Shown in pieces: positions 1 to 64,000 of a DNA stretch of 64,000 nucleotides. The notes under the pieces are model-generated. The model searched no databases and was not told where the DNA came from. It saw only the letters and a list, made by a program, of their open reading frames with translations. A program made the position numbers and the translations under genes. The stretch's first letter is position 1. Every line of letters begins with the position of its first letter. Source of the stretch: Anaerolineae bacterium (GTDB lineage: Bacteria; Chloroflexota; Anaerolineae; JACIWR01); contig JANLFX010000006.1 of the NCBI GenBank assembly GCA_024653325.1, positions 2,803 through 66,802 of the forward strand, given 5' to 3'.

Positions 1-501
1 GCGGGCCCAGGCTATTGCCTCAGCCAGGGGCACCCGCTGTTTGACGATGGGGATGTCAGCATCCACGATTTCCCGCATACGCGCTTCCAGCCGGGCGACC
101 TCCTCAGCCGTAAGGGGTTCTCGTCCCTGTACTTCGCAGTAAAAGCCATTGAGTGTCAGAGAGTGTTCGACCACGATGCGCGCCTCGGGAAAAAGCTCGC
201 GGGCAGCGACAACCAGCACAAAAGACAGCGAACGCTGGTAGATACGCATGCCGTCGCTGGCTGCCATCGAGATGGGGATCACCTCAGCGTCAGTTTTGAT
301 AGGATAGGTCAGTTCACGGAGCTCACCGTTCACCAGGGCAGCGACGATGGGCGTCGGCCTGCCGAGCGATGCGGCCTGGACGAATGCTTCTAATGGGGTT
401 CCTTTGGGCGCTTCAAAAGTGCCTCCTGTATCAAATCGCACCTGGGCCGTGGTGCGTGGTTGGGCAGGTACAACCTGGTATTCGATGTCTGGCTGGTTCA
501 A
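1..501 (-). CDS. TGS / ThrRS-N-terminal-like domain protein, N-terminal part only (gene continues past the left edge)
   Basis: Absent from the ORF track because no stop lies in the window. Reverse strand reads TTG(501) NQPDIEYQVVPAQPRTTAQVRFDTGGTFEAPKGTPLEAFVQAASLGRPTPIVAALVNGELRELTYPI...SLTLNGFYCEVQGREPLTAEEVARLEARM, open in frame to base 1. GGAG (rc of 511-514) lies 9 nt upstream. The layout recalls the N-terminus of ThrRS and of ThrRS-like uridine kinase fusions. Confidence 0.55.
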   Translation of the reverse strand, partial: MNQPDIEYQVVPAQPRTTAQVRFDTGGTFEAPKGTPLEAFVQAASLGRPTPIVAALVNGELRELTYPIKTDAEVIPISMAASDGMRIYQRSLSFVLVVAARELFPEARIVVEHSLTLNGFYCEVQGREPLTAEEVARLEARMREIVDADIPIVKQRVPLAEAIAWAR

Positions 502-650
502 GGTTTATCACTCCTTCTCGGACACAATTGCGGGACGAACTGCCCCGCAGTTCTATTGTACACCAACTTGTCTCAGACTTCAACTGACAGGCTTATGTTT
601 TATGGGTAGCGCAGGCACTGCCTTCGCCTACCCGGTGGGGGAAAAGTTTT

Positions 651-679
651 TAGGCAATTTTGCCTGGATGTGGTATAAT
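651..679 (+). promoter_or_regulatory. candidate sigma70-type promoter for tgt (TAGGCA - 17 nt - TATAAT with TG extension)
   Basis: TAGGCA 651-656, 17-nt spacer, TGgTATAAT 671-679. Lies about 50 nt upstream of the tgt start. The -35 sits in the small palindrome AGGCAAttTTGCCT (652-665). Confidence 0.45.
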
Positions 680-731
680 CAAACCTCCGAGGTCGCCAAG
701 GCCTCGAAGGTCTGCATTCACGGAGGAAACC

Positions 732-1853
732 ATGTCTTTCGAGTTCAAACTGGTGCGCCAGGATCGCGATAGCCAAGCCCGTGCCGGAGTGTTCTCCACC
801 CCGCACGGCGATATCCCTACTCCGGTCTTTGCCCCGGTGGGCACGCAGGCTACCGTTAAAACCATGTCTCCCCGCGATCTGAAGGAATTGGGAGCCTCCC
901 TGGTTCTAGCCAACACTTATCATCTGTATCTGCGACCCGGTGCGGAACTCATTGCCCGGCTGGGAGGGCTACATCGCTTTATGGCCTGGCATGGCCCTAT
1001 CCTCACCGACTCTGGTGGCTTTCAAGTGTTCAGTCTGGAGAGCCTGCGCCGGGTAAGCGATGAGGGGGTAGTCTTCCGCTCACATCTGGATGGCTCTGAG
1101 CACCGTTTCACTCCAGAAGAAGCGATACGCATTCAGGAGCTGTTGGGTGCGGACATCATCATGTGTCTGGATGAGTGTGCTCCGCCTTTGGACCGCGCTT
1201 ACAACGAGGCGGCCTTGCGTCGCACTCACCTGTGGGCCGAGCGATGCCGCCGGGCGCAGACGAGGAACGATCAAGCTCTTTTCGGCATCGTGCAGGGCGG
1301 GGTCTTCGCTGACCTGCGACGGAAAAGCGTGGAGTTCCTGACGGCACTCGACTTTCCCGGTTACGCTATCGGCGGTCTGAGCGTGGGCGAGACCAAAGCC
1401 CAGACGCATGAGACGCTGGAAATAACCACTGCCCTTCTGCCGGCGGACCGGCCCCGCTACTTGATGGGCGTTGGCGCGCCGGAGGACCTGTTCGAGGGTG
1501 TGGCCCGTGGCGTTGATATTTTTGACTGCGTGCTGCCCACGCGCATTGCTCGCAATGGCGCAGTGTTTACCCGCCGTGGACGGCTCAATCTGCGCAATGC
1601 CTGCCACGCCACCGATCCCAATCCCATTGAGGAAAACTGTACCTGTTACACCTGCCGCACTTTCTCCCGTGCTTACTTGCGTCATCTGATCCAGGCCAAG
1701 GAGATCCTCGGCCTGCACCTGGCCACCTTGCACAACCTGCATTTCCTGCTACAGTTAATGCGTGAAATACGGCAAGCCATCTTGGATGGTACTTTCATTG
1801 CCCTGAAAGACGCATTTCTATCAGAATATCCGATCAATCAGAACGAGCCATGA
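732..1853 (+). CDS. tgt: queuine tRNA-ribosyltransferase (tRNA-guanine transglycosylase)
   Basis: Frame of ORF 660..1853. ATG at 732 is preceded by GGAGGA (723-728). MSFEFKLVRQDRDSQARAGVFSTPHGDIPTPVFAPVGTQATVKT, LTDSGGFQV, and the zinc motif CTCYTC...H are typical Tgt. Confidence 0.95.
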   Translation: MSFEFKLVRQDRDSQARAGVFSTPHGDIPTPVFAPVGTQATVKTMSPRDLKELGASLVLANTYHLYLRPGAELIARLGGLHRFMAWHGPILTDSGGFQVFSLESLRRVSDEGVVFRSHLDGSEHRFTPEEAIRIQELLGADIIMCLDECAPPLDRAYNEAALRRTHLWAERCRRAQTRNDQALFGIVQGGVFADLRRKSVEFLTALDFPGYAIGGLSVGETKAQTHETLEITTALLPADRPRYLMGVGAPEDLFEGVARGVDIFDCVLPTRIARNGAVFTRRGRLNLRNACHATDPNPIEENCTCYTCRTFSRAYLRHLIQAKEILGLHLATLHNLHFLLQLMREIRQAILDGTFIALKDAFLSEYPINQNEP

Positions 1854-1865
1854 TTAAAGTTTTGG

Positions 1866-1913
1866 GTTCAAAGTTCCAAGTCGCGAGTCGAATGTTGCCC
1901 CGAAACTTTGAAC
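1866..1913. repeat. hairpin built from gttcaa/ggtttc quasi-repeats in the tgt-uppP spacer
   Basis: GTTCAAAGTT (1866-1875) pairs with AACTTTGAAC (1904-1913). It is followed by ttgaaaccttgaacctgaaacc (1914-1935), made of the same word family. Confidence 0.6.
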
Positions 1914-1955
1914 TTGAAACCTTGAACCTGAAACCATTGATTCCAAGGAGTGACT

Positions 1956-2765
1956 ATGAATCCCGTGCGGGCTTTAATCCTCGGCTTTATTCAGGGAGCT
2001 ACCGAATTTGTCCCGGTCTCCAGTTCCGGCCATCTGGTGTTAGTGCCCTGGCTGCTGCGTTGGCCGGAACCTGGTCTGGCTTTCGATACCACCGTTCATT
2101 GGGGCACTCTGGTGGCTGTCGTTGCCGTATTCTGGCGCGATCTATGGCGACTGGCCCTGGCCTGGCTGCGTAGCCTGCGTTCGCGCTCGCTAAACGATGT
2201 GGAAGCCCGCGTCGCCTGGTGGATCATCCTGGGTACGGTGCCGGGCGTAGTGCTCGGCCTGACCCTGAAAGACCCTTTGGAAAGGCTGTTCAGCGCCCCG
2301 GTGACGGTAGCGGTTCTGCTGCTGGTCACGGCGGCCATTCTGACCTTCAGCGAACGGCTGGGGCGCCGTACCCGTGATCTGGATGACATGTCCTGGGTGG
2401 ATGCACTGCTCATTGGCGTAGGTCAGGCCGTGGCTATCATGCCGGGCATCTCCCGCTCCGGTGCAACCATCGCCAGTGGGTTGCTGCGTGGCCTCAGGCG
2501 AGAGATGGCGGCTCGTTTCAGCTTTCTCCTCTCCATTCCCATCATTCTGGGTGCGGGCCTGCCCCAATTGCTGGAGTTGTGCCAGACTGGTGATCTCGCC
2601 GCCCAACTGTCGGCTTTGATCCTGGGTTTTTTCGCCGCTGTTCTGAGCGGATACCTGTGCATCCGCTTTCTGTTGAGCTTCTTACAACGGCATAAGCTAT
2701 ATGTCTTTGCCGCGTACTGCGCTGTGGTCGGTATCTTTTGCCTGGGGGTAGCGCTGGTCAGATGA
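1956..2765 (+). CDS. uppP: undecaprenyl-diphosphate phosphatase (BacA/UppP)
   Basis: ATG 1956 lies 5 nt after AAGGAG (1945-1950). MNPVRALILGFIQGATEFVPVSSSGHL and PGISRSGATI are UppP signatures. Polytopic membrane protein. Confidence 0.9.
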   Translation: MNPVRALILGFIQGATEFVPVSSSGHLVLVPWLLRWPEPGLAFDTTVHWGTLVAVVAVFWRDLWRLALAWLRSLRSRSLNDVEARVAWWIILGTVPGVVLGLTLKDPLERLFSAPVTVAVLLLVTAAILTFSERLGRRTRDLDDMSWVDALLIGVGQAVAIMPGISRSGATIASGLLRGLRREMAARFSFLLSIPIILGAGLPQLLELCQTGDLAAQLSALILGFFAAVLSGYLCIRFLLSFLQRHKLYVFAAYCAVVGIFCLGVALVR

Positions 2766-3550
2766 AAAGCTTGTGCTGGCTACTCGTCGCCTTGCTTATT
2801 ACCGGGTGTGGAACGACTGTGACCCTACCCGCACCTGCCACTTTACGCCTGGCCGGCTCGACTTCCATGCAGCCGCTCCTGGCCGACCTTTCTGCGGCTT
2901 ACCGGGTTCGGGCTTCCCACGTGACCATTATCATTGAAGGTGGGGGGTCGCGGTTAGGGCGGGAGTTGGCCGCAGAAGGCGGAGCGGACCTGGGGCTGAC
3001 TTCCTGGCTACCGGCGGAATCAGAGGTTGGTTGGTCGGTGCCTATTGCCTTGGACGGCATTGCCGTCATCGTCCACCCCAATAATCCCCTGGACGGGCTG
3101 ACGCTGCTGCAATTGCGACACGTTTTCAGCGGTCGCTTTTGGCGCTGGGAGGACGTGGGCGGCAATTACGGCGAGATCACCGTAGTCAGCCGCGAGGATG
3201 GGTCGGGGACACGGGCTGTGTTCGAGGAACGGGTGATGGAAGGCCAGGCGGTGACCTCCACGGCGGTGGTCATGCCTTCCAGCCAGGCAGTGATCGAGTA
3301 CGTGGCCGGGCATCCATTGGCCATCGGCTACGTTTCGATGGGATGTTTGTCGCCTGGAGTGAAAGCACTGGCGGTGGAGGGTATTGCTCCTACGCCAACT
3401 CATGTGAAAGACGGGAGCTATCATCTTACCCGTCCGCTATATCTTGTCGCTGCCCACGAGCCTCAGGGAGAAATACGGGCATTTGTGGATTTCTGTCTCA
3501 GCCCGGCAGGGCAGGCCATTGTCGGCAAAAGGTACGGGGCAGTCAAGTAA
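2762..3550 (+). CDS. PstS-family (PBP-like-2) substrate-binding lipoprotein, orphan
   Basis: ATGA overlap with the uppP stop. Lipobox LLITGC. LAGSTSMQPLL and SREDGSGTR motifs of phosphate-binding PstS-like proteins. No pstCAB genes are adjacent. Confidence 0.8.
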   Translation: MKSLCWLLVALLITGCGTTVTLPAPATLRLAGSTSMQPLLADLSAAYRVRASHVTIIIEGGGSRLGRELAAEGGADLGLTSWLPAESEVGWSVPIALDGIAVIVHPNNPLDGLTLLQLRHVFSGRFWRWEDVGGNYGEITVVSREDGSGTRAVFEERVMEGQAVTSTAVVMPSSQAVIEYVAGHPLAIGYVSMGCLSPGVKALAVEGIAPTPTHVKDGSYHLTRPLYLVAAHEPQGEIRAFVDFCLSPAGQAIVGKRYGAVK

Positions 3551-3570
3551 TCGAGCGTGGGTAAATGGAC

Positions 3571-3614
3571 GCCCCTCGTGCTCTTTAAACCACGAGGGGC
3601 GCTTTTACTTTATT
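3571..3614 (+). terminator. rho-independent terminator after the PstS-like gene
   Basis: GCCCCTCGTG (3571-3580) / CACGAGGGGC (3591-3600) stem, followed by gcTTTTacTTTaTT. Confidence 0.8.
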
Positions 3615-3713
3615 CTAACGACAAATTTACCCGACTTTTGCCTGGTGTTACGCTCACTTATTATATAATGCAATTGCTTGAATTCCTATACCCTTTATCG
3701 AGGAGGTTTCAAG

Positions 3714-3857
3714 ATGTCACTTTCATGGTGGATCGCAGTAGCAGCTCTGACAGTCGCCGTCGTTTTATCACCGCGCAATCGGGCTCAAGACCGCGTACAT
3801 GTCGCCATCCAGGCCATGCTGTTGCTGGTAATCATCTTTGCCGGTGTAACCACGTGA
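3714..3857 (+). CDS. 47-aa two-helix small membrane protein (hypothetical)
   Basis: Below the ORF-track size cutoff. AGGAGG (3701-3706) lies 7 nt before ATG 3714. MSLSWWIAVAALTVAVVLSPRNRAQDRVHVAIQAMLLLVIIFAGVTT, stop TGA 3855-3857. Confidence 0.45.
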   Translation: MSLSWWIAVAALTVAVVLSPRNRAQDRVHVAIQAMLLLVIIFAGVTT

Positions 3858-3864
3858 GAGGCAT

Positions 3865-4500
3865 CTACAGCCATGGGTTGCCCTGCTTCTCGTACCCGAT
3901 GGTCGTCTCTGGACCATGGCCGGAATAAACCTTAGTCTCGTCGGGCAGGGTTAGCAGACGATGGGTGCTGTTCATCAGCGTATGATAATCGCCGCCAGGC
4001 AGGTCCGTCCGTCCGACGCCTGTGTTGAACAACACATCACCATCAAATACCACACCTTCTTCCCGACAGACCAGGGATACTGAGCCCAGCGAGTGGCCCG
4101 GCGTGTGCCACACCTCCAGTTTGATCTTCCCCAAAGTAAGGATATCCCCTTCTTTTAACTCCAGATCGGCAGGCGGGCTGGGATCGGCAAGGATGCCGAA
4201 CCAGGCTGCTCCGCCCCCCACAGACAGCAAGGTTGCGTCCGCCGGATGGATAGCCAGCGCAGGTGGGGTATCTTGTATTGTCTTTAGAGCAGCCATCACT
4301 TCTCCATTGGCCAGGGTGTGGTCGAAGTGACCATGGGTGTCAATCACGTACTTGATGGTTAGACCCAGTTGTTGCACCTCGTCCAATATCTTTTTTCCAT
4401 CTCCGCCCGGGTCAATGATAGCGCCTTCTTTGCTTTCTTCATCGCCTATGATATAGCAATTTGTCAGGATTGGCCCTACAGTCAGTGTCTTGATGATCAA
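3865..4500 (-). CDS. MBL-fold metallo-hydrolase (glyoxalase II-like)
   Basis: TTG start at 4500 with AAGGAGAGGG upstream. DTHGHFDHT metal motif and TPGHS. TTGA start/stop overlap with the upstream gene. Confidence 0.85.
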   Translation of the reverse strand: MIIKTLTVGPILTNCYIIGDEESKEGAIIDPGGDGKKILDEVQQLGLTIKYVIDTHGHFDHTLANGEVMAALKTIQDTPPALAIHPADATLLSVGGGAAWFGILADPSPPADLELKEGDILTLGKIKLEVWHTPGHSLGSVSLVCREEGVVFDGDVLFNTGVGRTDLPGGDYHTLMNSTHRLLTLPDETKVYSGHGPETTIGYEKQGNPWL

Positions 4501-7169
4501 CTTTCCCTCTCCTTGTCAACGGATGTAACTGATGGAACGGATGTAACGGAGATTCGTTTATCCGTTCCATCCGTTATATCCGCTAATATATCCGTTGCCA
4601 ATAACTGTTCTACCAGTTTTTGCTCTTCCTCCAGGGTAGTGACTTCTCCATCCAGGCGTGCGTCACGCAGGCGGCGCAGGATTTGCCCAAACAGCGGGCC
4701 GGGCGGCAGGCCCATCTTTTTGAGGTACCGGCCATCAATCTCAGATTGCACGAAGCGCCACTCCCGGCAATAGCGTTCCACCTGGTGGCGCACCACGGGC
4801 GAATCGGTAGCCACCCCCAAAACGAACAATGCCTGTGGTGTATAGCGTTCCAGCCAGCGCACGATGGCGCTGGGCGGATGGTCGCCGACAGCGATTTGTT
4901 CCTCGATCAGACGCAGGGCGCTGACTTCGCGTAGCAGGTCAGCATCATCCCTGGGGACTTTCAGACGGACGATCAGGGCCTCCAGCTCTGCAGTGCTCAG
5001 CCGATAGGTCAGCAAGGCGAGGTACATCAAGCTCATAGTCGCTGGCTCAGCGCAGACGCCTGCCCAGCCTGCCTCGCCGGTTGCCTGGCGCAGTTGTCGG
5101 AATTTGTCCCTCAGCCATTCATCGTAGTTTAAGCTGGGATGAATCTGGCCCAGGATCTTTAGCCCGGCCAGACGGGCCAGGCATTTCTCCGGCTCTTCTT
5201 CTTGAAGGATCAGATTCAGTTCGTGACGGATGCGTTCACCGCTAATCCGATCTAGCAGGCCCAGGGCGTTGGCGATCAGCTCTTCGGTGCGCGGTTCGAT
5301 GCGGAATCCCAGCCGCTGCTCGAAGCGAACGGCGCGCAGGGTACGAGTGGGATCTTCGACGAAGCTCAGGCTGTGTAGCACACGAATCAGTCCGTTGCGC
5401 AGGTCCTGTTCCCCACCGTAGAAATCGAGCAACTCACCGTAATGCTCCGGATCCAGGCGGATGGCCAGGGTATTGATAGTGAAGTCCCGACGGTGCAGGT
5501 CCTGCTTGATTGAACTGCGCTCCACCTGCGGCAGGGCAGTGGGATGCTCGTAGAACTCGGTGCGAGCGGTGACGAAATCCAGGGCGGGTATGCCATAGCG
5601 TGCTCCGCCGTTATCAAAAATGAGCTTGGCTGTGCCGAAGCGGGCATGGGAGCGCACTCGTCCTCCGACGCGGCGACGCAGTCGTTTGGCCAATTTAATG
5701 GCATCGCCCTCGACCACCAGGTCAATGTCGAAGTTGGGGATATGTAGCAAAAGATCGCGCACGAACCCGCCGACGAAATAAAGGGCATACCCCATCTGGC
5801 TGGCTGTCTCGCTGGCCTCACGGATCAGGTCCAACAAGGGAGCCGGCAGGGCATTCTCTATCAAAGCGATAATTTCTTCCCGTCGGGAGGGGCGGGGGTG
5901 CTCGCTCCACAATTTGATCAGATCGGTACGGGTGACAATGCCGATGACTTCCCCATCCTCGACCACCGGCACCTGCCCCAAGCCATGTTCCATCATCACC
6001 CGCTGCAGACGCTCCACCGAGTCGCCGGGGGTCACGTACACTTCCCCCTTGTGCATATACGTACTGATAGTAGCGTTGCCCAGGCCGTGGTGTAGCGCCT
6101 TATCAATCTCCCGCCGGGTGAGCACGCCCACGATCCGTCCATGGTCTACTACTGGAAAGCCTTCATGTCCCCAGCGCTGAGCCTCTTCTGCCGCGCGGGC
6201 TATCGTGGTGTCTGGTGAGAGGGTATGCACGCCATAGGACATGATTTGTTTCACGGTGATCAGCGGTTGCACGCGAGTGGACAGTAATGCCAGCAGTTTT
6301 TCTTTGGCTTCGGTCAGGGTTTGATCGCGGATGAGCGCTGCCGCCGCCCGGCTATGCCCGCCGCCGCCAAATTCCGCCGCTATCTCGGCCACGTTGATAG
6401 TATCGGTGCTGGAACGGGCCACCAGTTGCAAGTTCCCATCTAACTCCACTATAACGAACAACCCATCGGGATCGAACACATCACGCAGCTTGTGGGCCAG
6501 CGTGGAAATCTCCTCGACATATCCGCCGGCCCGGGCTGTGGACACAATGACCGACTGACCACTAAAAATGTGGGTCTCGCTGCTTTCCAGCAATTGTTCG
6601 TAAACCCGTCGCTGCTCCTCGGAGAGGGGATAATGCAAGAATGTATCAACTACCTGCAAGCGTGCGCCTTGCTCTAGCAACCAGGCCACGCATCGGGCAT
6701 CGCGGGCTGTGGTCGTCGGATAGGAAAGTGATCCCGTATCCTCGTAGATGCCTAAGAGGAGCAGGGTAGCCTCGATGGGAGAAAGTTCCAGGTGCAACTG
6801 GCTCATCTGCTCCACCAGGATGGTAGTTGTGGATCCTGTTTCACCGCCCGTGTAGCTCCACCCGGGTTCCAGTTCACGGCTTAGGGGATGGTGATCAATG
6901 ATACGTACATCCCGCGTCCATGGTCCCATGCCTTTGAGCGTGGTCATACTTTGCGTGTCCACCAGGATGATGCGCTGGATACGCTCGCGGGGCAGGTCAT
7001 CAATGGCGACGAAGGGGAACTCGTCCCAGTAGAGGGTGAGAAAATGGCGCAGGTTACGGTTGAGCCGGCGCGGCAATACCGGCACAGCCTCTGGATACAG
7101 CTTTCTGGCTGCCAGCAGGGAAGCCAACCCATCGAAATCTGTGTTCTCGTGGGTGAGAATAACTTCCAT
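4497..7169 (-). CDS. DHH/DHHA1 phosphoesterase - tandem CBS - tRNA nucleotidyltransferase/poly(A) polymerase family fusion protein
   Basis: ATG 7169 (MEVILTHENTDFDGLAS) lies 8 nt after GAGGAG. DHH-type N-terminus (IIDHHP, GGGGHSRAAA), two CBS repeats (IMSYGVHTLSPD..., YMHKGEVYVTPGD...). Then YFVGGFVRDLLL...DIDLVVEGD and RRDFTINTLA, the class II nucleotidyltransferase head. Confidence 0.85.
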   Translation of the reverse strand: MEVILTHENTDFDGLASLLAARKLYPEAVPVLPRRLNRNLRHFLTLYWDEFPFVAIDDLPRERIQRIILVDTQSMTTLKGMGPWTRDVRIIDHHPLSRELEPGWSYTGGETGSTTTILVEQMSQLHLELSPIEATLLLLGIYEDTGSLSYPTTTARDARCVAWLLEQGARLQVVDTFLHYPLSEEQRRVYEQLLESSETHIFSGQSVIVSTARAGGYVEEISTLAHKLRDVFDPDGLFVIVELDGNLQLVARSSTDTINVAEIAAEFGGGGHSRAAAALIRDQTLTEAKEKLLALLSTRVQPLITVKQIMSYGVHTLSPDTTIARAAEEAQRWGHEGFPVVDHGRIVGVLTRREIDKALHHGLGNATISTYMHKGEVYVTPGDSVERLQRVMMEHGLGQVPVVEDGEVIGIVTRTDLIKLWSEHPRPSRREEIIALIENALPAPLLDLIREASETASQMGYALYFVGGFVRDLLLHIPNFDIDLVVEGDAIKLAKRLRRRVGGRVRSHARFGTAKLIFDNGGARYGIPALDFVTARTEFYEHPTALPQVERSSIKQDLHRRDFTINTLAIRLDPEHYGELLDFYGGEQDLRNGLIRVLHSLSFVEDPTRTLRAVRFEQRLGFRIEPRTEELIANALGLLDRISGERIRHELNLILQEEEPEKCLARLAGLKILGQIHPSLNYDEWLRDKFRQLRQATGEAGWAGVCAEPATMSLMYLALLTYRLSTAELEALIVRLKVPRDDADLLREVSALRLIEEQIAVGDHPPSAIVRWLERYTPQALFVLGVATDSPVVRHQVERYCREWRFVQSEIDGRYLKKMGLPPGPLFGQILRRLRDARLDGEVTTLEEEQKLVEQLLATDILADITDGTDKRISVTSVPSVTSVDKERES
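4521..4581. repeat. 21-bp-arm hairpin of ggatgtaac/ggaacgga quasi-repeats inside the 3' end of the fusion gene
   Basis: ggatgtaactgatggaacgga (4521-4541) pairs 19/21 with tccgttccatccgttatatcc (4561-4581). It encodes the odd tail ...ITDGTDKRISVTSVPSVTSV. Confidence 0.7.
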
Positions 7170-7267
7170 CAAACGTGCTCCTCTGGTTACAGGTAAGCAC
7201 ATTATAGCAGCAAAAGCGGTGATTGACAACTGGTCAGACTTCCGAGGTCTGTCTGCCGGGTATGCTT

Positions 7268-7296
7268 TTGACAGAACCCGGTATGTGTGCTAGAAT
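7268..7296 (+). promoter_or_regulatory. candidate promoter TTGACA - 17 nt - TAGAAT
   Basis: TTGACA 7268-7273, 17-nt spacer, TAGAAT 7291-7296. Lies in the divergent region between the CCA-family fusion gene and the ParB-like gene. Confidence 0.5.
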
Positions 7297-7453
7297 CCGG
7301 CGACCAGAGGAGAACGACGCGCCAGGGAACTGGTCTGAAAGAACCCCATCCTTTTGGAGAATAACGTTGACGGGCATAGGCGCAAGTCCACCACACACAG
7401 GCTCGGACTTCCGCAAGGCACGACGACGCGCTTTGCGAGAAGATTTTCATTGC

Positions 7454-8353
7454 ATGTTCACCAGGTGCTCACCTTACCTGTTGCCTTTCCAGGTCGTACA
7501 GGAGAGCCTGCATCTAAGCCATTACTCTTACCGTGACCTGCAGTCCGTGCCCTTGAATAGCATCGTGGGCAGCATAGGCCGCTACCACGATTTCACCCGC
7601 CATTTTTGGCCACGCCAGGACACTCTGCGCGAGCGCTGGGAGAGAATAGCCTATCTGATGACCAGTGGAGGAGGCCTGCCTCCGGTTCATCTCTACCAGG
7701 TGGATGAGGTGTACTTCGTCAAAGACGGCAACCATCGCGTGTCGGTAGCTCGTTATCTGGGGGCATCAACGATCGGGGCTTATGTGTGGGAATTCCACAC
7801 GCGGGTGCCGCTGCCCTTGAATACGCGCCAGGAAGAACTGCCGCTCAAAGAAGAGCTGGTGAGCTTCCTCGAGCATACTGACCTGGACCGGGTGCGCCCG
7901 CAGGCAGAAATAGCGTTCACCACCCCAGGCAGCTCTCGCGCATTGGAGGAACATATATCCGCCCACCGTTATTGGTTGGAGAGCCGTCACGGCAGGTTGG
8001 TGACCGTCACTGAAGCCGTGAGAAGCTGGTACGACCTGGTATATGCACCTGTGGTGGAAATTGTCCGCGAGCGCGGACTGCCGCATTATTTTCCTCATTC
8101 TACTGAAACTGACCTTTATCTGGGCATTCTTGATCGCCATCGCTATCTGGTGCACGCGTGGCAGAGGCCGGTGTCCCTGCAGGAAACCATCGAGAACTAT
8201 ACGGCGCACTTCAGCCCTAATCCAAGGTACCGGATCCCATATTTGTTACGTCACTGGCTGCGAGGAGAACATTGCCCGGTGGAGCAAGGGTCTCCGATAA
8301 CAGCTCCTCCTGTACCGGCTGAGGTACCATACTCGAGTGCGGCTGGTCGGTGA
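7454..8353 (+). CDS. ParB/Srx-fold (ParB N-terminal-like) domain protein
   Basis: Frame of ORF 7223..8353. The first ATG with plausible protein sequence is 7454 (weak RBS, so the start is uncertain). VYFVKDGNHRVSVARYLG resembles the DGxHR motif of ParB-like nuclease/NTPase domains. Confidence 0.6.
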   Translation: MFTRCSPYLLPFQVVQESLHLSHYSYRDLQSVPLNSIVGSIGRYHDFTRHFWPRQDTLRERWERIAYLMTSGGGLPPVHLYQVDEVYFVKDGNHRVSVARYLGASTIGAYVWEFHTRVPLPLNTRQEELPLKEELVSFLEHTDLDRVRPQAEIAFTTPGSSRALEEHISAHRYWLESRHGRLVTVTEAVRSWYDLVYAPVVEIVRERGLPHYFPHSTETDLYLGILDRHRYLVHAWQRPVSLQETIENYTAHFSPNPRYRIPYLLRHWLRGEHCPVEQGSPITAPPVPAEVPYSSAAGR

Positions 8354-8375
8354 ACGGATAACAGAGGGTGCTGCG

Positions 8376-8981
8376 ATGTTTTTCTTTGGGTATTTCGTCA
8401 TCGCTGCTTTGCTGATCGGATTTATCCTCCGGGGCAGTCTATTGAACTTGGCCGAGAAGCCTTTTCGCCACTTGTGGCTGGCCTTGATCGCCGTCGCCCT
8501 GCGTTTCATCGTCCTTAGCAACGCTTTCCTGGCTTCTCCCTGGCGTCACCTCAGCGTGCCTGGTCAGATTCTGTCCTTCGTGCTATTGCTGATCGTCACT
8601 GCTCTCAACTGGTCCATTCCGGGGATGAAGATGCTGGGCCTGGGCATTCTGTTGAACCTGATAGTGATGCTGAGCAACGGCGGGTACATGCCTGTTGCCC
8701 CAGACGACTTGGTGGAGATAGGTCACCCTCACCAGGCCGAGGTTTTGCGCGCCGGGGGGACGGATTTCTACGGCATCGCCCTGACCGAGCAGACTCGTCT
8801 GCCTTTCCTGGCCGACATTTTTGTCCTGCCACGCTTTTTCCCCATTCGCTATGTCTTCAGCCCAGGGGATGCTTTAATGGGTATTGGCTTGATCATTGTT
8901 ATCGTGTGGGGGATGGTGAGGAATTCCCCTGCAGGCTTGGAACCTGCGGGAGGTTCAGATAAAACTACCGGGGAGGTGTGA
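8376..8981 (+). CDS. polytopic membrane protein (resembles DUF5317-type proteins)
   Basis: ATG 8376 (MFFFGYFVIAALLIGFIL...). Several hydrophobic helices and an NGGYMPV motif. Stop overlaps the RBS of the next gene. Confidence 0.7.
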   Translation: MFFFGYFVIAALLIGFILRGSLLNLAEKPFRHLWLALIAVALRFIVLSNAFLASPWRHLSVPGQILSFVLLLIVTALNWSIPGMKMLGLGILLNLIVMLSNGGYMPVAPDDLVEIGHPHQAEVLRAGGTDFYGIALTEQTRLPFLADIFVLPRFFPIRYVFSPGDALMGIGLIIVIVWGMVRNSPAGLEPAGGSDKTTGEV

Positions 8982-8983
8982 TC

Positions 8984-10822
8984 ATGGCTTATGTGTACAC
9001 TGGCAAATTGCTGCGCGTAGACCTGGCCGCCGGACGATGGGTGATTCAGGAAATCACCGACGACATGGTACGCGGTTACCTGCTGGGTAGCGGCCTGGCC
9101 GCTGGGCTTTTCTACGACGAGATGGATCCCCAGCAGGATGCTCTGGACCCCTCCAGTCCACTGTATTTTATGACCGGATTGTTGACCGGTACTCTGGTGC
9201 CCACAGGATGCCGCAGCTCAATCTGTGGCCGTTCACCATTGACCGGTATCTGGAATGAGTCCGGTGTCGGCGGGTATTGGGGGGCGGAACTGCGTTTCGC
9301 CGGTTTCGACGGCATCGTGGTTACCGGCAGGGCCAGTCATCCCGTGTATCTTTGGATTCACGATGGGACGGTGGAACTGCGCCCGGCTGATGAGCTGTGG
9401 GGCAAGGACTGTTTTGAGACGAAAGAGCAGTTACGAACGAAAACCGATCCCGATGCCGAGATTGCCTGCATAGGTCCGGCTGGAGAGAACTTGGTGCGGG
9501 TTGCTGGGGTGATGTTCCTTGGCAGAGTGGAGCGCGCCGCCGGTCGAGGGGGGATGGGGGCAGCGATGGCTGCCAAGAACTTGAAAGCCATTGCTGTCCG
9601 TGGCACACGCCGGCCCAAGTACGCGGATGAAGCTGGCTTGCGGGCCCAGGTCAAAGCCGACAATGCCGACATTCGCGATAAATCGGTCAGCCTGTCGCTG
9701 CTGGGTACCGCTGGCGGTGTACCGGCCACCGAAGCCACCGGCGATTTGCCCATCAAAAACTGGTTGCTGGGCAGTTGGCCGGAGGGCGCACAGACCACAT
9801 CGGGCCAGCATATGTTCGAGCTCTATCCCCCGAAGCATACCCATTGCTTCTCCTGCCCCATCGGCTGTGGAAAGAACATCGAAATCCGGGAAGGGCCGTA
9901 TGCTGGCGTGTCCGGCCATGCTCCGGAGTACGAGACCCTGGGCGCTTTCGGGGCTATGCTTCTGAACCCGGACGTGGCCGTGATCGCCAAGGCCAACGAG
10001 CTGTGTAATCGCTACGGCCTAGACACCATCTCCGTTGGCTCAGCCATTGCCCTGGCCATGGAAGCTTACGAAAAGGGTCTGCTCAGCGCTGATCAAACGG
10101 GTGGACTTGACTTGACGTGGGGCAACGCAGAGGCTATTATCGCTCTGGTGGAAAGAATCGCCCGGCGCGAGGGGCTGGGCGACCTGCTGGCCGATGGAGT
10201 GCGGGCTGCTGCTGAGCGGTTAGGGCCGGAGGCGGAGGAAATGGCCATCCACGTCAAAGGGTTGGAGTTGCCTATGCACGACCCGCGCGCCTTCGTGGAT
10301 ATGGCCGCTAACTATGCCACCGCCAACCGGGGGGCCTGTCACCTGGAAGCCCTTTCCTATTGGCGTGGCTACGGCCTGGAATGGCCCGGTTGGGGGTATA
10401 CCGGCCCATATAATCGCCTGGATAGCACCGGTAAAGGGCGGGTGGCCTTCGATTTCCAGAACTACATGAGTGTTTTCAACCCCTTGGGACTGTGTAAATT
10501 CATCGTCAAAGGTGGGGTCGAACCAGCCACCGTGGCCCGTTGGGTGAGTCTGGCTCTGGGCTGGGGCCTGGATGCCGATGGTTTGTTACATCTGGGCGAG
10601 AAATTGTTCAACCTGCGGCGGCTGATCAACGTTCGCTATGGCATCAGACGCAAGGATGATACTTTGCCTCGCCGCCTGCTCACCTGGCCCCGCCCATCGG
10701 GGTCAGCCCAGGGGGTCTTGCCCGACCTGGAGAACATGTTGGCCGAATACTACCAACTGCGCGGTTGGACTGCTGATGGTATACCCAGCCCGGAAAAGCT
10801 GGCCGAATTGGGATTGGCCTGA
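8984..10822 (+). CDS. aldehyde:ferredoxin oxidoreductase family (tungstopterin) enzyme
   Basis: GGGAGG (8971-8976) lies 7 nt before ATG 8984. MAYVYTGKLLRVDLAAG..., GGRGLAA-like N-domain, ELCNRYGLDTISVGSAIALAMEAYEKG, C-terminal YYQLRGWTADGIPSPEKLAELGL. These are typical AOR family features. Confidence 0.9.
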   Translation: MAYVYTGKLLRVDLAAGRWVIQEITDDMVRGYLLGSGLAAGLFYDEMDPQQDALDPSSPLYFMTGLLTGTLVPTGCRSSICGRSPLTGIWNESGVGGYWGAELRFAGFDGIVVTGRASHPVYLWIHDGTVELRPADELWGKDCFETKEQLRTKTDPDAEIACIGPAGENLVRVAGVMFLGRVERAAGRGGMGAAMAAKNLKAIAVRGTRRPKYADEAGLRAQVKADNADIRDKSVSLSLLGTAGGVPATEATGDLPIKNWLLGSWPEGAQTTSGQHMFELYPPKHTHCFSCPIGCGKNIEIREGPYAGVSGHAPEYETLGAFGAMLLNPDVAVIAKANELCNRYGLDTISVGSAIALAMEAYEKGLLSADQTGGLDLTWGNAEAIIALVERIARREGLGDLLADGVRAAAERLGPEAEEMAIHVKGLELPMHDPRAFVDMAANYATANRGACHLEALSYWRGYGLEWPGWGYTGPYNRLDSTGKGRVAFDFQNYMSVFNPLGLCKFIVKGGVEPATVARWVSLALGWGLDADGLLHLGEKLFNLRRLINVRYGIRRKDDTLPRRLLTWPRPSGSAQGVLPDLENMLAEYYQLRGWTADGIPSPEKLAELGLA

Positions 10823-10837
10823 AACGGAGTGAAAACT

Positions 10838-11413
10838 ATGACCGAAGCCGATATTGCGCGAAAGCCCTGGACCGTGCTGTCCTCGGAATTACTGGTGAAC
10901 CGCCCACCATGGCTGCAACTGTGGGTCCAGAACGTTGCCCTGCCCAATGGGACTACTATCGAGGGTTATCTTATCGCCGAGGAACGGGACGTGGCAATGG
11001 TCTTCGCTCTCACAGGCGATCGGCAGGTGTTACTGGTGGAACAATATAAGCACGGCATAGGTCAGGCTGAGCGCGACCTGCCTGCCGGCTACCTGGATGC
11101 CGAGGACCGATCACCCCTGGCCGGGGCCCAGCGCGAATTGCGTGAGGAGACCGGCTACGCAAGTGAGCATTGGCGGCATTTAGGCAGCTTCGTGCTTAAT
11201 CCTAACCGCTCGGCCAATCTTTTCCACTACTTTCTGGCTTATGGCGTCTACCCGCAGACGGAACCCGAGTGGGACGAGACCGAGGCGCTTATCCTCCACC
11301 TGGTAGACCTGGCAGACATCGGACTCATGGTACGCCGGGGTGAGATTGCTTCCATGGCCTCGGCATTGGGGATCCTCCTGGCTCTGGACGCTCTTAGTGC
11401 AGGACAAGCTTAA
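10838..11413 (+). CDS. NUDIX hydrolase (ADP-ribose pyrophosphatase-like)
   Basis: ATG 10838 lies 9 nt after GGAG. Nudix box GAQRELREETGY. Confidence 0.85.
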   Translation: MTEADIARKPWTVLSSELLVNRPPWLQLWVQNVALPNGTTIEGYLIAEERDVAMVFALTGDRQVLLVEQYKHGIGQAERDLPAGYLDAEDRSPLAGAQRELREETGYASEHWRHLGSFVLNPNRSANLFHYFLAYGVYPQTEPEWDETEALILHLVDLADIGLMVRRGEIASMASALGILLALDALSAGQA

Positions 11414-11485
11414 GGTGGTCCTATAGAGGGCAGCCCCTGATCGCCGAGGGTCTCCCGGCCGAGGCGAAAGGGGGCTCGGTGAGTT

Positions 11486-11520
11486 AAGGTGACCGTCACC
11501 TCCCAGGTGACGGTCACCTT
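11486..11520. repeat. perfect 16-bp-arm inverted repeat (hairpin or operator) downstream of the NUDIX gene
   Basis: AAGGTGACCGTCACCT ccc AGGTGACGGTCACCTT. No T-tract follows, so it is not a canonical terminator. Confidence 0.8.
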
Positions 11521-11535
11521 AGTGCCGTCGTGGGC

Positions 11536-11564
11536 TAGACACAAAAGGAAAAGTGTGATACAAT
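11536..11564 (+). promoter_or_regulatory. candidate promoter TAGACA - 17 nt - TACAAT (TG-extended) abutting the start codons
   Basis: TAGACA 11536-11541, 17-nt spacer, TGaTACAAT 11556-11564. ATGs at 11565, 11571 and 11574 follow immediately, which implies a leaderless or near-leaderless mRNA. Confidence 0.45.
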
Positions 11565-12284
11565 ATGATTATGATGGTTCAACAGACTCCTGTTCTAACC
11601 GACGAAGAACTTCTCGATATTTTGGAAACCCGCCTTCCCGACTTGCTGGACCGCCATCCTGAGCTGCAACGGCGTGCATACGCGGCTTTCATGACCGTTT
11701 TTGCCCGCCGCGAGGAAGTGGCGGCCATAATGGCCGAATTGCGTGAATTCCGGCAAGAGACTGCTCAGCGCTTTGAACAGATAGACCAACGCTTTGAACA
11801 GATAGACCAACGCTTTGAACAGATAGACCAGCGCTTTGAGGAAGTAGATCAACGCTTCGAGCAGATGAGCAAACACTTTGAGGATTTGCAGGACTGGGTG
11901 GAATTAGTAGTAGGGCGTCTTCAGGTGCGCTCTGGGCGCAACCTGGAGGATGTGGTTGCTGCTGCTTTGCGCCTGGCTCTCAAACGCCCGGATATTCGAC
12001 CTGAAAGTATTCGTCTGCGTCAGAAGATAGTGGATGCTGAGGGCTGGGTTTTTCCCCGCGGTCGTCAGAAAGAGGTAGACCTGGTAGCAACCGATGATGA
12101 GTACCTGGTGTTCGAGGTTAAAAGCGCCGCTGAAGTAGATGACGTGGACTACTTTGCGGACAAGGTCGAACTGGTGCGGCTTTTGAACCCTGATAAAACG
12201 GTACGTGGTGTGTTCATCACCCTGGCCCCCGAGCCAGATGTCCGACAGCGTTGCCAGGAACTGGGGATTGAATTGGCCCGATAA
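11565..12284 (+). CDS. heptad-repeat (DUF3782-like) coiled-coil protein with a C-terminal PD-(D/E)XK-like nuclease fold
   Basis: ORF 11565..12284; the true start may be ATG 11571. (Q)RFEQID repeats, then ...KEVDLVATDDEYLVFEVKS (D...ExK pattern of restriction-endonuclease-like folds). Confidence 0.8.
   Translation: MIMMVQQTPVLTDEELLDILETRLPDLLDRHPELQRRAYAAFMTVFARREEVAAIMAELREFRQETAQRFEQIDQRFEQIDQRFEQIDQRFEEVDQRFEQMSKHFEDLQDWVELVVGRLQVRSGRNLEDVVAAALRLALKRPDIRPESIRLRQKIVDAEGWVFPRGRQKEVDLVATDDEYLVFEVKSAAEVDDVDYFADKVELVRLLNPDKTVRGVFITLAPEPDVRQRCQELGIELAR
11769..11894 (+). repeat. in-frame 21-bp tandem repeat (three near-identical plus three degenerate units)
   Basis: cgctttgaacagatagaccaa at 11769, 11790 and 11811, decaying through 11832, 11853 and 11874. 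Encodes RFEQIDQ x3, RFEEVDQ, RFEQMSK, HFEDLQD. Confidence 0.9.
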
Positions 12285-12400
12285 ACGGATTGACATAAGT
12301 GCCACTGACTGAGAACCAGCAGTGAGCATGACCAAGGCATTACACAAATTCAGTCGCTTGGATCGCGGTGCGACCGAGACGGCGGCAATAGCCCATGGAT

Positions 12401-12427
12401 GTAGGACAAGTTGGCAACTTGTCCCAC
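12401..12427. repeat. GTAG-flanked hairpin element
   Basis: GTAGGACAAGT tggc AACTTGTCCCAC. Confidence 0.75.
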
Positions 12428-12432
12428 TGATT

Positions 12433-12462
12433 GCCCCCGGATTGCACCGGGGGCTTTTTGTT
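12433..12462 (+). terminator. rho-independent terminator
   Basis: GCCCCCGG attgca CCGGGGGC followed by TTTTTgTT. Confidence 0.8.
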
Positions 12463-12607
12463 CCCAAAGCGTTTAATCGCCACGGGGCGGATCTATTACT
12501 CACCGGTTTCAGGTTCAAAATCTCCAGTGCAGTTCACCACCCCGCCCCACCCAACATGAAACTTGTAACCTGGAACCCGGAACTGTAGGAATGAGGAGGC
12601 TCAAACT

Positions 12608-13201
12608 ATGGAAAAGACAGAACGTTCTTTCACCGGTTGGCTACAACTCAGCACCCGGGACCTGGCAGTGGCCGGCATTTTCGGGGCCCTGTCCATTGTC
12701 CTGGCAGTTACACCCCTAGGGATGATTCCCGTGCCCAATATATCTGCTGCGGCTACTACCCTGCACATTCCGGCGATTATCGCTGCCATAGTCTCCGGGC
12801 CGGTAGTAGGGGCGGTGGTGGGTTTGATCCTGGCCATCACTTCCTGGTACTACTATAGCGCCATCTTCCTGAACTTCATGGGCGGCAATCTCCTCTTTGC
12901 CCTGCTGGACGCTTTCCTGCCGCGCATCCTGATCGGGGTCCTGGCCTACTACGCTTTCCGCCCCCTGCGCAGGCGACCATCAGTAGCCGCCGGCGTGGCT
13001 GCGCTGGTCGGCACGCTGACCAACAGCCTCGGCGTGCTGGGCTTATTGCTCCTTCTGGGCACGGCAAACGCGACGGTGATGATCCCGGTGGTGCTGACCA
13101 ACGTACCCTTCGAGATCATCCTGTCCATTGTGGTGACTATCCCCGTAGTGGCCGCTCTGCGTGCTGCCTGGGGAGCGCAGATCGCCGGTACGCGGGGCTA
13201 A
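12608..13201 (+). CDS. ECF transporter S (substrate-capture) component, substrate unknown
   Basis: GAGGAGG RBS. About six TM helices, MEKTERSFTGWLQLSTRDLAVAGIFGALSIVL... Immediately upstream of ecfA-ecfA'-ecfT. Confidence 0.85.
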   Translation: MEKTERSFTGWLQLSTRDLAVAGIFGALSIVLAVTPLGMIPVPNISAAATTLHIPAIIAAIVSGPVVGAVVGLILAITSWYYYSAIFLNFMGGNLLFALLDAFLPRILIGVLAYYAFRPLRRRPSVAAGVAALVGTLTNSLGVLGLLLLLGTANATVMIPVVLTNVPFEIILSIVVTIPVVAALRAAWGAQIAGTRG

Positions 13202-13206
13202 AATCA

Positions 13207-14037
13207 GTGCGCCCATTTATTGAAATTGAGGACCTCGAATACGCTTACCCGCTGGAGGGCGGGGATCAGATCGTGGCTTTGCGCGGTGTGAACCTGACTA
13301 TTGAGCGAGGAGAGTTTGTAGCTTTGATCGGACCCAATGGTTCAGGAAAATCCACCCTGGCCAAGCATCTCAATGCCCTGCTTCTACCCACTGCCGGTAG
13401 GGTGTGCATTGACGGCCTGCAGACATCAGACCCGGGCAATGTGGGTACTATAAGGCAAAAAGTGGGGATGGTCTTCCAGAATCCTGATAACCAAATCGTG
13501 GCCACTACCGTCGAGGAAGACGTAGCTTTTGGGCCGGAGAACATGGGCATCCCCCCCGAGGAAATCAGGCGGCGGGTGGATAGCGCCCTGGTCGCTGTGG
13601 GCCTATCCGCTTATCGCCAACATCCCCCGCAAATGCTTTCCGGGGGCCAGAAACAATTGGTGGCCATTGCTGGAGCTCTGGCCACCCGCCCGTCTTGCAT
13701 CGTGTTCGACGAGCCGACCTCGATGCTGGATCCCGTGGGCCGTCGCCAAGTGCTCAACACGATCCGCTGGCTGAACACTGCGGAAGGCATCACGATCCTG
13801 TTGATCACCCATTCCATGTCCGAGGCGGCCATAGCCCAACGGGTGCTGGTCATGGAAGCGGGCCGCCTGGTGATGGACGGCGCTCCGGCACTCGTCTTTG
13901 GACAGGGCACTCGGTTGCGGGCATTGGGCCTGGACTTGCCACCTATCGTGGACATCGCTCAGAGATTGCGAACCTGGGGCCTGTCGCTGCCCCAGACTGT
14001 GCTTACTGTTCAAGACATGGTGGATGCGCTGTGTTGA
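13207..14037 (+). CDS. ecfA1: energy-coupling factor transporter ATPase
   Basis: GTG start. GPNGSGKST Walker A, LSGGQKQ signature, IVFDEPTSMLD Walker B. Confidence 0.9.
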   Translation: MRPFIEIEDLEYAYPLEGGDQIVALRGVNLTIERGEFVALIGPNGSGKSTLAKHLNALLLPTAGRVCIDGLQTSDPGNVGTIRQKVGMVFQNPDNQIVATTVEEDVAFGPENMGIPPEEIRRRVDSALVAVGLSAYRQHPPQMLSGGQKQLVAIAGALATRPSCIVFDEPTSMLDPVGRRQVLNTIRWLNTAEGITILLITHSMSEAAIAQRVLVMEAGRLVMDGAPALVFGQGTRLRALGLDLPPIVDIAQRLRTWGLSLPQTVLTVQDMVDALC

Positions 14038-14897
14038 TTCAGGTGGAGAATCTAACCCATATTTATAGCCAGGGTACTCCATTCGAGCACGTGGCCTTGC
14101 GTGAGGTGAACCTGGAGATCGCAGCCGGGGAGCGAGTTGGGATTCTGGGACCGACGGGCTCTGGAAAATCAACCCTGGTGCAACTCCTGGCCGGTTTGTT
14201 CAAACCGACGTCCGGCCGCGTACTGTTGGAAGGGGAGTCTATCCACGGTAAAGAGGCTACAGCCCGCCGACTCCGCCTGCAAGTGGGCCTGGCCTTTCAG
14301 TACCCAGAGGATCAGATTTTCGAGCAGACCGTGTTCCGCGAGATAGCCTTTGGACTGCGTAACCTGAACCTGAGGAGAACTGAGATCGAGGCGCGGGTTA
14401 ACTGGGCTTTAGAGATGGTGGGACTGAATCCAGCGGCCGTGGCCCAGCGCATGCCCTTTGCGTTGAGCGGCGGTGAGAGGAGGCGCGTGGCCCTGGCCAG
14501 TATCTTGGCCATGCACCCCCGGGTGTTGATCCTTGACGAACCAACGGCCGGGCAGGACTCACAAGGCCGGCGGGCATTGCTGGAAAACGTGGGTAGGTGG
14601 CAGCGAGAAACGGGTATGACCTTGATCATAGTCTCTCACGCTCTGGAAGACCTGGCTGTCTTGGTGGAGCGGGTGATAGCGTTGAAAGAAGGCCGTGTGG
14701 TGGCTGACGGGCCAGCGCGCCAGGTGTTGAGCGACGCGCCGTTACTCCTTGACATCGGGCTGGATGTGCCGGAGCCGGTGGCGCTTTTACAGGCCCTGCG
14801 GCAGGCGGGCAAAAACGTACGCGTTGACTGCTTCCTGCCTGCCGAAGCCGCTGCCGAGATCGCTCGCGCCTGGGGCCTTCAGGAGATAGTTTCGTGA
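14031..14897 (+). CDS. ecfA2: energy-coupling factor transporter ATPase (second copy)
   Basis: GTG 14031 overlaps the ecfA1 stop (frame of ORF 13695..14897). VLIQVENLTHIY..., GPTGSGKST, LSGGERRR, LILDEPTAGQD. Confidence 0.9.
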   Translation: MLIQVENLTHIYSQGTPFEHVALREVNLEIAAGERVGILGPTGSGKSTLVQLLAGLFKPTSGRVLLEGESIHGKEATARRLRLQVGLAFQYPEDQIFEQTVFREIAFGLRNLNLRRTEIEARVNWALEMVGLNPAAVAQRMPFALSGGERRRVALASILAMHPRVLILDEPTAGQDSQGRRALLENVGRWQRETGMTLIIVSHALEDLAVLVERVIALKEGRVVADGPARQVLSDAPLLLDIGLDVPEPVALLQALRQAGKNVRVDCFLPAEAAAEIARAWGLQEIVS

Positions 14898-15682
14898 ACG
14901 CGATTCCCTTCGGCATGTATGTGCCCGGCGATTCGATTCTGCATCGCCTGGACCCCCGCGTCAAAATGGGCGCAACTCTGCTCTTGATGGTCCTTCCTTT
15001 CGCCGTACATGGTCTGGCAGGTCACATCGTGCTTTCGACTTTCCTCTTGGCGTTGGTGCTCATCGCGGGCGTATCCCTCAGTGATCTGGGGCGCACCCTG
15101 CGCACGGTGTTCTGGATCGCCTTTCTGATGTTTTTTCTTTACCTGTTCACCACGCCGGGGGAACCTCTCGTGGCCGTGGGCCGCATCGCTGTCACCCGGC
15201 AAGGGGTATTATCCGCTGGCATACAGATATATCGCCTCTGCCTGCTGGTTATCAGCGCCTCGCTACTGACTTTCACCACCTCGCCCGTTCAACTGGCTCA
15301 CGGGCTGGAGGCCATGCTGTTCCCGTTGGAGCGAATTCGGTTGCCAGTGCGTGAGTTGGCCATGGTCCTGACCATCGCCCTGCGTTTCGTGCCCACCCTG
15401 CAGGAGGAAATAGATAAAATCGCCAAAGCGCAGCGGGCCCGGGGAGTTGACTTAAGCGCGGGCGGTCCATTGCGCAGGGCGCGTAATCTGGTGCCCATTT
15501 TCGTGCCCGTCTTTGTCTCCGCCTTCCGCCGCGCTGACGAACTGGCCATGGCCATGGACGCTCGCGGCTTTCGCGGTGCGGCCCATCGCACCCACATGCG
15601 AAAACTGTATCTCGGCCTTCAGGATTTGCTGGCCGCACTGGTCGTGTTAGGACTTGCCCTGGTAACCATCTGGCTGAAATGA
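14894..15682 (+). CDS. ecfT: energy-coupling factor transporter transmembrane (T) component
   Basis: GTGA overlap with ecfA2. CbiQ/EcfT-like, with ARG-type coupling helices (AQRARGVD, MDARGF). Confidence 0.9.
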   Translation: MNAIPFGMYVPGDSILHRLDPRVKMGATLLLMVLPFAVHGLAGHIVLSTFLLALVLIAGVSLSDLGRTLRTVFWIAFLMFFLYLFTTPGEPLVAVGRIAVTRQGVLSAGIQIYRLCLLVISASLLTFTTSPVQLAHGLEAMLFPLERIRLPVRELAMVLTIALRFVPTLQEEIDKIAKAQRARGVDLSAGGPLRRARNLVPIFVPVFVSAFRRADELAMAMDARGFRGAAHRTHMRKLYLGLQDLLAALVVLGLALVTIWLK

Positions 15683-15726
15683 ACATGGCCTCTTTCCCTA
15701 AAAACATGTTTGTGGTATACTAACCC

Positions 15727-15750
15727 GTAGGGCAGGTTGCCAAACCTGCC
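15727..15750. repeat. GTAG-flanked hairpin element
   Basis: GTAG GGCAGGTT gcca AACCTGCC. Confidence 0.7.
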
Positions 15751-15788
15751 GCCCATTGCGGCGGCTCTCACTTACCGGACATTTTTGC

Positions 15789-15871
15789 ATCACGAATGGC
15801 GCGAATAAACAAATTACACGAATGCCACCAAAAACGTTTGTGCTATTCGCCTAATTCATACGATTCGTGAT
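15789..15871. repeat. long imperfect hairpin of cacgaat/cgaataaac quasi-repeats
   Basis: atcacgaatggcgcgaataaac (15789-15810) faces tattcgc...attcgtgat (15845-15871). Matched blocks are TATTCGC and ATTCGTGAT, with an asymmetric bulge between them. Confidence 0.6.
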
Positions 15872-15877
15872 AGCAAA

Positions 15878-15903
15878 GCGGCGGTTATGAAAAGCCGCCC
15901 TAC
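15878..15903. repeat. hairpin ending in CCCTAC, same word as in the 59 kb array
   Basis: GCGGCGGTTatgaaaAGCCGCCCTAC. Compare GGCGGCTatggaaAGCCGCCCTAC at 59048, 59148 and 59248. Confidence 0.7.
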
Positions 15904-15968
15904 CGGCACACGTATTCTCCCGGACCGGGCACCAGGTGGGCCGATTTCAAAGAAAGGACGGGCAAGAC

Positions 15969-16439
15969 ATGTCATACACAGATTGGGCAGAAAAGGTGCT
16001 GGCTGACGATGAGGAGTTCCTCGTCCCGGTGAAGAAGCTATGGCTTCAGGCAATGGATGCGGGAGTCGCTCCCGGCGTGTCGCTGGACGAGTTTGCCCAG
16101 ACGTTGCAGGCCGACGGACGTTTTGAGTTCTACGAGGGGATTGACTTCGGGGATGGTGCCCCGGAGGAGCGGCAGATGATGGAGGAGCTGGGTTACTTCA
16201 GTGGGCCGCGCGTCCGACTTCTGGCGCGGGAGATCACCGCCATTGATCTGGCCGGGGCTATTAAACGCAGCACCGATCGGATGATGGAAGCTCTGCAAGA
16301 GGCCTGGGATCTGCGTCCAGAGGGCGATGAGGAGGCCGAAACCGAGTTGTTGGAATTGATGGCCATGGCTCAAAAGCTGCAGCGCGAGGTCAACCAGGTG
16401 ATGGAGGAGGCGGTCCAACAGCAAGAGGAAGATGAGTAA
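15969..16439 (+). CDS. acidic hypothetical protein, translationally coupled to topA
   Basis: ATG 15969 (MSYTDWAEKVLADDEEF...), GAAAGGA upstream. Very acidic C-terminus (QQQEEDE). Its 3' end overlaps the topA start by 8 nt. Confidence 0.6.
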   Translation: MSYTDWAEKVLADDEEFLVPVKKLWLQAMDAGVAPGVSLDEFAQTLQADGRFEFYEGIDFGDGAPEERQMMEELGYFSGPRVRLLAREITAIDLAGAIKRSTDRMMEALQEAWDLRPEGDEEAETELLELMAMAQKLQREVNQVMEEAVQQQEEDE

Positions 16440-18447
16440 AGACAAGTCCCTGGTCATTGTCGAATCGCCGACTAAAGCGCGCACCATTCAACCGCTGCTG
16501 GGCAGCAATTATCACGTGCTGGCCTCCATGGGCCACGTGCGTGATCTGCCGCAAAAGGAGCTGGGTGTAGACATCGAGAACGGCTTCACCCCCCATTACG
16601 TCACCGCGCCCAAGAAACGCGAGGCGATCAAGCGTCTGAAGGAGGCCGTCCAGGAGGCAGGGGCCATCTATCTGGCCACTGACCCCGACCGCGAGGGTGA
16701 GGCTATCGCCTGGCATGTGTTGCAGGTGGCGCGTCCGGCGGCGGGTGTCCCCGTGCACCGCGTCACTTTTCACCAGATCACCCCGGCGGCGGTGCGTGAG
16801 GCCTTCCAGCAGGCAGGTGCGCTGAACATGGCTCTGGTGGAGGCGCAGCAGGCCCGCCGCGTCCTCGACCGGCTGGTGGGCTACAAAGTCAGTCCCTTGT
16901 TGTGGAAAAGGGTTAGCGGCAAGGGACTATCCGCGGGGCGGGTGCAGACGGCAGCCCTGCGTCTGGTGGTCGAGCGGGAACGGGAGATCGCTGCCTTCGT
17001 GCCGGTGGAATATTGGTCATTGCACGCCCGCCTGCAGCAGCGCGTGGCCGAACCGGTGCCGTTCCTGGCCGAACTGTGGCGTATCGGCGAGGAGAAGCCT
17101 GATCTCAAAAACCGGGCCGATGCCGAGGCCATCATCCAGTCATTGCAGGGCGCGGATTACGCCGTGGACCAGGTGGAGACTAAGCGCCAGGAGCGTCAAC
17201 CTGACCCGCCGTTCACCACCAGCACCATGCAACAGGCCGCTTCCAGCCGGCTGCACTTCTCGCCCGCCCAAACGATGCGTTTGGCCCAGCAACTCTATGA
17301 GGGGGTGGACGTCGGCGAGGGCAGTCCGGTAGGGCTGATTACCTACATGCGCACCGATTCCACCCACATCGCCCCGGAGGCCCAGCAAGCGGCTCGCGAA
17401 CTCATCGCCCGCATCTGGGGTACGGATTATCTGCCGCTGCGCCCGCCCCAGTACAAGACCAAGGTCAAATCTGCCCAGGAAGCCCACGAAGCCATTCGCC
17501 CCACAGACGTCAACCGCACGCCGAAGGCTGTGCGCCCGTACCTGGACGAGAAGCAGGCTGCCTTGTACGAGCTCATCTGGCGGCGGTTCGTGGCCAGCCA
17601 AATGGCTGCCGCCGTCTACGATGTGACCACTGCTTTCATCGCCACGGCACGAGATGGTCAACGGCTGCCGTATCTTTTTCGCGCGCGGGGGCGGGTGTGT
17701 CTGTTTGACGGTTTCCTGAAAGTGTACGAGGAGGTTGTTGACGAGGAGGAGAAGGGCGAGGAAGAGGGCGCACTGCCGCCGTTGAAAGCAGGCGAGCCGC
17801 TGGACCTGCTGGAGCTGATCCCGGAGCAGCACTGGACCAAGCCGCCGCCTCGTTACACCGAGGCCAGCCTGATCAAGGCTCTGGAACAGCGGGGCATCGG
17901 GCGACCGTCTACCTATGCCAGCATCGTCAGCACCATCAAGGACCGACGGTATGTCGAGCGGGAAAAGCGCTACCTGGTGCCCACCGAGTTGGGTTGCGCG
18001 GTACTGGACCTGCTGGTCGCTTTCTTCCCCGATTTGTTCGCCTACGAGTTCACCGCGCGCATGGAGGACGAGCTGGATGACATTGCCAACGGTCAGCGGA
18101 CGCGGCTGGCCGTGTTGAACGCTTTCTGGGCGGCCTTCGAACCGCAGTTGCAGCGGGCCCAGGCGGAGATGCCTCGCGTCGAGATTCAGCGTGAACCGCC
18201 GCAGCCCACCGGCGAGAAGTGCCCCCTCTGCGGCGGCGAATTGGTGCGGCGGCAGGGGCGCTACGGCCCCTTCATCGGCTGTGCCAACTTCCCGAAATGT
18301 CGCTACATTCAGCGCCAGGAGCCGGAGAAGACGGGCCGCCAGTGTCCGCTCTGCGGTGGCGACCTGGTGATCAGGCGCAGCAAGCGGGGGCCGTTCGTGG
18401 GGTGCAGCAATTATCCGGAGTGCAAATACGTGGACCGCAGTTCTTAG
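16432..18447 (+). CDS. topA: DNA topoisomerase I
   Basis: MSKDKSLVIVESPTKARTI (Toprim), active-site region YMRTDST, and two C-terminal zinc ribbons (CPLCGGELV...CANFPKC, CPLCGGDLV...CSNYPEC). Confidence 0.95.
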   Translation: MSKDKSLVIVESPTKARTIQPLLGSNYHVLASMGHVRDLPQKELGVDIENGFTPHYVTAPKKREAIKRLKEAVQEAGAIYLATDPDREGEAIAWHVLQVARPAAGVPVHRVTFHQITPAAVREAFQQAGALNMALVEAQQARRVLDRLVGYKVSPLLWKRVSGKGLSAGRVQTAALRLVVEREREIAAFVPVEYWSLHARLQQRVAEPVPFLAELWRIGEEKPDLKNRADAEAIIQSLQGADYAVDQVETKRQERQPDPPFTTSTMQQAASSRLHFSPAQTMRLAQQLYEGVDVGEGSPVGLITYMRTDSTHIAPEAQQAARELIARIWGTDYLPLRPPQYKTKVKSAQEAHEAIRPTDVNRTPKAVRPYLDEKQAALYELIWRRFVASQMAAAVYDVTTAFIATARDGQRLPYLFRARGRVCLFDGFLKVYEEVVDEEEKGEEEGALPPLKAGEPLDLLELIPEQHWTKPPPRYTEASLIKALEQRGIGRPSTYASIVSTIKDRRYVEREKRYLVPTELGCAVLDLLVAFFPDLFAYEFTARMEDELDDIANGQRTRLAVLNAFWAAFEPQLQRAQAEMPRVEIQREPPQPTGEKCPLCGGELVRRQGRYGPFIGCANFPKCRYIQRQEPEKTGRQCPLCGGDLVIRRSKRGPFVGCSNYPECKYVDRSS

Positions 18448-18482
18448 CTGCAGGTTCCAAACTTGCGGAAGGATTATATTAC

Positions 18483-18511
18483 TTGCGCCAGAATGCAAAA
18501 AGGGGTAAAAT
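18483..18511 (+). promoter_or_regulatory. candidate promoter TTGCGC - 17 nt - TAAAAT for the CDF gene
   Basis: TTGCGC 18483-18488, 17-nt spacer, TAAAAT 18506-18511. Confidence 0.4.
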
Positions 18512-18527
18512 TACGACCAACTTTCAG

Positions 18528-18553
18528 GCACGCCCTCAGCATAAAGGGCGTGC
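18528..18553 (+). other. 9-bp-stem hairpin in the CDF 5' leader
   Basis: GCACGCCCT cagcataa AGGGCGTGC, ending 10 nt before the GGGAGAGG RBS. Function unknown. Confidence 0.5.
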
Positions 18554-18572
18554 GAACGTGTAGGGAGAGGTT

Positions 18573-19961
18573 ATGGATAACTTTCGTGCCATCCGGCGGG
18601 TGCTGTGGATCACCATGGGGCTTAACCTGGTGGCCACCGCCGCCAAACTGATTGTCGGCTACTGGACCGGCTCGCTGAGCCTGATCGCCGACGGTTTCGA
18701 CTCGGTCTTCGATTCAGCCTCCAACGTGATCGGTCTGATAGGCATTTACGTGGCTGCCCGGCCCGCCGATGAAGATCATCCATACGGGCACCGTAAGGCG
18801 GAAACCCTGGCCTCGCTGATCATCGCCGGGCTTCTCTTTCTGACCACCTGGGAGTTGATCAAGAGCGCGGTGGAGCGGTTGCGCAACCCCGCGCTCATTC
18901 AGTTAGAGGTCAACCTCTGGAGTTTCGGTGCACTGCTGGTCAGCATTGTTGTGCACATGACCGTGGTGTGGTACGAGTTGCGAGCGGGCCGTCGTCTGCA
19001 AAGTGACATTCTGGTGGCTGATGCCCTGCATACCCGCGCCGACATCTTCGTGTCCCTGTCCGTGGTCGGTGGACTGATCGCCGTGCGCGTGGGCTACCCC
19101 ATTGCCGATCCGATCCTGGCCCTGGTCATCGCCCTGGTCATCGCCAAAATCGGGATAGATATTATCCGCGAGAGCTCACCCACGCTGATGGACGAAGCGG
19201 CGATGATTCCAGGGAAGGTAGAGCAGATTGCCTTATCGGTGCCCGGGGTCGTTTCCTGCCATAGAGTGCGCAGCCGGGGTCATGAGGGTGCCGTGTACGC
19301 CGACCTGCACATCCGGGTCGATCCAAACATGAGCACCGAACAGGCCCATGCCGTCGCTCACGAGGTACAATACCGCATCCGTGAGCGTCGTCCTGATGTT
19401 CAGGACGTGACTATCCATGTGGAACCGGCCGGCTCCCGTCCTGCAGTACAGGGTTGGGAAGATGTGGCTCTCCAGCTTCGCCGGCTGGCTACCGGGTTGG
19501 GAATGGAGATTCACGATTTGTGGGCTTATGAACTGGGTGGACGTTACTATGTTGAGGCTCATCTGGAAGCGGAGGGAACTCTCCCATTGCGTCAGGCACA
19601 CAAATCGGCTTCACTGCTGGAGGAACGAGCTCAGGCGGTGATTCCCAACCTGGCCGAATTGACCATTCATATCGAACCGCACGGGCAGTTGATTCAAGCG
19701 TCCGTCCCCGGTATGGCGGAAGAAGAGGTGATCGCAGCAGTACAGCGGGTAGTGGATGAAGCTTTCCCCACCCAGGCTTGTCATCAGGTGCAGGTGCGGC
19801 GGAGCAATGGAGGATGGCTGGTATCCATGCACTGCTATCTGCCGGGTGATATTCTCCTGGAAGAAGCTCATCGGCTGACTGTGCGGGTGGAAACTTTGTT
19901 GAGAAGCGAGGTGCCGGGGCTGGAACGGGTGATTATTCATGCCGAACCCCTGGAAGAATAA
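18573..19961 (+). CDS. cation diffusion facilitator (CDF) metal efflux transporter with three tandem cytoplasmic C-terminal domains
   Basis: SLIADGFDSVFD and HPYGHRKAE motifs in the TM domain. Three successive alpha-beta modules follow, each ending (T/I)IH(V/I/A)EP. Confidence 0.9.
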   Translation: MDNFRAIRRVLWITMGLNLVATAAKLIVGYWTGSLSLIADGFDSVFDSASNVIGLIGIYVAARPADEDHPYGHRKAETLASLIIAGLLFLTTWELIKSAVERLRNPALIQLEVNLWSFGALLVSIVVHMTVVWYELRAGRRLQSDILVADALHTRADIFVSLSVVGGLIAVRVGYPIADPILALVIALVIAKIGIDIIRESSPTLMDEAAMIPGKVEQIALSVPGVVSCHRVRSRGHEGAVYADLHIRVDPNMSTEQAHAVAHEVQYRIRERRPDVQDVTIHVEPAGSRPAVQGWEDVALQLRRLATGLGMEIHDLWAYELGGRYYVEAHLEAEGTLPLRQAHKSASLLEERAQAVIPNLAELTIHIEPHGQLIQASVPGMAEEEVIAAVQRVVDEAFPTQACHQVQVRRSNGGWLVSMHCYLPGDILLEEAHRLTVRVETLLRSEVPGLERVIIHAEPLEE

Positions 19962-19991
19962 GGGGCGACCGGTCGGTCGCCCCTATTTTTT
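19962..19991. terminator. bidirectional terminator hairpin between the convergent CDF and glnA genes
   Basis: GGGGCGACC ggtc GGTCGCCCC followed by TATTTTTT on the plus strand, with an A/T-rich flank on the other side. Confidence 0.8.
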
Positions 19992-19996
19992 GCCAT

Positions 19997-21328
19997 TCAC
20001 AGAGTTTCCAGGTAGCGATTCAGTTCCCAATCAGTGACCTGGATACGATATTCGTCCCATTCGGCCCGCTTGGCCCGGACGAAGGCCTGGTACGTGTGCT
20101 GACCCAGGGCCTGTTGTATCACCTCATCACGTTCTAATTCGTTGAGAGCCTCTTCCAACGTGCCCGGCAGGGTAGCGATCCCCAGTTCGCGCAGGCGTGA
20201 GTCGTCGAAGTGATACACGTCTTCTTCCACTGGCGGCGGCGGCTCTAGCTGGCGACGGATGCCGTCTAACCCGGCCATGAGCATGGCGGCGAAGGCCAGG
20301 TAGGGGTTGGCGCTGGGGTCGGGACAGCGCAGTTCGGCGCGGGCGGAATTGTTGTGGCCGGGCAGGTAACTGGGGATGCGGATCAGGGCCGAGCGGTTCA
20401 CGCGAGCCCAACAGATGTACACCGGCGCCTCGTAGCCGGGGGTCAGGCGTTTATAGGAGTTCACCGTGGGTGCAACCACGGCGGCCAGAGCGCGGGCGTG
20501 GGCCATTTGTCCGGCGATGAAGTGGTAAGCCAGCGGCGAGAGGTGGTAGCGGTCATTACCGTCGAAAAACGCGTTCTCTCCCGCCAGGGTGAACAGGCTC
20601 TGGTGGGTATGCATCCCCGAACCGTTGATACCGAAAATGGGTTTGGGCATGAAAGTGGCGTACAGGTCATAAGCGGCAGCGATGGCTTTGATGGTGTAAC
20701 GCATGGTGATCACGTGGTCGGCGCTGGTCAGCGCTTCGGCGAAGCGAATATCAATCTCGTGCTGGCCGGTAGCTACTTCGTGGTGGGCTGTCTCCACCTG
20801 CATGCTCATCGCTTCCAGGGTGGTGATGATGTCGCCGCGCACCGAAGAGGCCAGGTCACGGGGGGAGAAGTCGAAATAGCTGCCCACATCGTGGGGCACA
20901 GGGTGGAAGGGTCGGCCGTCCTTCTTGAACAAGAAGAACTCCAGCTCGGCGCCGGTGTTGTAGATGTAGCCCATGTCCCGTGCCTGAGCCAGCGCCCGTT
21001 TGAGAATGTATCTCGGATCGCCGGGGAAGGGCTGGCCGTCCGGACGGCAAACGTCGCAGATGAGGCGCGCGTGACGGCGTTCCGGCGGTTCCCAGGGCAG
21101 CACGCAATAGGTGCCAACGTCCGGACGCAGGACCATGTCGCTCTCGCAGATACGGGCGAAGCCTTCCACGGAGGACCCGTCGAACCATACGCCCCGGTCC
21201 AGTGCCTCGGCCAATTGTCTGGCGGGGATAGTTACACTCTTGATGTTGCCCAGAATGTCGGTGAATTGCAGGCTGATAAACTTTACCCGATCATCCTCAA
21301 CCCGATGCAAAAGCTCCTTTGTCTCCAT
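19997..21328 (-). CDS. glnA: glutamine synthetase, type I
   Basis: METKELLHRVEDDRVKFISLQFTDILG..., MPKPIFGINGSGMHTHQSL, NPYLAFAAMLMAGLDG. ATG 21328 is preferred (9 nt after AAAGGGG); ATG 21334 is also possible. Confidence 0.95.
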   Translation of the reverse strand: METKELLHRVEDDRVKFISLQFTDILGNIKSVTIPARQLAEALDRGVWFDGSSVEGFARICESDMVLRPDVGTYCVLPWEPPERRHARLICDVCRPDGQPFPGDPRYILKRALAQARDMGYIYNTGAELEFFLFKKDGRPFHPVPHDVGSYFDFSPRDLASSVRGDIITTLEAMSMQVETAHHEVATGQHEIDIRFAEALTSADHVITMRYTIKAIAAAYDLYATFMPKPIFGINGSGMHTHQSLFTLAGENAFFDGNDRYHLSPLAYHFIAGQMAHARALAAVVAPTVNSYKRLTPGYEAPVYICWARVNRSALIRIPSYLPGHNNSARAELRCPDPSANPYLAFAAMLMAGLDGIRRQLEPPPPVEEDVYHFDDSRLRELGIATLPGTLEEALNELERDEVIQQALGQHTYQAFVRAKRAEWDEYRIQVTDWELNRYLETL

Positions 21329-21362
21329 AATCATTTTCCCCTTTAGTTTCTACCAAAACCGG

Positions 21363-21389
21363 GTGGGACAGGCTTAAAGCCTATCCTAC
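21363..21389. repeat. GTAG-flanked hairpin element just upstream of the glnA RBS
   Basis: Minus strand GTAGGATAGGC tttaa GCCTGTCCCAC. Confidence 0.75.
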
Positions 21390-21405
21390 TAAACTGGACA
21401 CTGGC

Positions 21406-21549
21406 GATTTTGCTCGTAGTAACGACTTTAGTCGTTCAGGGCGTGCTGAAAGCGAGTAAAGTCGCTACTACGAACCCGATTTTGCTTGTAGTAACGACTT
21501 TAGTCGTTCAGGGCGTGCTGAAAGCGAGTAAAGTCGCTACTACGAACCC
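21406..21549. repeat. 2 x 72 bp tandem repeat in the glnA leader; each unit folds into a 22-bp-arm hairpin
   Basis: Units 21406-21477 and 21478-21549 differ at one base. Within a unit, cgtagtaacgactttagtcgtt pairs with agcgagtaaagtcgctactacg (2 mismatches, 1 GU). Confidence 0.95.
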
Positions 21550-21620
21550 TACCTCTTGTGCTCCCCAGGTTGCTGAGTCCAAGATGTGGGTGTCTCCAAA
21601 ATTCGCCAGACTCCAGCTAC

Positions 21621-21651
21621 TAAAAACAAAAAGGGCACAACGCATGTGCCC
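21621..21651 (-). terminator. rho-independent terminator after the ANTAR regulator gene
   Basis: Minus strand GGGCACA tgcgt TGTGCCC followed by TTTTTGTTTTT. Confidence 0.85.
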
Positions 21652-21760
21652 TGACCACGTCTTTGTACTGAGGGCCCTTTGGCTAGGCGAGATGCCCGCT
21701 CACCTGGAATACCGCTGTGCGTGAGCTGTCTGATAAGTTCCGTTGTGTCCGTATCGCAGG

Positions 21761-22345
21761 TTATCCTTCCTTCGCCTGATGGGCCAGGATAATGGCCTCC
21801 GCTACTTCTTTCATCGGCTTACGGGTGTTCATACTCATCTTCTGAATTTTGCAAAAGGCCTCGGCCTCGGTCAGACCCTGCGTGTCCATTAGAATACCTT
21901 TGGCCCGGTCCACGAATTTGCGCGTTTCCAGCGCCTGTTTAAGATCGCCCACCTCTTTCTCCAAAGCGCGGAATTCGTTGAAGCGGGCCAGGGCTACTTC
22001 GATGGCCGGAGCCAGGTCTCCTTCATGGAAAGGCTTAACGATATAGCCCGTTACCCCTGCTTCCTTGGCCCGTTCGACCAGCTCGCGCTGGCTATAGGCA
22101 GTGAGCAGCACCACGGGCGCGATCCGTTCTTCCGTCAGTATGGCCGCGGCTTCGATGCCGTCCATGTCCGGCATCTTGATGTCCATGATGACCACGTCTG
22201 GACGCAGTTCGCGGGCCAGGTTAACGGCGCTACGGCCATCACCTACCTCTCCTACGACCAGGTAATCCAGATTAGTCAGCATTTCCCGCAAATCTTTGCG
22301 GATCAGGGATTCATCGTCGGCAATGATGACTCTTGTGCGTTCCAA
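21761..22345 (-). CDS. response regulator with ANTAR RNA-binding output domain (PdtaR/AmiR-like)
   Basis: TTG 22345 lies 8 nt after GGAGG, one base past the kinase stop. RVIIADDE...DVVIMDIKMPDMDG receiver domain. C-terminal RKFVDRAKGILM...KIQKMSMNTRKPMKEVAEAII is ANTAR-like. Confidence 0.9.
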   Translation of the reverse strand: MERTRVIIADDESLIRKDLREMLTNLDYLVVGEVGDGRSAVNLARELRPDVVIMDIKMPDMDGIEAAAILTEERIAPVVLLTAYSQRELVERAKEAGVTGYIVKPFHEGDLAPAIEVALARFNEFRALEKEVGDLKQALETRKFVDRAKGILMDTQGLTEAEAFCKIQKMSMNTRKPMKEVAEAIILAHQAKEG

Positions 22346-22346
22346 T

Positions 22347-23828
22347 TTACTTACCTCCGAGTGTTTGTTTAGGGAAGCGGACAATGGCCCGTACGCCGTG
22401 GCCATTGAGCAATTCAAATTCACCTCGTAGATCGTCTTGAACCAGCGTGCGCACAATCTGGAGGCCCAGACTTTCCACCTGGTCCAGGGAAAAATCGGGG
22501 GGAAGTCCTTGCCCGTCGTCCGTGACTGCGATCTCCACCTGATCGCCATGATCCTCCAGGCGAATAGTGATGGTCCCTCCTGGCAGGCGTACATATCCAT
22601 GTTCCACCGCGTTTTGCAGGAGTTCGTTAATCACCAGGGCGCAGGCTGTTGCCTGTTGGGCCGGCAGGTAGATACCGGGCCCTTCCAGGGCCAGGGTGAT
22701 CCCTTTCGTCGGGTCGAGGGTACTTTCCTCCGTCTGCTGAATGATCCGCCGGCTGATCTCGCGGATGTTGATGGCCTGAGAGCTGTGTTGAGAGAGAAAA
22801 TCATGGACCACTGCGATGCTGAGCACGCGGTTCACGCTATCTTCCAGTATACGGCGGCTTTCTTTGGAAGTAATGCGCCGGGCCTGCATGCGGAGCAGAG
22901 CAGCAATGACCTGGAGGTTGTTTTTTACCCGGTGGTGAACCTCCTGAATCATCGTAGTCTTGACCTTGAGCTCTTGTTCTTTGCGGCGCTCCTCCGTCTC
23001 ATCGTGGATGGTAAGCATGGCTCCCACCAGAACTGGTTCCAGTGGAGGCAGCCCCGCCAGCCGGCGTAGTCGGTTGCGCCATTCGCGCTGGGCCAGCAGA
23101 GGGATAGCCTTGCGGATCAGTATTCGGTCACCGCTGGCGGCCTCGCGTTCTTTGCAGCTCATTTCCTGCATGGCCTGGGTAACCATGGTTTCATCTTCTC
23201 GTTCCAGACTGGAGATACGTCTGTCTATCAGGCTATCCAGGTAGCCCAGCTTACGGTACAGGTTGGTGGCTATACCGCTGGCATAGCGCACACGCCAGCC
23301 GATGTCCACCACCAGGATGCCATCGTGTTCGCCGAAGGGTGAGAGGTTCTCCGCGCCGGTGATTTGCCCCTGGAGGAGCATGTGCTGCAATTGGGTCACT
23401 GCCCGCTGGAATACCTTGCTGCGGCGCAGATGGCGCACATGCTCGATGTGATTGCGTTCAATGCTCACCGCGCCAATCATTGCTCCGGCCTGATTGCGTA
23501 TGGGGTAGACCTGCTGAACAACCGGAGCGCCGTTGGCGATGAGCACCAGATGGCCTCTGCCAGCCCGGCCATGGCATAAAGCCTGAAAAACATGCGGCTC
23601 ATCTTTCGGCGATACCACCCGCCCGCACAAATCGCTGGCATATACGGGCAAGATGGAGTGGGGTCGCGCTTGAGCCACCACTACGGCTTCCTGGGCGGAT
23701 TTCAGGCAGTAGACCAGCACGTCAGCCCGGCTGATGTCCGACACGATGGGCATCTGCTTTTCTATACGCTGCAAGAAGGCGATGTCCGTTGGACTTAGAT
23801 TGAGACAACTGTAGACAGCCTCGTCCAT
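22347..23828 (-). CDS. sensor histidine kinase, PdtaS-like (GAF/PAS - HisKA_2 - HATPase)
   Basis: ATG 23828 lies 5 nt after GGAGTGGAG. H box EVHHRVKNNLQVIAALLRMQ. ATPase motifs NELLQNAVEHG, DDGQGLP, LGLQIV. Confidence 0.85.
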   Translation of the reverse strand: MDEAVYSCLNLSPTDIAFLQRIEKQMPIVSDISRADVLVYCLKSAQEAVVVAQARPHSILPVYASDLCGRVVSPKDEPHVFQALCHGRAGRGHLVLIANGAPVVQQVYPIRNQAGAMIGAVSIERNHIEHVRHLRRSKVFQRAVTQLQHMLLQGQITGAENLSPFGEHDGILVVDIGWRVRYASGIATNLYRKLGYLDSLIDRRISSLEREDETMVTQAMQEMSCKEREAASGDRILIRKAIPLLAQREWRNRLRRLAGLPPLEPVLVGAMLTIHDETEERRKEQELKVKTTMIQEVHHRVKNNLQVIAALLRMQARRITSKESRRILEDSVNRVLSIAVVHDFLSQHSSQAINIREISRRIIQQTEESTLDPTKGITLALEGPGIYLPAQQATACALVINELLQNAVEHGYVRLPGGTITIRLEDHGDQVEIAVTDDGQGLPPDFSLDQVESLGLQIVRTLVQDDLRGEFELLNGHGVRAIVRFPKQTLGGK

Positions 23829-23958
23829 GAACGCTCCACTCCGGGGCATTCTGGGTTACGTTTTTGTCAGGTTTGCTGGTTATGAAGAATGGCCGACAGC
23901 GAGAGAAAACCATCGGCCATCCTGGCTGGCGAAAGGCACAACGCCAGTCGCCTCGAAT

Positions 23959-24036
23959 TGGTCGGGGCGGCCGGATTTGAACCGGCGACCCCTTGAACCC
24001 CATTCAAGTGCGCTAGCCGGACTGCGCTACGCCCCG
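23959..24036 (-). tRNA. tRNA-Pro (anticodon GGG), CCA encoded
   Basis: rc: CGGGGCG TA GCGC agtccggcta GCGC a CTTGA atGGGgt TCAAG gggtc GCCGG ttcaaat CCGGC CGCCCCG A CCA. Confidence 0.9.
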
Positions 24037-24083
24037 ACGACGGGATATTATAACAGATAGCTGTGGATTTGGCAAGTTCGTAA

Positions 24084-24106
24084 GCGCAGGCTTAAGCCTG
24101 TGCTAC
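24084..24106. repeat. GTAG-flanked hairpin in the tRNA operon spacer
   Basis: Minus strand GTAGCACAGGC ttaa GCCTGCGC. Confidence 0.7.
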
Positions 24107-24111
24107 TTTGA

Positions 24112-24183
24112 TGGGCCCTGCTGGGTTCGAACCAGCGACCAACCGGTTATGAGCCGGTCGCTCTGCCGCTGAGCTAAGGGCCC
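24112..24183 (-). tRNA. tRNA with CAU anticodon, probably tRNA-Ile2 (lysidine type) rather than elongator Met; no CCA encoded
   Basis: rc: GGGCCCT TA GCTC agcggca GAGC g ACCGG ctCATaa CCGGT tggtc GCTGG ttcgaac CCAGC AGGGCCC A. It lacks the three G-C pairs of an initiator anticodon stem. C4-C5, the variable loop UGGUC and the T arm resemble E. coli ileX as I recall it. Confidence 0.85.
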
Positions 24184-24185
24184 TC

Positions 24186-24260
24186 TGGAGCGGGAGACGG
24201 GATTTGAACCCGCAACCCACGGCTTGGAAGGCCGATGCGCTACCGTTGCGCTACTCCCGC
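24186..24260 (-). tRNA. tRNA-Gly (anticodon UCC), CCA encoded
   Basis: rc: GCGGGAG TA GCGC aacggta GCGC a TCGGC ctTCCaa GCCGT gggtt GCGGG ttcaaat CCCGT CTCCCGC T CCA. Confidence 0.9.
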
Positions 24261-24263
24261 GTG

Positions 24264-24338
24264 TCGGGGCGGGCGGACTCGAACCGCCGACCTCGCGGTC
24301 CCAAACCGCGCGCTCTAACCAACCTGAGCTACGCCCCG
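24264..24338 (-). tRNA. tRNA-Pro (anticodon UGG), no CCA encoded
   Basis: rc: CGGGGCG TA GCTC aggttggtta GAGC g CGCGG ttTGGga CCGCG aggtc GGCGG ttcgagt CCGCC CGCCCCG A. Confidence 0.9.
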
Positions 24339-24348
24339 GACACGAATA

Positions 24349-24377
24349 AGTATATCTGATTTGAGCCAAAACGTCAA
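24349..24377 (-). promoter_or_regulatory. promoter of the tRNA operon (TTGACG - 17 nt - TATACT)
   Basis: Minus strand TTGACG (24377-24372), 17-nt spacer, TATACT (24354-24349). The first tRNA starts 11 nt downstream of the -10. Confidence 0.6.
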
Positions 24378-24384
24378 GCCGAAT

Positions 24385-24410
24385 GTGGGACAAGCTTAAG
24401 CTTCTCCTAC
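24385..24410. repeat. GTAG-flanked hairpin whose GTAG supplies the TAG stop of the nuclease gene
   Basis: Minus strand GTAGGAGAAGC ttaa GCTTGTCCCAC. The TAG is at 24409-24407. Confidence 0.8.
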
Positions 24411-25237
24411 AGAGCGATCTCGGCCACCTGTTCCAGGTCAACGTCGAAATCCGTAAGGGCGGTGGCCTGCTCGTCAGCGAGATCGTTCAATGGACCGGTG
24501 GTGATTTTTCTTGCGCAGAGTGAACGATAATGGCAGAAGAGACAGAGGCGCTCATCTGGGGTAAGGGGCCAGATCGCCTCGTTATGCTGTCCAATCTCCG
24601 CAACAAGTCTATGGAGATAGTCGCTATCGGCCAGGAACTGCCCGGTATCATAGGGGAAATATTCGGGTTGGGTAGGATAGTCGGCGAACCAGTATATCAT
24701 CTGCACCTGTTCTGGCCTGACGGGTTGCTTTTCGTTCAAGGGGGTACCGGCTTCGACCAAAAGATAGCGGTAGAGGCGCGTTTGCAGGCGGCTTTCCAGT
24801 GTTGAGCGCGCTGGACGGCGTGGCCCGGTCTTCCAATCTACAATAACCAGGCGTTCGCCAGGGGTCACGGCCACCAGATCGTACTTGGCTACCAGACGAT
24901 AGCCGCTCAGTGGGGCGGAAAGTACTATCTCCGCGCGGCGCAACCGGGAGGGCAGGGCGGGGGGCGGGGCCGTGAGGTAGTTGTGCCACCAACGGGCCAG
25001 GTCTGGATCGGTCACCGCGCGGGTCAGCACATCGGCGGGGATGCCCAATGTGTGCTGATAGACCAGACGATGGAATGCCTGTCCCATTTCCATGCGCTTT
25101 TCGGCTTCCGCCAGGGGCTCGGCCTGGGGCGCAGGCCAGGTGCACTGGAGAAGGTATCGCAACTGGAAACGGCGGGGACAGTCCACGTAGTCTTGCAGAT
25201 TCCCCTGGGTGAACTGAAAATTGGAGGGTATGGGCAT
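24407..25237 (-). CDS. PD-(D/E)XK nuclease, Cas4/AddB-like with four-Cys cluster motif
   Basis: ATG 25237 (MPIPSNFQFTQGNLQDYVDCPRRFQLRYL) follows AAGAGGA; ATG 25252 is an alternative. IVDWKTG (DxK motif). N-terminal Cys plus C-terminal CLFCHYRSLC gives the Cx(n)CxxCx5C pattern of Cas4-type Fe-S nucleases. Confidence 0.8.
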   Translation of the reverse strand: MPIPSNFQFTQGNLQDYVDCPRRFQLRYLLQCTWPAPQAEPLAEAEKRMEMGQAFHRLVYQHTLGIPADVLTRAVTDPDLARWWHNYLTAPPPALPSRLRRAEIVLSAPLSGYRLVAKYDLVAVTPGERLVIVDWKTGPRRPARSTLESRLQTRLYRYLLVEAGTPLNEKQPVRPEQVQMIYWFADYPTQPEYFPYDTGQFLADSDYLHRLVAEIGQHNEAIWPLTPDERLCLFCHYRSLCARKITTGPLNDLADEQATALTDFDVDLEQVAEIAL

Positions 25238-25294
25238 GGTGTCCTCTTTCATGGCCAGTGGTCAGTTGCTGGTTGCTAGCAACCGGCAACTGGT

Positions 25295-25486
25295 TTATTC
25301 CCAGCCGATGATCCAAACGCAAAGGCCAGCCAGCAGGATGGTGGCCACCACCAATGCTGCCATCTGCCCAGGTAGCAGGCCCACGTCTTTAGCGGCCCAC
25401 AGCAGCATGATGACCATGCCTAGGGCCAGGACGAACCAGGCTACCAGGCGGGGATGTTGTTCTACAAATTCACGGATTGCGGACAT
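25295..25486 (-). CDS. 63-aa two-helix membrane protein (hypothetical)
   Basis: AAGGAGG lies 8 nt before ATG 25486. MSAIREFVEQHPRLVAWFVLALGMVIMLLWAAKDVGLLPGQMAALVVATILLAGLCVWIIGWE. Confidence 0.6.
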   Translation of the reverse strand: MSAIREFVEQHPRLVAWFVLALGMVIMLLWAAKDVGLLPGQMAALVVATILLAGLCVWIIGWE

Positions 25487-25513
25487 TGTGTGTGTGCCTC
25501 CTTACTCGTTATT

Positions 25514-25687
25514 TCGACAATGTCACATTTGTCATTGCGAGGGCGCGAAGCGCCCGAAGCGATCTCCCAACAGGATAATGAGGTTGCTTCGCCGCCGGAG
25601 CCTGCTGCGAGCGAAGCGTAGCGGGCGGCTCGCAATGACAGGTAAAGTGGCTCAATGTGGCTCCCTGCTGAAATGTGACATTGTCGA
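25514..25687. repeat. MITE-like nested inverted-repeat element (174 bp)
   Basis: The outer arms are a perfect 17-bp inverted repeat, TCGACAATGTCACATTT (25514-25530) / AAATGTGACATTGTCGA (25671-25687). The inner arms are a perfect 11-bp inverted repeat, GTCATTGCGAG (25531-25541) / CTCGCAATGAC (25629-25639). The GC-rich core has further hairpins (GGGCGCgaaGCGCCC). No ORF. Confidence 0.7.
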
Positions 25688-25701
25688 GTTACTCTCGTCA
25701 G

Positions 25702-26454
25702 CTACAGAATGTGAGCCAGGAATCGCTTGGTACGTTCCTCTTTAGGGTTGGTAAGAAGCTCGTCAGGTGGGCCCATTTCGACCCAAACCCCTTCGTCCAT
25801 GAAAATTATTCTATCGGCCACGTCACGGGCGAAGTGCATCTCATGGGTAACGACGACCATGGTCATGCCCTCGTTAGCCAACCGTTCCATCACCTCCACG
25901 ACCTCGCCGATCAACTCGGGGTCGAGAGCGGAAGTAGGTTCGTCGAAGAGCATGATCTTGGGTTCCATGGCTAGAGCACGGGCAATGGCTACCCGTTGCT
26001 GTTGTCCACCTGACAGGCGGGACGGGTACTCATCTCTTTTTTCCGAGAGGCCGACCCAGGCCAGCAGTTCTTCAGCCTTAGCAATGGCTTTTTCCTCGGG
26101 CATTTTTTTGACGGTAATGGGGGCCTCGATGATATTGCCCAGGGCGGTCATGTGCGGAAAAAGGTTGAATTGCTGAAAGACCATACCGGCCTTCTGGCGA
26201 ATCTCCTGAATGCGCCGCCGGTGCTCGCGGCCCGGCTCCCTGGCCCTGATCTCCACCCCATCAATCTCCACGGTGCCATCTGAGGGCTCCTCCAGAAAGT
26301 TGAGGCAGCGCAGAAAAGTGCTCTTGCCTGCACCTGAGGGACCAATGATGACCACTACTTCACGAGGCATCACCTCCAGGTCCACACCCTTGATGACGTG
26401 CAGGGGGCCGAAATATTTATGCAAGCCGTGCACCTTGATTATCGGTTCAGTCAT
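25702..26454 (-). CDS. polar amino acid ABC transporter ATP-binding protein (GlnQ/HisP-like)
   Basis: ATG 26454 ([16 protein letters not shown]). [28 protein letters not shown]. Confidence 0.9.
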
Positions 26455-26507
26455 TCCATCCCTCCAACCTTCCAGCCTTCCGTCTTCCACCCTCCCATCC
26501 TCCCCCC

Positions 26508-28676
26508 TTACCTCCTCTCCCCACGGGCCATGTAGGTTTCCAGCTTGCCCTGGAAGAACTGGAAAACAATGGTCAAAATCCAGTAAAAAGCAGCCGCAAT
26601 GAGGAAAGTCTCCAGGTTCCGAAAGTTCTGCCGGCCAAGCTTTTGGGCCCGAAAAGTCAATTCCTGTACGGTGATCATAGACACCAGGGCCGAGTCCTTC
26701 ATCATGGCGATGAATTCATTGCCGATGGGCGGGATAACAATACGCAGGGCCTGGGGCATAACAATGCGACGGAAAGTTTGGCTGGATGACATGCCCAGGG
26801 CGTGGGCCGCCTCATACTGCCCGATGCCAATGGCTTGAATGCCGGCCCGGAAGATCTCGGTCATGTAGGCCCCGTAATTGACCCCTAAAGCCAGGATGCC
26901 GGCCAGTTTAGGTTCCAAAGTGATGCCGAGCTGCGGCAGTGCCAGGTACCAGATGAAAATCTGAACCAGCAGGGGCGTGCCTCGGATGAGGGAGATGTAA
27001 AAGCCGGAGATGCCATTAGCTGCCGGGTTGTTAGATAACCGGGCCAATGCGCCTATTAGGGCCAGGATGGTGGCCAGGGCAATGGCCGCCGCCGAGATGA
27101 ACATCGTCAGCCCTGCGCCGCCCATGATAAAGGGCAACCACTTGCGCATAAAGGCAATGTCCAAGCCAAAGCGACGCAGCACGGAAAAGAGCAATATGAA
27201 AATGAACAGCCACGTGGCCATGACGAACAGCCCAAAACGTATATTCCCAGATCGCCGGGCCGCCATCAACTGTTCAGCCAGAGAGGTCGCCTCGGGAGCC
27301 TGGTAGGGAATGGCAATAGCATCATGTCGGATATAGGCTACCAGGAAGATATACCAGACGAGCAGGAGTATCAACGGCCAGGCGATGTTGAGTCGAACGC
27401 TCCAGGAGATGGGGTAGGCAGTAGTTTCCAGAAGGGGGAGCACAATGCTGAACAATGGACCGATGGTGTACAATGCCAAAGATCCCAGATGCCCCCAGGT
27501 ATGCACACGCCACAGCCCCCAGGCCAGCACCAAACCCAACAGGCCACTGCCCAGCATCCAGGCGGCCAGCACCGTCCCCCACACCGGCATGAGACCCAGC
27601 CTGGTCCATACCAGATGACGCTCCAGTTGATTGACGCCGTCCCACAGTCGGACACTTCCATCGGATCCGCCGGAGATAATCGTGTCTGCATCAGCGCCAA
27701 AAGCCACGCTGGTCACTGTACCGAGGTGACCTCCGAAGAGGCCAGCAAACTTGCCACCGGACACCCTCCAGCGGCGGACGTAGTTATCCGCACCGCTGGA
27801 GAGAAGATATTCACTGGAAGCATCGAAAACTACTTTGGTGACTGAGGCCAGATGCCCCTTCGTCGCCCAGGCAACCTTACTCTTCTCAATGTCCCAGATG
27901 AGGACGGTACCCCCGTCACTTCCCGAGGCCAGGTAATTGCCATCAGGGCTGAAGGCCAGGGCGGTCACTTTTTCACCCTGACCTGGCTGGCCTTCCGTTT
28001 CTTCGCCCTCTACGTATCCCTCCAGTCTGTGCAAGGAGATTCCAGTACGGGCTTCCCAAATCTGGATTTGCTCACCGTCACCAGCAGCCACCAGGGTGCC
28101 GTCGTGACTAAGAGCCACGGCCAATTTGGTACTCTCGCCGGGACCGATGGCCTGGAGCACCTGCCCTGATTCTGGGTCCCACACGCGGACGATACCGTCC
28201 TTTCCTATCGTGGCTAGAAGCGAGCCATTGGCAGCCACGGCCAGGCTGTTCAGCGGTCCATCGGCGGTAGCCAGTACTTTTTTAGCCTGACCGCCAGTTG
28301 AACCGGCGCTGAGCACTGTCTGGACATCCCATATCAGGACCTTACCGTCCTGACCAACCGAGAACAAAGTTGAAGCGGAGGAATCAAAGGCCACACCGGT
28401 GACCGGGCCAGTGTGGCCAGCGAGGGTTAGCATGTTCCACCCGTTAGCTATATTCCACAGGCGAATTGCTCCATCCTGTGCGCCGGCGGCGACCAGGTTG
28501 CCGTCGCCACTCACTGCCAGGTCATACACCGGGCTGGTTACGGCTAACCGCAGCGGTCCGCCGGCATAGTATTGGATGCCATAAAGCAGACTCAGTCCGG
28601 CGGTGAGGGCGACCAGCAGGCATAAAAGTTTCATCGCCCTCGAAAGAGGGAGGTGTGAACCGGTTGAAATATCCAA
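26508..28676 (-). CDS. fusion: signal-anchor + seven WD40 repeats + four extra TM helices + polar-amino-acid ABC permease (HisM/GlnP-type)
   Basis: TTG 28676 lies 9 nt after GAGGAG. Seven repeats of the type [10 protein letters not shown]....L.S.G.DG.V.IWD. C-terminal part: [17 protein letters not shown]..., EAA loop [26 protein letters not shown]. Confidence 0.85.
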
Positions 28677-28739
28677 TGCCCTTATCTCCTCATCAGTACT
28701 TGTTTACCGCCTATCCCAAAAGTGGTTGTAGTAGCGGCT

Positions 28740-28765
28740 GTAGGACAAGCTTAAGCTCGTCCTAC
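28740..28765. repeat. GTAG-flanked hairpin whose GTAG supplies the TAG stop of the OppF-like gene
   Basis: GTAGGACAAGC ttaa GCTCGTCCTAC. On the minus strand the TAG is at 28764-28762. Confidence 0.8.
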
Positions 28766-29757
28766 ATAGTATCGTGATGGCAGGCTACGAAATGATCTTT
28801 CTGTACCTCACGCAGCTCTGGCTCGACTTTAGTGCATTCTTCCTGGGCAGCGGGACAGCGCGGGTGGAATCGGCAACCAGTAGGTGGGTTGATCGGGTTA
28901 GGGATTTCTCCCCGCGGCATGGCCGCCGTGCGGCGGAAACGTGGATCGGGGACGGGCACCGCGGCCAACAGCGCCTGGGTGTAGGGATGCAGTGCATGGC
29001 GGTATACATCGGTTAATCGTCCCATCTCCACGATGCGGCCCAGATACATGATGGCAATACGGTCGCAGATGTATTTGGCAGTGGCCAGGTCGTGGGTGAT
29101 GAAAAGGTAGGTCAGGTTGAAATCCTGTTTCAGTTGTAACATCAGGTCTAGGAGCAAAGCTCGTACCGAGACGTCGGCCATGGCGATGGGTTCGTCGGCG
29201 ACGATGAGGTCCGGGTGCAGGATCAGCGCCCGGGCGATGACGGCTCTTTGTCGCTGCCCGCCACTCAGTTGATGCGGGTATTTGTTGTACAGAACGTGGG
29301 CCGGGGTCAGTCCCACGCGCTCCATCATTTCTAACACCCGGCGGCGTTTCTCTTCTCCTCGGGCCTCGTCGAAAATCACCAGGCTGTGGCCGATGGCGTC
29401 GCCAGTCTTCATTCTGGGGTTCATGGAGGCCAGCGGATCCTGGAAGATGACCTGCATACGCTTTCGCATCCGGCGCATTTCTTCTTTGCTCAGCGAGGCC
29501 AGGTTCACTCCGTCGAACACGATGTTTCCGTCGGTCGGCTCTTCCAGACGCAGGATCAGTCGTCCGGTCGTCGTTTTGCCGCTCCCGCTTTCGCCCGCCA
29601 GCCCAAAGACCTCGCCACGACGGATGTCGATGTCTATCCCGTCTACGGCATGCACGAATTGCCGCTGGCGAGTTACCAGGCGTTCGATGAAGCTTTTCTG
29701 GACAGGAAACCACTTTTTCAGGCCCCTGACCTCAACCAGGTTCTCGGATTCCGGCAT
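28762..29757 (-). CDS. oligopeptide/dipeptide ABC transporter ATP-binding protein (OppF/DppF-like)
   Basis: [28 protein letters not shown], and the C-terminal oligopeptide-type extension with [12 protein letters not shown]. Confidence 0.9.
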
Positions 29758-29779
29758 TTACTCTCCTCTGTCAGCAGGT

Positions 29780-30742
29780 TTATTTCTCATACAGCCAACA
29801 AGCGGTCCAGTGGCCAAGCTCTACTTCCTTAAAGAGCGGCTCCTCGACGCGACAGCGCTCCATCGCGCGGGGGCAACGGGGGTGGAACCGACAGCCAGGG
29901 GGCGGGTTGATCAGATCAGGCGGTGATCCGCTCATAATCTGCAGGCGGTCTTCGGTGAGGCTGATGTTGGGCACTGAACTCAAGAGCCCTCTGGTATAAG
30001 GATGAAGGGGAGTATCAAAGAGGGGGAGAGCCTCAGCCAATTCCACCAGCTTACCGGCGTACATCACCGCTACCCGGTCGGCCAGTTCGGCCACGACACC
30101 GATGTTGTGGGTGATAAGGATGATGGTCAGCTTGAACTGCTGTTGCAGGTCTCGGAGCAGGTCCAGAAACTGGGCCTCGACGATCACGTCCAACGAGGTT
30201 GTCGGCTCATCGGCGATGATCAGGTCGGCGTTCAGGGCCAGGGCCAACCCAATCATCACCCGCTGGCGCATACCACCGCTGAACTGGTGTGGGTAATCGT
30301 CCAGCCGTTCAGCTCTGATGCCCAGTCGGTCAATCAACTGCGCTGCCAGCCGGCGGGCTTCATGCTTGTCCTGAGACCCATGAGTACGGATGGTCTCAAG
30401 GAAATGATCGCTGATGCGCTGCAAGGGGTTCAGGCAGGTCATAGGGTCTTGAAAGACGGTGGAGATGCGTGCGCCACGAAGGCGGCGCATTTCTTCCTCG
30501 CTCAACTCCAACAGGTTCTGGCCGTCGAAAATGATCTTGCCGCCGACGATTTTGCCGGGCGGGCGTAACAAGCGCAGGATAGCCATGCCCAACGTGGATT
30601 TGCCACAGCCCGATTCACCTACCAGGCCCAGCACTTCGCCGCTGTACACCGTCAGGCTAACGTCATCCACTGCCCGCACGATGCCGGCTCTGGTGGGATA
30701 ATCTATGCGCAAATTGCTTATCTCTAAAACCCGCTCGTTCAT
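29780..30742 (-). CDS. oligopeptide/dipeptide ABC transporter ATP-binding protein (OppD/DppD-like)
   Basis: ATG 30742 is in an ATGA overlap with the permease stop. [40 protein letters not shown]. Confidence 0.9.
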
Positions 30743-31992
30743 ACTTCGGCCAACCTCGGATTCAATATCTCGCTCAGTCCCTCGCCGAACATGCTGAAGC
30801 CCATCGCCACCAGGATAATCATCAGGCCGGGGAAGGTTACCATCCACCACTGACCGGCGGCCAGAAATTGCCGGCCTTTACTGATGTCGTATCCCCAGTC
30901 CGGGGTCGGCGGGGGCAGGCCCAGGCCGATGAAACTCAAACCGGCCTCGGTCAATATGGCATCGGCGATGTTGACTGAGAAGATGACAACGATAGAGGCA
31001 ATCACGTTGGGAAAGATGTATTGGAAGAGAATGGTCAGCGGCCTGGCGCCCAGACTGCGGGCCGCTTCAATGTAGAGTTGCTGTTTGATGGCCAGGACCT
31101 GTCCACGGACCATTCTGAAGAAAGTTGGCATGTAGACCACCGCAATGGCCACGGTGGTGGTCATCGTGCCGGTGATCACCGCAGTCTGGTCACCGCTCAG
31201 TCGCAGGCCAACGGCTCCCGTGACGTTTTTCAGCACCTGTTGCATCTGGAGTTGCAGCACTGCGGCCATGGCGATGGCCAGGATGAGGCCCGGAAAGGAG
31301 TAGATGCTGTCCATGATGAGAGAAAGGACGCGGTCAATCGTGCCCCCGATGAAGCCGGAAAGCAACCCCGTGGGTACCCCCACCAATGCCGAGAATCCGG
31401 CTGACAGGATGGCTACCAGCAGTACTGCCCGCGCACCGAAGATAATGCGGCTCAGGATATCGCGGCCCAGGTTGTCGGTGCCTAACACGAAGGTCGGGCC
31501 GAAGGGTGCCCCGATCTGTTTCAACCGATCACCGTAAGCCGACATGAGTGCAGGGGCCACATTTTCCTCCACCAGGAGAGCATCCACCTGGCCCGCGGCC
31601 AGGGCTTCAAAGCACTCCTCGATTTTATAGAACTTCTTGACCTTAGCATTCAGTTCCAGGGCGCAGAACTGGCCGGTGGTATTGGCCCGCACGCCCACCA
31701 GGGTTCCAGCCAGGTCGGCGGGCTGCTGGATGGTCTCCTCGTCGGAGCGCACGATCAGAACCTGACGCCCTTTGCCCGGTGGGGTGAAGGGTGAACCGAC
31801 AGACTTGACGGGATCGTAAGGGGCCAGATGGGGGGCCAAAATGGTCATCAGGAAAATCAAAATCAGGATAACAGCACCGGACACAGTAATGTACCACTCG
31901 GCGCCGTACCATTTTGCGCCCCTGAAAAAACGGGCAATGAGGCCGATGTTCTCATCAAAAGTCAGGCTGGTTTCAGCAGATTGAATGGCCAT
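30739..31992 (-). CDS. OppC/DppC-type ABC permease with a roughly 100-aa binding-protein-lobe-like insert in the first external loop
   Basis: TM1, then ...DLAGTLVGVRANTTGQFCALELNAKVKKFYKIEECFEALAAGQVDALLVEENVAP... precedes the canonical LGTDNLGRDILSRIIFGAR. The EAA region is present. Confidence 0.85.
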   Translation of the reverse strand: MAIQSAETSLTFDENIGLIARFFRGAKWYGAEWYITVSGAVILILIFLMTILAPHLAPYDPVKSVGSPFTPPGKGRQVLIVRSDEETIQQPADLAGTLVGVRANTTGQFCALELNAKVKKFYKIEECFEALAAGQVDALLVEENVAPALMSAYGDRLKQIGAPFGPTFVLGTDNLGRDILSRIIFGARAVLLVAILSAGFSALVGVPTGLLSGFIGGTIDRVLSLIMDSIYSFPGLILAIAMAAVLQLQMQQVLKNVTGAVGLRLSGDQTAVITGTMTTTVAIAVVYMPTFFRMVRGQVLAIKQQLYIEAARSLGARPLTILFQYIFPNVIASIVVIFSVNIADAILTEAGLSFIGLGLPPPTPDWGYDISKGRQFLAAGQWWMVTFPGLMIILVAMGFSMFGEGLSEILNPRLAEV

Positions 31993-32003
31993 GATTTATC
32001 GTC

Positions 32004-33434
32004 CTAATAACGAATGCGCGGGTCAATGTAAGCGTAGATAATATCCACGAGCAGGCTGACGCCGGCAACCAAAAAAGCGAACACCACGATCGTGCCCTGA
32101 ATAGTGGAGAAATCGCGGTCGTATATGCGGCGCACCAGCATGTTGCCCAGGCCCGGCCATGAGAAAGTCGTTTCGGTGAGGACGGCGCCGGCCAGCAGCA
32201 GGGCAAACTGCAAGCCCATCATGGTGAGAATAGGGATGAAAGCATTCTTCAAAGCGTGCTTGTAGACCACTACCCGCTCCGGGATGCCCCGCGCCCGGGC
32301 AGCCACGATGTAATCCTGCCGCAGGACGTCCAGCATGTTCGAGCGGGTAAGCCGGGTGAAAATACCGGATAGATAAAGCCCCAGTGTGAGGCTGGGCATG
32401 ATCAGGTACTTGATAGAGCTGACCAGGCTGGTGGCATTCCCCGTCAACAGGCTGTCCAGCACGTAAAGGCCCGTGATCTGCCGGGGAGCTATTTCTGGGC
32501 CAATGCGCCCGGCGACGGGCAGCCACCCGAGGCGGACTCCCAGGATCATCTGCAGGACCAGGCCTAGCCAGAAAATGGGCACGGAATAGATGATGATGCT
32601 GAAGATGCGCAGGCCGTAGTCCAGGGGACTCCGGCGTTTTTGAGCAGCAAAGGCCCCGGTCGAGACGCCGATGAGCATAGTGACGATCATCCCTCCCACG
32701 GCCAATTCCACCGTGGCCGGGAATCGGTCGGCGATCTCCGATAACACCGGGCGTCTTTGGGTCATGGACGTGCCGAGATCGCCGTGCAGCAGATTCCAGA
32801 GGTAGATGAAGTACTGGCTGTCGAAGGGGTTAATCCGTATCTCGAACCGCTCAGATGGGGCCCACCCCTCTGTTTGCCTGGTGGTGATGACTTCGGCCCA
32901 GTCTCCCTCTACTCTTACCCTCTTGATAGTCTCTCCTGCGCTCAGGTGTTCGACCACCTTGCTGCCTGCGGTATCGGCGTAAATATCGGTTTCGGATGCG
33001 GCTCGCGCTGTAGAGAAGAGCCGTTCTCGAAGGCCGATGCGCAGATCTTTTACCCGTACCCAGCCTTGCACCTGTTCGGTGGCTGCCAGCCAGAGCCAGC
33101 CCTCTTCGGAAGTCCAGCCGGTGATCCTGAGTTTTTCTTCTTTCTCAATCGGTCGCAGGATCCGCGAGTCTGTCTTGGGCTTTTCGTAAAGATTTGCCGT
33201 CTCTTTGGCAATGGCTGTGCTACCCCGAAAGTTGAAAAGCACTGGCTTATCCAACCCCAATGCGTGCCGCAGGTTTCGGAGTTGCTCCTCGGACGCCGTC
33301 TCCCGCAACATGGCCAGCGCCGGGTCACCGGGCATGACGCGCAGGATGACAAACACCAGGGTGACCAGAATCAGCACCATGGGCACGGTCATGAGCAGGC
33401 GGGTGAGGATGTGCGCACGCAGTGACGATCCCAT
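32004..33434 (-). CDS. OppB/DppB-type ABC permease with a roughly 150-aa insert resembling two SH3b domains
   Basis: ATG 33434 lies 8 nt after AGGAG (the ORF-track N-terminal extension is rejected). LGLDKPV, then ANLYEKPKTDSRILRPIEKEEKLRITGW...GWVRVKDL and TDIYADTAGSKVVEHLSAGETIKRVRVEGDWAEVITTRQTEGWAPSERF, then QYFIYLWNLLHGDLGTS. Confidence 0.85.
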   Translation of the reverse strand: MGSSLRAHILTRLLMTVPMVLILVTLVFVILRVMPGDPALAMLRETASEEQLRNLRHALGLDKPVLFNFRGSTAIAKETANLYEKPKTDSRILRPIEKEEKLRITGWTSEEGWLWLAATEQVQGWVRVKDLRIGLRERLFSTARAASETDIYADTAGSKVVEHLSAGETIKRVRVEGDWAEVITTRQTEGWAPSERFEIRINPFDSQYFIYLWNLLHGDLGTSMTQRRPVLSEIADRFPATVELAVGGMIVTMLIGVSTGAFAAQKRRSPLDYGLRIFSIIIYSVPIFWLGLVLQMILGVRLGWLPVAGRIGPEIAPRQITGLYVLDSLLTGNATSLVSSIKYLIMPSLTLGLYLSGIFTRLTRSNMLDVLRQDYIVAARARGIPERVVVYKHALKNAFIPILTMMGLQFALLLAGAVLTETTFSWPGLGNMLVRRIYDRDFSTIQGTIVVFAFLVAGVSLLVDIIYAYIDPRIRY

Positions 33435-33515
33435 TAAGATTACTCCTGCATTTTGCGAAAGAGAGGGGTTTTGGCAGGCCAGCCAGCGCCCACCAAGACC
33501 CCTCATTGCTATCTT

Positions 33516-33541
33516 GTAGAACGGGCTTAAGCCCGTTTTAC
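33516..33541. repeat. GTAG-type hairpin between the binding-protein gene and the permease gene
   Basis: GTAGAACGGGC ttaa GCCCGTTTTAC. Confidence 0.75.
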
Positions 33542-33547
33542 TACCAC

Positions 33548-35944
33548 TTATTCCTTGCCGATCAGGAAGTAGTGGAGCTGCATCAGCGGGTCCAGGGTGA
33601 TGCCCGTGACACCCTTTGCGTAGGCGATGTACAACGCACCCTGCGCAAACGGGGTGGTGGGGTTCTCCTCGAACCACATTTCCTGGATCTGCTCGTAGAG
33701 TTGCGCCCGCTTGGCCTGATCGGTCTCCACTTGCGCAGCCTCCAGCAGGGCATCCATCTCAGGATTGCTGTAGTAGGTGCCGATACCCTTGGTGGCCGTG
33801 GAATGGGCGAAGGGCCAGGTGTAGTTGTCGGGGTCCAGGTAGTCTGGGTACCAACCCAGCAGGAAGACGGGCATGGAGCCAGCGTTGCGGTACTGCTTGT
33901 AGGTAGCCCACTCGGCGCTCTGCAGGTTGATCTGGATCACCCCGGTGGCCTCGTACTGGTCCTTGATGAGGGCCACCACGTCGGCCTCGGTGTCGCCGTA
34001 GTGATCCGGGCTCCACCACAGGTCCATCACCAGCGGGTTGCTTTCGTTGAACCCGGCTTCGGCCAGCAAGGCTTTGGCCTGCTCCAGGTCAGGCTCCTCG
34101 GGGTAGAAGACTTTGTGGCCCAGGAAGCCCGGCGGGATCATGCTGTAAAGCGGCACCTTGGTCCCCTGGAAGCCGACATCGGCGATCTGCGCCCGGTCGA
34201 GGCACAGGGCCAGCGCCTTGCGCACACGGGGATCGTCGAAAGGCTTGGTCTGGGATTGGTAGCACACGTAGCGGATCTCGGTGCCTGGTCCCTGCTCTAC
34301 CACGATGTTCGGGTTGGCGCGCAGGCGTTCTAGGTCAGCTGGCAGGAGGGTCTTCCAGGCTACGTCAATCTCCCCGTTCTCCAGGGCCAGGGCCATGGCC
34401 GCAGCGTCGGCGAAGTAGCGGACAATGATCTTGTCGGCGACGGCAGGTTTGCCGTAGTAGGTCGGGTTGCGCTCGAAGACTGCTTCCTCGTCCCGCTTCC
34501 AACTGGTGCAGACGTAGGGGCCGATACCACCGGAGTAGTTATCCGCCTGGTACTCAGTGGTGCTCCACAGATTGGGGTTCAAGATCTTGTAGGGGTTGGT
34601 CGCCACCAGTTGCGGGAAGAAGCCGACCGGGGCCTTGAGCACAAACTTGACCGTGTAGTCGTCTATCTTCTCGATGTGGTCCACGTAGGCGGACACCAGG
34701 AAGGCCACCTCACCGGCCAGGGTCTTCTCCATGTCAATGACCCGGTTGATGGTGAATACCACGGCGTCGGCATTGAAAGGCGTACCATCGGGGAAGGTGA
34801 CGCCCTGTTTGAGCTTGAAGGTATATTCCAGGCCGTCCTCGCTGATAGTAGGCCAGTCGGCGGCCAGGCCCAGTTCGAGCTCACCGGATGTGCCTGGCAC
34901 GTTGTTCAGCAGGCCATCGGCGATCTGATGCGTGAACTCCCAGTCGGGGAAACTGTAGGCATCGGCGGGGTCAAGCGTGGCCGGCTTGTCGGTGGTGCCG
35001 ATGATGATGCGGACTTCGGCTTCCCCTGGCTTCACCTTCTTGGTGATGTCTATACCGTACCACTTCAGCGAGAGCTTGGTCAGGGTGCCGTCTTCGTGCA
35101 TGGCAGCGATGATCTCGTTGAACTTGGCCAGGGCTTTGTCGCTGGGGCCGCGCTTCTTATCCAGGGCAAAAGCCAGCGGCTCGTAGAAAGCCGGGGTACC
35201 CACGTACTTGAGTGGCACGCCGCTGTCAATCGCGTTCTGGATTGTGGGCTGAGCGGACATCACGGCATCCAGGCGGACACCGTCACCCAGAGCTAGGTCC
35301 TGGATCGCCTCGGCGTCAGTGCTATAAGGCACTACCTGGACACCCGCCGGCGGGTCGTACATGATTTCCCCGCCCAGGATTTGCAGTTTCCCGGCCAGGT
35401 AATCCTCGTAAGTGGTGGCCGTGCCGAGCCCCACCTTCTTGCCCGCCAGGTCTTCCACCGAGGTGATGGTAGTGTTATCTTTGTGAACGGCGAAAGAAGC
35501 GGGGGTGTAGTAGTAAGGATCGGTGAACCACAGGACCTCCGCACGAGCCTCGGTAGGGGTCATGGAGCCGATGCTCACGTCCCAACGGCCGCCCCAGTTA
35601 CCGGCGGTGATCATGTCCCAGTCCGGGGTGACGAACTCCACCTGCACTCCCAGGCGCTTGGCCACTTCCTGAGCGACGTTGATGTCAAAGCCGTCAAGCT
35701 CGCCCTTATCGTTCAGGAAGCTCTGCGGGGCGTAGTTGGGGTCGGTGGAGACCACCAGTTTGCCCGCTTCCATGATTTGATCCAGCAGGCCCTTTTCCGC
35801 TGCTGGTGGGCTGGTGGGAGTGGGGGTGGGCTTCTCCGCTGGAGGCGCAGTGGGAGCTACCGTGGTTTTGGGTGGGCAGCCGGTGAGCGCTGCCAGCACC
35901 AAGCTGAGAATTACGAATATGCTCAGAATACGTAGTGTTTTCAC
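33548..35944 (-). CDS. two-headed substrate-binding lipoprotein: family 3 (amino-acid type) domain fused to family 5 (peptide/nickel type) domain
   Basis: GTG 35944 lies 6 nt after GGAGGAG. Lipobox LAALTGC and a Pro/Thr linker. GKLVVSTDPNYAPQSFLNDKGELDGFDINVAQEVAKRLG (family 3). Then TLDPADAY...IADGLLN...LAADWPTISEDGLEYTFKLKQGVTFPDGTPFNADAVVFT (family 5) through to the C-terminus. Confidence 0.85.
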   Translation of the reverse strand: MKTLRILSIFVILSLVLAALTGCPPKTTVAPTAPPAEKPTPTPTSPPAAEKGLLDQIMEAGKLVVSTDPNYAPQSFLNDKGELDGFDINVAQEVAKRLGVQVEFVTPDWDMITAGNWGGRWDVSIGSMTPTEARAEVLWFTDPYYYTPASFAVHKDNTTITSVEDLAGKKVGLGTATTYEDYLAGKLQILGGEIMYDPPAGVQVVPYSTDAEAIQDLALGDGVRLDAVMSAQPTIQNAIDSGVPLKYVGTPAFYEPLAFALDKKRGPSDKALAKFNEIIAAMHEDGTLTKLSLKWYGIDITKKVKPGEAEVRIIIGTTDKPATLDPADAYSFPDWEFTHQIADGLLNNVPGTSGELELGLAADWPTISEDGLEYTFKLKQGVTFPDGTPFNADAVVFTINRVIDMEKTLAGEVAFLVSAYVDHIEKIDDYTVKFVLKAPVGFFPQLVATNPYKILNPNLWSTTEYQADNYSGGIGPYVCTSWKRDEEAVFERNPTYYGKPAVADKIIVRYFADAAAMALALENGEIDVAWKTLLPADLERLRANPNIVVEQGPGTEIRYVCYQSQTKPFDDPRVRKALALCLDRAQIADVGFQGTKVPLYSMIPPGFLGHKVFYPEEPDLEQAKALLAEAGFNESNPLVMDLWWSPDHYGDTEADVVALIKDQYEATGVIQINLQSAEWATYKQYRNAGSMPVFLLGWYPDYLDPDNYTWPFAHSTATKGIGTYYSNPEMDALLEAAQVETDQAKRAQLYEQIQEMWFEENPTTPFAQGALYIAYAKGVTGITLDPLMQLHYFLIGKE

Positions 35945-36301
35945 AGTTCTCTCCTCCTTCGTAATATCGCATGGCACTCAATAAGCGACTTCGGATTTCA
36001 TTGGATACGCTTCTTGGTCTGGATGACATCACCTCCTTTCAAATTAAAATTACAGCCATTGTGAAACTCTGCGTTGAGTGGTTGGTGAGGAGTTAGTCGG
36101 CGGTTAGGCGGTCTTGTGACTGGGACTGGAAAGTGGTGAGTCTGGCCCATCACCTGGGAGGGCGGGGGTATGGATCGGGTTGGCAAACCCGACCTCCGGT
36201 ACCTGCCTGCTCCGAATCTTACCCTGAGCAGGGTCGAAAGGACAACCGAAAGGGGCAAGCTGCTCCCTGCACCCCCGCTTGAGTCTGAATAATTGCGTAT
36301 T

Positions 36302-36330
36302 AGTATAATAGAAATGGCCCAAGCTGTCAA
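36302..36330 (-). promoter_or_regulatory. near-consensus internal promoter (TTGACA - 17 nt - TATACT) overlapping the stop codon of the upstream binding-protein gene
   Basis: Minus strand TTGACA (36330-36325; the TGA stop 36329-36327 lies inside it), 17-nt spacer, TATACT (36307-36302). Predicts a leader of about 350 nt before GTG 35944. Confidence 0.5.
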
Positions 36331-38630
36331 GGTGACGTTTTAAGCGCGTTTTCCCTGAAGCCTGCAAACACGAGTTTAAAGAAACGGAATTCCCCTTGCC
36401 GTCCACGGTGATAGCGGTTCTCTTCATCCCACCAGCGTTCAAAATTGAACACCACGGCGTTGGCGTCAAGAGGGGTGCCGTCCTGGAAAATTATTCCCTG
36501 GCGCAGGTAGAAGGTGTAGGTCAGCCCGTCGTCGGAAACGGTATAATGCTCCGCCAGCCAGGGTTCTGGCGTGGAAGTGCCTGGCTTGAAACGCATTAAC
36601 CCTTCGGTGATCTGACTACCTACCTGCCAGGCGGTGGGATCAGTCTCGTCGGCCAGGTCCAGGCCCGGCGGTTCGCCGGACAGGGCATGAGTGTAGGTCT
36701 GCTGGCCATTGCTCGCCAGGCGGAAGTCCTCGCAGCCGATGGCGCTTGGGGTGAGGCCCGCTACTGACTTCTGCGCACCCAGGGTTTCGGCAAAAGCCAC
36801 CAGAGGCACGACCAGAGCTTCGTCGTAGATGGCCTGGTTGATTTGACTGTAGAGTTTCTGCCGCTGACCAGGGCTGGGCTGGCCGCGCGCTTTTGCCAAC
36901 AGCTCCAGTAATTCCGGGTTAACAGCGCTGCCCAGGGAGGTATTTGTCGGCGTCAGGATGGGCGTCAGATAGCTATCGGCGTCGGGGATGGTCGAAGCCC
37001 AACCCAGGATGGCCAGAGGCGCTTTGCCGCCGATGACCTGATCGCTGAAAGTCAGAAGATCAGCAGTGGTTATCTGTACGGTGACGCTGATTGCTGCCAG
37101 GTCCTTCTGAATGGCCGCCGCTACCTGAGCAGGAGCGGCCGTCAGGTAAGGGGGTAGGGCCGGTGGCACCCACAGCGTGGTGGTGAAGCCCTGGGTATAG
37201 CCGACGGAGGCCAACAGCGAGCGTGCTTTGCCAGGATCATAGGTATAAGTGGGCGCTTTCTTGTCGTATCCGAAAACCGCTGGCGGGATCAGGCTGCGGG
37301 CCACCTGGCCGTTTTCGGGGAACGCCGTCTTTACCAGACCTTCGCGGTCTATAGCGTGATTCAGGGCCTGCCGCACCTGAAGGCTGTCCAGCGGGGCAAA
37401 GTCCTGATTGATGGCCAGATAACCAATGGCCCGCGCCGGGCGAAGGAGCACCTGAGTCGCTTTGTTTTCTTTCAGCGTGGCCATAGCTGGCAGGGATAGC
37501 CCGTCGGCACTATCCACTGTGCCGCTGAGCACGGCCTGGGCCCGCAGTTCGGGGTCGGGGGTGATGGTGAAGATCAGGGTTTGCGTTTTGGCCGGTTCGC
37601 CCCAATAGCTCTCATTGCGGGTGAGGATGATAGCCTCGCCCGCTTTCCATTCCGTCAATTGGAAGGGGCCGGTGCCCACCGGATGCCGATACAAGTCATT
37701 GGGGTGCTCACGGATGGCCGTGGGGCTCATCAGGCCCAGGGGAGGCATGGCCAGGCTGGACAGGAAAGTACCATCCGGTCGGTTGAGGATGATCTGGACG
37801 GTGTATTCGTCCAGGGCAGAGACGAACTTGATGAGCCCTTTTGGTTCGGGGATAACCAGTTCCGGCGGGGTGGTCCACTTGTGGATCAGTTCATCTATCA
37901 GGCCTTGGGCTTGGACGGTGGACAGGCCGGCGTTGAGTTTATCGCGCAGGGCAGTATTGCCTTGGCGCACGGCGATGCCCAGGTATTCGGTGGTGAAAGG
38001 TTCACCAGCAATTTGGAGTTGGCCGTCGTAGCTGTACACAAAATCGAAAGCAGCCGGGGCCGCGGTGACGACGGCGTCAAGTTGTTTATTAGCCAGGTCC
38101 ACGAAAGCCAGGTCAATCGTGTCGTAAGTCTGAATGACGGCGCCTTCGATTTTCTCGACGGCCTCGGCGCCGGCGGAACGCAACTGGACGCCAACCTTAC
38201 GCCCGACCAGGTCGCGGTGACTGTGGATGTCCTCCGTTCCAGTGCGCACGACGACCACCTGCCCGGCGTTAAGATAGGGTTGAGTGAAGTCGGCCAGCTC
38301 CTCCAGTTCGGGGGTGATGCGCAGAGAGGAGATCACTGCGTCGAACTGGCCCGCGTCCAACCCGGCGATGAGGGTGTTGGCGGGCGTGTCCACGAATTCG
38401 GCCTCCAGACCCACCGCTTCGGCGACGGCCCGCATCAAATCCACGTCCAGCCCTACCAATTCGCCCTGCTCGTCGAGGAATTCCATTGGTGGCTGGGTGG
38501 CGCTCGTGCCGACAATAATAGTAGTAGCCTCCGGGCGTGGCGGTGTGGCCACCTCGATGGGTGCGCAACCGGCCAATGCCAAGGCGACCGCTACTGTGAT
38601 CAGGGCGGCCATTATAATTTTGACTCTCAC
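36327..38630 (-). CDS. second two-headed binding lipoprotein: family 3 domain + circularly permuted family 5 domain
   Basis: GTG 38630 lies 7 nt after GGAGGG. Lipobox LALAGC. TSATQPPMEFLDEQGELVGLDVDLMRAVAEAVG (family 3). The family 5 part starts mid-domain (VSALDEYTVQIILNRPDG...PVGTGPFQL...). The usual N-terminal segment (ITEGLMRFKPG...WLAEHYTVSDDGLTYTFYLRQGIIFQDGTPLDANAVVFNFERW) sits at the C-terminus. Confidence 0.85.
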   Translation of the reverse strand: MRVKIIMAALITVAVALALAGCAPIEVATPPRPEATTIIVGTSATQPPMEFLDEQGELVGLDVDLMRAVAEAVGLEAEFVDTPANTLIAGLDAGQFDAVISSLRITPELEELADFTQPYLNAGQVVVVRTGTEDIHSHRDLVGRKVGVQLRSAGAEAVEKIEGAVIQTYDTIDLAFVDLANKQLDAVVTAAPAAFDFVYSYDGQLQIAGEPFTTEYLGIAVRQGNTALRDKLNAGLSTVQAQGLIDELIHKWTTPPELVIPEPKGLIKFVSALDEYTVQIILNRPDGTFLSSLAMPPLGLMSPTAIREHPNDLYRHPVGTGPFQLTEWKAGEAIILTRNESYWGEPAKTQTLIFTITPDPELRAQAVLSGTVDSADGLSLPAMATLKENKATQVLLRPARAIGYLAINQDFAPLDSLQVRQALNHAIDREGLVKTAFPENGQVARSLIPPAVFGYDKKAPTYTYDPGKARSLLASVGYTQGFTTTLWVPPALPPYLTAAPAQVAAAIQKDLAAISVTVQITTADLLTFSDQVIGGKAPLAILGWASTIPDADSYLTPILTPTNTSLGSAVNPELLELLAKARGQPSPGQRQKLYSQINQAIYDEALVVPLVAFAETLGAQKSVAGLTPSAIGCEDFRLASNGQQTYTHALSGEPPGLDLADETDPTAWQVGSQITEGLMRFKPGTSTPEPWLAEHYTVSDDGLTYTFYLRQGIIFQDGTPLDANAVVFNFERWWDEENRYHRGRQGEFRFFKLVFAGFRENALKTSP

Positions 38631-38736
38631 CCCGCGTTCCCTCCGGAAGTGTAATATTTGAATCGTCGTAATTAGCGATTCTCCAGCAGGTTGCTGCTGA
38701 TCGGTAACAACTCCAAGTGCCTGGGCAGAGGCACTG

Positions 38737-40011
38737 TTACTGGCCTTGTACGTTGCGCAGAACGACGGGCAGGTAGGCCACACTCGCTGCCTGCTGAACA
38801 CTGACGGTGACTTCTTGAGTAGGCCAGTTCTGCTGCCAACCGAACCAGGTCACCCCTTCCTTGACCATGTCCCACTTCAGGACGTAGGTCCCCGGCTGGA
38901 GAGGGGCCAGGACCTTGGCATTCAGCCACACATCGCCGCTTGGCCCCACGTCCTGGCCCAGATCGGTGCGCAGCCCGTCTCAGGTGATGACGTTTTGGCC
39001 GCTGCTATCGTACCAGTGGTACGATAGACGCACCGGGTTGCTGCCCCCGTGACTCCACGTCGCGTTGCCCGTGTTCTGGATGCGCATTTGCACATTATAA
39101 CCCATTCCGGTCAGCATGGTAGTAGGCGTGTGAGACAGGGGACCATAGTAATCCTCGCCGTACGTGCCGTGAAAGCGGATGTCCGGCGTCACGTCCAGCC
39201 AGGCCCAGCGATAGTTGTAGTCCGCGCCCGACAGCCGGACGTGGGCGTAGTAGTGAGTGAGCATCTGGCGGTAGTCCCAGGGGGCGGCGCCGGCATAGCC
39301 GGTCAGCTCCCAGGCGTGGGTGGCGTTCTGTGACATGCCCGGTTGGTGAGTGCCGATGGCGTTATTGCTGTCCACCGGGTCGGGGACGGAGACCAGGGTC
39401 TCAGATTCCAGTGAACTGCTGGCGGTGGGATTGCCGCAGTTGGCGAAGTACTTGGCGCAGGCATAGTCCCAGTCCGAGCGGAAGACCCGCACAAGAAGGG
39501 TGTCGTTTACCGCGTCGCGATGCGCCTGAGTGATGGTGTTCTGGCCTGTCTGCTGGGCGGGATTGAGCCAGTAGCTTTGTGACCAACTATTCTCCACTGA
39601 AAGCGACGTGAAAGGTGGCCAGGGAAGGTTATGGGTACGAGCGAGAACGGCACCACAACCTGGACCTATTTCCCTGTGAGCGAAGGTGTGGATGGCCACC
39701 GCGCCGGCCCGCAGGGCTTGATCCTGCGACAACCAATGCCACTCGTTGGCCAGCACCTGGGGCGCGTAGGCAGTACCGGTAACAGTGTCGAAATCGTAGC
39801 CAATAGGACCGAAATCTTGCTCTGGATCGCTGCATCGCCTGCCACAGACGTAGACCCATTCGAAGCCGCCCTGATAAACCGGGTGCTCATTGGGAGCGTG
39901 CGGATTGCCGGCATAGACAGGTGTTTGAGTAGACCTTTCAATCTCTATCGCAGCACACAGGATCACGATGGCAACGAAGGACGGGCAAACTGCTCTGGGC
40001 ATGGCTTTCAT
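38737..40011 (-). pseudogene. secreted protein with C-terminal Ig-like (NBR1-like) domain, interrupted by one in-frame TGA (38982-38980)
   Basis: ORFs 38980..40017 and 38737..38949 share one frame. The read-through sequence ...SYHWYDSSGQNVIT*DGLRTDLGQDVGPSGDVWLNAKVLAPLQPGTYVLKWDMVKEGVTWFG is a single continuous domain. ATG 40011 lies 6 nt after GGGAGA. N-terminal signal-anchor present. Confidence 0.7.
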
Positions 40012-40029
40012 GTCCAATCTCCCGATGTA

Positions 40030-41412
40030 TCAAGGTTTCTGCTGCAGGGTGATGATAGCGGCATTGGGCAGACCCGATGGCTCCCACATCAGCCGTGAGT
40101 AGCCAATCTGCGTGCCCGTCGGCGACCAGTGAGGGAAGAGCACAAAGCCCACGCGGCTCTCACCTAGAGGATGCAAACCACTCCCATCCCGATTGACTAT
40201 CCACAGCGATGACTCCTGGCCTCGCACGAAGGCGATAGCCTGGCTATCCGGCGACCAGGTGGGAGCTATTAACTCGTCCCACTCCCGTTCGGCGGTGGCG
40301 ATAGGATGCGGGTCTGAACCGTCGGCATTGACCACCCACAGGTCGCCGCTGATAGGCTCGTAGCGACCAAAGACGGTAAAGGCCAGGTAACGGCTGTCTG
40401 GCGACCAGGCAATAGCCTGTCGCCCGCCAGTTTCGTTGCACTTATCGGCTATCATTGTTGCTTGAGAACCGTCTAGGTTGGCGATCCACAGCTCTCCCGC
40501 CTTCTCTCCCGGAATCCAGGCCACCTTGCGCCCATCAGGAGATATCCAGTAGAGCCCCGGCACGGGCTGTTCTGTGGTGATTGGTGTGATATAGATGTCG
40601 TTCAATTGGCGGGTCTCCGTCCCGTCGGACTGCACGGCGAATATGTGTCCTCCCTTCAGAAAGGTCAGCTCTCCGCTTGGCAGCCAATACATGTCCAGCA
40701 CACCGGTGAAGTCGCTGTCGGCTACCTTCCAGGATTTGAGCGTCTCAACGTCGGCCACGTAAATTTCCCCCTCGATCCCTTCGTCCTTAGCCGGCACCGA
40801 GTAGGCGATGTACTTGCCATCCGGCGACCAAGTCTCACATCCCACCCAGTCGGCCACCTTCCGCCGCTCTGTCCCATCGGCCTTCATCATCCACAAGTTA
40901 TGTAGAAACAAGCCACTCCTCGGCTTTCTCCAGTGCCATTTCGACTGTGCGGGATCGGCGAGCTCTATCAAGATGTGAGTGCCGTCCGGGGACCAGCCGA
41001 CGAACTCGAAACGGGCGTCGAAATCCACAAAGCGCACATCCGCTACCTCCAGGTTCTCGGCGCGAAAGGCTTTGGGCGGCACCATGGTCGGCGGTGGCGG
41101 GCCCACCGCCGGGGTGGGGGTGGTCAGCCCGCCGATGGGTGTAGAGGTGGGCAGCGTGAATGGTGTGGGGGTGATGCGCGCCATGGCCGTGGCCGTCGGC
41201 TCCCAGTTCCAGCGCGTTGGCGTTGGCAAAGGAGATACGAAAGGGGATTCCTGCGCAGGAGGTGAAGGTGTGCCGATGGGCGACTGCTGCTGTGTTACCG
41301 GCTCTCCCTCACCGGCTGGCCGGAAAAGCAGCACCAGCACCACGGTCAGCACCGCCAGTGCCCCCAGGCCCAACAGTCCCTTCAGCCAGTCAGCTACTCT
41401 TCTCATCGTCAT
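40030..41412 (-). CDS. membrane-anchored PD40/TolB-like beta-propeller protein
   Basis: TM anchor and Pro/Thr-rich linker, then repeated WSPDG motifs (WSPDGTHILIE, WSPDGKYIAYS, ISPDGRKVAWI, WSPDSRYLAFT, WSPDSQAIAFV, WSPTGTQIGYS). Confidence 0.85.
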   Translation of the reverse strand: MTMRRVADWLKGLLGLGALAVLTVVLVLLFRPAGEGEPVTQQQSPIGTPSPPAQESPFVSPLPTPTRWNWEPTATAMARITPTPFTLPTSTPIGGLTTPTPAVGPPPPTMVPPKAFRAENLEVADVRFVDFDARFEFVGWSPDGTHILIELADPAQSKWHWRKPRSGLFLHNLWMMKADGTERRKVADWVGCETWSPDGKYIAYSVPAKDEGIEGEIYVADVETLKSWKVADSDFTGVLDMYWLPSGELTFLKGGHIFAVQSDGTETRQLNDIYITPITTEQPVPGLYWISPDGRKVAWIPGEKAGELWIANLDGSQATMIADKCNETGGRQAIAWSPDSRYLAFTVFGRYEPISGDLWVVNADGSDPHPIATAEREWDELIAPTWSPDSQAIAFVRGQESSLWIVNRDGSGLHPLGESRVGFVLFPHWSPTGTQIGYSRLMWEPSGLPNAAIITLQQKP

Positions 41413-41538
41413 ATCTTCCCTTGGGCGCGCAAGGGCACGCCGCTCCTAACGTGCGTGCCCTTGTGACATGACCTCCTGGCTGGCGACTATTCCCCTGATC
41501 ACTTTTCCCAATCTGCGTCACCTGACACCGGCGTTCAT

Positions 41539-42246
41539 CTATCCACCCAGGTAGGCAACTTTTACCTGTGGGTTCTCGCGCAGTTCCTTAGCGGTGCCTT
41601 CCAGGACAATACGCCCTGTCTCCAGCACGTAGCCACGATGGGCCACCTGCAGGGCCATGTTGGCGTTCTGCTCCACCAGCAGAATACTCACCCCTTGCCG
41701 GTTGATCTCCTGGATGATTTCGAAGATTTCCTCGACCAGAATGGGAGCCAGGCCCATGGAGGGCTCGTCCAACAGCAAAAGTTTCGGGTCTGACATCAGT
41801 CCCCGGCTCACGGCCAGCATTTGCTGCTCGCCGCCGGAAAGGGTGCCACCGCGCTGGGCCAATCGCTCTTTCATGCGCGGGAAGCTGGCGAACACCCGTT
41901 CCATGGACCTTTGAATCCCCTGTTTGTCATTGCGGGTGAATGCGCCCATTTCCAGGTTCTCCTGGACGGTGAGGGGGGCAAATATCTTGCGGCCCTCTGG
42001 CACTTGCGAAATGCCCAGCTTGACGATCCGGTCGGCAGAGGTCTTAGTGATGTCCTGTCCCCTGAAGATTATATGCCCACTGCGTGGTCGGATCAGGCCA
42101 CAGATGGTGTTTAACGTGGTGCTCTTTCCGGCGCCGTTGGCTCCGATCAGGGTGACGATCTCGCCCTCTTCGACGTGGAAAGAAATGCCTTGCAGAGCGT
42201 GAATCGCGCCGTAGAAAACATTCAGGTCTTTAACTTCCAGAATCAT
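41539..42246 (-). CDS. livF: branched-chain amino acid ABC transporter ATP-binding protein
   Basis: ATG 42246 lies 6 nt after GGAGGTGG. MILEVKDLNVFYG, GANGAGKST, LSGGEQQM, LLLDEPSMGLAP. Confidence 0.9.
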   Translation of the reverse strand: MILEVKDLNVFYGAIHALQGISFHVEEGEIVTLIGANGAGKSTTLNTICGLIRPRSGHIIFRGQDITKTSADRIVKLGISQVPEGRKIFAPLTVQENLEMGAFTRNDKQGIQRSMERVFASFPRMKERLAQRGGTLSGGEQQMLAVSRGLMSDPKLLLLDEPSMGLAPILVEEIFEIIQEINRQGVSILLVEQNANMALQVAHRGYVLETGRIVLEGTAKELRENPQVKVAYLGG

Positions 42247-42247
42247 C

Positions 42248-43084
42248 CTAAGCCACCTCCGCTCTGGCTCCAACCACCGCCCCTTTGCCCAGATATGCCT
42301 CGATTACTTTGGGATCGTTCTGGATCTCGCGGGGCGTTCCGCGGGCGATGATCTCGCCAAAGTCCATCACCGTAATCCATTCGCAGATGCCCATCACCAC
42401 CCGCATCTGGTGCTCTACCAGGAAAATGGTCAGCTTGAACTTGTCCCGGATGAAATGGATCAATTCCATCAACTCGATAACCTCGCCAGGGTTCATCCCT
42501 GCCGCCGGCTCGTCCAGCAGGAGCAAGTAGGGTTGGGTGGCCAGGGCGCGGGCGATCTCCAACCGCCGTTGCAAGCCGTAGGGAAGGCTGCTGGCTATGT
42601 CGTTTTGCCGCTCCTCCAGGCCGAAGATAGCCAGAAGTTCCTGACTGCGCTCGATGAGTACCTTCTCGCTTTCCCGGAAACGCCGGGAACGGAGGATAGC
42701 ATCCAGCAATCCGTAACCAGTATGGGGATGGTGAGCAATGAGTACGTTGTCCAGAACGGTCAGATTGGCAAAGAGGCGGATATTCTGGAACGTGCGGGCG
42801 ATGCCCATCTGGATTATCTCGTGGGAGGGAAGACCTACCAGCTCCGCGCCCTCGTAGCGGATGCTCCCCGCTGTGGGCCGGTAAACGCCGGTAATGAGAT
42901 TGAATATGGTGGTCTTGCCTGCACCGTTAGGGCCGATCAGCCCCACCAGTTCCCCCTCTTTCAGGGTGACAGAGAAATCGTGCACCGCTCGCAGACTGTC
43001 AAAGTAATGAGTCAGCCCCTCGATCTCCAGCACAACTGGCCGCATTTCTACTTCCGGGCTGAGGTTATCCGGTCGTCCTTTCAT
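42248..43084 (-). CDS. livG: branched-chain amino acid ABC transporter ATP-binding protein
   Basis: ATGA overlap with liv[31 protein letters not shown]-terminal PKVIEAYLG. Confidence 0.9.
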
Positions 43085-44352
43085 ACCGTCACCTCCTCGG
43101 CCGTGGGAGCTACTTTTTCGGGCTGGGGAACCTCATGCGCTCGGGGTGGGGGCAGAGGACGCCGAAGGAAGGGGATCTCGTACTTACCCATCAATCCCTG
43201 GGGGCGTAGCAACATCATCACCAGCAGCCCCAATGGATAGATCACGAAGCGCCACGTCTCAAACCCTTCCGGCAAGTAAAGCCGCAGCACCCCTTCCAAC
43301 AGGATGACCCAGAAAAAACCGGTAATGATGGTACCTGTCATACTACCCAGCCCACCTAAAACGATAATGATCAGGGGGTTAAAAGAGGGCAGAAAGCCAA
43401 ACATAGTGGGATGGAGGAAAGCCATGTCGTGAGCCCGGATACCCCCGGCCAGACCGGCGAAGACACTTCCTATAACGAAAGCCAGGACCTTGTTAGAGGG
43501 TGTGTCCACTCCCATCAGTTCGGCTGCCCGCTCGTTTTCCCGCACTGAGAGAATGGCTCTCCCGGTTGAGGAATGCAAAATATTCCGCAGTACCAGCACG
43601 ACAGCCATAAAGGTGAAGAAAACCCATGGCCACGTCGTCCACTTGGGGATGCCTATCATCCCACGCGCTCCTTTCATCTCCGGGAAGGGGAGCAGCGTAT
43701 CGGTGTTATCCAGGAGCACCTTGATAATGATGGTGAATCCCAATGTCGCGATGCCAAAGTAATCGGAGCCCAATTCCAGCACCGGGATGCCGAAGAGATA
43801 GCTGACGATCCCAGCCAGTGTCGCCCCTCCCACCAGAGCCAGGAAGAAAACAATTTGCTGGCTGATTCCTAAGGGGAGTGCGTTGAGCATCTGGTAGAGG
43901 GCGGGGCCGATGGCCGGATTAACAAACCGCACGGCCAGATAGAAACCCAGGATGGTGGCAATGAGGTAGAAGAGAAATTTGGCCAGCGTCGTCACACCAT
44001 AGAAGCGGCGGAGGAACACGCCGACCCCGCCCATAAATACCAGCGCCAGTGCACATCCGACAATGACTACTACCAGCGCCGAGGGGTCATGGTGCAGCCA
44101 ACGAAAGGTGATGTCGGCAGAGGCATAGGCTCCGATAGCATAAAAGCCATATTGCCCCAGGGAGAACTGGCCGTTAAAACCGTAGATGAGGTTCAACCCC
44201 AGGCTGACCATGGTGATGGCCGCGCCCCAGAAAATGATGCCCTGCCAATAGGGGTTGAGGTCGCCCATACTGATCAGGACCTGGATCAAAACGAAGATTA
44301 GGAGCGAACCTAAGGCGAAATATACGTTCGGGCTGCGCAACTTCTGCAACAT
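43081..44352 (-). CDS. livM: branched-chain amino acid ABC transporter permease
   Basis: GAGGAGG RBS. LNLIYGFNGQFSLGQYGFYAIGAY is typical LivM. Confidence 0.9.
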   Translation of the reverse strand: MLQKLRSPNVYFALGSLLIFVLIQVLISMGDLNPYWQGIIFWGAAITMVSLGLNLIYGFNGQFSLGQYGFYAIGAYASADITFRWLHHDPSALVVVIVGCALALVFMGGVGVFLRRFYGVTTLAKFLFYLIATILGFYLAVRFVNPAIGPALYQMLNALPLGISQQIVFFLALVGGATLAGIVSYLFGIPVLELGSDYFGIATLGFTIIIKVLLDNTDTLLPFPEMKGARGMIGIPKWTTWPWVFFTFMAVVLVLRNILHSSTGRAILSVRENERAAELMGVDTPSNKVLAFVIGSVFAGLAGGIRAHDMAFLHPTMFGFLPSFNPLIIIVLGGLGSMTGTIITGFFWVILLEGVLRLYLPEGFETWRFVIYPLGLLVMMLLRPQGLMGKYEIPFLRRPLPPPRAHEVPQPEKVAPTAEEVTV

Positions 44353-44362
44353 AGAATCCTCC

Positions 44363-45658
44363 TCACACCTTCTCGCCAGGTGCCTCGCCGAAGATGCCCT
44401 GCGGTCGGATCAGCAAGACAACAATTAGCAGGGAGAAAGCCACGGCGTCACGCATCGGCGTGGAGATAAAGCCGGCACTGAGTACCTCTGTCAGGCCCAT
44501 GATCAGGGCGCCGACGAACGCGCCAGGGATGCTGCCGATCCCACCGATGACAGCCGCGACAAAGGCTTTCAAGCCGGGAATGATGCCCATCAGATGGTGC
44601 ACTTGCTTGAAAGCGGTGGCGTAGAGCACGCCTCCCGCGCCGGCCAGCCCACCAGCCAGGGCGAATGTCACTGCGATCACCGTGTCCACGTTGATCCCCA
44701 TCAGCCGGGAAGTAGGCTTATCATAGGCCGAGGCGCGCATGGCCTTTCCAGTGCGGGTGTTACTGACGATATACTGGAGAAGCACTAGCAGGATGATGGA
44801 AATGCCCATAATAATGAGCATTGCGTTGGAAGCGGTCAATTCAAAACCGGTGCCGATCAGCTGGGGTGCTAACCAAACGATGGTGAGCACCACCCCCAAG
44901 AACCCGCCGAAAAGCATACCGAACTGCAGGAGCGGGCTCCGCTGCCAGACCTGGGCCCGGATGTTCCCCCGTTTCCCTAACTCTCTCAAAATCCAGTACG
45001 CAATGGCCGCGATCCCAAATATCCCCCATAGCAGGCCAATCCATAGTGGGGGGACCATGCCGGCATTCAGCACCGTTACCTCAAACGGGCGGGGGTAAGT
45101 GATGTAGTTATTTGTGAAGACGAAGGGCAGTCCGCCGAAATATTCCAGGAAGAACGAAACCCCAATAGCAGTGATAAGGGCAGCAATCCGGGGCATGGCC
45201 CGCAGGGGACGGTAGGCGAATCGTTCTATTATCACAGCCAGCAGCCCACACGTAACCATAGAAACCAAGATCACGGTAATGGTGCCAATAATCATCGCCA
45301 CGTTAGGATTCATCGTTGGCCAGATCATTAAGGGCCAGCGATGCAGGTCCAATAAGGAGATAGTGTAAAAACTGACGAATGAGCCTACCATAAAGACGTC
45401 GCCATGGGCGAAGTTAATCAGCTTTACAATGCCATAGACCAATGTATACCCTAAAGCGATAAGGGCGTAGATAAAACCCAACTGCAGGCCATTCAGCACC
45501 TGTTGAAAGAAGACACCGGGTTTGGCGGCAGCAGCGCGAAAAACCACATAGAGGACCAGCAATCCAGCCAGTGCAAACACTACCTGGCTGATCCGGTTCA
45601 GAATAAGGCCGCTGCGCCGCTGAATCATTCGCTGTTCTACGCGCTTAGCCTCTGCCAT
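44363..45658 (-). CDS. livH: branched-chain amino acid ABC transporter permease (long form)
   Basis: ATG 45658 lies 6 nt after GGAG (GTG 45664 abuts the RBS and is rejected). IALGYTLVYGIVKLINFAHGDVFMVG is typical LivH. About 130 aa longer than usual. Confidence 0.85.
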   Translation of the reverse strand: MAEAKRVEQRMIQRRSGLILNRISQVVFALAGLLVLYVVFRAAAAKPGVFFQQVLNGLQLGFIYALIALGYTLVYGIVKLINFAHGDVFMVGSFVSFYTISLLDLHRWPLMIWPTMNPNVAMIIGTITVILVSMVTCGLLAVIIERFAYRPLRAMPRIAALITAIGVSFFLEYFGGLPFVFTNNYITYPRPFEVTVLNAGMVPPLWIGLLWGIFGIAAIAYWILRELGKRGNIRAQVWQRSPLLQFGMLFGGFLGVVLTIVWLAPQLIGTGFELTASNAMLIIMGISIILLVLLQYIVSNTRTGKAMRASAYDKPTSRLMGINVDTVIAVTFALAGGLAGAGGVLYATAFKQVHHLMGIIPGLKAFVAAVIGGIGSIPGAFVGALIMGLTEVLSAGFISTPMRDAVAFSLLIVVLLIRPQGIFGEAPGEKV

Positions 45659-45684
45659 TTTCACCTCCTATAACAATATAGATT

Positions 45685-45712
45685 GGCCGGGGAGAGCCAA
45701 GTCTCCCCGGCC
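45685..45712. other. 11-bp-stem intercistronic hairpin between the binding-protein gene and livH
   Basis: GGCCGGGGAGA gccaag TCTCCCCGGCC. This is the position where binding-protein genes are often uncoupled from permease genes by a stabiliser or attenuator hairpin. Confidence 0.6.
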
Positions 45713-45736
45713 ATTGGGTCTATTCATCCGGACCGA

Positions 45737-46888
45737 TTACGGGCAGACGGTATCCTTGTAGGATACTTTATCCGGGCTGACCTCTAGGATGACAGCGCAC
45801 TTCTTTGGGTTGTGCTGCGCATCAAAGGTGATGTCCCCGGAGACCACCGAGAAGGTCCCCTTCTCCATGGCCTGGGCGACCTTCTCCGGATCGTCCGTCC
45901 CGGCACTCTGGATGGCCTGGAGGAGGATGTTAGCCGCGTCGTAAGCCAGGGCGGCCAGGGCGTCTGGCACGGAGCCGTACTTGTCCTGGTATTTCTTCAC
46001 GAACTCTTGGACCACTGGCCGGGTGTCTTCAGAGGAATAGTGATTGGTGTGGAAGCCGCCCGCGGTCGCCGTCTTGTCCAGATCCGGCGAGTCCCAGCCA
46101 TCACCGCCCACCTTGATCGCTTTGATGCCCATCTGATTGGCCTGGGCGGCGATCAGGTTGACGGTGGAGTAGTAATCGGGCAGGTAAAGGATGTCCGGGT
46201 TGGCGTCCTTGACCTTGGTCAAGATGGCGGAGAAGTCCTTGTCGCCCGCGGTGTAGGTCTCCCAGACCACCACCTGTCCGCCGCCAGCGGTAAAGGCATC
46301 CCGGAAGTACTCGGCCAGGCCACGGACGTAGTCGTTGCCCTGGTCCAGAAGGACGGCTGCCGTCTTAGCATTTAGTTTCTCCAGGGCGAATTTGGCCCCC
46401 ACGGTACCCTGGAAGGGGTCAATGAAGCAGGCGCGGAAAACAGTCGGCTTGGCCTTGCCCGCCTCGTCAACCGTTACCTTGGGGTTGGTGGAGGTAGGGC
46501 TGATCTGCAGGACCTTGTTGGCGGTGGCGATCTCGGAAACGGGGATGGAAGCTTTAGAGCAGACCTCGCCAATGATGAACTTCACCTTGTCCTGGCTGAT
46601 GACTTTATTGGCCGCGCTGGCTGCTGGTTCAGCTTCGCACTGGCTGTCCTCTACCACGGTCGTAATCTGCCGCCCCAGCACGCCACCTTTGGCATTCCAT
46701 TCCTCAATGGCCAGCAGGGCACCATCGCGGGTGGATTTGCCGAAAGTGGCCACGTCACCGCTCAAGGGGGCCAGAATGGCGATTTTGAGGGGTTCCTTGG
46801 CTGCTGGAGTTTTCTGGGGGCAGCCGGTGATCAGGCCCGCCACGACAACCAGCAGAGCCAAAACACTGATCGCTTTGTAGGTTTTCAT
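45737..46888 (-). CDS. branched-chain amino acid ABC substrate-binding lipoprotein (LivJ/LivK family)
   Basis: AGGAGGAG RBS. Lipobox LITGC. LKIAILAPLSGDVATFGKSTRDGALLAIEEWNAKGGVLG. Confidence 0.9.
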   Translation of the reverse strand: MKTYKAISVLALLVVVAGLITGCPQKTPAAKEPLKIAILAPLSGDVATFGKSTRDGALLAIEEWNAKGGVLGRQITTVVEDSQCEAEPAASAANKVISQDKVKFIIGEVCSKASIPVSEIATANKVLQISPTSTNPKVTVDEAGKAKPTVFRACFIDPFQGTVGAKFALEKLNAKTAAVLLDQGNDYVRGLAEYFRDAFTAGGGQVVVWETYTAGDKDFSAILTKVKDANPDILYLPDYYSTVNLIAAQANQMGIKAIKVGGDGWDSPDLDKTATAGGFHTNHYSSEDTRPVVQEFVKKYQDKYGSVPDALAALAYDAANILLQAIQSAGTDDPEKVAQAMEKGTFSVVSGDITFDAQHNPKKCAVILEVSPDKVSYKDTVCP

Positions 46889-47080
46889 CTTACAACTCCT
46901 CCTGAAAGACTAGCGCATTACCGCCGACATTATCGCGTCGGCGACGTCACGGTTTGATCCAGGGAGCCCACCCCCGTCGTTGTTCCCCAGATGATTCCTG
47001 ATAGCGGGCTATAACCACCACCTTTCGGTTGGCCTGGCATGCCCCTTTGAATGCCGGATCGTTCCGTTTTTCCGTTGAGA

Positions 47081-47452
47081 TCAGGACTCAAACATTACCA
47101 CAATATCGGGCTTGTCAATAGAATATAGCAATGCGATGGAGAAACCTATTGAGAGCACACCGGTTACTATAAAAGCAACATCAACCTGACCATTGGACTT
47201 TACTGCGTGCGGGAAAAGAGTCAGCAGACGGATAGTTGCATTGAGTCCCTGCACAAAAGTGGTAAGCACCCGCGCCCAACTGCGGTAAGTCAATAAACCC
47301 CAGGCTAGTAAGCCAAACACGGCCAATACACCCGCCAGCACTAGAATAAGCCCCAGATTCAGGGAAGCAAACATGCTGGGTGGTAAGATGAGGGGGGGAA
47401 TGAATTGCAAGATGGCAACAACGGTGACCACTCTGGATGTGGGTTTTTCCAT
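47081..47452 (-). CDS. 123-aa membrane protein (hypothetical)
   Basis: GGGGAGGTG RBS. Four hydrophobic helices. Has its own consensus promoter (next feature). Confidence 0.65.
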   Translation of the reverse strand: MEKPTSRVVTVVAILQFIPPLILPPSMFASLNLGLILVLAGVLAVFGLLAWGLLTYRSWARVLTTFVQGLNATIRLLTLFPHAVKSNGQVDVAFIVTGVLSIGFSIALLYSIDKPDIVVMFES

Positions 47453-47572
47453 GACACCTCCCCGGAGAATAGAAAATTAACGAAGGTCTGTGTATGCCGG
47501 AATTAAGTTAAGGAAGCTTGTTACCAGTTTCCAGAGACAGCGACGTTGTTGGAGTGCGGAGTAACGGGTTAG

Positions 47573-47601
47573 ATTATAGCAGATAGTGTCTACCCTGTCA
47601 A
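47573..47601 (-). promoter_or_regulatory. perfect-consensus promoter TTGACA - 17 nt - TATAAT
   Basis: Minus strand TTGACA (47601-47596), 17-nt spacer, TATAAT (47578-47573). About 115 nt upstream of ATG 47452. Confidence 0.6.
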
Positions 47602-47636
47602 GAACGCGAATCGCCAGGTGCACGTCATTTTGGGGC

Positions 47637-47679
47637 GGGGTTGGGTAGCCGACGGCACTGCCGTTGGCTACCCAACCCC
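47637..47679. repeat. near-perfect 21-bp-arm palindrome
   Basis: GGGGTTGGGTAGCCGACGGCA c TGCCGTTGGCTACCCAACCCC (one G-T position). Confidence 0.85.
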
Positions 47680-47732
47680 GCTCGGCACGGGCCTTCGCTC
47701 CCACCGAGCATCGGCGAGCAACGCTTTAGTCA

Positions 47733-47761
47733 TTTGCGGCTTTGCGGCACTATGGTATAAT
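47733..47761 (+). promoter_or_regulatory. candidate promoter (TTTGCG - 17 nt - TGgTATAAT)
   Basis: Extended -10 TGgTATAAT at 47753-47761, weak -35 at 47733-47738. 35 nt upstream of ATG 47796. Confidence 0.5.
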
Positions 47762-47795
47762 TCAGGCCAATCGCAACATAAGGGAGGTCAAGGCT

Positions 47796-48122
47796 ATGAA
47801 AAGAAGTCGCTGGCATAAGAGCCAGGTTGTCCTCTGGGTGTTGAGTGCTATCGTCGTCTTGAGCATGATCTGCGCGTTGGTGGTTACTGTGATACCTCAC
47901 GTCCCGGAACCCACCGCCACGCCCATGTGGACCGTCACTCCCACGCCGTTACCCTCTTCGCCCACTCCGACGGTTTCTGCCGCGTTGCCATCCCCTGTTA
48001 TGACCCCCGTTCCGCTTTCTCATGGCGATGGCCGTTGCCCTGTTTGCCCCTCACAATTCGACAGTCAAGCCCTCGTAGGCCAGCATGGTGTTAGGGAAAA
48101 TCAGTTTTGCCTGGCGTTCTAA
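47796..48122 (+). CDS. hypothetical signal-anchored Pro/Thr-rich protein
   Basis: AGGGAGG (47781-47787) lies 8 nt before ATG 47796. MKRSRWHKSQVVLWVLSAIVVLSMICALVV, then a PT-rich region. Its last 72 nt overlap the convergent MBL gene, so the 3' part may be fortuitous. Confidence 0.4.
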   Translation: MKRSRWHKSQVVLWVLSAIVVLSMICALVVTVIPHVPEPTATPMWTVTPTPLPSSPTPTVSAALPSPVMTPVPLSHGDGRCPVCPSQFDSQALVGQHGVRENQFCLAF

Positions 48123-48980
48123 GGCATACAACATCTCATCGTCGTGCAAGGGGTCGTGATGGTATAGAGCCAGGCGTTTGGCTTTGGCGGCCTGAGCCAC
48201 GGCGGTGGCCATCTCTGGGGTGGAATGTCCCCAACCTTGTTTAGGAACGTCACCGGTCAGGTATTCTTCGGTGGTGTACTGCGCATCGTGGATCAGCAGA
48301 TCGGCCTCTTCGGCAAAACGGATGAGGCGTGTGTCGCCGCCGACATAGCCCTCGGTATCGCTGGCGTATACCAGCTTCTTGCCCCGCCACTCAATGCGAT
48401 ATAGGGTTACGCCGCCTTTCGGGTGAAAGAAACTGCGCAGAGGGCTGATGCGCACGGCTTGCGGGGCAGAGGGTATCTCCTCCCGGTAAATGTTCAAAAC
48501 CTGCGGTTCTTTTCCCTGGTCCAGGATAATGATTTCCGATTCGTCAATACTGCTGATGATGCGCAGAGACTTAAGCTCGTCCAGGGCAACGGGGAAAGTG
48601 GGGGCCAGCATGGCGCGGATCAGCGCTTCCTCGATGTCTTCGTAGAAATTCTTGGGGCCGAACATGTATAAAGTGCTGGTGCCGAAATAGGCGGGGGCGA
48701 AGAAGGGGAAACCCTGGGTGTGATCGTGGTGAGTATGACTGAATAAGATCGTGGCCACTACTGGCTTTTTCTCCAGCGCATTTTGTCTGGCCAGGTCCTG
48801 GCCCAGGCTGATAATACCTGTGCCAGCGTCTATGATAATCAAGTGCCCGCCAACTTGCACCTCCACACAGGCGGTATTACCGCCCACTTTCACTGTGCTC
48901 GGGCCAGGCACCGGATAACTGCCCCGTACTCCCCGAAAGCGTACCAGGAATTTCTCTTTCGTCATCAGGTAATTCTCCAA
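48051..48980 (-). CDS. MBL-fold metallo-hydrolase (Lactamase_B_2 / PhnP-like)
   Basis: FRGVRGSYPVPG...GGNTACVEV...IIIDAGTG...FSHTHHDHTQGFPFF. The start is 48980 or 48965. Confidence 0.85.
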   Translation of the reverse strand: MENYLMTKEKFLVRFRGVRGSYPVPGPSTVKVGGNTACVEVQVGGHLIIIDAGTGIISLGQDLARQNALEKKPVVATILFSHTHHDHTQGFPFFAPAYFGTSTLYMFGPKNFYEDIEEALIRAMLAPTFPVALDELKSLRIISSIDESEIIILDQGKEPQVLNIYREEIPSAPQAVRISPLRSFFHPKGGVTLYRIEWRGKKLVYASDTEGYVGGDTRLIRFAEEADLLIHDAQYTTEEYLTGDVPKQGWGHSTPEMATAVAQAAKAKRLALYHHDPLHDDEMLYALERQAKLIFPNTMLAYEGLTVEL

Positions 48981-49204
48981 AGACCGCTTTATGCTCAGTG
49001 CACGCCTCTACGCGCAATAGGAGTCATACAAATTGGCGAAAGCCCAGGTGTGAAGGCGAACTTGACAAGCCCACCCGCACCCCCTGGGCTTCTTTGAAAG
49101 ATGCTCATGTGTTCAGAAGATGCGCAAACCTGTGCGGAGCATTCCTCCAGAAACTGCTGATCACAAGGTCGAAAGTTGCGGGTCAGGTTGTCTGGATTGG
49201 AAAT

Positions 49205-49384
49205 CTACTCCTCGATAATCGCGTCGGAAGGACATACCTCGACGCATGAGCCGCAGTCTACACACAATTCGGGGTCAATTACGTAGAAATCCCCGCTCTC
49301 ATCTTCACTGATTGCTTCTTCGGCACACTCTTCGGCACACGCGCCGCAGGCGATGCACTCGTCTTTGAGAATTTTGTGGGGCAT
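49205..49384 (-). CDS. 2x[4Fe-4S] ferredoxin (59 aa)
   Basis: AGGAGG lies 7 nt before ATG 49384. CIACGACAEEC and CVDCGSCVEVCP. Confidence 0.85.
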   Translation of the reverse strand: MPHKILKDECIACGACAEECAEEAISEDESGDFYVIDPELCVDCGSCVEVCPSDAIIEE

Positions 49385-49437
49385 AGTTTTACCTCCTGAA
49401 AAGTATTTTGTAGTTTGGGATGGAACAAGTTCCATCA

Positions 49438-49497
49438 ATATTATCACAATTTCTATTCCTTGTCAACGTTGACAATTCTCCCAACCTTGTGTATCAT
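49438..49497. promoter_or_regulatory. back-to-back divergent promoters sharing a perfect 16-bp palindrome
   Basis: TTGTCAACGTTGACAA (49460-49475) contains both -35 hexamers. Plus strand: TTGACA 49469-49474, 17 nt, TATCAT 49492-49497. Minus strand: TTGACA 49466-49461, 17 nt, TGaTAATAT ending at 49438. Confidence 0.55.
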
Positions 49498-49687
49498 TGG
49501 GGGAGTGGTGATGCGTGACGCGTAATGCGTAAGGACGCAGTGTGTAATGGGGGGGAATAAAGAATCTTTATCACGACACTCCCCGTGGTGCAAAAGAATC
49601 ACCAGCCGGCTTGCTGCAAAACCGTTCCTCTTCTCGAACCTATAATTTTTTTACGCATTACATCTTACGTGTTGCCAGGAGATAACA

Positions 49688-51538
49688 ATGGGTTTCATTC
49701 TCGATGGTCTCGAAACCGAAGCCTACGACCGTAGTTACAGCGACCGGGAGTTGCTGCGCCGGATCATCGGCTATTTCCGCCCGTATGCCCGGCAGATGAT
49801 TCTGGTAGCTGCTATGATTTCCTTGAACTCGCTGGCGGGCACCGGTGGGCCCATCCTCATCGCCAATGCTATTGACACCCTGGCGCGGGATCCATCGGTC
49901 AAAACAACGTTACTTTTAACCAATGGCGTGCTTCTGCTAGGTCTGTCAGGGTGGATTTTCAACTATGTCCGCCAGTTATTCTCCGCCCGGGTGGTGGGCA
50001 ACGTGGTCCTCCAGTTGCGCGAAGATGTGTTCAACGCCACTATCCAGCATGACCTATCCTTCTACGATGAGCACCCCTCCGGCAAGATCGTCAGCCGGGT
50101 CACGTCTGATACGCAGGACTTCTCTGATGTCGCTACTCTGGTCATGGACCTGATCAGCCAGGTGTTGCTGGTCCTTATCCTGTCCATCTGGCTGTTCAAC
50201 ATTAACGTTCGGCTGACGTTGCTGCTTTTGGGAATGACCCCGATTGCAGTCACCATCGCCCTCAGTTTCCGCCGTGTCGCCCGCACAGTCACCCAACGCG
50301 CTCGCCGGGTGACAGCCAAGATCAACGCTCAGATTCAGGAATCCATCAGTGGCATCATGGTGGCCAAGAGCTTTCGACAGGAACAGGCTATCTATGACAC
50401 CTTTAGAGTTAATAACCAGCAGGCTTACCAGGTGGGCCTGCGGCGTGGTCTGACCCTGAACACCATTTTCCCGATCATGGGCATCGCCTCCGGCCTGGGA
50501 GTGGCGACGTTGGTCTACGCCGGCGGCCTGGCGGCGCGGAGCGGGACGGTGACTCCCGGCAACTGGTATCTGTTCATGCAGGCCGTGGGATTTTACTGGT
50601 GGCCTCTGATGAACATTGCTTCGTTCTGGAGCCAGTTCCAGGACGGGCTATCCGCCGCCGAGCGAGTGTTCGCCCTGATTGACCGTGAGCCGAGAGTGGT
50701 TCAGGCAGCTAACGAACCTGTAGGGACGCAGCATGCTGCGCCTCTACAGGGCCGCATCGAATTCCGCCATCTGGCTTTTACCTATACTGGTGACGAGGTA
50801 GTGTTGCCCGACTTTACCCTGGAAATCCGTCCCAAAGAGACAGTGGCCCTGGTAGGGCACACCGGAGCGGGCAAAAGCAGTGTGGCCCGGCTGATCGCCC
50901 GTTTCTACGAGTTCCAGGGTGGGGAGCTCTTGATTGATGGCCGGAACATCCGCCGCCTGGACTTGAATCAGTATCGCCAACATATCGGGTTGGTTCCCCA
51001 GGAACCGTTTCTCTTCTCCGGCACCGTGCGCGATAACATCCGCTATGGCCGGCCGGGGGCAACCGACGAGCAGGTGCTTGAGGCAGCCCTGCGCATCAGT
51101 AACGGTGACTGGCTGGCCGATCTGCCGGACGGGCTGGACACCTACGTGGGCGAGCGGGGGGCAAACCTTTCTATGGGACAGCGGCAACTGGTTGCTCTGG
51201 CCCGCGTGGTGCTCAAAGACCCGGTTATTTTCATCCTGGACGAAGCCACGGCCAGTGTGGACCCGTTTACCGAGGCGCAGATTCAAGAGGGACTGGAGAC
51301 CATCATGCGCGACCGGACGGCCATCGTCATCGCTCACCGCCTGTCCACCGTCAAAAACGCCGATCGAATCATTGTCATGGAGAATGGCCGGATCATCGAA
51401 GAAGGCACACATTATGAGTTGCTGTCCCGTGGCGGCCATTATGCTGAGCTATACAACACTTATTTCCGGCACCAGTCGTTGGAGTACATTGAGAGTCTTG
51501 ATGAGCGGGTCTTCAAAGTTGCTGAACGTGAAACGTGA
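49688..51538 (+). CDS. ABC exporter, fused permease-ATPase half transporter (MsbA/multidrug type)
   Basis: AGGAG RBS. Six-TM N-domain. GHTGAGKSS, LSMGQRQ, FILDEATASVD. Confidence 0.9.
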   Translation: MGFILDGLETEAYDRSYSDRELLRRIIGYFRPYARQMILVAAMISLNSLAGTGGPILIANAIDTLARDPSVKTTLLLTNGVLLLGLSGWIFNYVRQLFSARVVGNVVLQLREDVFNATIQHDLSFYDEHPSGKIVSRVTSDTQDFSDVATLVMDLISQVLLVLILSIWLFNINVRLTLLLLGMTPIAVTIALSFRRVARTVTQRARRVTAKINAQIQESISGIMVAKSFRQEQAIYDTFRVNNQQAYQVGLRRGLTLNTIFPIMGIASGLGVATLVYAGGLAARSGTVTPGNWYLFMQAVGFYWWPLMNIASFWSQFQDGLSAAERVFALIDREPRVVQAANEPVGTQHAAPLQGRIEFRHLAFTYTGDEVVLPDFTLEIRPKETVALVGHTGAGKSSVARLIARFYEFQGGELLIDGRNIRRLDLNQYRQHIGLVPQEPFLFSGTVRDNIRYGRPGATDEQVLEAALRISNGDWLADLPDGLDTYVGERGANLSMGQRQLVALARVVLKDPVIFILDEATASVDPFTEAQIQEGLETIMRDRTAIVIAHRLSTVKNADRIIVMENGRIIEEGTHYELLSRGGHYAELYNTYFRHQSLEYIESLDERVFKVAERET

Positions 51539-51548
51539 GATGTGAAAC

Positions 51549-51608
51549 GTGAAGCGGGAAACGTGAAACAGAACTCTCACGCAGCACGTTTCACGCATCA
51601 CGCTTCAC
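51549..51608. repeat. imperfect hairpin of gtgaaacg quasi-repeats after the ABC exporter gene
   Basis: gtgaagcgggaaacgtgaaac (51549-51569) pairs 17/21 with gtttcacgcatcacgcttcac (51588-51608). The same words begin inside the gene's last codons (gaacgtgaaacgtga). Confidence 0.6.
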
Positions 51609-51632
51609 ACAACTACTTTCTGGAGAGTCAAA

Positions 51633-53291
51633 ATGCCCGAAGAAATAACCGCACTGAAAAAACAGTGGGAAGATACCATCCTGGCCCCAACCATCAGCCG
51701 CTATCCGGAACGGCGGGACAAGTTCGAAACCACTTCCGGTATCCCGATAGAGCGCATCTACACCCCCGATGACATGCCGGTGGATTACATCCGCGACCTG
51801 GGTTTCCCCGGCCAGTACCCTTACACGCGGGGCGTGCAACCCACCATGTACCGGGGTCGGTTGTGGACGATGCGCCAATACGCCGGATATGCCACCGCCG
51901 AGGAGTCCAATCGCCGTTACAAGTACCTGCTGGAGCAGGGGCAAACGGGCCTCAGCGTGGCCTTCGACCTGCCCACGCAGATTGGGTATGATTCGGACCA
52001 TCCACTGGCCGAGGGCGAGGTGGGCAAGGTGGGGGTGGCCATTTCCTCGCTGGAGGACATGGAAGTTCTGTTCGACGGCATCCCCCTGGACAAAGTATCC
52101 ACTTCCATGACCATCAACGCGCCAGCGGCGGTGTTGCTGGCCATGTATATAGCCGTGGCCCGCAAGCAGGGCGTGGCCGTGGAGAAGCTGCGCGGCACGG
52201 TTCAGAACGATATTCTCAAGGAATACGTGGCGCGGGGCACTTACATCTTTCCGCCTCGGCCGTCCATGCGCCTTATCACCGACATTTTTGCTTACTGCAA
52301 AGACAATCTTCCCCATTGGAACACTATCTCCATCAGCGGCTATCACATCCGCGAGGCCGGTTCCACAGCGGTACAGGAGGTGGCTTTCACCCTGGCCAAC
52401 GCCATCGCCTATGTGCAGGCGGCCATTGACGCGGGCCTGGACGTGGATGAGTTTGCGCCACGTCTTTCTTTTTTCTTTAACGCACACAACAACCTGTTCG
52501 AAGAGGTGGCCAAGTTCCGCGCCGCGCGCCGATTGTGGGCGCGGATCATGAAAGAGCGCTTCAAGGCCAGGGACCCTCGTTCGCTGATGTTGCGCTTCCA
52601 CACCCAAACGGCGGGCTGTACCCTCACCGCTCAACAACCCGACAACAATGTGGTGCGGGTCACCTTGCAGGCCCTGGCGGCGGTGCTGGGCGGCACTCAG
52701 TCGCTGCACACCAACTCCCGCGACGAGGCCCTGTCCCTGCCTACCGAGGCCTCGGTACAGATTGCCCTGCGCACCCAGCAGATCATCGCTCACGAGTCCA
52801 GCGTGGCTGATACGGTGGACCCCCTGGCTGGCAGCTACTTTGTCGAGCGGCTGACCAACGAGATAGAAGAGCGGGCGGTTGATTACATCCGCCGCATTGA
52901 CGACATGGGCGGGGTCTTGGCAGCCATCGAGCGTGGATTCATCCAGCAGGAAATTCAGAATAGCGCCTACGCCTATCAGCGGGCGGTGGAGCGGGGTCAG
53001 CAGATTGTGGTGGGGGTCAACGAATTCGTGGTGGACGAGGAGACGCCGCTGCATCGCCTGAAGGTGGATCCCGCCGTGGGCCAGCGGCAGATCGAGCGGC
53101 TGCGTGCTCTGAAAGCACGGCGCGACAATGCGCGAGTGGCGTCCTTGCTGGATCGGTTGGAAGAAGCGGCCCTGGGTACGGACAACTTAATGCCCATCAT
53201 TCTGGAGTGCGTGGAGGCCTACTGCACTCTGGGCGAGATATGCGATGTGTTACGTGGCGTATTTGGAGAGTATCACGCTCCTGCGATCTGA
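51633..53291 (+). CDS. acyl-CoA mutase large (substrate-binding TIM barrel) subunit, methylmalonyl-CoA mutase-type signature
   Basis: [62 protein letters not shown] and [20 protein letters not shown] (Arg at the position of MutB Arg207). Confidence 0.9.
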
Positions 53292-53514
53292 CTGGTTGGC
53301 AGTTGGTCGGGGTGGGGAATAATCGAGTAGGTCGGGTTGGGATGGTTCGTTCTCTGGAGGAAATAGGTTTACACTTTTGAGGCCCAGAGAAATTCTCAAG
53401 AGCTACGCCCTGTGCCCAGATCCAGCGGGCAAATCAGCCCGCCGGGGCGACCGCAAGGGGGCGTCCCTACCACATTATTTAATTTATGCGTTTCTCGGCT
53501 CGGGTGACTTCTTT

Positions 53515-53590
53515 GTCAACGAATATCCAACGAATAAACGAATAGACTGCGGCGATGGTTATTCGTTTATTCGTTCCGCCATTCGTTGAC
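53515..53590. repeat. long hairpin of cgaataaac quasi-repeats upstream of the epimerase gene
   Basis: gtcaacgaatatccaacgaataaacgaata (53515-53544) faces tattcgtttattcgttccgccattcgttgac (53560-53590). Matched blocks of 16 and 10 bp. Confidence 0.7.
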
Positions 53591-53697
53591 AGTATGCTGC
53601 CTGATTAAAGTGTCAACCGATTTTGAACCATCCCGTCGGGGTTTGTTACCCGATGAGAAACTGGGCTTGTGAGAGCAATGACCAATGAGGAGGAGAT

Positions 53698-54093
53698 ATG
53701 ATCAAAAAAGTAGACCACATCGGCGTCGCGGTGCGTGACATTGAGGAGGCACGTCGGCCCTACGAGGCCTTGGGCCTGAAAGTCACCCATGTGAAAGAGG
53801 TGGAAGAACAACAAGTGAGGGTCGCGTTCCTGCCCGTGGGCGATACCGAGGTCGAGCTGGTCCAGCCGACGACCGCCGATAGCGGCGTGGCGCGCTTCCT
53901 GGAGAAGCGGGGTGAGGGCGTACATCATCTCTGCTTCGAAGTGGAGGACATTGAAGCTGCGTTGGCCGAACTGCAGGCTCAGGGGATGCGGTTAATTGAC
54001 CAGGAGCCGCGTCAGGGGGCCTTTGGCCGGGTGGCGTTCCTGCACCCTAAGTCTACCCACGGTGTGCTCATCGAGTTGGTGGAGAAGTCGTAG
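53698..54093 (+). CDS. mce: methylmalonyl-CoA epimerase (VOC family)
   Basis: GAGGAGGAG RBS. MIKKVDHIGVAVRDIEEA...VELVQP...GEGVHHLCFEV...HGVLIELVE. Confidence 0.9.
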   Translation: MIKKVDHIGVAVRDIEEARRPYEALGLKVTHVKEVEEQQVRVAFLPVGDTEVELVQPTTADSGVARFLEKRGEGVHHLCFEVEDIEAALAELQAQGMRLIDQEPRQGAFGRVAFLHPKSTHGVLIELVEKS

Positions 54094-54152
54094 CTTAAGC
54101 CAGTGATCGCAGTTGGGTCATTCACGATTTACACAAGGGGTGTGGAAAGATT

Positions 54153-54506
54153 CTATAACAGCCCTTCTTTACTCAGAATATCCTGAACTTCAGCAAGAAA
54201 CTCGTCGAGAGTGACCGCTTTGGACCCTTCAGGGCCAAAGTCATGGTTATCAGAATGGTCATATGGGTGGCGATGCCACATCCCACCCTCACAATCGCGT
54301 CCATACAGCCGGCTGCGATTGAGTATAAGGGCATAACTCAATAGTCCCTTGAGAGTGTTGGCATAGACTTGAACGAAACAATCTGAGGCTATGTGTAGCC
54401 GCAATTTGATGGTGTTGGTTGTTTTGTCAACCGTGGTAATGGCTTTGATGAAAGAAAATTTCTGAACAGTGTGATAGGCCTGGCGCTCAAATTCGTCAAC
54501 CGTCAT
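54153..54506 (-). CDS. small protein resembling DUF6516/TumE-type toxin-antitoxin components
   Basis: ...LYGRDCEGGMWHRHPYDHSDNHDFGPEGSKAVTLDEFLAEVQDIL. From memory, this matches the G.DN..G..HRH...F....L..F...V pattern of that family. Overlaps the upstream gene by 11 nt. Confidence 0.65.
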   Translation of the reverse strand: MTVDEFERQAYHTVQKFSFIKAITTVDKTTNTIKLRLHIASDCFVQVYANTLKGLLSYALILNRSRLYGRDCEGGMWHRHPYDHSDNHDFGPEGSKAVTLDEFLAEVQDILSKEGLL

Positions 54507-54813
54507 ACTTGCCCCTCAGTTGCGCCAGTTCTTGCCGTAGCATCTTAATGCCATCTACAGCCTGGTCCCAGTCTTGGTGATCACTTTCTACCTCAAAGGA
54601 GTAGTTTTGTTTTTCGACCACTCTGCGTTGCTCAAACTCTTCGAGGGTCATTCCATACTTCCGCTGGAATTGGCGATCTATCCATTCATAGCGGGCCAGT
54701 CGCCGCCGAATCTCGTTTTCCAGAACGCGCGTCAACTTATCGTCCAGGCTGGTACCTGCTTCCAGGCGGTCAATGATACGTGCGATGTTTTCAGAAACTG
54801 CTACTGAGTCCAT
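54496..54813 (-). CDS. small helical partner protein of the cassette (hypothetical)
   Basis: AAGGAG lies 8 nt before ATG 54813. 105 aa, charged and helical (RVLENEIRRRLARYEWIDRQFQRKYGMTLEEFEQ). Confidence 0.6.
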   Translation of the reverse strand: MDSVAVSENIARIIDRLEAGTSLDDKLTRVLENEIRRRLARYEWIDRQFQRKYGMTLEEFEQRRVVEKQNYSFEVESDHQDWDQAVDGIKMLRQELAQLRGKYDG

Positions 54814-54917
54814 ACCAGTTTCTCCTTGCTCTTCAATAATTGCATCTCTCTTACCGGTGTGAAGTCAACAATAATATAGCGTACAAACAGGCTTTTGTCA
54901 ATTCTCTGGAGGCGCAC

Positions 54918-56597
54918 ATGTTTGACCGAAACAGGCTTGAGGACCTGAGAGATCGAAAGGATAAGTGGACCAAAACCACGCTACAGAAAACGCTAGACGC
55001 TCACCCGGAACGGCGGGAGACCTTCGTCACCACATCCAGCGTGCCCGTCGAGCGGCTGTACACTCCCCTCGACATCGAAGACATGGACTACGAACGGGAC
55101 CTGGGCTTCCCCGGCGAATATCCCTTCACACGGGGAGTGCATCCCACCATGTACCGCGGGCGCTTGTGGACGATGCGCATGTTCGCCGGGTTCGGCACCG
55201 CCGAGGAGACGAATGCGCGCTACAAGTATCTGCTGGAGCATGGGGAGACCGGCCTCTCCGTCGCTTTTGATATGCCCACGCTGATGGGTTACGACACCGA
55301 TGACCCCATGGCCGCTGGCGAGTTCGGCAAGTGCGGAGTGGCGATCAGTTCCCTGGCCGACATGGAGATTCTGTTCGACGGCCTGCCGGTGGACAAGATC
55401 ACGACCTCCATGACTATCAACTCCCCGGCCGCGGTCATCTGGGCCATGTACATCGTCGCCGCCGAGAAGCGGGGTATCCCCATGGAAGTGCTGGGCGGCA
55501 CTATCCAGAACGACATCCTCAAAGAATACCTCGCCCAGAAAGAGTACATCTTCCCGCCGGAACCGTCCATGCGCCTGGTGGTGGATACCTTCGAGTTCGG
55601 GGCCAAGCATTTGCCCAAATGGAACACCATCAGCATCTCCGGTTACCACATCCGCGAGGCGGGAGCCACGGCAGTGCAGGAGTTGGCCTTTACCCTGGCC
55701 GACGGGATGGAATACGTGCGCTGGGGCATTGCGCGCGGATTGGATGTGGATACCTTTGCGCCTCGCCTGTCCTTTTTCTTCAACTCTCACAACGACTTCT
55801 TCGAGGAAATCGCCAAATTCCGTGCCGCGCGACGCATCTGGGCCCGCGAGATGCGCGAAACCTTTGGGGCCGAGAATCCGCGCTCGTGGTGGATGCGTTT
55901 CCACACTCAGACGGCCGGCTGTTCTCTGACCGCGCAGCAACCGGAGAACAACATCGTGCGCACGGCGATTCAGGCCCTGGCGGCGGTGTTGGGCGGCACG
56001 CAATCCCTGCACACCAATTCCATGGACGAAGCTCTGGCCCTGCCCAGTGAGAAAGCGGTGACCATCGCCCTGCGTACCCAGCAAATCATCGCTCACGAGA
56101 GCGGCGTGACCAACACCGTGGACCCCCTGGCCGGGAGCTATTTCGTCGAGGCGTTGACCAATCGCATGGAAGCCGCGGTGTACGAATACTTCCGGCGCAT
56201 TGAGGCTTTGGGTGGGGTGATACCGGCTATCGAGAAGGGATTCTTCCAGCGGGAGCTGGCCGAAAGCGCCTATCGCTATCAGCGGGAGATTGATCGCCAC
56301 GAACGGGTCATCGTCGGGGTTAATGACTATGTGATGGATGAGCCGCTGACCATCCCCCTGCTGCAGATGGACCCCGCGGGCGAGCGGCGACAGATCGCCC
56401 GCCTGCAGCGAGTGCGAGCCGAACGCGACAACCAGGCCGTCACTGAACGGCTGGCTGCTTTGGAAAAAGCGGCCCGTGGCACGGAGAATCTGATGCCTTT
56501 CATCCTGGAGGCTGTCCGCGCCTATGCCACCCTGGGGGAGATCATGGGCGTCTTCCGCAAGGTCTTCGGCGAATACCGCGAGCCGGTGATCGTGTAG
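54918..56597 (+). CDS. acyl-CoA mutase large subunit, second paralog with Gln at the carboxylate-binding position
   Basis: GGAGG lies 5 nt before ATG 54918. [53 protein letters not shown] and [20 protein letters not shown]. Confidence 0.9.
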
Positions 56598-56599
56598 GG

Positions 56600-56628
56600 T
56601 TGACAATACAATCATACAGTTGTATAAT
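56600..56628 (+). promoter_or_regulatory. perfect-consensus promoter TTGACA - 17 nt - TATAAT of the vapBC cassette
   Basis: TTGACA 56600-56605, 17-nt spacer, TATAAT 56623-56628. The spacer holds the inverted repeat ATACAA...TTGTAT, a plausible autoregulation operator. It starts 3 nt after the mutase stop. Confidence 0.65.
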
Positions 56629-56673
56629 CGTGGCTCTGGGTAGGATGGTTCATTTTCCAGGAGGTGGAAGCCG

Positions 56674-57000
56674 ATGAGCGATAATCCGATCGAATACGTG
56701 ACCACCAACATCCGTTTGCCCAAGGCCATGCACAGAGAGCTAAAGCGACGGGCCCTCGAAAAAAATACCAGCGTATCGGCCCTTATTCGGGAGAGCGTGA
56801 CGACTTACCTGGTGCGGGAGGGAGCCGTGCAGCGGGCAGATGAGACTCTGCCGAGCTCTGATCCCATTTTTCAACTGGGAACGCTGGCGACGGAGTCGGA
56901 CATCGTGGGCTCGGAAGTTGGCGACGGTTCGGTGCAGCACGACTACTACGTCTACCAACGGGAGCACGAGCGTTGGCATGCCGAGGATAACGCCCAGTGA
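56674..57000 (+). CDS. vapB: ribbon-helix-helix (CopG/VapB-type) antitoxin
   Basis: GGAGGTGG RBS. TTNIRLPKAMHRELKRRALEKNTSVSALIRESV is an RHH motif. Confidence 0.8.
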   Translation: MSDNPIEYVTTNIRLPKAMHRELKRRALEKNTSVSALIRESVTTYLVREGAVQRADETLPSSDPIFQLGTLATESDIVGSEVGDGSVQHDYYVYQREHERWHAEDNAQ

Positions 57001-57437
57001 GTAACTTGCGAGAGATTTTCGTTGATACCAGCGCTTTCATCGCTTTGATTGACTCCCGTGATGCCTATCATCAGCGCGCGGTTGCCATGGAGCAGAAGCT
57101 CGCTACAAAAGGCGCTCACCTGGTCACCACCAATTTTGTGTTGGACGAGACTTATACGGGGTTGCTGGGCAGGGTGCGTCACAATGTTATTGTGCAGTTT
57201 GGACAGGCAGTGCGGCGTAGCCAGCGAATCACTGTGATCGGGGTCAATCAGGCGATTGAGGATGCGGCCTGGGACATCTTCGTCCGCTACGAGGACAAGG
57301 GTTTCAGCTATACCGACTGTACAAGTTTCGCGGTGATGCAACAGTTGGGACTGGACACGGTGTTCGCCTTTGACCGACATTTCGAGCAATTTGGCTTCAC
57401 CTGTATCCCTGCTGTCAATGACGATTTAGGAGGATAG
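56997..57437 (+). CDS. vapC: PIN-domain toxin
   Basis: GTGA overlap with vap[14 protein letters not shown]...TNFVLDETY...[11 protein letters not shown]...FAFDRHF carries the acidic PIN residues. Confidence 0.85.
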
Positions 57438-57444
57438 TTCACCG

Positions 57445-57846
57445 ATGACGGAACAGAAAATCCGTGTGTTGGTTGCCAAGCCCGGTCTGGATGGGCACGA
57501 CCGGGGAGCCAAAGTCGTCGCCCGTGCTCTGCGCGATGCGGGCATGGAAGTGATTTACACCGGGCTGCGTCAGACACCGGAGATGATTGTCGAGGCGGCC
57601 ATTCAGGAGGACGTGGACGTGGTGGGCCTCAGTATCCTCTCCGGGGCGCACATGACCCTCGTCCCGCGCGTGGTCAACCTCTTGCGCGACAACGGCATGG
57701 ATGAGGTGTTGGTCGTGGTCGGCGGCATCATTCCCGACGAGGACGTGCCCAAACTGCAAGAGCTGGGGGTGCGCGGCATCTTTGGCCCGGGAACGTCCAC
57801 TCAAGACATCGTAGAATTCATTCGAAAGGAGATGGGGGCCAGGTAG
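57445..57846 (+). CDS. acyl-CoA mutase B12-binding small subunit
   Basis: [24 protein letters not shown] (DxHxxG cobalamin motif), SILSGAH, GGIIP. Starts 7 nt after the vapC stop. Confidence 0.9.
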
Positions 57847-57915
57847 GGTTGCCAACCTTCCAACTTCCAATTTCCAACCCTTCCAACCCTACCAGCCTTC
57901 CAGTTTTGACCCATT

Positions 57916-58911
57916 ATGAACCTGATCCAAGACACCCTCAAGGGCAACCGCCGGGCCATTGCACGTTTGATCTCGCACATCGAAGATGAGGTACCGGGGG
58001 CGCGAGAGGCTTTAGCGGCGTTGTATCCCCACACGGGACGGGCGTACCTCGTCGGTGTGACCGGCGCACCGGGCACGGGCAAGAGCACGCTGGTCAACGA
58101 GCTGGCCAAGGCCTACCGCCGCTGGAACTCGCCGCGCACGGTGGGAGTCATTGCCGTGGACCCCACCAGCCCCTTCTCCGGCGGGGCGATTCTGGGCGAC
58201 CGCATCCGCATGCGCGATCTGGCCGGCGATGCGGGCATTTTCGTGCGCAGTATGGCCACGCGGGGCAGTTTGGGCGGGCTGGCGCGGGCCACCGCCGACG
58301 CGATTAAAGTGTTGGATGCCGCGGGTTACGAGATGATTTTCGTCGAGACGGTGGGGGCGGGCCAGGCCGAGGTGGACATCGCCAAAACTGCTTACACTAC
58401 CATCGTCGTCGAAGCGCCGGGCCTGGGCGACGAGATTCAAGCCCTCAAAGCGGGCATCATGGAGATCGCCGACATCTTCGCCGTCAATAAAGCCGACCGC
58501 GAGGGCGCGGACCACACCGTCACCGCTATCCAGATGATGCTCGACCTGAACCATGCTTCCCACGTCGGAGGGCAGGCCCTTCGACGTGGCTCAGGGCAAG
58601 CCCTTCGGCATGGCTCAGGACAGGTGTGGCGACCGCCGGTGTGCAAGACCATTGCTGTGCGCGGGGAGGGCGTGCCCGATCTGGTGCAGGCTATTGAGGC
58701 GCATGCCGCTTTCCTGCGCGAGAGCGGATTGCTCGGTCAGCGGGAGCGGGAGCGTGTGGCGACGGAGTTTGAACACCTCTTGCGCGAGCAGTTGATGCGC
58801 CAATTCGTGAGCAGGATAGCGCCGGAGCAGTGGGATGAATTGATCGAGCGCATGGTACGCCGGGAGGTAGACCCCTACACGGCAGCGGAGATGCTCCTGC
58901 GGGGCCAGTAG
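57916..58911 (+). CDS. meaB: methylmalonyl-CoA mutase-associated G-protein chaperone (MeaB/ArgK)
   Basis: GVTGAPGTGKST, VETVGAGQ, AVNKADR. Confidence 0.9.
   Translation: MNLIQDTLKGNRRAIARLISHIEDEVPGAREALAALYPHTGRAYLVGVTGAPGTGKSTLVNELAKAYRRWNSPRTVGVIAVDPTSPFSGGAILGDRIRMRDLAGDAGIFVRSMATRGSLGGLARATADAIKVLDAAGYEMIFVETVGAGQAEVDIAKTAYTTIVVEAPGLGDEIQALKAGIMEIADIFAVNKADREGADHTVTAIQMMLDLNHASHVGGQALRRGSGQALRHGSGQVWRPPVCKTIAVRGEGVPDLVQAIEAHAAFLRESGLLGQRERERVATEFEHLLREQLMRQFVSRIAPEQWDELIERMVRREVDPYTAAEMLLRGQ
58571..58618 (+). repeat. in-frame 24-bp tandem duplication inside meaB
   Basis: ggcaggcccttcgacgtggctcag / ggcaagcccttcggcatggctcag encode GQALRRGS GQALRHGS. Confidence 0.9.
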
Positions 58912-58971
58912 GGGGCAGACAAGTGTCCCTGTCCGCCCAAGGAAGCGGCCACAGTAGGGCGGACTGAGAAC

Positions 58972-59000
58972 GCACCGCCGTGAACAGGCGGTGCTGGTTT
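58972..59000 (+). terminator. possible terminator hairpin after meaB (weak T tract)
   Basis: GCACCGCC gtgaaca GGCGGTGC followed by tggtttgcg. Confidence 0.4.
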
Positions 59001-59039
59001 GCGGGAGGAAGAGAGCCCTGCCCGCTATCTCGGAGTGTA

Positions 59040-59338
59040 GCTATTGTGGCGGCTATGGAAAGCCGCCCTACTGCGTGAGGGGCCTGTGAGAAGCCCCCGC
59101 CAACGGCGGGGGAGCCGTCACCGCTGGGCTGGCAGGCAAGCTATTGTGGCGGCTATGGAAAGCCGCCCTACTGCGCGAGAGGCTTATGGAAGCCCCCCGC
59201 CAACGGCGGGGGAGCCGTCACCGCTGGGCTGGGGCGCAAGCTATTGTGGCGGCTATGGAAAGCCGCCCTACTGCGCGAGAGGCTTGTGGAAGTCCCCGCC
59301 AACGGCGGGGGAGCCGTCACCGCTGGGCTGGCAGGGAG
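59040..59338. repeat. 3 x 100 bp tandem array of composite hairpin units (BIME-like)
   Basis: Units start at 59040, 59140 and 59240. Each contains GGCGGCTatggaaAGCCGCC-CTAC, a variable second hairpin and CCCCGCCaacGGCGGGG. Lies between the convergent meaB and Fe-S genes. Confidence 0.95.
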
Positions 59339-59414
59339 CTGTCACTGACCCCTCACTGCGTGAGGGGCTTGTGGGCGGCCTTCCTACCCCGAAAGCGGCC
59401 GCAGCGGGTCGCCG

Positions 59415-60497
59415 CTACAGCACATCGGATAGGGACAGGCCGCGTGCCTTAGCCCGCTGGCTTGTCCACTCTTTGATATCCGCCGGTAGCGGTGGGGCCT
59501 CGCCCTCGGGGCGGCGCTCCAGGTGCAGTGCGCCGGTGGGACATACCGTGGCGCACAGTCCGCAACCCACGCAGCGCGCGTAGTCCACCACGCAAACGTC
59601 CTCCGGCACGGAGAGCGCCCCGAACTGACAGCGCTCGAGGCAATCGCCACAGCCGGCGCATACCTCCGTCTCCACCACGGCATGGAAATCGGAGCTGGCG
59701 ATGGCGGTGGGGATGCCGAACTCGGCCACGCCGCGCAATATCCCGCAGGAACAGGTGCAGCAATTGCAGATGTAGAAATGCGGGCCGCGGTGATTGGCCG
59801 TGGAGTGCACCAGCCCCGCTTCCTCAGCCTCGTGCAGGATGCGCAATGCTTCCTCTTTGGTGATGGCGCGAGTCACCTCGCTGTGGTCGAAAGCGCCCTC
59901 CACCGGGGCGAACACCAGGCAGTTCTCGATTGGGTGATCACAGCCTTTGCCCACCAGTCGTTGCTGGACGCGGCAGATGCAGTCGCGCACACCCCACGAC
60001 TTGGCTCCTTCCAGCAACTCGGAGGCCCGCTCGTAAGGGAAAATCTCCAGGTCGAAGGGGATGGCTTCTTCAACGGGGATGACGCGGTGAACGGGGGGCG
60101 CATCGCGAATGATAGCCCCGCCCTGGGTCTCCTGGTAGTACTGCTCGAAGAGCGCCGCCAGTTCCTCGTCCATGCGCGGCAACTGCTCCTCATAGAAGCC
60201 AACGACGAAAGGCATCAGGCCGAAAATCAGTTGTCCTTCTCCTTTTTGGGCGCGGATCAGCCCTTTGCGTGCCATCCTTTTGAGCGTACGGTAAGCTATG
60301 TTGGGGTCTACACCGGCGCGGGCGGCGATGTCGGCTGCCGGTTCGTGGCTCAGGCGCATTACGGCGGCTAAGGTTGCCTCCTCTGGGGTGAAGATTTTGG
60401 CCAGCAGCCGCAGTTCCACCCCGCTCTCTGTGGTCGGGAAGCCATTGGGAATGGCATCCAGACGTTGAGCCAGTTTGCGGTACACGTCCTCAGACAT
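59415..60497 (-). CDS. Cys-rich 4Fe-4S dicluster domain protein with an N-terminal winged-helix-like region
   Basis: GGAGGAGG RBS. CNCCTCSC cluster, then CAGCGDCLERC and CVGCGLCATVCP ferredoxin motifs. Confidence 0.8.
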   Translation of the reverse strand: MSEDVYRKLAQRLDAIPNGFPTTESGVELRLLAKIFTPEEATLAAVMRLSHEPAADIAARAGVDPNIAYRTLKRMARKGLIRAQKGEGQLIFGLMPFVVGFYEEQLPRMDEELAALFEQYYQETQGGAIIRDAPPVHRVIPVEEAIPFDLEIFPYERASELLEGAKSWGVRDCICRVQQRLVGKGCDHPIENCLVFAPVEGAFDHSEVTRAITKEEALRILHEAEEAGLVHSTANHRGPHFYICNCCTCSCGILRGVAEFGIPTAIASSDFHAVVETEVCAGCGDCLERCQFGALSVPEDVCVVDYARCVGCGLCATVCPTGALHLERRPEGEAPPLPADIKEWTSQRAKARGLSLSDVL

Positions 60498-60520
60498 TGT
60501 GGCCTCCTCCTTTTGGGGAA

Positions 60521-60546
60521 GTAGGTCGGGTGGCGAACCCGACTAC
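60521..60546. repeat. GTAG-flanked hairpin whose GTAG supplies the TAG stop of the Memo-like gene
   Basis: GTAGGTCGGGT ggcga ACCCGACTAC. On the minus strand the TAG is at 60548-60546. Confidence 0.8.
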
Positions 60547-61760
60547 TACTGGAGTATGACGCCGCACACCGACACAAAAGAAGTGCCTTGTTGATCGGCC
60601 GGGCAGCGGTCGTAAGCTATAAGTTCACCCTGCACCGGACTTAGCAGGCGCAGAGCCAAATAGATGGGTGGTAGTCCGCAAACGTTGCGTTGGTTGCCGT
60701 CGCGTTTGATGGCAGCGAAGAAGCCCTCCGCATCGCCGGCGCATATCTGGGCGAGGAGTTCGTCGTCGGCGGCCTGCAAGCGAGCACGTTCCCACAGGTC
60801 CTGGGGCGCGCCGCCGAAGGCCGGGCCGACGTGGGAGAGGTCGGCGGCGGCCACGACGAGGACCCGGCGTTGGGCTGTCGCCTGCCTGAGCACCTCCACC
60901 AGCTTGTTGATTGTCGGGTGGTGCTGTGGGTCTGCCTCGCCCTGTATGAAGTGATTGAAAGAGCCGCACAGGATGGGCACCAGCTCACAGGGTTGGCCTT
61001 CGCGCAGGTAATGGAGCCAGACGGCAGCCAGTTCGATGGAGTGTTCGCAGCGATGGTATAGCTCCCCGGCGAAAGCTTCATCCTCGCCTATGGCCTCGGC
61101 CAAGGTATCCACGATCTCCCGCGCCGTGGGCAGTACCCCGAAGGGCGTGCTGTAATGCTGGCGCGTCAGGGTCACCAGGCCGTCCCCGTAATGGTCGGTG
61201 CCCAGCAGCACCACCAAATCGGCTTCCCGGACCGAGTCCACGGCCTGCTTCCACACGGCAGCGTAAACCGGTCCGCCGCGCTCATAGTCAATGTGCGGAC
61301 TGATCAATCCCCGGACAGTGGTGGAGCCGGGGGAGGCGCTCTCCACGGCTTCCAGGTAGCCGCGCAACAGGCGTTTAAGCTCCTCTGCGTCGGTCGGATA
61401 AGACTGGCCGGCGCTGATGGGGGGGCGCGAGGGAGCCTGGCGATATTCCACCAGGATTTGCTGGCGAGCCCGGGCGAAGCGCTCGTTCTCCAGGAGCAGC
61501 GCCTCGTCCAGAGTGGACATCAGTTGTGACAACACCCCCGGGCCGATGCGCAGGCCGTAGCGGATGATCAGGGAAGCCAGTAGAGCGTTGAGGTCGCGCG
61601 TCCCGTCGCACAAGGCCAGCACCGGGGCCAGCTCCTGGGAGATGACCACCGTCTTGTCCGTCAGTTGCAGGGGGTCGCGCAGGAGAATAACCGGTCGTCC
61701 GTCGAGGACGACCGGGCGGATGTCAATGGCTCGCAGTTTGGGGTATTGGTTCTCGGTCAC
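60546..61760 (-). CDS. MEMO1 / AmmeMemoRadiSam system protein B family protein with a roughly 110-aa N-terminal extension
   Basis: GTG start. GLISPHIDYERGG, LLGTDHYG, AAADLSHVG, NVCGLPPI. Confidence 0.85.
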   Translation of the reverse strand: MTENQYPKLRAIDIRPVVLDGRPVILLRDPLQLTDKTVVISQELAPVLALCDGTRDLNALLASLIIRYGLRIGPGVLSQLMSTLDEALLLENERFARARQQILVEYRQAPSRPPISAGQSYPTDAEELKRLLRGYLEAVESASPGSTTVRGLISPHIDYERGGPVYAAVWKQAVDSVREADLVVLLGTDHYGDGLVTLTRQHYSTPFGVLPTAREIVDTLAEAIGEDEAFAGELYHRCEHSIELAAVWLHYLREGQPCELVPILCGSFNHFIQGEADPQHHPTINKLVEVLRQATAQRRVLVVAAADLSHVGPAFGGAPQDLWERARLQAADDELLAQICAGDAEGFFAAIKRDGNQRNVCGLPPIYLALRLLSPVQGELIAYDRCPADQQGTSFVSVCGVILQ

Positions 61761-61769
61761 ACATCCCTC

Positions 61770-63077
61770 TCACGTCGCGGTCCACGTGGCCATCATTTCC
61801 TCGGCTGCCTTGCGCCCATACACCAGCGCGTAATTCATCCCTCTATCCTCGGGGTATACCTGGGCCATGCACGACAGCCACAGATTCTCCACCGGGGTCT
61901 TGAACGGCGGCTTGAGCTGCGAATAATGCAGGCCGATCACTGGCTGGGTGTATCGCTCGCGCCAGACCCATACTCGTTCTACCCATTCCTCGTTGAACTG
62001 CGGGAACAGCTTTTTCAGGCCAGGCAGGTATGCCCGGAACAATTCCTCGGCCGACATTTGATAGTAGGGGTCGTCGGGGGCCATGTAGCGCGAGAGGTAG
62101 ACCAGGTGCGCGCCGCCGTATTCCTCCGGGCGCTGCATGTTGGTGTGTTCTATCAGCGCTACAAAGGGTATCTCAGGGTCATTGATGTTCAGCCAGTAGG
62201 TGTTGCTGAGGCCGTGTTTGAGTTTGAGCACCAGGCAGGCATTGGCCAGGTAGACAATCTTCTCCAGGCGGGCGCGGTAGTCTGCCGGCAAGCCGGGAGC
62301 CAGCCGGGCGAACAACTCTGGAGCGACCGTGACCAGGACGACATCGAAAGGCTCGTGGACACCGTTCACGATCACGCCGGAAGCTGCGCCGTTCTCGATG
62401 CGCACCTCCTCGACGGGTGATTGGGTGCGGATGACCACCCCCTGGGCGCGCAACCGCTGCTCCCAGGCGTCCAGCAACCTGCCGAATCCGCCACGCAGAT
62501 AGCCCAGATACTCGGCCTGTCCCTTGCCCCGCGAGCCTCCGCGCAGTTTGAGCTTGTTCCAAAACCACACGGCCGCCACTTGATCGGCGTAGCGGCCGAA
62601 CTTCTGGCGCAGCAGCGGCTCCCACACCTGGCGGTATACCCGTTCGCCCGCCAGCCGGATAAGCCATTCTTTGGCGGTGATGTTCTCCAGGGGTTTCCAG
62701 TTGCTGATGAAACGGGGGATGATGGCCAGCATCCCCAGACGAATACGGTCGAAAAAGGGCAGGGGGGTGAAGCGCAGCACGTCTATAGGCGTGGCCAGGC
62801 GATAGATGCGATGGGCGTAGTAACTGGTGACCGTCGGTTGCCACGCAAAATCGTCCCCCAATCCCAGCTCGTGGATGAGTTGCTCCATCGCAGTATCGCT
62901 GGTGAACAGATGATGGTAGAATCTCTCCAGGTAGACCCCATTGACCTCGAAAGAACCGGCTAATCCGCCCAATGTCGCGTCGCGCTCAAGGATAGTGACG
63001 CGGTGTCCGGCCTGGCTGAGAAAGTCGGCGGCGGCCATGCCGGTGATGCCGCCGCCCACGATAGCGATTTTTTCCAT
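61770..63077 (-). CDS. FAD/NAD(P)-binding oxidoreductase (amine oxidase / phytoene desaturase-like)
   Basis: ATG 63077 (MEKIAIVGGGITGMAAADFLSQAGHRVTILE), Rossmann GxGxxG. The AGGAGGAG RBS is 11 nt upstream. Confidence 0.8.
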   Translation of the reverse strand: MEKIAIVGGGITGMAAADFLSQAGHRVTILERDATLGGLAGSFEVNGVYLERFYHHLFTSDTAMEQLIHELGLGDDFAWQPTVTSYYAHRIYRLATPIDVLRFTPLPFFDRIRLGMLAIIPRFISNWKPLENITAKEWLIRLAGERVYRQVWEPLLRQKFGRYADQVAAVWFWNKLKLRGGSRGKGQAEYLGYLRGGFGRLLDAWEQRLRAQGVVIRTQSPVEEVRIENGAASGVIVNGVHEPFDVVLVTVAPELFARLAPGLPADYRARLEKIVYLANACLVLKLKHGLSNTYWLNINDPEIPFVALIEHTNMQRPEEYGGAHLVYLSRYMAPDDPYYQMSAEELFRAYLPGLKKLFPQFNEEWVERVWVWRERYTQPVIGLHYSQLKPPFKTPVENLWLSCMAQVYPEDRGMNYALVYGRKAAEEMMATWTAT

Positions 63078-63108
63078 ACTAGAATGAACTCCTCCTGTTC
63101 GGGACGAG

Positions 63109-64000
63109 CTAATATCCCCTTCCCACTCCACGGTAAACGAATCCCAATGCCTTCATCGTCTCTGGGTCGTAGATGTTACGCCCGTCAATCAGTATCGGTT
63201 GGCGCATAGCCTGTTTGATCCAGCCCATATCCAGGTGCTTGAACTCATTCCACTCAGTGACGATGAGCAGCGCATCACACCCTTGGGCTACCTCATAAGC
63301 ATCCTTGCAGAAAATGACACCAGAAAGAATCTGCCGGGCGCGGTCCATAGCGACTGGGTCGTAAGCCTGGATATGCGCGCCCTCGTTTTGGAGCAAGTGG
63401 ATAATTTCCACCGAGGGAGCTTCACGCATGTCGTCTGTGTTGGGCTTAAAGGCCAGCCCCAACACCCCGATGGTCTTGCAATCCAGCGTGCCCAGCAAAT
63501 CGCGCAACTTTTGGATAACCCTCCGCCGCTGGTCACGGTTGATTTCCATCACTGTGCGCAACAACTGCGGGTGACAGCCGTGGATGGAGGCCATGTGCGC
63601 CAGCGCACTCACGTCCTTGGGAAAGCATGAGCCACCGTAGCCGACCCCGGCTTCCAGAAATGATGATCCAATGCGCTTATCATAGCCCATGCCCACCGCC
63701 ACCTCTTTCACATCCGCACCCAGGGCCTCACAAATGCTGGCAATCTCGTTGATGAAGGAAATGCGATTGGCCAGGTAAGCGTTAGAGGCGTATTTAATCA
63801 TCTCGGCGGTGCGCAAATCGGTGATCATAATCGGAGCGCGCAGAGAGAGATAAAGTTGCGCCACCTTCTCCGCCGCCTCGCGATTCAAAGAGCCCAAGAC
63901 GATGCGGTCCGGGTACATGAAATCGTGCACGGCGGAACCCTCGCGCAGGAATTCGGGGTTGGAGACCACAGCGAACTCGATGGGCTGCGGCTGGTGACGA
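63109..64000 (-). CDS. ugd: UDP-glucose 6-dehydrogenase, C-terminal two thirds (gene continues past the right edge)
   Basis: ...[33 protein letters not shown] (catalytic Cys), [16 protein letters not shown]. The frame stays open to the window end. Confidence 0.9.

Follow-up and report, generated by a model that had tools for sequence, protein, structure and literature searches.

Two-headed binding lipoproteins in a putative composite operon for two ABC importers of different families in Anaerolineae-type Chloroflexota

The window, by which we mean the whole 64-kb stretch of DNA analyzed here, belongs to an Anaerolineae-type member of the Chloroflexota and carries a peptide-type importer nested within the operon of an amino-acid-type importer. 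A preliminary description of this DNA reported ten genes running head to tail on the minus strand; ORF calling recovered all ten at or near their reported positions, and profile searches against Pfam confirmed nearly all of the domain assignments. Upstream of position 41412, the minus-strand ABC run extends into a complete Liv-type importer (41539-46888). The gaps between the genes from S7, the downstream of two binding lipoproteins, to the gene for a GlnQ-type ATPase measure −4 to 113 bp, an operon-like spacing. A putative sigma-70-like promoter (36302..36330, minus strand; TTGACA-17-TATACT) lies in the 382-bp gap ahead of S7, followed by a leader of approximately 300 nt; it matches 11 of the 12 consensus positions and is a consensus match only. 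Identical hexamers with the same spacing occur in the equivalent gap ahead of the fusion gene in a related locus (L083). We propose that this site may function as a promoter and that the genes downstream of it may be transcribed from there as a single operon.

The amino-acid-type translocator comprises two minus-strand genes. Its permease (26508..28676) combines a WD40 region (166 bits, residues ~46-350) with a BPD_transp_1 domain of the HisM/GlnP type (93 bits, residues 540-713), and TIGR01726 (HEQRo_perm_3TM) matches at 93.7 bits, above its cut-off of 42.2. Among models of the equivalog type, those for cystine TcyL, EhuC/D, and GlnP score highest; none of them reaches its cut-off. The N-terminus is a membrane anchor, followed by a WD40 propeller that is predicted to be external (nt ~27621-28556; Pfam and AlphaFold2), a four-helix membrane bundle identified by AlphaFold2 (nt ~27171-27587), and the HisM/GlnP-type core (nt ~26526-27161; Pfam and TIGR01726). 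The propeller is modeled with 28 strands, that is, seven blades, at a pLDDT of ~90, in agreement with the fusion of a seven-blade propeller to a HisM/GlnP-type permease that had been described, and the model places helices at residues 13-38, 364-389, 393-418, 425-450, and 466-502. No SBP_bac_3 match was found by Pfam within this protein, the N-terminal external domain of which is the propeller. Hydropathy and counts of K+R in 22 homologs fit an arrangement with the N-terminus inside and the WD40 domain outside; helix parity and charge bias are the basis of this probable topology, and AlphaFold2 models the permease core with low confidence. More than 120 full-length homologs exist. The gene located 53 bp downstream encodes a GlnQ/TcyN-type ATPase (25702..26454; ABC_tran 127 bits). 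The NCBIfam models TcyN (348 bits) and GlnQ (321 bits) both score below their equivalog cut-offs, and we therefore assign no substrate to it.

The four minus-strand genes of the peptide-type translocator encode a DppB/OppB-type permease (32004..33434; BPD_transp_1, 152 bits, and BPD_transp_1_N), a DppC/OppC-type permease (30739..31992; OppC_N and BPD_transp_1 in Pfam), an OppD/DppD-type ATPase (29780..30742), and an OppF/DppF-type ATPase (28762..29757). Both ATPases contain ABC_tran and oligo_HPY domains, the latter with scores of 68.5 and 71.9 bits, and both fall below the cut-offs of their closest models (OppD, 320 bits, and the dipeptide ATPase model, 356 bits, respectively). The NCBIfam models nearest to OppB are Opp2B and DppB (both below cut-off), with GsiC also near, and those nearest to OppC are Opp2C, Opp4C, and GsiD. 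Each permease carries an insert, as had been noted before. In the first external loop of OppB there are two SH3b-like domains (nt ~32790-33224), and this insert, when scanned alone, exceeds the cut-offs of SH3_3 (36 bits) and SH3_4 (29.6 bits). The OppC insert (nt 31459-31776) is half of a binding protein, corresponding to lobe 2 of the amino-acid (family-3) binding proteins (PDB 4zv1 residues 94-189, E = 2.8e-7), and is 30% identical to lobe 2 of the family-3 head of S8, the upstream lipoprotein.

S7 (33548..35944, minus strand; SBP_bac_3 125 bits, SBP_bac_5 307 bits) and S8 (36327..38630, minus strand; SBP_bac_3 127 bits, SBP_bac_5 299 bits) each join an amino-acid-type (family-3) to a peptide-type (family-5) binding domain, as stated in the preliminary description, with the correction that the family-5 domain of S8 is circularly permuted. 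Their signal peptides end in sequences (...LAALTGC in S7 and ...LALAGC in S8) that fit the lipobox pattern [LVI][ASTVI][GAS]C; the lipoboxes and the S7 junctions were read directly from the sequence. In S7, the lipobox (LTGC) is followed by a Pro/Thr-rich tether, the family-3 head (nt ~35054-35764; Pfam, with AncQR as PDB match), a linker of ~12 residues, and the family-5 head (nt ~33569-35008; PDB matches 5u4o, HbpA, and DppA), which has the standard segment order of this family (cluster C), colinear with DppA and 5u4o. In S8, the lipobox (LAGC) precedes the family-3 head (nt ~37872-38522), a linker of ~10 residues, and a family-5 head in which the main body (nt ~36723-37838) comes first and the normally N-terminal piece (nt ~36375-36689) is placed last. 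Pfam accordingly matches SBP_bac_5 in two separate stretches, BLASTP of S8 against S7 gives the segments in swapped order, and residues 265-636 and 648-752 of S8 align with residues 129-507 and 12-123 of PDB 3tpa, respectively; all segments of the fold are thus present, although not in the standard order. About 45 of the best 150 representatives cover the permuted junction end to end. The AlphaFold2 model of S8 has a mean pLDDT of 85, with values of ~90 or more over most of both heads, and its best Foldseek matches are DppA, 5u4o, and GsiB. Given these two confident domains and the low-confidence linker between them (residues 255-264, pLDDT <50), we take the heads to be structurally independent; with linkers as short as ~10-12 residues, they may nevertheless be unable to dock independently. 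A circularly permuted family-5 receptor also occurs in one class of related peptide cassettes.

Aligned with AncQR (one alignment only), the family-3 heads keep the Arg that contacts the ligand carboxylate (TEAR vs TEER), whereas Ala replaces the canonical Asp that contacts the alpha-ammonium group in both heads. The two free orthologs that were read (L008 and L047) show the same Asp-to-Ala state. Given the loss of this Asp, the substrate may not be a standard amino acid. The family-3 receptor, of the PAAT type (cluster F), occurs here solely as one domain within a larger lipoprotein. Within the 64-kb window there is no second family-3 receptor, family-5 receptor, or HisM-type permease, so that the earlier statement of one translocator of each kind and no stand-alone receptor holds for this interval.

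The run also includes a PD40 propeller protein (40030-41412, minus strand; PD40 55 bits in Pfam) and an Ig-like protein (38737-40017, minus strand). The latter had been described as a secreted Ig-domain protein: the gene is present, but it is interrupted by an in-frame TGA at 38980-38982, and N_BRCA1_IG scores 20.5 bits, below its cut-off of 28, and requires the TGA to be translated as Trp even for that. No counterpart of either gene was matched in the fetched loci L001-L082, and both are absent among the called genes of L083-L085; L083 is the closest relative with sufficiently long context (permease 74% identical). The two genes are a window-specific insertion that lies outside the conserved module. 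The module contains no peptidase, and the idea of external processing of peptides, which the preliminary description had raised, thus finds no support.

Related loci place these genes in context. In what we call simple loci, a free-standing family-3 receptor gene lies directly upstream of the genes for the WD40-permease and GlnQ. Across 19 such loci, the stand-alone receptors are 74-88% identical to the family-3 head of S7 and the permease cores are 71-88% identical, and GlnQ is 77-88% identical across WD40-permease loci apart from L007 and L036 (31-32%), where the best match is a reverse-strand paralog. The three components are therefore conserved at a similarly high level. Identities span similar ranges whether fused heads are compared with one another, free receptors with one another, or fused heads with free receptors, which argues that the fused head has not been relaxed. 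The family-3 head of S7 is orthologous to the receptor of the simple loci and is thus the expected receptor for WD40-permease/GlnQ.

A peptide-type cassette occupies exactly the position between the family-3 receptor and the WD40-permease in at least 17 other species, and in every case its family-5 receptor forms a fusion with the family-3 head. The gene order fusion, OppB, OppC, (OppD, OppF), WD40-permease, GlnQ is found in 17 of the 45 species-level loci as well as in L083-L085 and L089-L091, and the composite layout is common to dozens of related genomes. The linkage of two-headed receptors with one translocator per family is therefore conserved across related genomes; the scattering that, according to the preliminary description, would refute its interpretation is not observed, and the homologs recur together in at least 17 species-level genomes, which shows that the adjacency is not due to chance. 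The cassette itself is exchanged. Between L045 and L046, the WD40 domain is 85% and the family-3 head 92% identical, with only 48% for OppB and 54% for OppC, and between L002 and both L007 and L039, the corresponding values are 90-93% for the family-3 head and 40-41% for OppB; close relatives bear different cassettes, and the fusion is kept through their recurrent replacement. Further combinations exist: three-headed receptors (SBP_bac_8 + 3 + 5) beside three sets of permease genes (L031, L034, and L040), an SBP_bac_8 + 3 receptor (L047), a 3 + 3 receptor with two amino-acid translocators (L008), and a Bmp + 5 receptor between a nucleoside-type and a peptide-type importer (L087). L086 is an ordinary unfused operon of the same peptide cassette, with a receptor 86% identical to the family-5 head of S7, and suggests that a functional ancestor of the cassette exists. 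One cassette class has three membrane subunits and a single ATPase in the operon.

The distribution of the extra domains is broader than that of the composite loci. The SH3 and OppC inserts are present in the unfused operon L086, and the WD40 domain is found equally in simple loci. All three appear to be external decorations typical of the importers of this lineage rather than specific to the composite, and the role of scaffolds that the preliminary description had assigned to the propellers and SH3b domains is not borne out.

Building on the observed domain content, family-3 orthology, gene order, cassette exchange, and circular permutation, we consider it probable that the locus is a composite nutrient-uptake operon for two type-I ABC importers in which each head of the lipoprotein would feed its own translocator. 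One importer would be of the Dpp/Opp type, with DppB- and DppC-like permeases and two oligo_HPY ATPases, and the other of the highly conserved polar-amino-acid type, probably a homodimer of the WD40-permease with two GlnQ subunits. A Dpp/Opp cassette may have entered the amino-acid operon between the receptor and permease genes, and the two receptor genes may then have merged into a single lipoprotein. The family-3 head of S7 would dock on the WD40-permease dimer and the family-5 head on DppBC, each delivering its own ligand, and S8, with other specificities, would offer a two-headed alternative to S7. Likely substrates are a polar amino acid or a compound related to one, together with ligands resembling di- or oligopeptides. 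Chloroflexota cells are taken to lack an outer membrane; fusion could ensure equal expression and tether both receptors beside both translocators. A stand-alone family-3 receptor, which could be encoded outside the 64-kb window, would count against this explanation. Seven complete composite loci also sit uneasily with two complete, independent importers: OppD and OppF are not nearby, whereas the window has both. In the compact five-gene units of L090 and L091 (two-headed receptor, OppB, OppC, WD40-permease, and one ATPase), no OppD or OppF gene was found within 10 kb, and the neighbors are unrelated.

These loci are among the grounds for supposing a coupled supercomplex, in which the multi-headed lipoprotein bridges two or three translocators for cooperative or cross-regulated uptake, the external WD40, SH3b, and half-binding-protein domains help to hold the assembly together, and the GlnQ-type ATPase powers both types of membrane subunit where OppD and OppF are missing. 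The short linkers and the retention of the fusion despite repeated cassette swaps would suit such an assembly, and the OppC insert, as a family-3 lobe, could touch the family-3 head. We nevertheless consider it unlikely: the decorations also occur in simple loci (WD40) and in an ordinary unfused operon (SH3 and OppC inserts), and GlnQ is equally conserved (mostly 77-88%) with or without OppD and OppF, and nothing indicates that it has adapted to a second partner. L088, where two OppBC pairs accompany a single OppDF pair, points to ATPase sharing within the peptide family, or supply in trans, as a simpler account. To our knowledge, no ATPase common to these two importer families has been described. 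Quite unlikely is the specific claim that in Anaerolineae-type Chloroflexota a lipoprotein with two or three heads of different families physically links two or three ABC translocators and that a single GlnQ energizes two families in the five-gene class; if true, this would be the first receptor and the first ATPase shared across ABC importer families.

It is very doubtful that just one of the heads serves as a receptor in transport and that the other has been co-opted for tethering or spacing, sensing, or ligand capture, with the matching translocator served by a receptor encoded elsewhere. Binding proteins do act in signaling as well as transport (PMC8050422), and the missing ammonium-binding Asp in the family-3 heads could be read this way, but free orthologs (L008 and L047) share the replacement, and no other receptor adjoins the translocator in simple loci. 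The family-3 head is, moreover, conserved as much as the permease core and the ATPase, and the family-5 head, which is always accompanied by its own OppB and OppC genes, has in the case of S7 an 86%-identical unfused ortholog heading a normal operon. That two unrelated neighboring operons adjoin fortuitously, with fusions arising from assembly or frameshift errors, is highly improbable: frameshift-split genes do occur in some long-read assemblies (L001 and L046) and the window itself holds one interrupted gene, but the idea is already contradicted by the occurrence of uninterrupted fusion ORFs (742-868 aa) in at least 80 protein clusters that stem from independent projects, the gene order kept in at least 17 species, the confident AlphaFold2 model of the permuted fusion S8, and the ~45 of the best 150 representatives that span its junction.

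Returning to the composite operon, its parts resemble importers of known kinds. Tandem binding domains are found in GlnPQ of Lactococcus lactis and related polar-amino-acid importers (PMC8025302; TC 3.A.1.3). Like this locus, GlnPQ has a HisM/GlnP-type membrane domain, probably a homodimer, with a GlnQ ATPase, and more than one binding domain tethered at the surface of a bacterium without periplasm; its heads likewise differ in specificity, competing for one translocator. In GlnPQ, however, the two heads are family-3 domains that form one chain with the permease, whereas here families 3 and 5 (sometimes also 8) share a separate lipoprotein, the operon encodes a translocator for each head, and the permease carries at its N-terminus, in place of binding domains, a WD40 propeller plus four additional membrane helices. 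The peptide-type part shares with DppABCDF, OppABCDF, and GsiABCD (peptide/nickel/opine importers, PepT, TC 3.A.1.5; E. coli DppABCDF structures 8z1y and 8z1z) the DppB- and DppC-like permeases, two oligo_HPY ATPases, and a family-5 receptor; among solved structures, DppA, HbpA/GbpA, and GsiB come closest to this receptor, and L086 is the unfused orthologous operon. Unlike in those systems, a family-3 domain precedes the receptor in the same polypeptide, and the receptor of S8 and of one cassette class is circularly permuted; SH3b and half-binding-protein domains are inserted into the permeases, and one related cassette class is without ATPase genes of its own. In Gram-positive bacteria and Borrelia, multiple OppA-type lipoprotein paralogs feed a single Opp translocator. 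S7 and S8 similarly accompany a single DppBCDF set, which suggests alternative specificities feeding one translocator, but those receptors are single-domain family-5 proteins, none with a head for a second, unrelated importer. We found no paper describing such a two-headed, two-importer system, in line with the earlier remark that no system of this composition was known to have been described. Covalent tethering of receptors is itself common, and receptor-permease fusions occur nearby in sequence space, joining family 5 to OppB (P0155, P0159, P0166, and P0178) or Bmp to BPD_transp_2 (L087); in these fusions the receptor is joined to the translocator that it serves, and both are of the same family, whereas here two receptors from different families are joined.

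The usual description of ABC importers pairs a single receptor family with each translocator family; the present locus departs from it in its fusions of receptors from different families, a permuted family-5 fold, a permease with a propeller, and a possible shared ATPase. The ten minus-strand open reading frames that the preliminary description placed head to tail at 25702–41412 were all found, with three corrections concerning the frame of the Ig-like gene, the family-5 head of S8, and the upstream extent of the same-strand run, and Pfam profile searches upheld nearly all the domains that it had assigned. They encode a PD40 protein (40030–41412), an Ig-like protein whose reading frame is interrupted by a TGA (38737–40017), the two-headed lipoproteins S8 (36327–38630) and S7 (33548–35944), each with an SBP_bac_3 (family 3, amino-acid type) and an SBP_bac_5 (family 5, peptide type) domain, an OppB-type permease (32004–33434), an OppC-type permease (30739–31992), two ATPases with oligo_HPY (29780–30742 and 28762–29757), a permease in which WD40 repeats (166 bits, residues ~46–350) precede BPD_transp_1 (93 bits, residues 540–713; 26508–28676), and a GlnQ-type ATPase (25702–26454). 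A lipobox closes the signal peptide of both fusions (LTGC in S7, LAGC in S8), and no other family-3 or family-5 receptors or HisM-type permeases were found elsewhere within the 64-kb window. Scanned by itself, the OppB insert matched SH3_3 (36 bits) and SH3_4 (29.6 bits), and the OppC insert matched the second lobe of amino-acid binding proteins (residues 94–189 of PDB 4zv1, E = 2.8e-7) and shares 30% identity with lobe 2 of the family-3 head of S8. The NBR1-like Ig domain stays below its threshold, with 20.5 bits against 28, and reaches this score only when the TGA is read as Trp. Sequence-level features of polar-amino-acid importers and of Dpp/Opp importers are both present, and judged by sequence the locus probably works like one of each.

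We scanned one genome per species, which gave 45 loci that encode a full WD40-permease and another 35 that encode the plain permeases closest to it, called the open reading frames in every locus, and compared them with the domains of the window. Almost all of the plain-permease relatives, which come from Desulfobacterales, Actinomycetota, and other Chloroflexota, have the textbook order of family-3 receptor, permease, and ATPase. Among the 45 WD40-permease loci, 19 are simple, with permease and GlnQ directly preceded by a free family-3 receptor, which in some loci is of the 3 + 3 or 8 + 3 type (8 being SBP_bac_8), and 17, three of them partial, are composite, in the order SBP3-SBP5 fusion, OppB, OppC, (OppD, OppF), WD40-permease, GlnQ, after which some have a second fusion; eight have the permease at a contig end and are uninformative, and one is arranged differently. 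Further composites were found on metagenome contigs (L083–L085 and L089–L091), and the linkage noted in the window is conserved in related genomes. Named homologues all come from Chloroflexota, Anaerolineae, or Anaerolineales. Identity to the window is 74–88% for the family-3 head of S7, 71–88% for the permease core, and 77–88% for GlnQ, apart from 31–32% in two loci (L007 and L036) whose best GlnQ match is a reverse-strand paralogue. Because these values are similar and fused family-3 heads are as conserved as free ones, we conclude that the fused head is orthologous to the receptor serving the WD40-permease and is still under the same constraint. The interpretation in the preliminary description is supported in part, as regards conserved linkage and cognate heads.

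The peptide-type cassette between receptor and permease falls into three classes. Class I (the window, L083–85, L002, L028, and L043) has OppD and OppF; class II (L001, L007, L020, L031, L039, and L045) has a colinear family-5 head and lacks OppD and OppF; class III (L024, L034, L040, L046, and the distant L015) has OppD and OppF except in L015, and its head fusion carries a permuted family-5 head in all members but L015, where the contig end cuts the gene. OppB proteins of class I are 34–47% identical to those of the other classes. L045 and L046 share 85% identity in WD40 and 92% in the family-3 head but only 48% in OppB, and in a neighbor-joining tree of the permease core, which is poorly resolved, the classes are interspersed with simple loci. 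Given that classes differ among close relatives, we conclude that the cassette has been inserted or replaced several times, with the fusion present each time.

The best-supported reading of these data is that of two importers with merged receptors. The family-3 head would serve the translocator formed by the WD40-permease and GlnQ, which is probably homodimeric, the family-5 head would serve DppBCDF, and S8 would add another two-headed receptor of different specificity. Its main rival is a supercomplex in which the translocators are physically coupled, for which the short inter-head linkers speak, as do compact five-gene class II units in which three membrane-subunit genes and a single ATPase gene stand among unrelated flanking genes. 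Compact units made up of genes for a two-headed receptor, the OppB and OppC permeases, the WD40-permease, and a single GlnQ-type ATPase occupy L090 10001–18038 and L091 10001–18235 and also occur in L001, L007, L015, L020, L031, and L045, with no OppD or OppF within 10 kb. However, conservation of GlnQ is unchanged across the classes, and OppD and OppF acting in trans is the simpler option. With three membrane subunits and one ATPase, class II opens the possible sharing of an ATPase across importer families to direct test. The suggestion that peptides are processed externally found no support, as the conserved module has no peptidase domain and the PD40 protein gave only sub-threshold matches to the propeller region of DPP-type families.

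The propellers and SH3b domains had been proposed to act as scaffolds; the data lend that role no support. In L086 a free family-5 receptor heads an ordinary, unfused operon whose OppB (477 aa, with an SH3_3 match) and OppC (416 aa) equal those of the window in size, and the SH3 and OppC inserts were therefore rejected as composite-specific scaffolds. The WD40 domain is likewise ruled out as composite-specific, as it is present in the 19 simple loci and the composite L088 has a plain 264-aa permease, in a locus where one OppDF pair accompanies two OppBC pairs. We conclude that the SH3 and half-binding-protein inserts go with the peptide cassette and that WD40 goes with the permease lineage. 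The external insert of OppB is much larger in L002 (3738–6071), L028, L043, and L085 (OppB of 760–783 aa), where Reg_prop matches replace the SH3 pair or are added to it.

The architecture of WD40 plus BPD_transp_1 is common to more than 120 full-length homologues (50–91% identity, ~700–750 aa). An AlphaFold2 model of the WD40-permease has 28 strands forming seven blades (residues 50–357, pLDDT ~90), one helix ahead of the propeller (13–38), and four after it (364–389, 393–418, 425–450, and 466–502), followed by the core, which is poorly modelled as a monomer. The N-terminus of HisM-type cores lies outside the cell, as described for HisQ/HisM and ArtQ. With four helices between propeller and core, we infer that the propeller is also outside and the N-terminus of the protein inside. 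The mean number of K + R among 22 homologues supports this topology, with 2.5 in the N-terminus, 2.0 in loop A–B, and 5.1 in loop C–D, which are predicted to be inside, and 1.3 and 1.0 in the regions predicted to be outside. This widespread permease family with a probably external propeller is one of the four departures shown by the locus. Some WD40-permeases reach 1000–1060 aa (L029 10001–13165, L032, L035, and L036) and carry a repeat-rich region of ~330 residues before the propeller, for which no Pfam match was found.

Fusions of family 3 with family 5 are one kind of multi-headed receptor among several. In a homologue search with S7, 3 + 5 fusions made up at least 80 clusters, and the search also yielded free family-5 proteins 84–88% identical to the family-5 head of S7, a Bmp + family-5 fusion at 85% identity, and four clusters of 1228–1244-aa proteins, three of which match families 3, 8, and 5 in Pfam and one (P0279) only 3 and 5. 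Three-headed SBP_bac_8 + SBP_bac_3 + SBP_bac_5 lipoproteins of 1264–1292 aa, preceded by extra BPD_transp_1 permeases, are encoded in L031 (3602–7477), L034 (1802–5632), and L040 (1828–5619). L047 encodes an SBP_bac_8 + SBP_bac_3 receptor (7131–9362), and in L087 a Bmp fusion (6567–9119) lies between nucleoside-type and peptide-type importers; each of these five receptors adjoins permease genes of matching families. L008 combines a 3 + 3 receptor with two amino-acid-type translocators. The closest known multi-head arrangement is that of GlnPQ, whose permease carries two family-3 domains as a fusion (PMC8025302); the permease of the window locus has no such fused binding domain. Detailed work on tethering, linker length, and head competition has so far dealt mainly with the same-family tandem heads of GlnPQ (PMC8025302), and the recurrent hetero-family fusions (3 + 5, 8 + 3 + 5, and Bmp + 5) with matching translocators in one operon offer a natural experiment on how these affect transport. 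In a literature search that left most subscription journals outside its coverage, we found no description of receptor fusions across families, of a WD40-bearing ABC permease, or of a system of such composition, as the preliminary description had surmised. Each component belongs to ABC importers; what is new is their architecture, which recurs and is conserved. The proteins are currently labelled only "ABC transporter substrate-binding protein" or "ABC transporter permease subunit", names that hide it.

The family-5 head of S8 is circularly permuted. In BLASTP, residues 324–684 of S8 (824-aa open reading frame numbering) match S7 432–794, and 708–795 match S7 329–418 at 46% identity, so that the order is swapped. 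Aligned with the HbpA structure 3tpa, S8 residues 265–636 (767-aa numbering) correspond to 129–507 and 648–752 to 12–123. The fold is complete, with its first ~125 residues relocated to the C-terminal end. The AlphaFold2 model of S8 has a mean pLDDT of 85, with most 10-residue blocks of both heads and of the relocated piece at ~90 or above and values below 50 only in the 10-residue inter-head linker (255–264) and the final 30 residues; its Foldseek matches (DppA, 5u4o, GbpA, and GsiB) cover the colinear part across ~388 columns. Permuted family-5 domains lie at 36375–37838 in the window, in second fusions of L001 (13098–15626), L015 (8969–11416), L024, and L083, and in head fusions of L024 (whose two lie at 3061–5535 and 15612–18029), L046, and the three-headed receptors of L034 (1802–5632) and L040 (1828–5619). 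When representatives at 50% clustering were searched with a 227-residue query spanning the new junction, ~45 of the best 150 matched it over its full length as a single C-terminal segment, and many of these are stand-alone proteins of 540–590 aa. From this recurrence and the stand-alone matches, we infer that the permuted form is a real, sizeable family older than the fusions. An assembly artefact is ruled out by the homologues, the 3tpa alignment, and the confident model. A literature search with thin coverage of subscription journals returned no description of natural circular permutation in family-5 or peptide-binding proteins; this large unannotated family bears on biosensor design and fold evolution.

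Gaps between genes from S7 to GlnQ range from −4 to 113 bp, and a promoter-like TTGACA-17-TATACT follows the S8 stop (36302–36330, minus strand) in the gap at 35945–36326. Therefore, S7 to GlnQ probably form one transcription unit, with S8 in an upstream unit. L083 (~2540–2570), a 74%-identical relative, shows both hexamers at the same spacing, and in both loci the site is followed by a leader of ~300 nt with partly conserved blocks. Rfam detected no riboswitch or leader RNA in this 382-bp gap, its matches in the window being four tRNAs elsewhere, and the number of predicted terminators was not above shuffled expectation. No NCBIfam equivalog model exceeded its cut-off for a substrate assignment; one importer comes nearest to TcyJLN, Ehu, and GlnHPQ, and the other to Dpp, Gsi, and Nik. 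The family-3 head of S7 (35042–35791) aligns an Ala with the α-ammonium-binding Asp of AncQR, and the head of S8 (37866–38537), only ~29% identical to that of S7, and the free orthologues of L008 and L047 have the same Ala as judged by eye. This residue suggests that the substrate of the family-3 head may not be a standard amino acid.

The PD40 and Ig-like genes were rejected as members of the system, with no match in L001–L082 and none among the called genes of L083–L085; in L083 the S8-type gene directly follows LivF, without PD40 or Ig genes between. The in-frame TGA of the Ig-like gene lies at 38980–38982 (minus strand), and the 80 codons beyond it stay in frame, so that it could reflect a pseudogene, a sequencing error, or read-through. 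The C-terminus of the protein (38737–38790), ...VAYLPVVLRNVQGQ, appears to form a short hydrophobic-basic tail resembling a sorting motif. A complete Liv-type importer (41539–46888) lies upstream of the cluster on the same strand, and a PD-(D/E)XK nuclease, a PdtaS/PdtaR-like pair, and glutamine synthetase lie downstream. The surroundings are related to nitrogen, with glutamine synthetase and the ANTAR-type two-component pair at 19997–23849 and the Liv-type importer on the other side; a Liv operon adjoins the cluster in L001 and L024 as well. The LivH-type permease (44363–45664) is 433 aa long, and its Pfam match spans residues 56–417 against a 269-position profile, indicating ~100 extra hydrophobic residues. 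The four tRNA genes are clustered at 23962–24338 (minus strand), between the PD-(D/E)XK nuclease and PdtaS-like kinase genes.

Follow-up and report, generated by a model that had tools for sequence, protein, structure and literature searches.

A type I ABC importer is usually considered complete with a permease core, ATPases and a binding protein, and accessory ectodomains are rare in this class. One open reading frame in a 64,000-nucleotide stretch of DNA from an Anaerolineae bacterium (hereafter the window, meaning the whole stretch that was analyzed) raises the question of what a WD40 beta-propeller does on the permease of such an importer. The first-pass annotation, made from the letters of the window, had read four parts in a single ORF, namely an anchor, seven WD40 blades, four transmembrane (TM) helices and a permease core with its EAA loop. 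Pfam, NCBIfam and AlphaFold2 agreed on these parts and on their order, and we delimited them as follows.

26508..28676, minus strand: ORF of the WD40-decorated polar-amino-acid ABC permease, 722 aa from TTG 28676 or 708 aa from ATG 28634
28563..28676, minus strand: short basic N-terminal tail and TM1, a predicted retained signal-anchor helix (residues 1–38; AlphaFold2 helix 13–38)
27606..28541, minus strand: seven-blade WD40 beta-propeller, predicted extracytoplasmic (residues 46–357; Pfam, AlphaFold2, Foldseek)
27171..27605, minus strand: four extra TM helices, the "xTM" module (residues 358–502; AlphaFold2 helices, fixed length)
26508..27170, minus strand: ArtQ/GlnP/TcyL-type permease core with five TM helices (residues 503–722; 4yms_D, NCBIfam, Pfam)
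26745..26822, minus strand: EAA coupling loop (residues 619–644; read from the translation and aligned to ArtQ)

The TTG start has GAGGAG 9 nt upstream. The GenBank record (GCA_029907125.1, JARYML010000010.1) uses ATG 28634, 14 codons further in; the two starts differ by a short cytoplasmic tail only.

Domain composition and conservation

The C-terminal part of the protein was assigned from several independent models. PF00528 (BPD_transp_1) covered residues 540–713 (E 3e-26, 92.9 bits against a cut-off of 26.4), the N-terminal three-helix signature TIGR01726 (HEQRo_perm_3TM) covered residues 514–611 (93.7 bits against 42.2), and residues ~506–721 aligned end to end with the NCBIfam models of TcyL (cystine), EhuD (ectoine) and GlnP (glutamine). 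With BPD_transp_1, the EAA loop, the 3-TM signature and the gene partners described below, the core belongs to the polar-amino-acid type I ABC importer permease family. Its closest solved sequence was ArtQ of Art(QN)2 (4yms_D; E 8e-42, aligned end to end over residues 505–719), and the mean column identity of the core was 0.86. Scores fell below the equivalog cut-offs for TcyL (183 against 300), EhuD (177 against 205) and GlnP (145 against 303), so the substrate cannot be assigned, and NCBIfam held no model specific to the WD40–permease architecture. The predicted role of the WD40 importer, as judged from sequence, is ATP- and binding-protein-dependent uptake of amino acids.

The repeats upstream of the core scored as WD40, as the first-pass annotation had proposed: PF00400 matched in six stretches spanning residues ~46–351, far above threshold (E 7e-50, 165.9 bits against a cut-off of 27), and structure prediction yielded a closed seven-blade fold. 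The AlphaFold2 model, calculated from an alignment of 98 homologs, had a mean pLDDT of 82 and a pTM of 0.75; pLDDT was about 90 or above in the propeller and in the extra helices. In this model, a helix at residues 13–38 is followed by 28 strands (residues 50–357) that form seven blades of four, the first being strand a of blade 1 and the last strand d of blade 7. Foldseek returned seven-bladed WD40 structures as the best matches of the modeled propeller, led by PkwA (5yzv; TM-score 0.92 on target, 31% identity) and including the WRAP-T designs (TM-score ~0.9 on target, 31% identity) and WDR5.

Between propeller and core, the model placed the xTM helices at residues 364–389, 393–418, 425–450 and 466–502, with a short amphipathic helix at 452–459. 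A sequence search found no solved relative of this module, and its invariant residues are W357, W366, W373, S377, Y442 and W489. The 171-residue segment comprising the propeller end, the four extra helices and the core start had an identical length in 97 of the 98 homologs. An exhaustive profile search of 1.84 billion representative proteins recovered the xTM module in only eight clusters.

The window DNA comes from a metagenome-assembled genome, a circumstance that favors reading the fusion as an assembly chimera or a frameshift artefact. Searches for the domain combination spoke against this reading. A homology search retrieved at least 120 clusters (90% identity) of 700–750 aa proteins with both WD40 and BPD_transp_1; these homologs were 50–91% identical over 96–100% of the query and came from ENA, JGI, NCBI and Logan assemblies. 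Those with names bore the label "ABC transporter permease subunit" or the label "polar amino acid transport system permease protein" and belonged to Chloroflexota/Anaerolineae MAGs. When GTDB was scanned with a single genome for each species, 41 loci were found, and every one of them lay in a Chloroflexota MAG (Anaerolineae, Anaerolineales, Ardenticatenales or "Chloroflexia"). Four independent metagenome runs, hot-spring and microbial-mat samples among them, yielded contigs that spanned both junctions, propeller/TM at ~27605 and TM/core at ~27164, with 85–95% identity; these contigs had no indel within the ORF, all reported indels lying in the intergenic segment 26475–26508. Since these runs contained only 5–7% of the sampled words of the window, they represent related strains, and we used them for junction continuity and not for coverage of this assembly. 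One continuous ORF common to so many independent clusters and genome loci, a linker module of fixed length and contigs crossing both junctions exclude the misassembly or frameshift that the first-pass annotation had named as a concern, and we regard an artefactual fusion as vanishingly improbable. All carriers found were uncultured organisms, and the WD40-permease family is restricted to uncultured Anaerolineae.

Partner genes

The following genes, all on the same strand, surround the WD40 permease.

25702..26490, minus strand: ABC ATPase of the GlnQ/TcyN type, partner of the permease (called from ATG 26454, 250 aa)
28762..33677, minus strand: Opp/Dpp-type genes separating the binding-protein genes from the WD40 permease
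28762–29757, minus strand: OppF
29780–30850, minus strand: OppD
30739–31992, minus strand: OppC with an insert resembling an SBP_bac_3 lobe
32004–33677, minus strand: OppB with an SH3 insert
33548..35977, minus strand: lipoprotein with lipobox LTGC, a Pro/Thr-rich linker and SBP_bac_3 (about 35039–35806) fused to SBP_bac_5
36327..38801, minus strand: second lipoprotein with lipobox LAGC, SBP_bac_3 and SBP_bac_5, a more distant paralog

We compared the neighborhoods of 45 loci, 43 of them distinct. All loci with sufficient downstream sequence had a GlnQ/TcyN-type ATPase gene as the next gene after the WD40 permease, and none of the 45 loci had a second permease gene of the same type alongside it; one locus (L020) carried a separate, unrelated system upstream. 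A single permease gene implies a homodimer, and the recurrence of one permease beside one GlnQ across loci agreed with the earlier suggestion, drawn from the missing second gene, that the complex would display two propellers.

The upstream genes followed two patterns. The first, seen in 15 loci, had a SBP_bac_3 gene, stand-alone or in tandem, whose product was 70–82% identical to residues ~50–317 of the lipoprotein encoded at 33548–35977; this gene stood directly before the permease in 14 of them, with the separate system intervening in L020. In 21 loci, including the window, SBP_bac_3 was fused to an oligopeptide-type SBP_bac_5 (~800 aa), with Opp-type permease genes separating this fusion gene from the WD40 permease; oppD and oppF accompanied them in 10 of the 21 loci and were lacking in the other 11. 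Contigs of the remaining seven of the 43 distinct loci stopped short of the upstream gene. Wherever a contig extended far enough upstream, SBP_bac_3 was thus found there, free or fused. The binding proteins carry lipoboxes followed by Pro/Thr-rich linkers and should therefore be lipid-anchored. In some relatives, the SBP_bac_3 plus SBP_bac_5 lipoprotein has a third binding domain.

The SBP_bac_3 domain of 33548–35977 is likely the cognate binding domain of the WD40 permease. The first-pass annotation had left two options, a propeller in place of a binding protein or in addition to one. The second stood, and the first fell, given the SBP_bac_3 lipoprotein nearby wherever the contig reaches. A scan of the gap between oppF and the WD40 permease gene revealed no convincing sigma-70-like promoter or terminator, and a strong hairpin lies over the oppF stop codon; cotranscription of the WD40 permease with the upstream genes is plausible. 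A search for RNA runs returned none.

Location and role of the propeller

The propeller had been placed outside the cell from the helix count. Four helices separate it from a core whose N-terminus must face outward and whose EAA loop must face the cytoplasm, so that the propeller would be outside as well, with the hydrophobic N-terminal helix available for its export; permeases of the GlnPQ type bear extracytoplasmic binding domains at the same end, the N-terminus (PMC8025302). The strongest support came from a rare sister architecture. Three proteins (P0124, one of the eight xTM clusters, P0128 and P0131) consist of a signal peptide, SBP_bac_3, the xTM module and the core. P0124 shares 56% identity with window residues 367–722 in its membrane part, and 54% with the SBP_bac_3 domain of lipoprotein 33548–35977 in its binding domain. 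TM1 and the propeller are missing from this lineage, and the binding domain joins the xTM module where the last propeller strand would end, with a "W.R.LG"-like motif kept at the junction, as seen by eye. Since that binding domain must be outside, the slot of the propeller is outside too. A further record, P0126, in which the N-terminus of a PLP-decarboxylase precedes a partial xTM module and core, was set aside as probably partial or chimeric.

Conservation, charge and inserts pointed in the same direction. Mean column identity was 0.72 for TM1 and 0.62 for the propeller, and the better conservation of TM1 argues against a cleaved signal peptide. The N-terminal tail has 2.6 Lys and Arg residues on average. 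Over the 98 sequences, the xTM loops predicted inside average 1.8 and 5.3 of these residues and the one predicted outside 0.0, in keeping with the positive-inside rule; the loop between TM5 and the core runs counter to the charge rule with 2.4 on the predicted outside, and the same segment is conserved in canonical permeases. Among the variants, P0122 has a PBP_like_2 domain inserted in its propeller, and P0103 and P0121 have an extra BNR-like propeller between TM1 and the WD40 repeats. The inserts in the TM3–TM4 loop of longer variants received no Pfam name and appeared by eye to be additional hydrophobic hairpins.

Most characterized WD40 domains are intracellular, which counts for an alternative in which the propeller is a cytoplasmic regulatory or adaptor domain behind an N-terminal helix that does not enter the membrane. 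With four intervening TM helices, however, this arrangement would invert the core together with its EAA loop, and it conflicts with the external binding domain that P0124 carries at the same position, with the loop charges and with the conserved hydrophobic TM1. We consider it highly improbable. Taking these results together, we are confident that the fusion is real and conserved, and equally confident of its domain order, of the outside location of the propeller and of the link to one ATPase gene and a cognate binding protein.

The model also constrains how the propeller would sit. Linkers of 11 residues (TM1 to the first strand) and 6 residues (last strand to TM2) connect it to the membrane, and both chain ends exit on the conventional "top" side, that of the d–a loops. 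From the short linkers and the shared exit side, we infer that the rim of blades 7 and 1 there rests on the membrane, a placement derived from WD40 topology and not from coordinates. The whole-chain pTM of 0.75 suggests a fixed arrangement of propeller and TM helices in the modeled structure.

The best overall explanation, to which we assign a probability of about one half, is that the protein is the sole membrane subunit of a polar-amino-acid importer of the ArtQ/GlnP/TcyL class, with a surface propeller whose role as a dock for the binding protein is our best guess, held with less confidence. The basic tail would lie in the cytoplasm and TM1 would be a retained anchor, with the WD40 propeller outside and tied by its two linkers; the four family-specific helices would bring the chain back outside, and the five-TM core with its cytoplasmic EAA loop would end the protein. 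Two such permeases would assemble with two GlnQ-type ATPase subunits (25702–26490), and substrate would be delivered by the lipid-anchored SBP_bac_3 domain, here the N-terminal half of the 33548–35977 lipoprotein. As to what docking might involve, we suggest tentatively, and by analogy, that there is a propeller on either side of the site where the lipoprotein binding protein docks, and that the pair serves as its receptor and holds it close to the translocator. A docking propeller would then be the noncovalent counterpart of fused binding domains and a functional analog of the MalF-P2 loop.

The sister lineage tells most about this proposal, though indirectly. Its operon consists of the fused gene and the ATPase gene only, with no separate binding-protein gene; most simply, it arose when a deletion fused the permease to the binding-protein gene upstream of it. 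Translocation can thus do without the propeller exactly where the binding domain is tethered, as expected if it holds or positions the binding protein, and the lineage amounts to a nearly ready-made natural control. Against docking, the binding proteins are already lipid-anchored, so that their retention at the membrane needs no dock. Conservation was 0.66 for the top-face loops and 0.54 for the bottom-face loops, part of the gap being due to structural GH/DG motif residues, and this comparison did not discriminate for docking.

The neighborhoods also allow a broader role, in which the propeller is a general surface hub for protein interactions that draws partners besides the cognate binding domain, such as the Opp translocator, surface peptidases or envelope or sheath proteins, into a nutrient-uptake supercomplex. 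Opp genes lie between the SBP_bac_3 plus SBP_bac_5 fusion gene and the WD40 permease in 21 of the 43 distinct loci, so that one lipoprotein would have to serve two translocators, and the Opp permeases have extracytoplasmic inserts of their own (the SH3 insert of OppB, the SBP_bac_3-lobe-like insert of OppC and in locus L003, a Reg_prop propeller inserted in OppB). In 15 loci, however, the set is limited to SBP_bac_3, the WD40 permease and GlnQ and the vicinity is free of Opp genes, so that an Opp-specific role cannot be the conserved one, and no other conserved neighbor gene was seen in the compared loci. A general hub therefore appears rather unlikely to us.

A related and bolder picture makes the propellers the platforms of a surface nutrient-capture supercomplex in which a multidomain lipoprotein seated on the WD40 permease feeds two ABC translocators. 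The decorated OppBC(DF) would receive the peptides and the WD40-GlnP/GlnQ importer beside it the amino acids, and in operons without oppDF the single GlnQ-type ATPase might be shared. We rate this picture as a long shot. The position of the WD40 permease among other oddly decorated uptake genes may point to an unrecognized organization of nutrient capture at the cell surface; Anaerolineae are abundant scavengers of peptides and amino acids in mats, sediments and sludge.

The propeller might instead bind a small ligand or peptide itself. It would then either sense the ligand outside the cell and gate transport accordingly, or offer another site at which substrate is captured. Central pockets of WD40 domains can bind peptides and side chains, the WDR5 matches being such binders; in P0124 a substrate-binding domain fills the slot of the propeller, and in P0122 the PBP_like_2 binding domain lies within the propeller. 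To set against this, the cognate SBP_bac_3 is always present and is 70–82% conserved, compared with 37–50% for the propeller, conserved pocket residues were not identified in this analysis, and we know of no type I importer that takes its substrate from a propeller. Direct ligand binding thus seems unlikely, and we retain the docking propeller as the preferred reading.

Comparison with known systems

The architecture had been called undescribed, and the searched literature bore this out: no paper on an ABC permease with a WD40 domain or other propeller was found, and the words transporter and permease are absent from a systematic survey of prokaryotic WD40 proteins. It is nevertheless abundant in sequence databases under generic names. 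To our knowledge, no WD40 or other propeller has been reported as the accessory ectodomain of a type I importer, and the functions of bacterial WD40 domains are almost all unknown; the WD40-permease family gives such domains a defined molecular context. The core and the WD40 fold are already known; what is new is a type I importer variant in which TM1, the propeller and the four helices form an accessory module specific to this family.

The propeller has its best structural match in PkwA of Thermomonospora curvata (PDB 5yzv; PMC6113231, PMC5587647), likewise a canonical seven-blade WD40 domain, which in PkwA is joined to a Ser/Thr kinase. For the core, the nearest known systems are Art(QN)2 of Thermoanaerobacter tengcongensis (4yms) and TcyL, GlnP and HisQM of E. 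coli, which share the core, the EAA loop, the GlnQ/TcyN-type ATPase, the SBP_bac_3 partner and the single permease gene. Those permeases have ~220 aa and no ectodomain, whereas the window protein adds ~500 residues before the core, made up of TM1, the WD40 propeller and four TM helices.

The textbook accessory ectodomain is MalF-P2. This loop of the E. coli maltose importer is a permease ectodomain and a receptor that holds MalE at the transporter (PMC4245157, PMC6906923). Both this loop and the window propeller are large accessory ectodomains on the permease of a type I importer that has a binding protein as well, and the resemblance that we propose is functional only. MalF-P2 is Ig-like, measures ~20 kDa, lies between TM3 and TM4 and belongs to a heterodimeric permease; the window protein has no Ig-like domain at that position and its propeller no homology to MalF-P2, being a 35-kDa WD40 domain placed before the core of a predicted homodimer.

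GlnPQ of Lactococcus lactis (PMC8025302, PMC11331510) resembles the window protein in bearing an extracytoplasmic domain before a GlnP-type core, in two copies per homodimer. The fused part of GlnPQ is a binding domain, whereas Pfam found no SBP domain in the window permease, which carries a WD40 propeller tied to the membrane at both ends and has its binding domain on a separate lipoprotein. P0124, P0128 and P0131 are true binding-domain fusions as in GlnPQ, but they retain the xTM module.

Surface domains and fused binding proteins in the Opp block

Upstream of the WD40 permease gene, which encodes a GlnP/ArtQ-type core bearing a WD40 propeller, we examined two Opp permeases, together with an ortholog at L003, one of the Chloroflexota/Anaerolineae loci (L-numbers) encoding the WD40 permease.

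Window 30739-31992 (-): OppC-type permease, insert at residues ~77-170
Window 32004-33677 (-): OppB-type permease, bacterial SH3 domains (SH3_3, SH3_4) in the first outside loop
L003:3786-6074: OppB ortholog, 762 aa

The OppC insert (~110 aa) lies within the first outside loop and gave no match in Pfam. It aligned with residues 181-274 of the protein encoded at window 36327-38801, with 30% identity over 94 aa (pairwise E 1e-8), and its sequence is similar to that of a single SBP_bac_3 lobe. The L003 OppB carries an insert of ~450 aa that scored as Reg_prop (two-component regulator propeller) repeat. Surface domains on permeases, including propellers, seem to be a recurrent habit of this clade.

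The binding proteins were also found to be composite, both in the window and in relatives.

Window 33548-35977 (-): lipoprotein, SBP_bac_3 + SBP_bac_5 in a single chain of ~800 aa
Window 36327-38801 (-): second such lipoprotein, also a single chain of ~800 aa
L014:739-4569: ORF in which SBP_bac_3 + SBP_bac_5 are preceded by an additional N-terminal part; lipoprotein signal present
L038:746-4606: ORF of the same layout
L044:2-2989: longer binding-protein concatenation
L009:573-2396: tandem SBP_bac_3 domains

In both window lipoproteins, SBP_bac_3 is a polar-amino-acid binding domain and SBP_bac_5 is of the oligopeptide type; because the two share one chain, each protein would, judging from its domains, have to supply two different ABC translocators. 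Concatenations still longer than those of the window were observed in relatives, namely at L014 and L038 (1276-1286 aa), L044 and L009, and in the protein P0157, which combines SBP_bac_3 with a branched-chain-type binding domain (Peripla_BP_6/ANF_receptor).

Eleven loci (L002/L021, L004, L010, L013, L024, L026, L030, L032, L033, L039, and L040, with L002/L021 counted as one) contained neither oppD nor oppF, and their gene order was binding-protein fusion, OppB, OppC, WD40 permease, and GlnQ. These operons thus encode a single ATPase, of GlnQ type, against three permease genes.

Unusual relatives of the permease

Seven family members (P0108, P0091, P0011, P0090, P0085, P0081, and P0098) were longer, at 786-931 aa, with 70-210 extra, strongly hydrophobic residues after residue 423. 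This site falls in the loop that connects extra helices TM3 and TM4 and is predicted to face outside, and from their composition the inserts look like further TM hairpins. The metagenome protein P0126 (641 aa) has an N-terminus like that of PLP-dependent decarboxylases, followed by the end of the four-helix module and a core of the P0124 type, the sister architecture with SBP_bac_3 in the propeller's place. Its record has no start methionine, and it is probably partial or chimeric.

Hairpin and downstream genes

Window 28739-28766 (-): perfect 12-bp GC-rich hairpin
Window 24407-25252: PD-(D/E)XK nuclease-family gene
Window 23959-24338 (-): four-tRNA gene cluster (Pro-GGG, Met-CAT, Gly-TCC, Pro-TGG)
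Window 19997-23849 (-): PdtaS-like histidine kinase (GAF_PdtaS, HisKA_2), ANTAR response regulator, and glutamine synthetase genes

In the gap preceding the WD40 permease gene, this hairpin overlaps with the stop codon of oppF. The surrounding 106-nt region had a folding energy of -32.1 kcal/mol (z -3.6) and no T-tail, and the hairpin may act in the processing or stabilization of mRNA. The transporter block and the nuclease-family gene are closely followed, on the downstream side, by the tRNA cluster. The glutamine synthetase gene adjoins the kinase and ANTAR regulator genes, all near the amino-acid/peptide uptake block, and the kinase and regulator may form a nitrogen-related regulatory pair.
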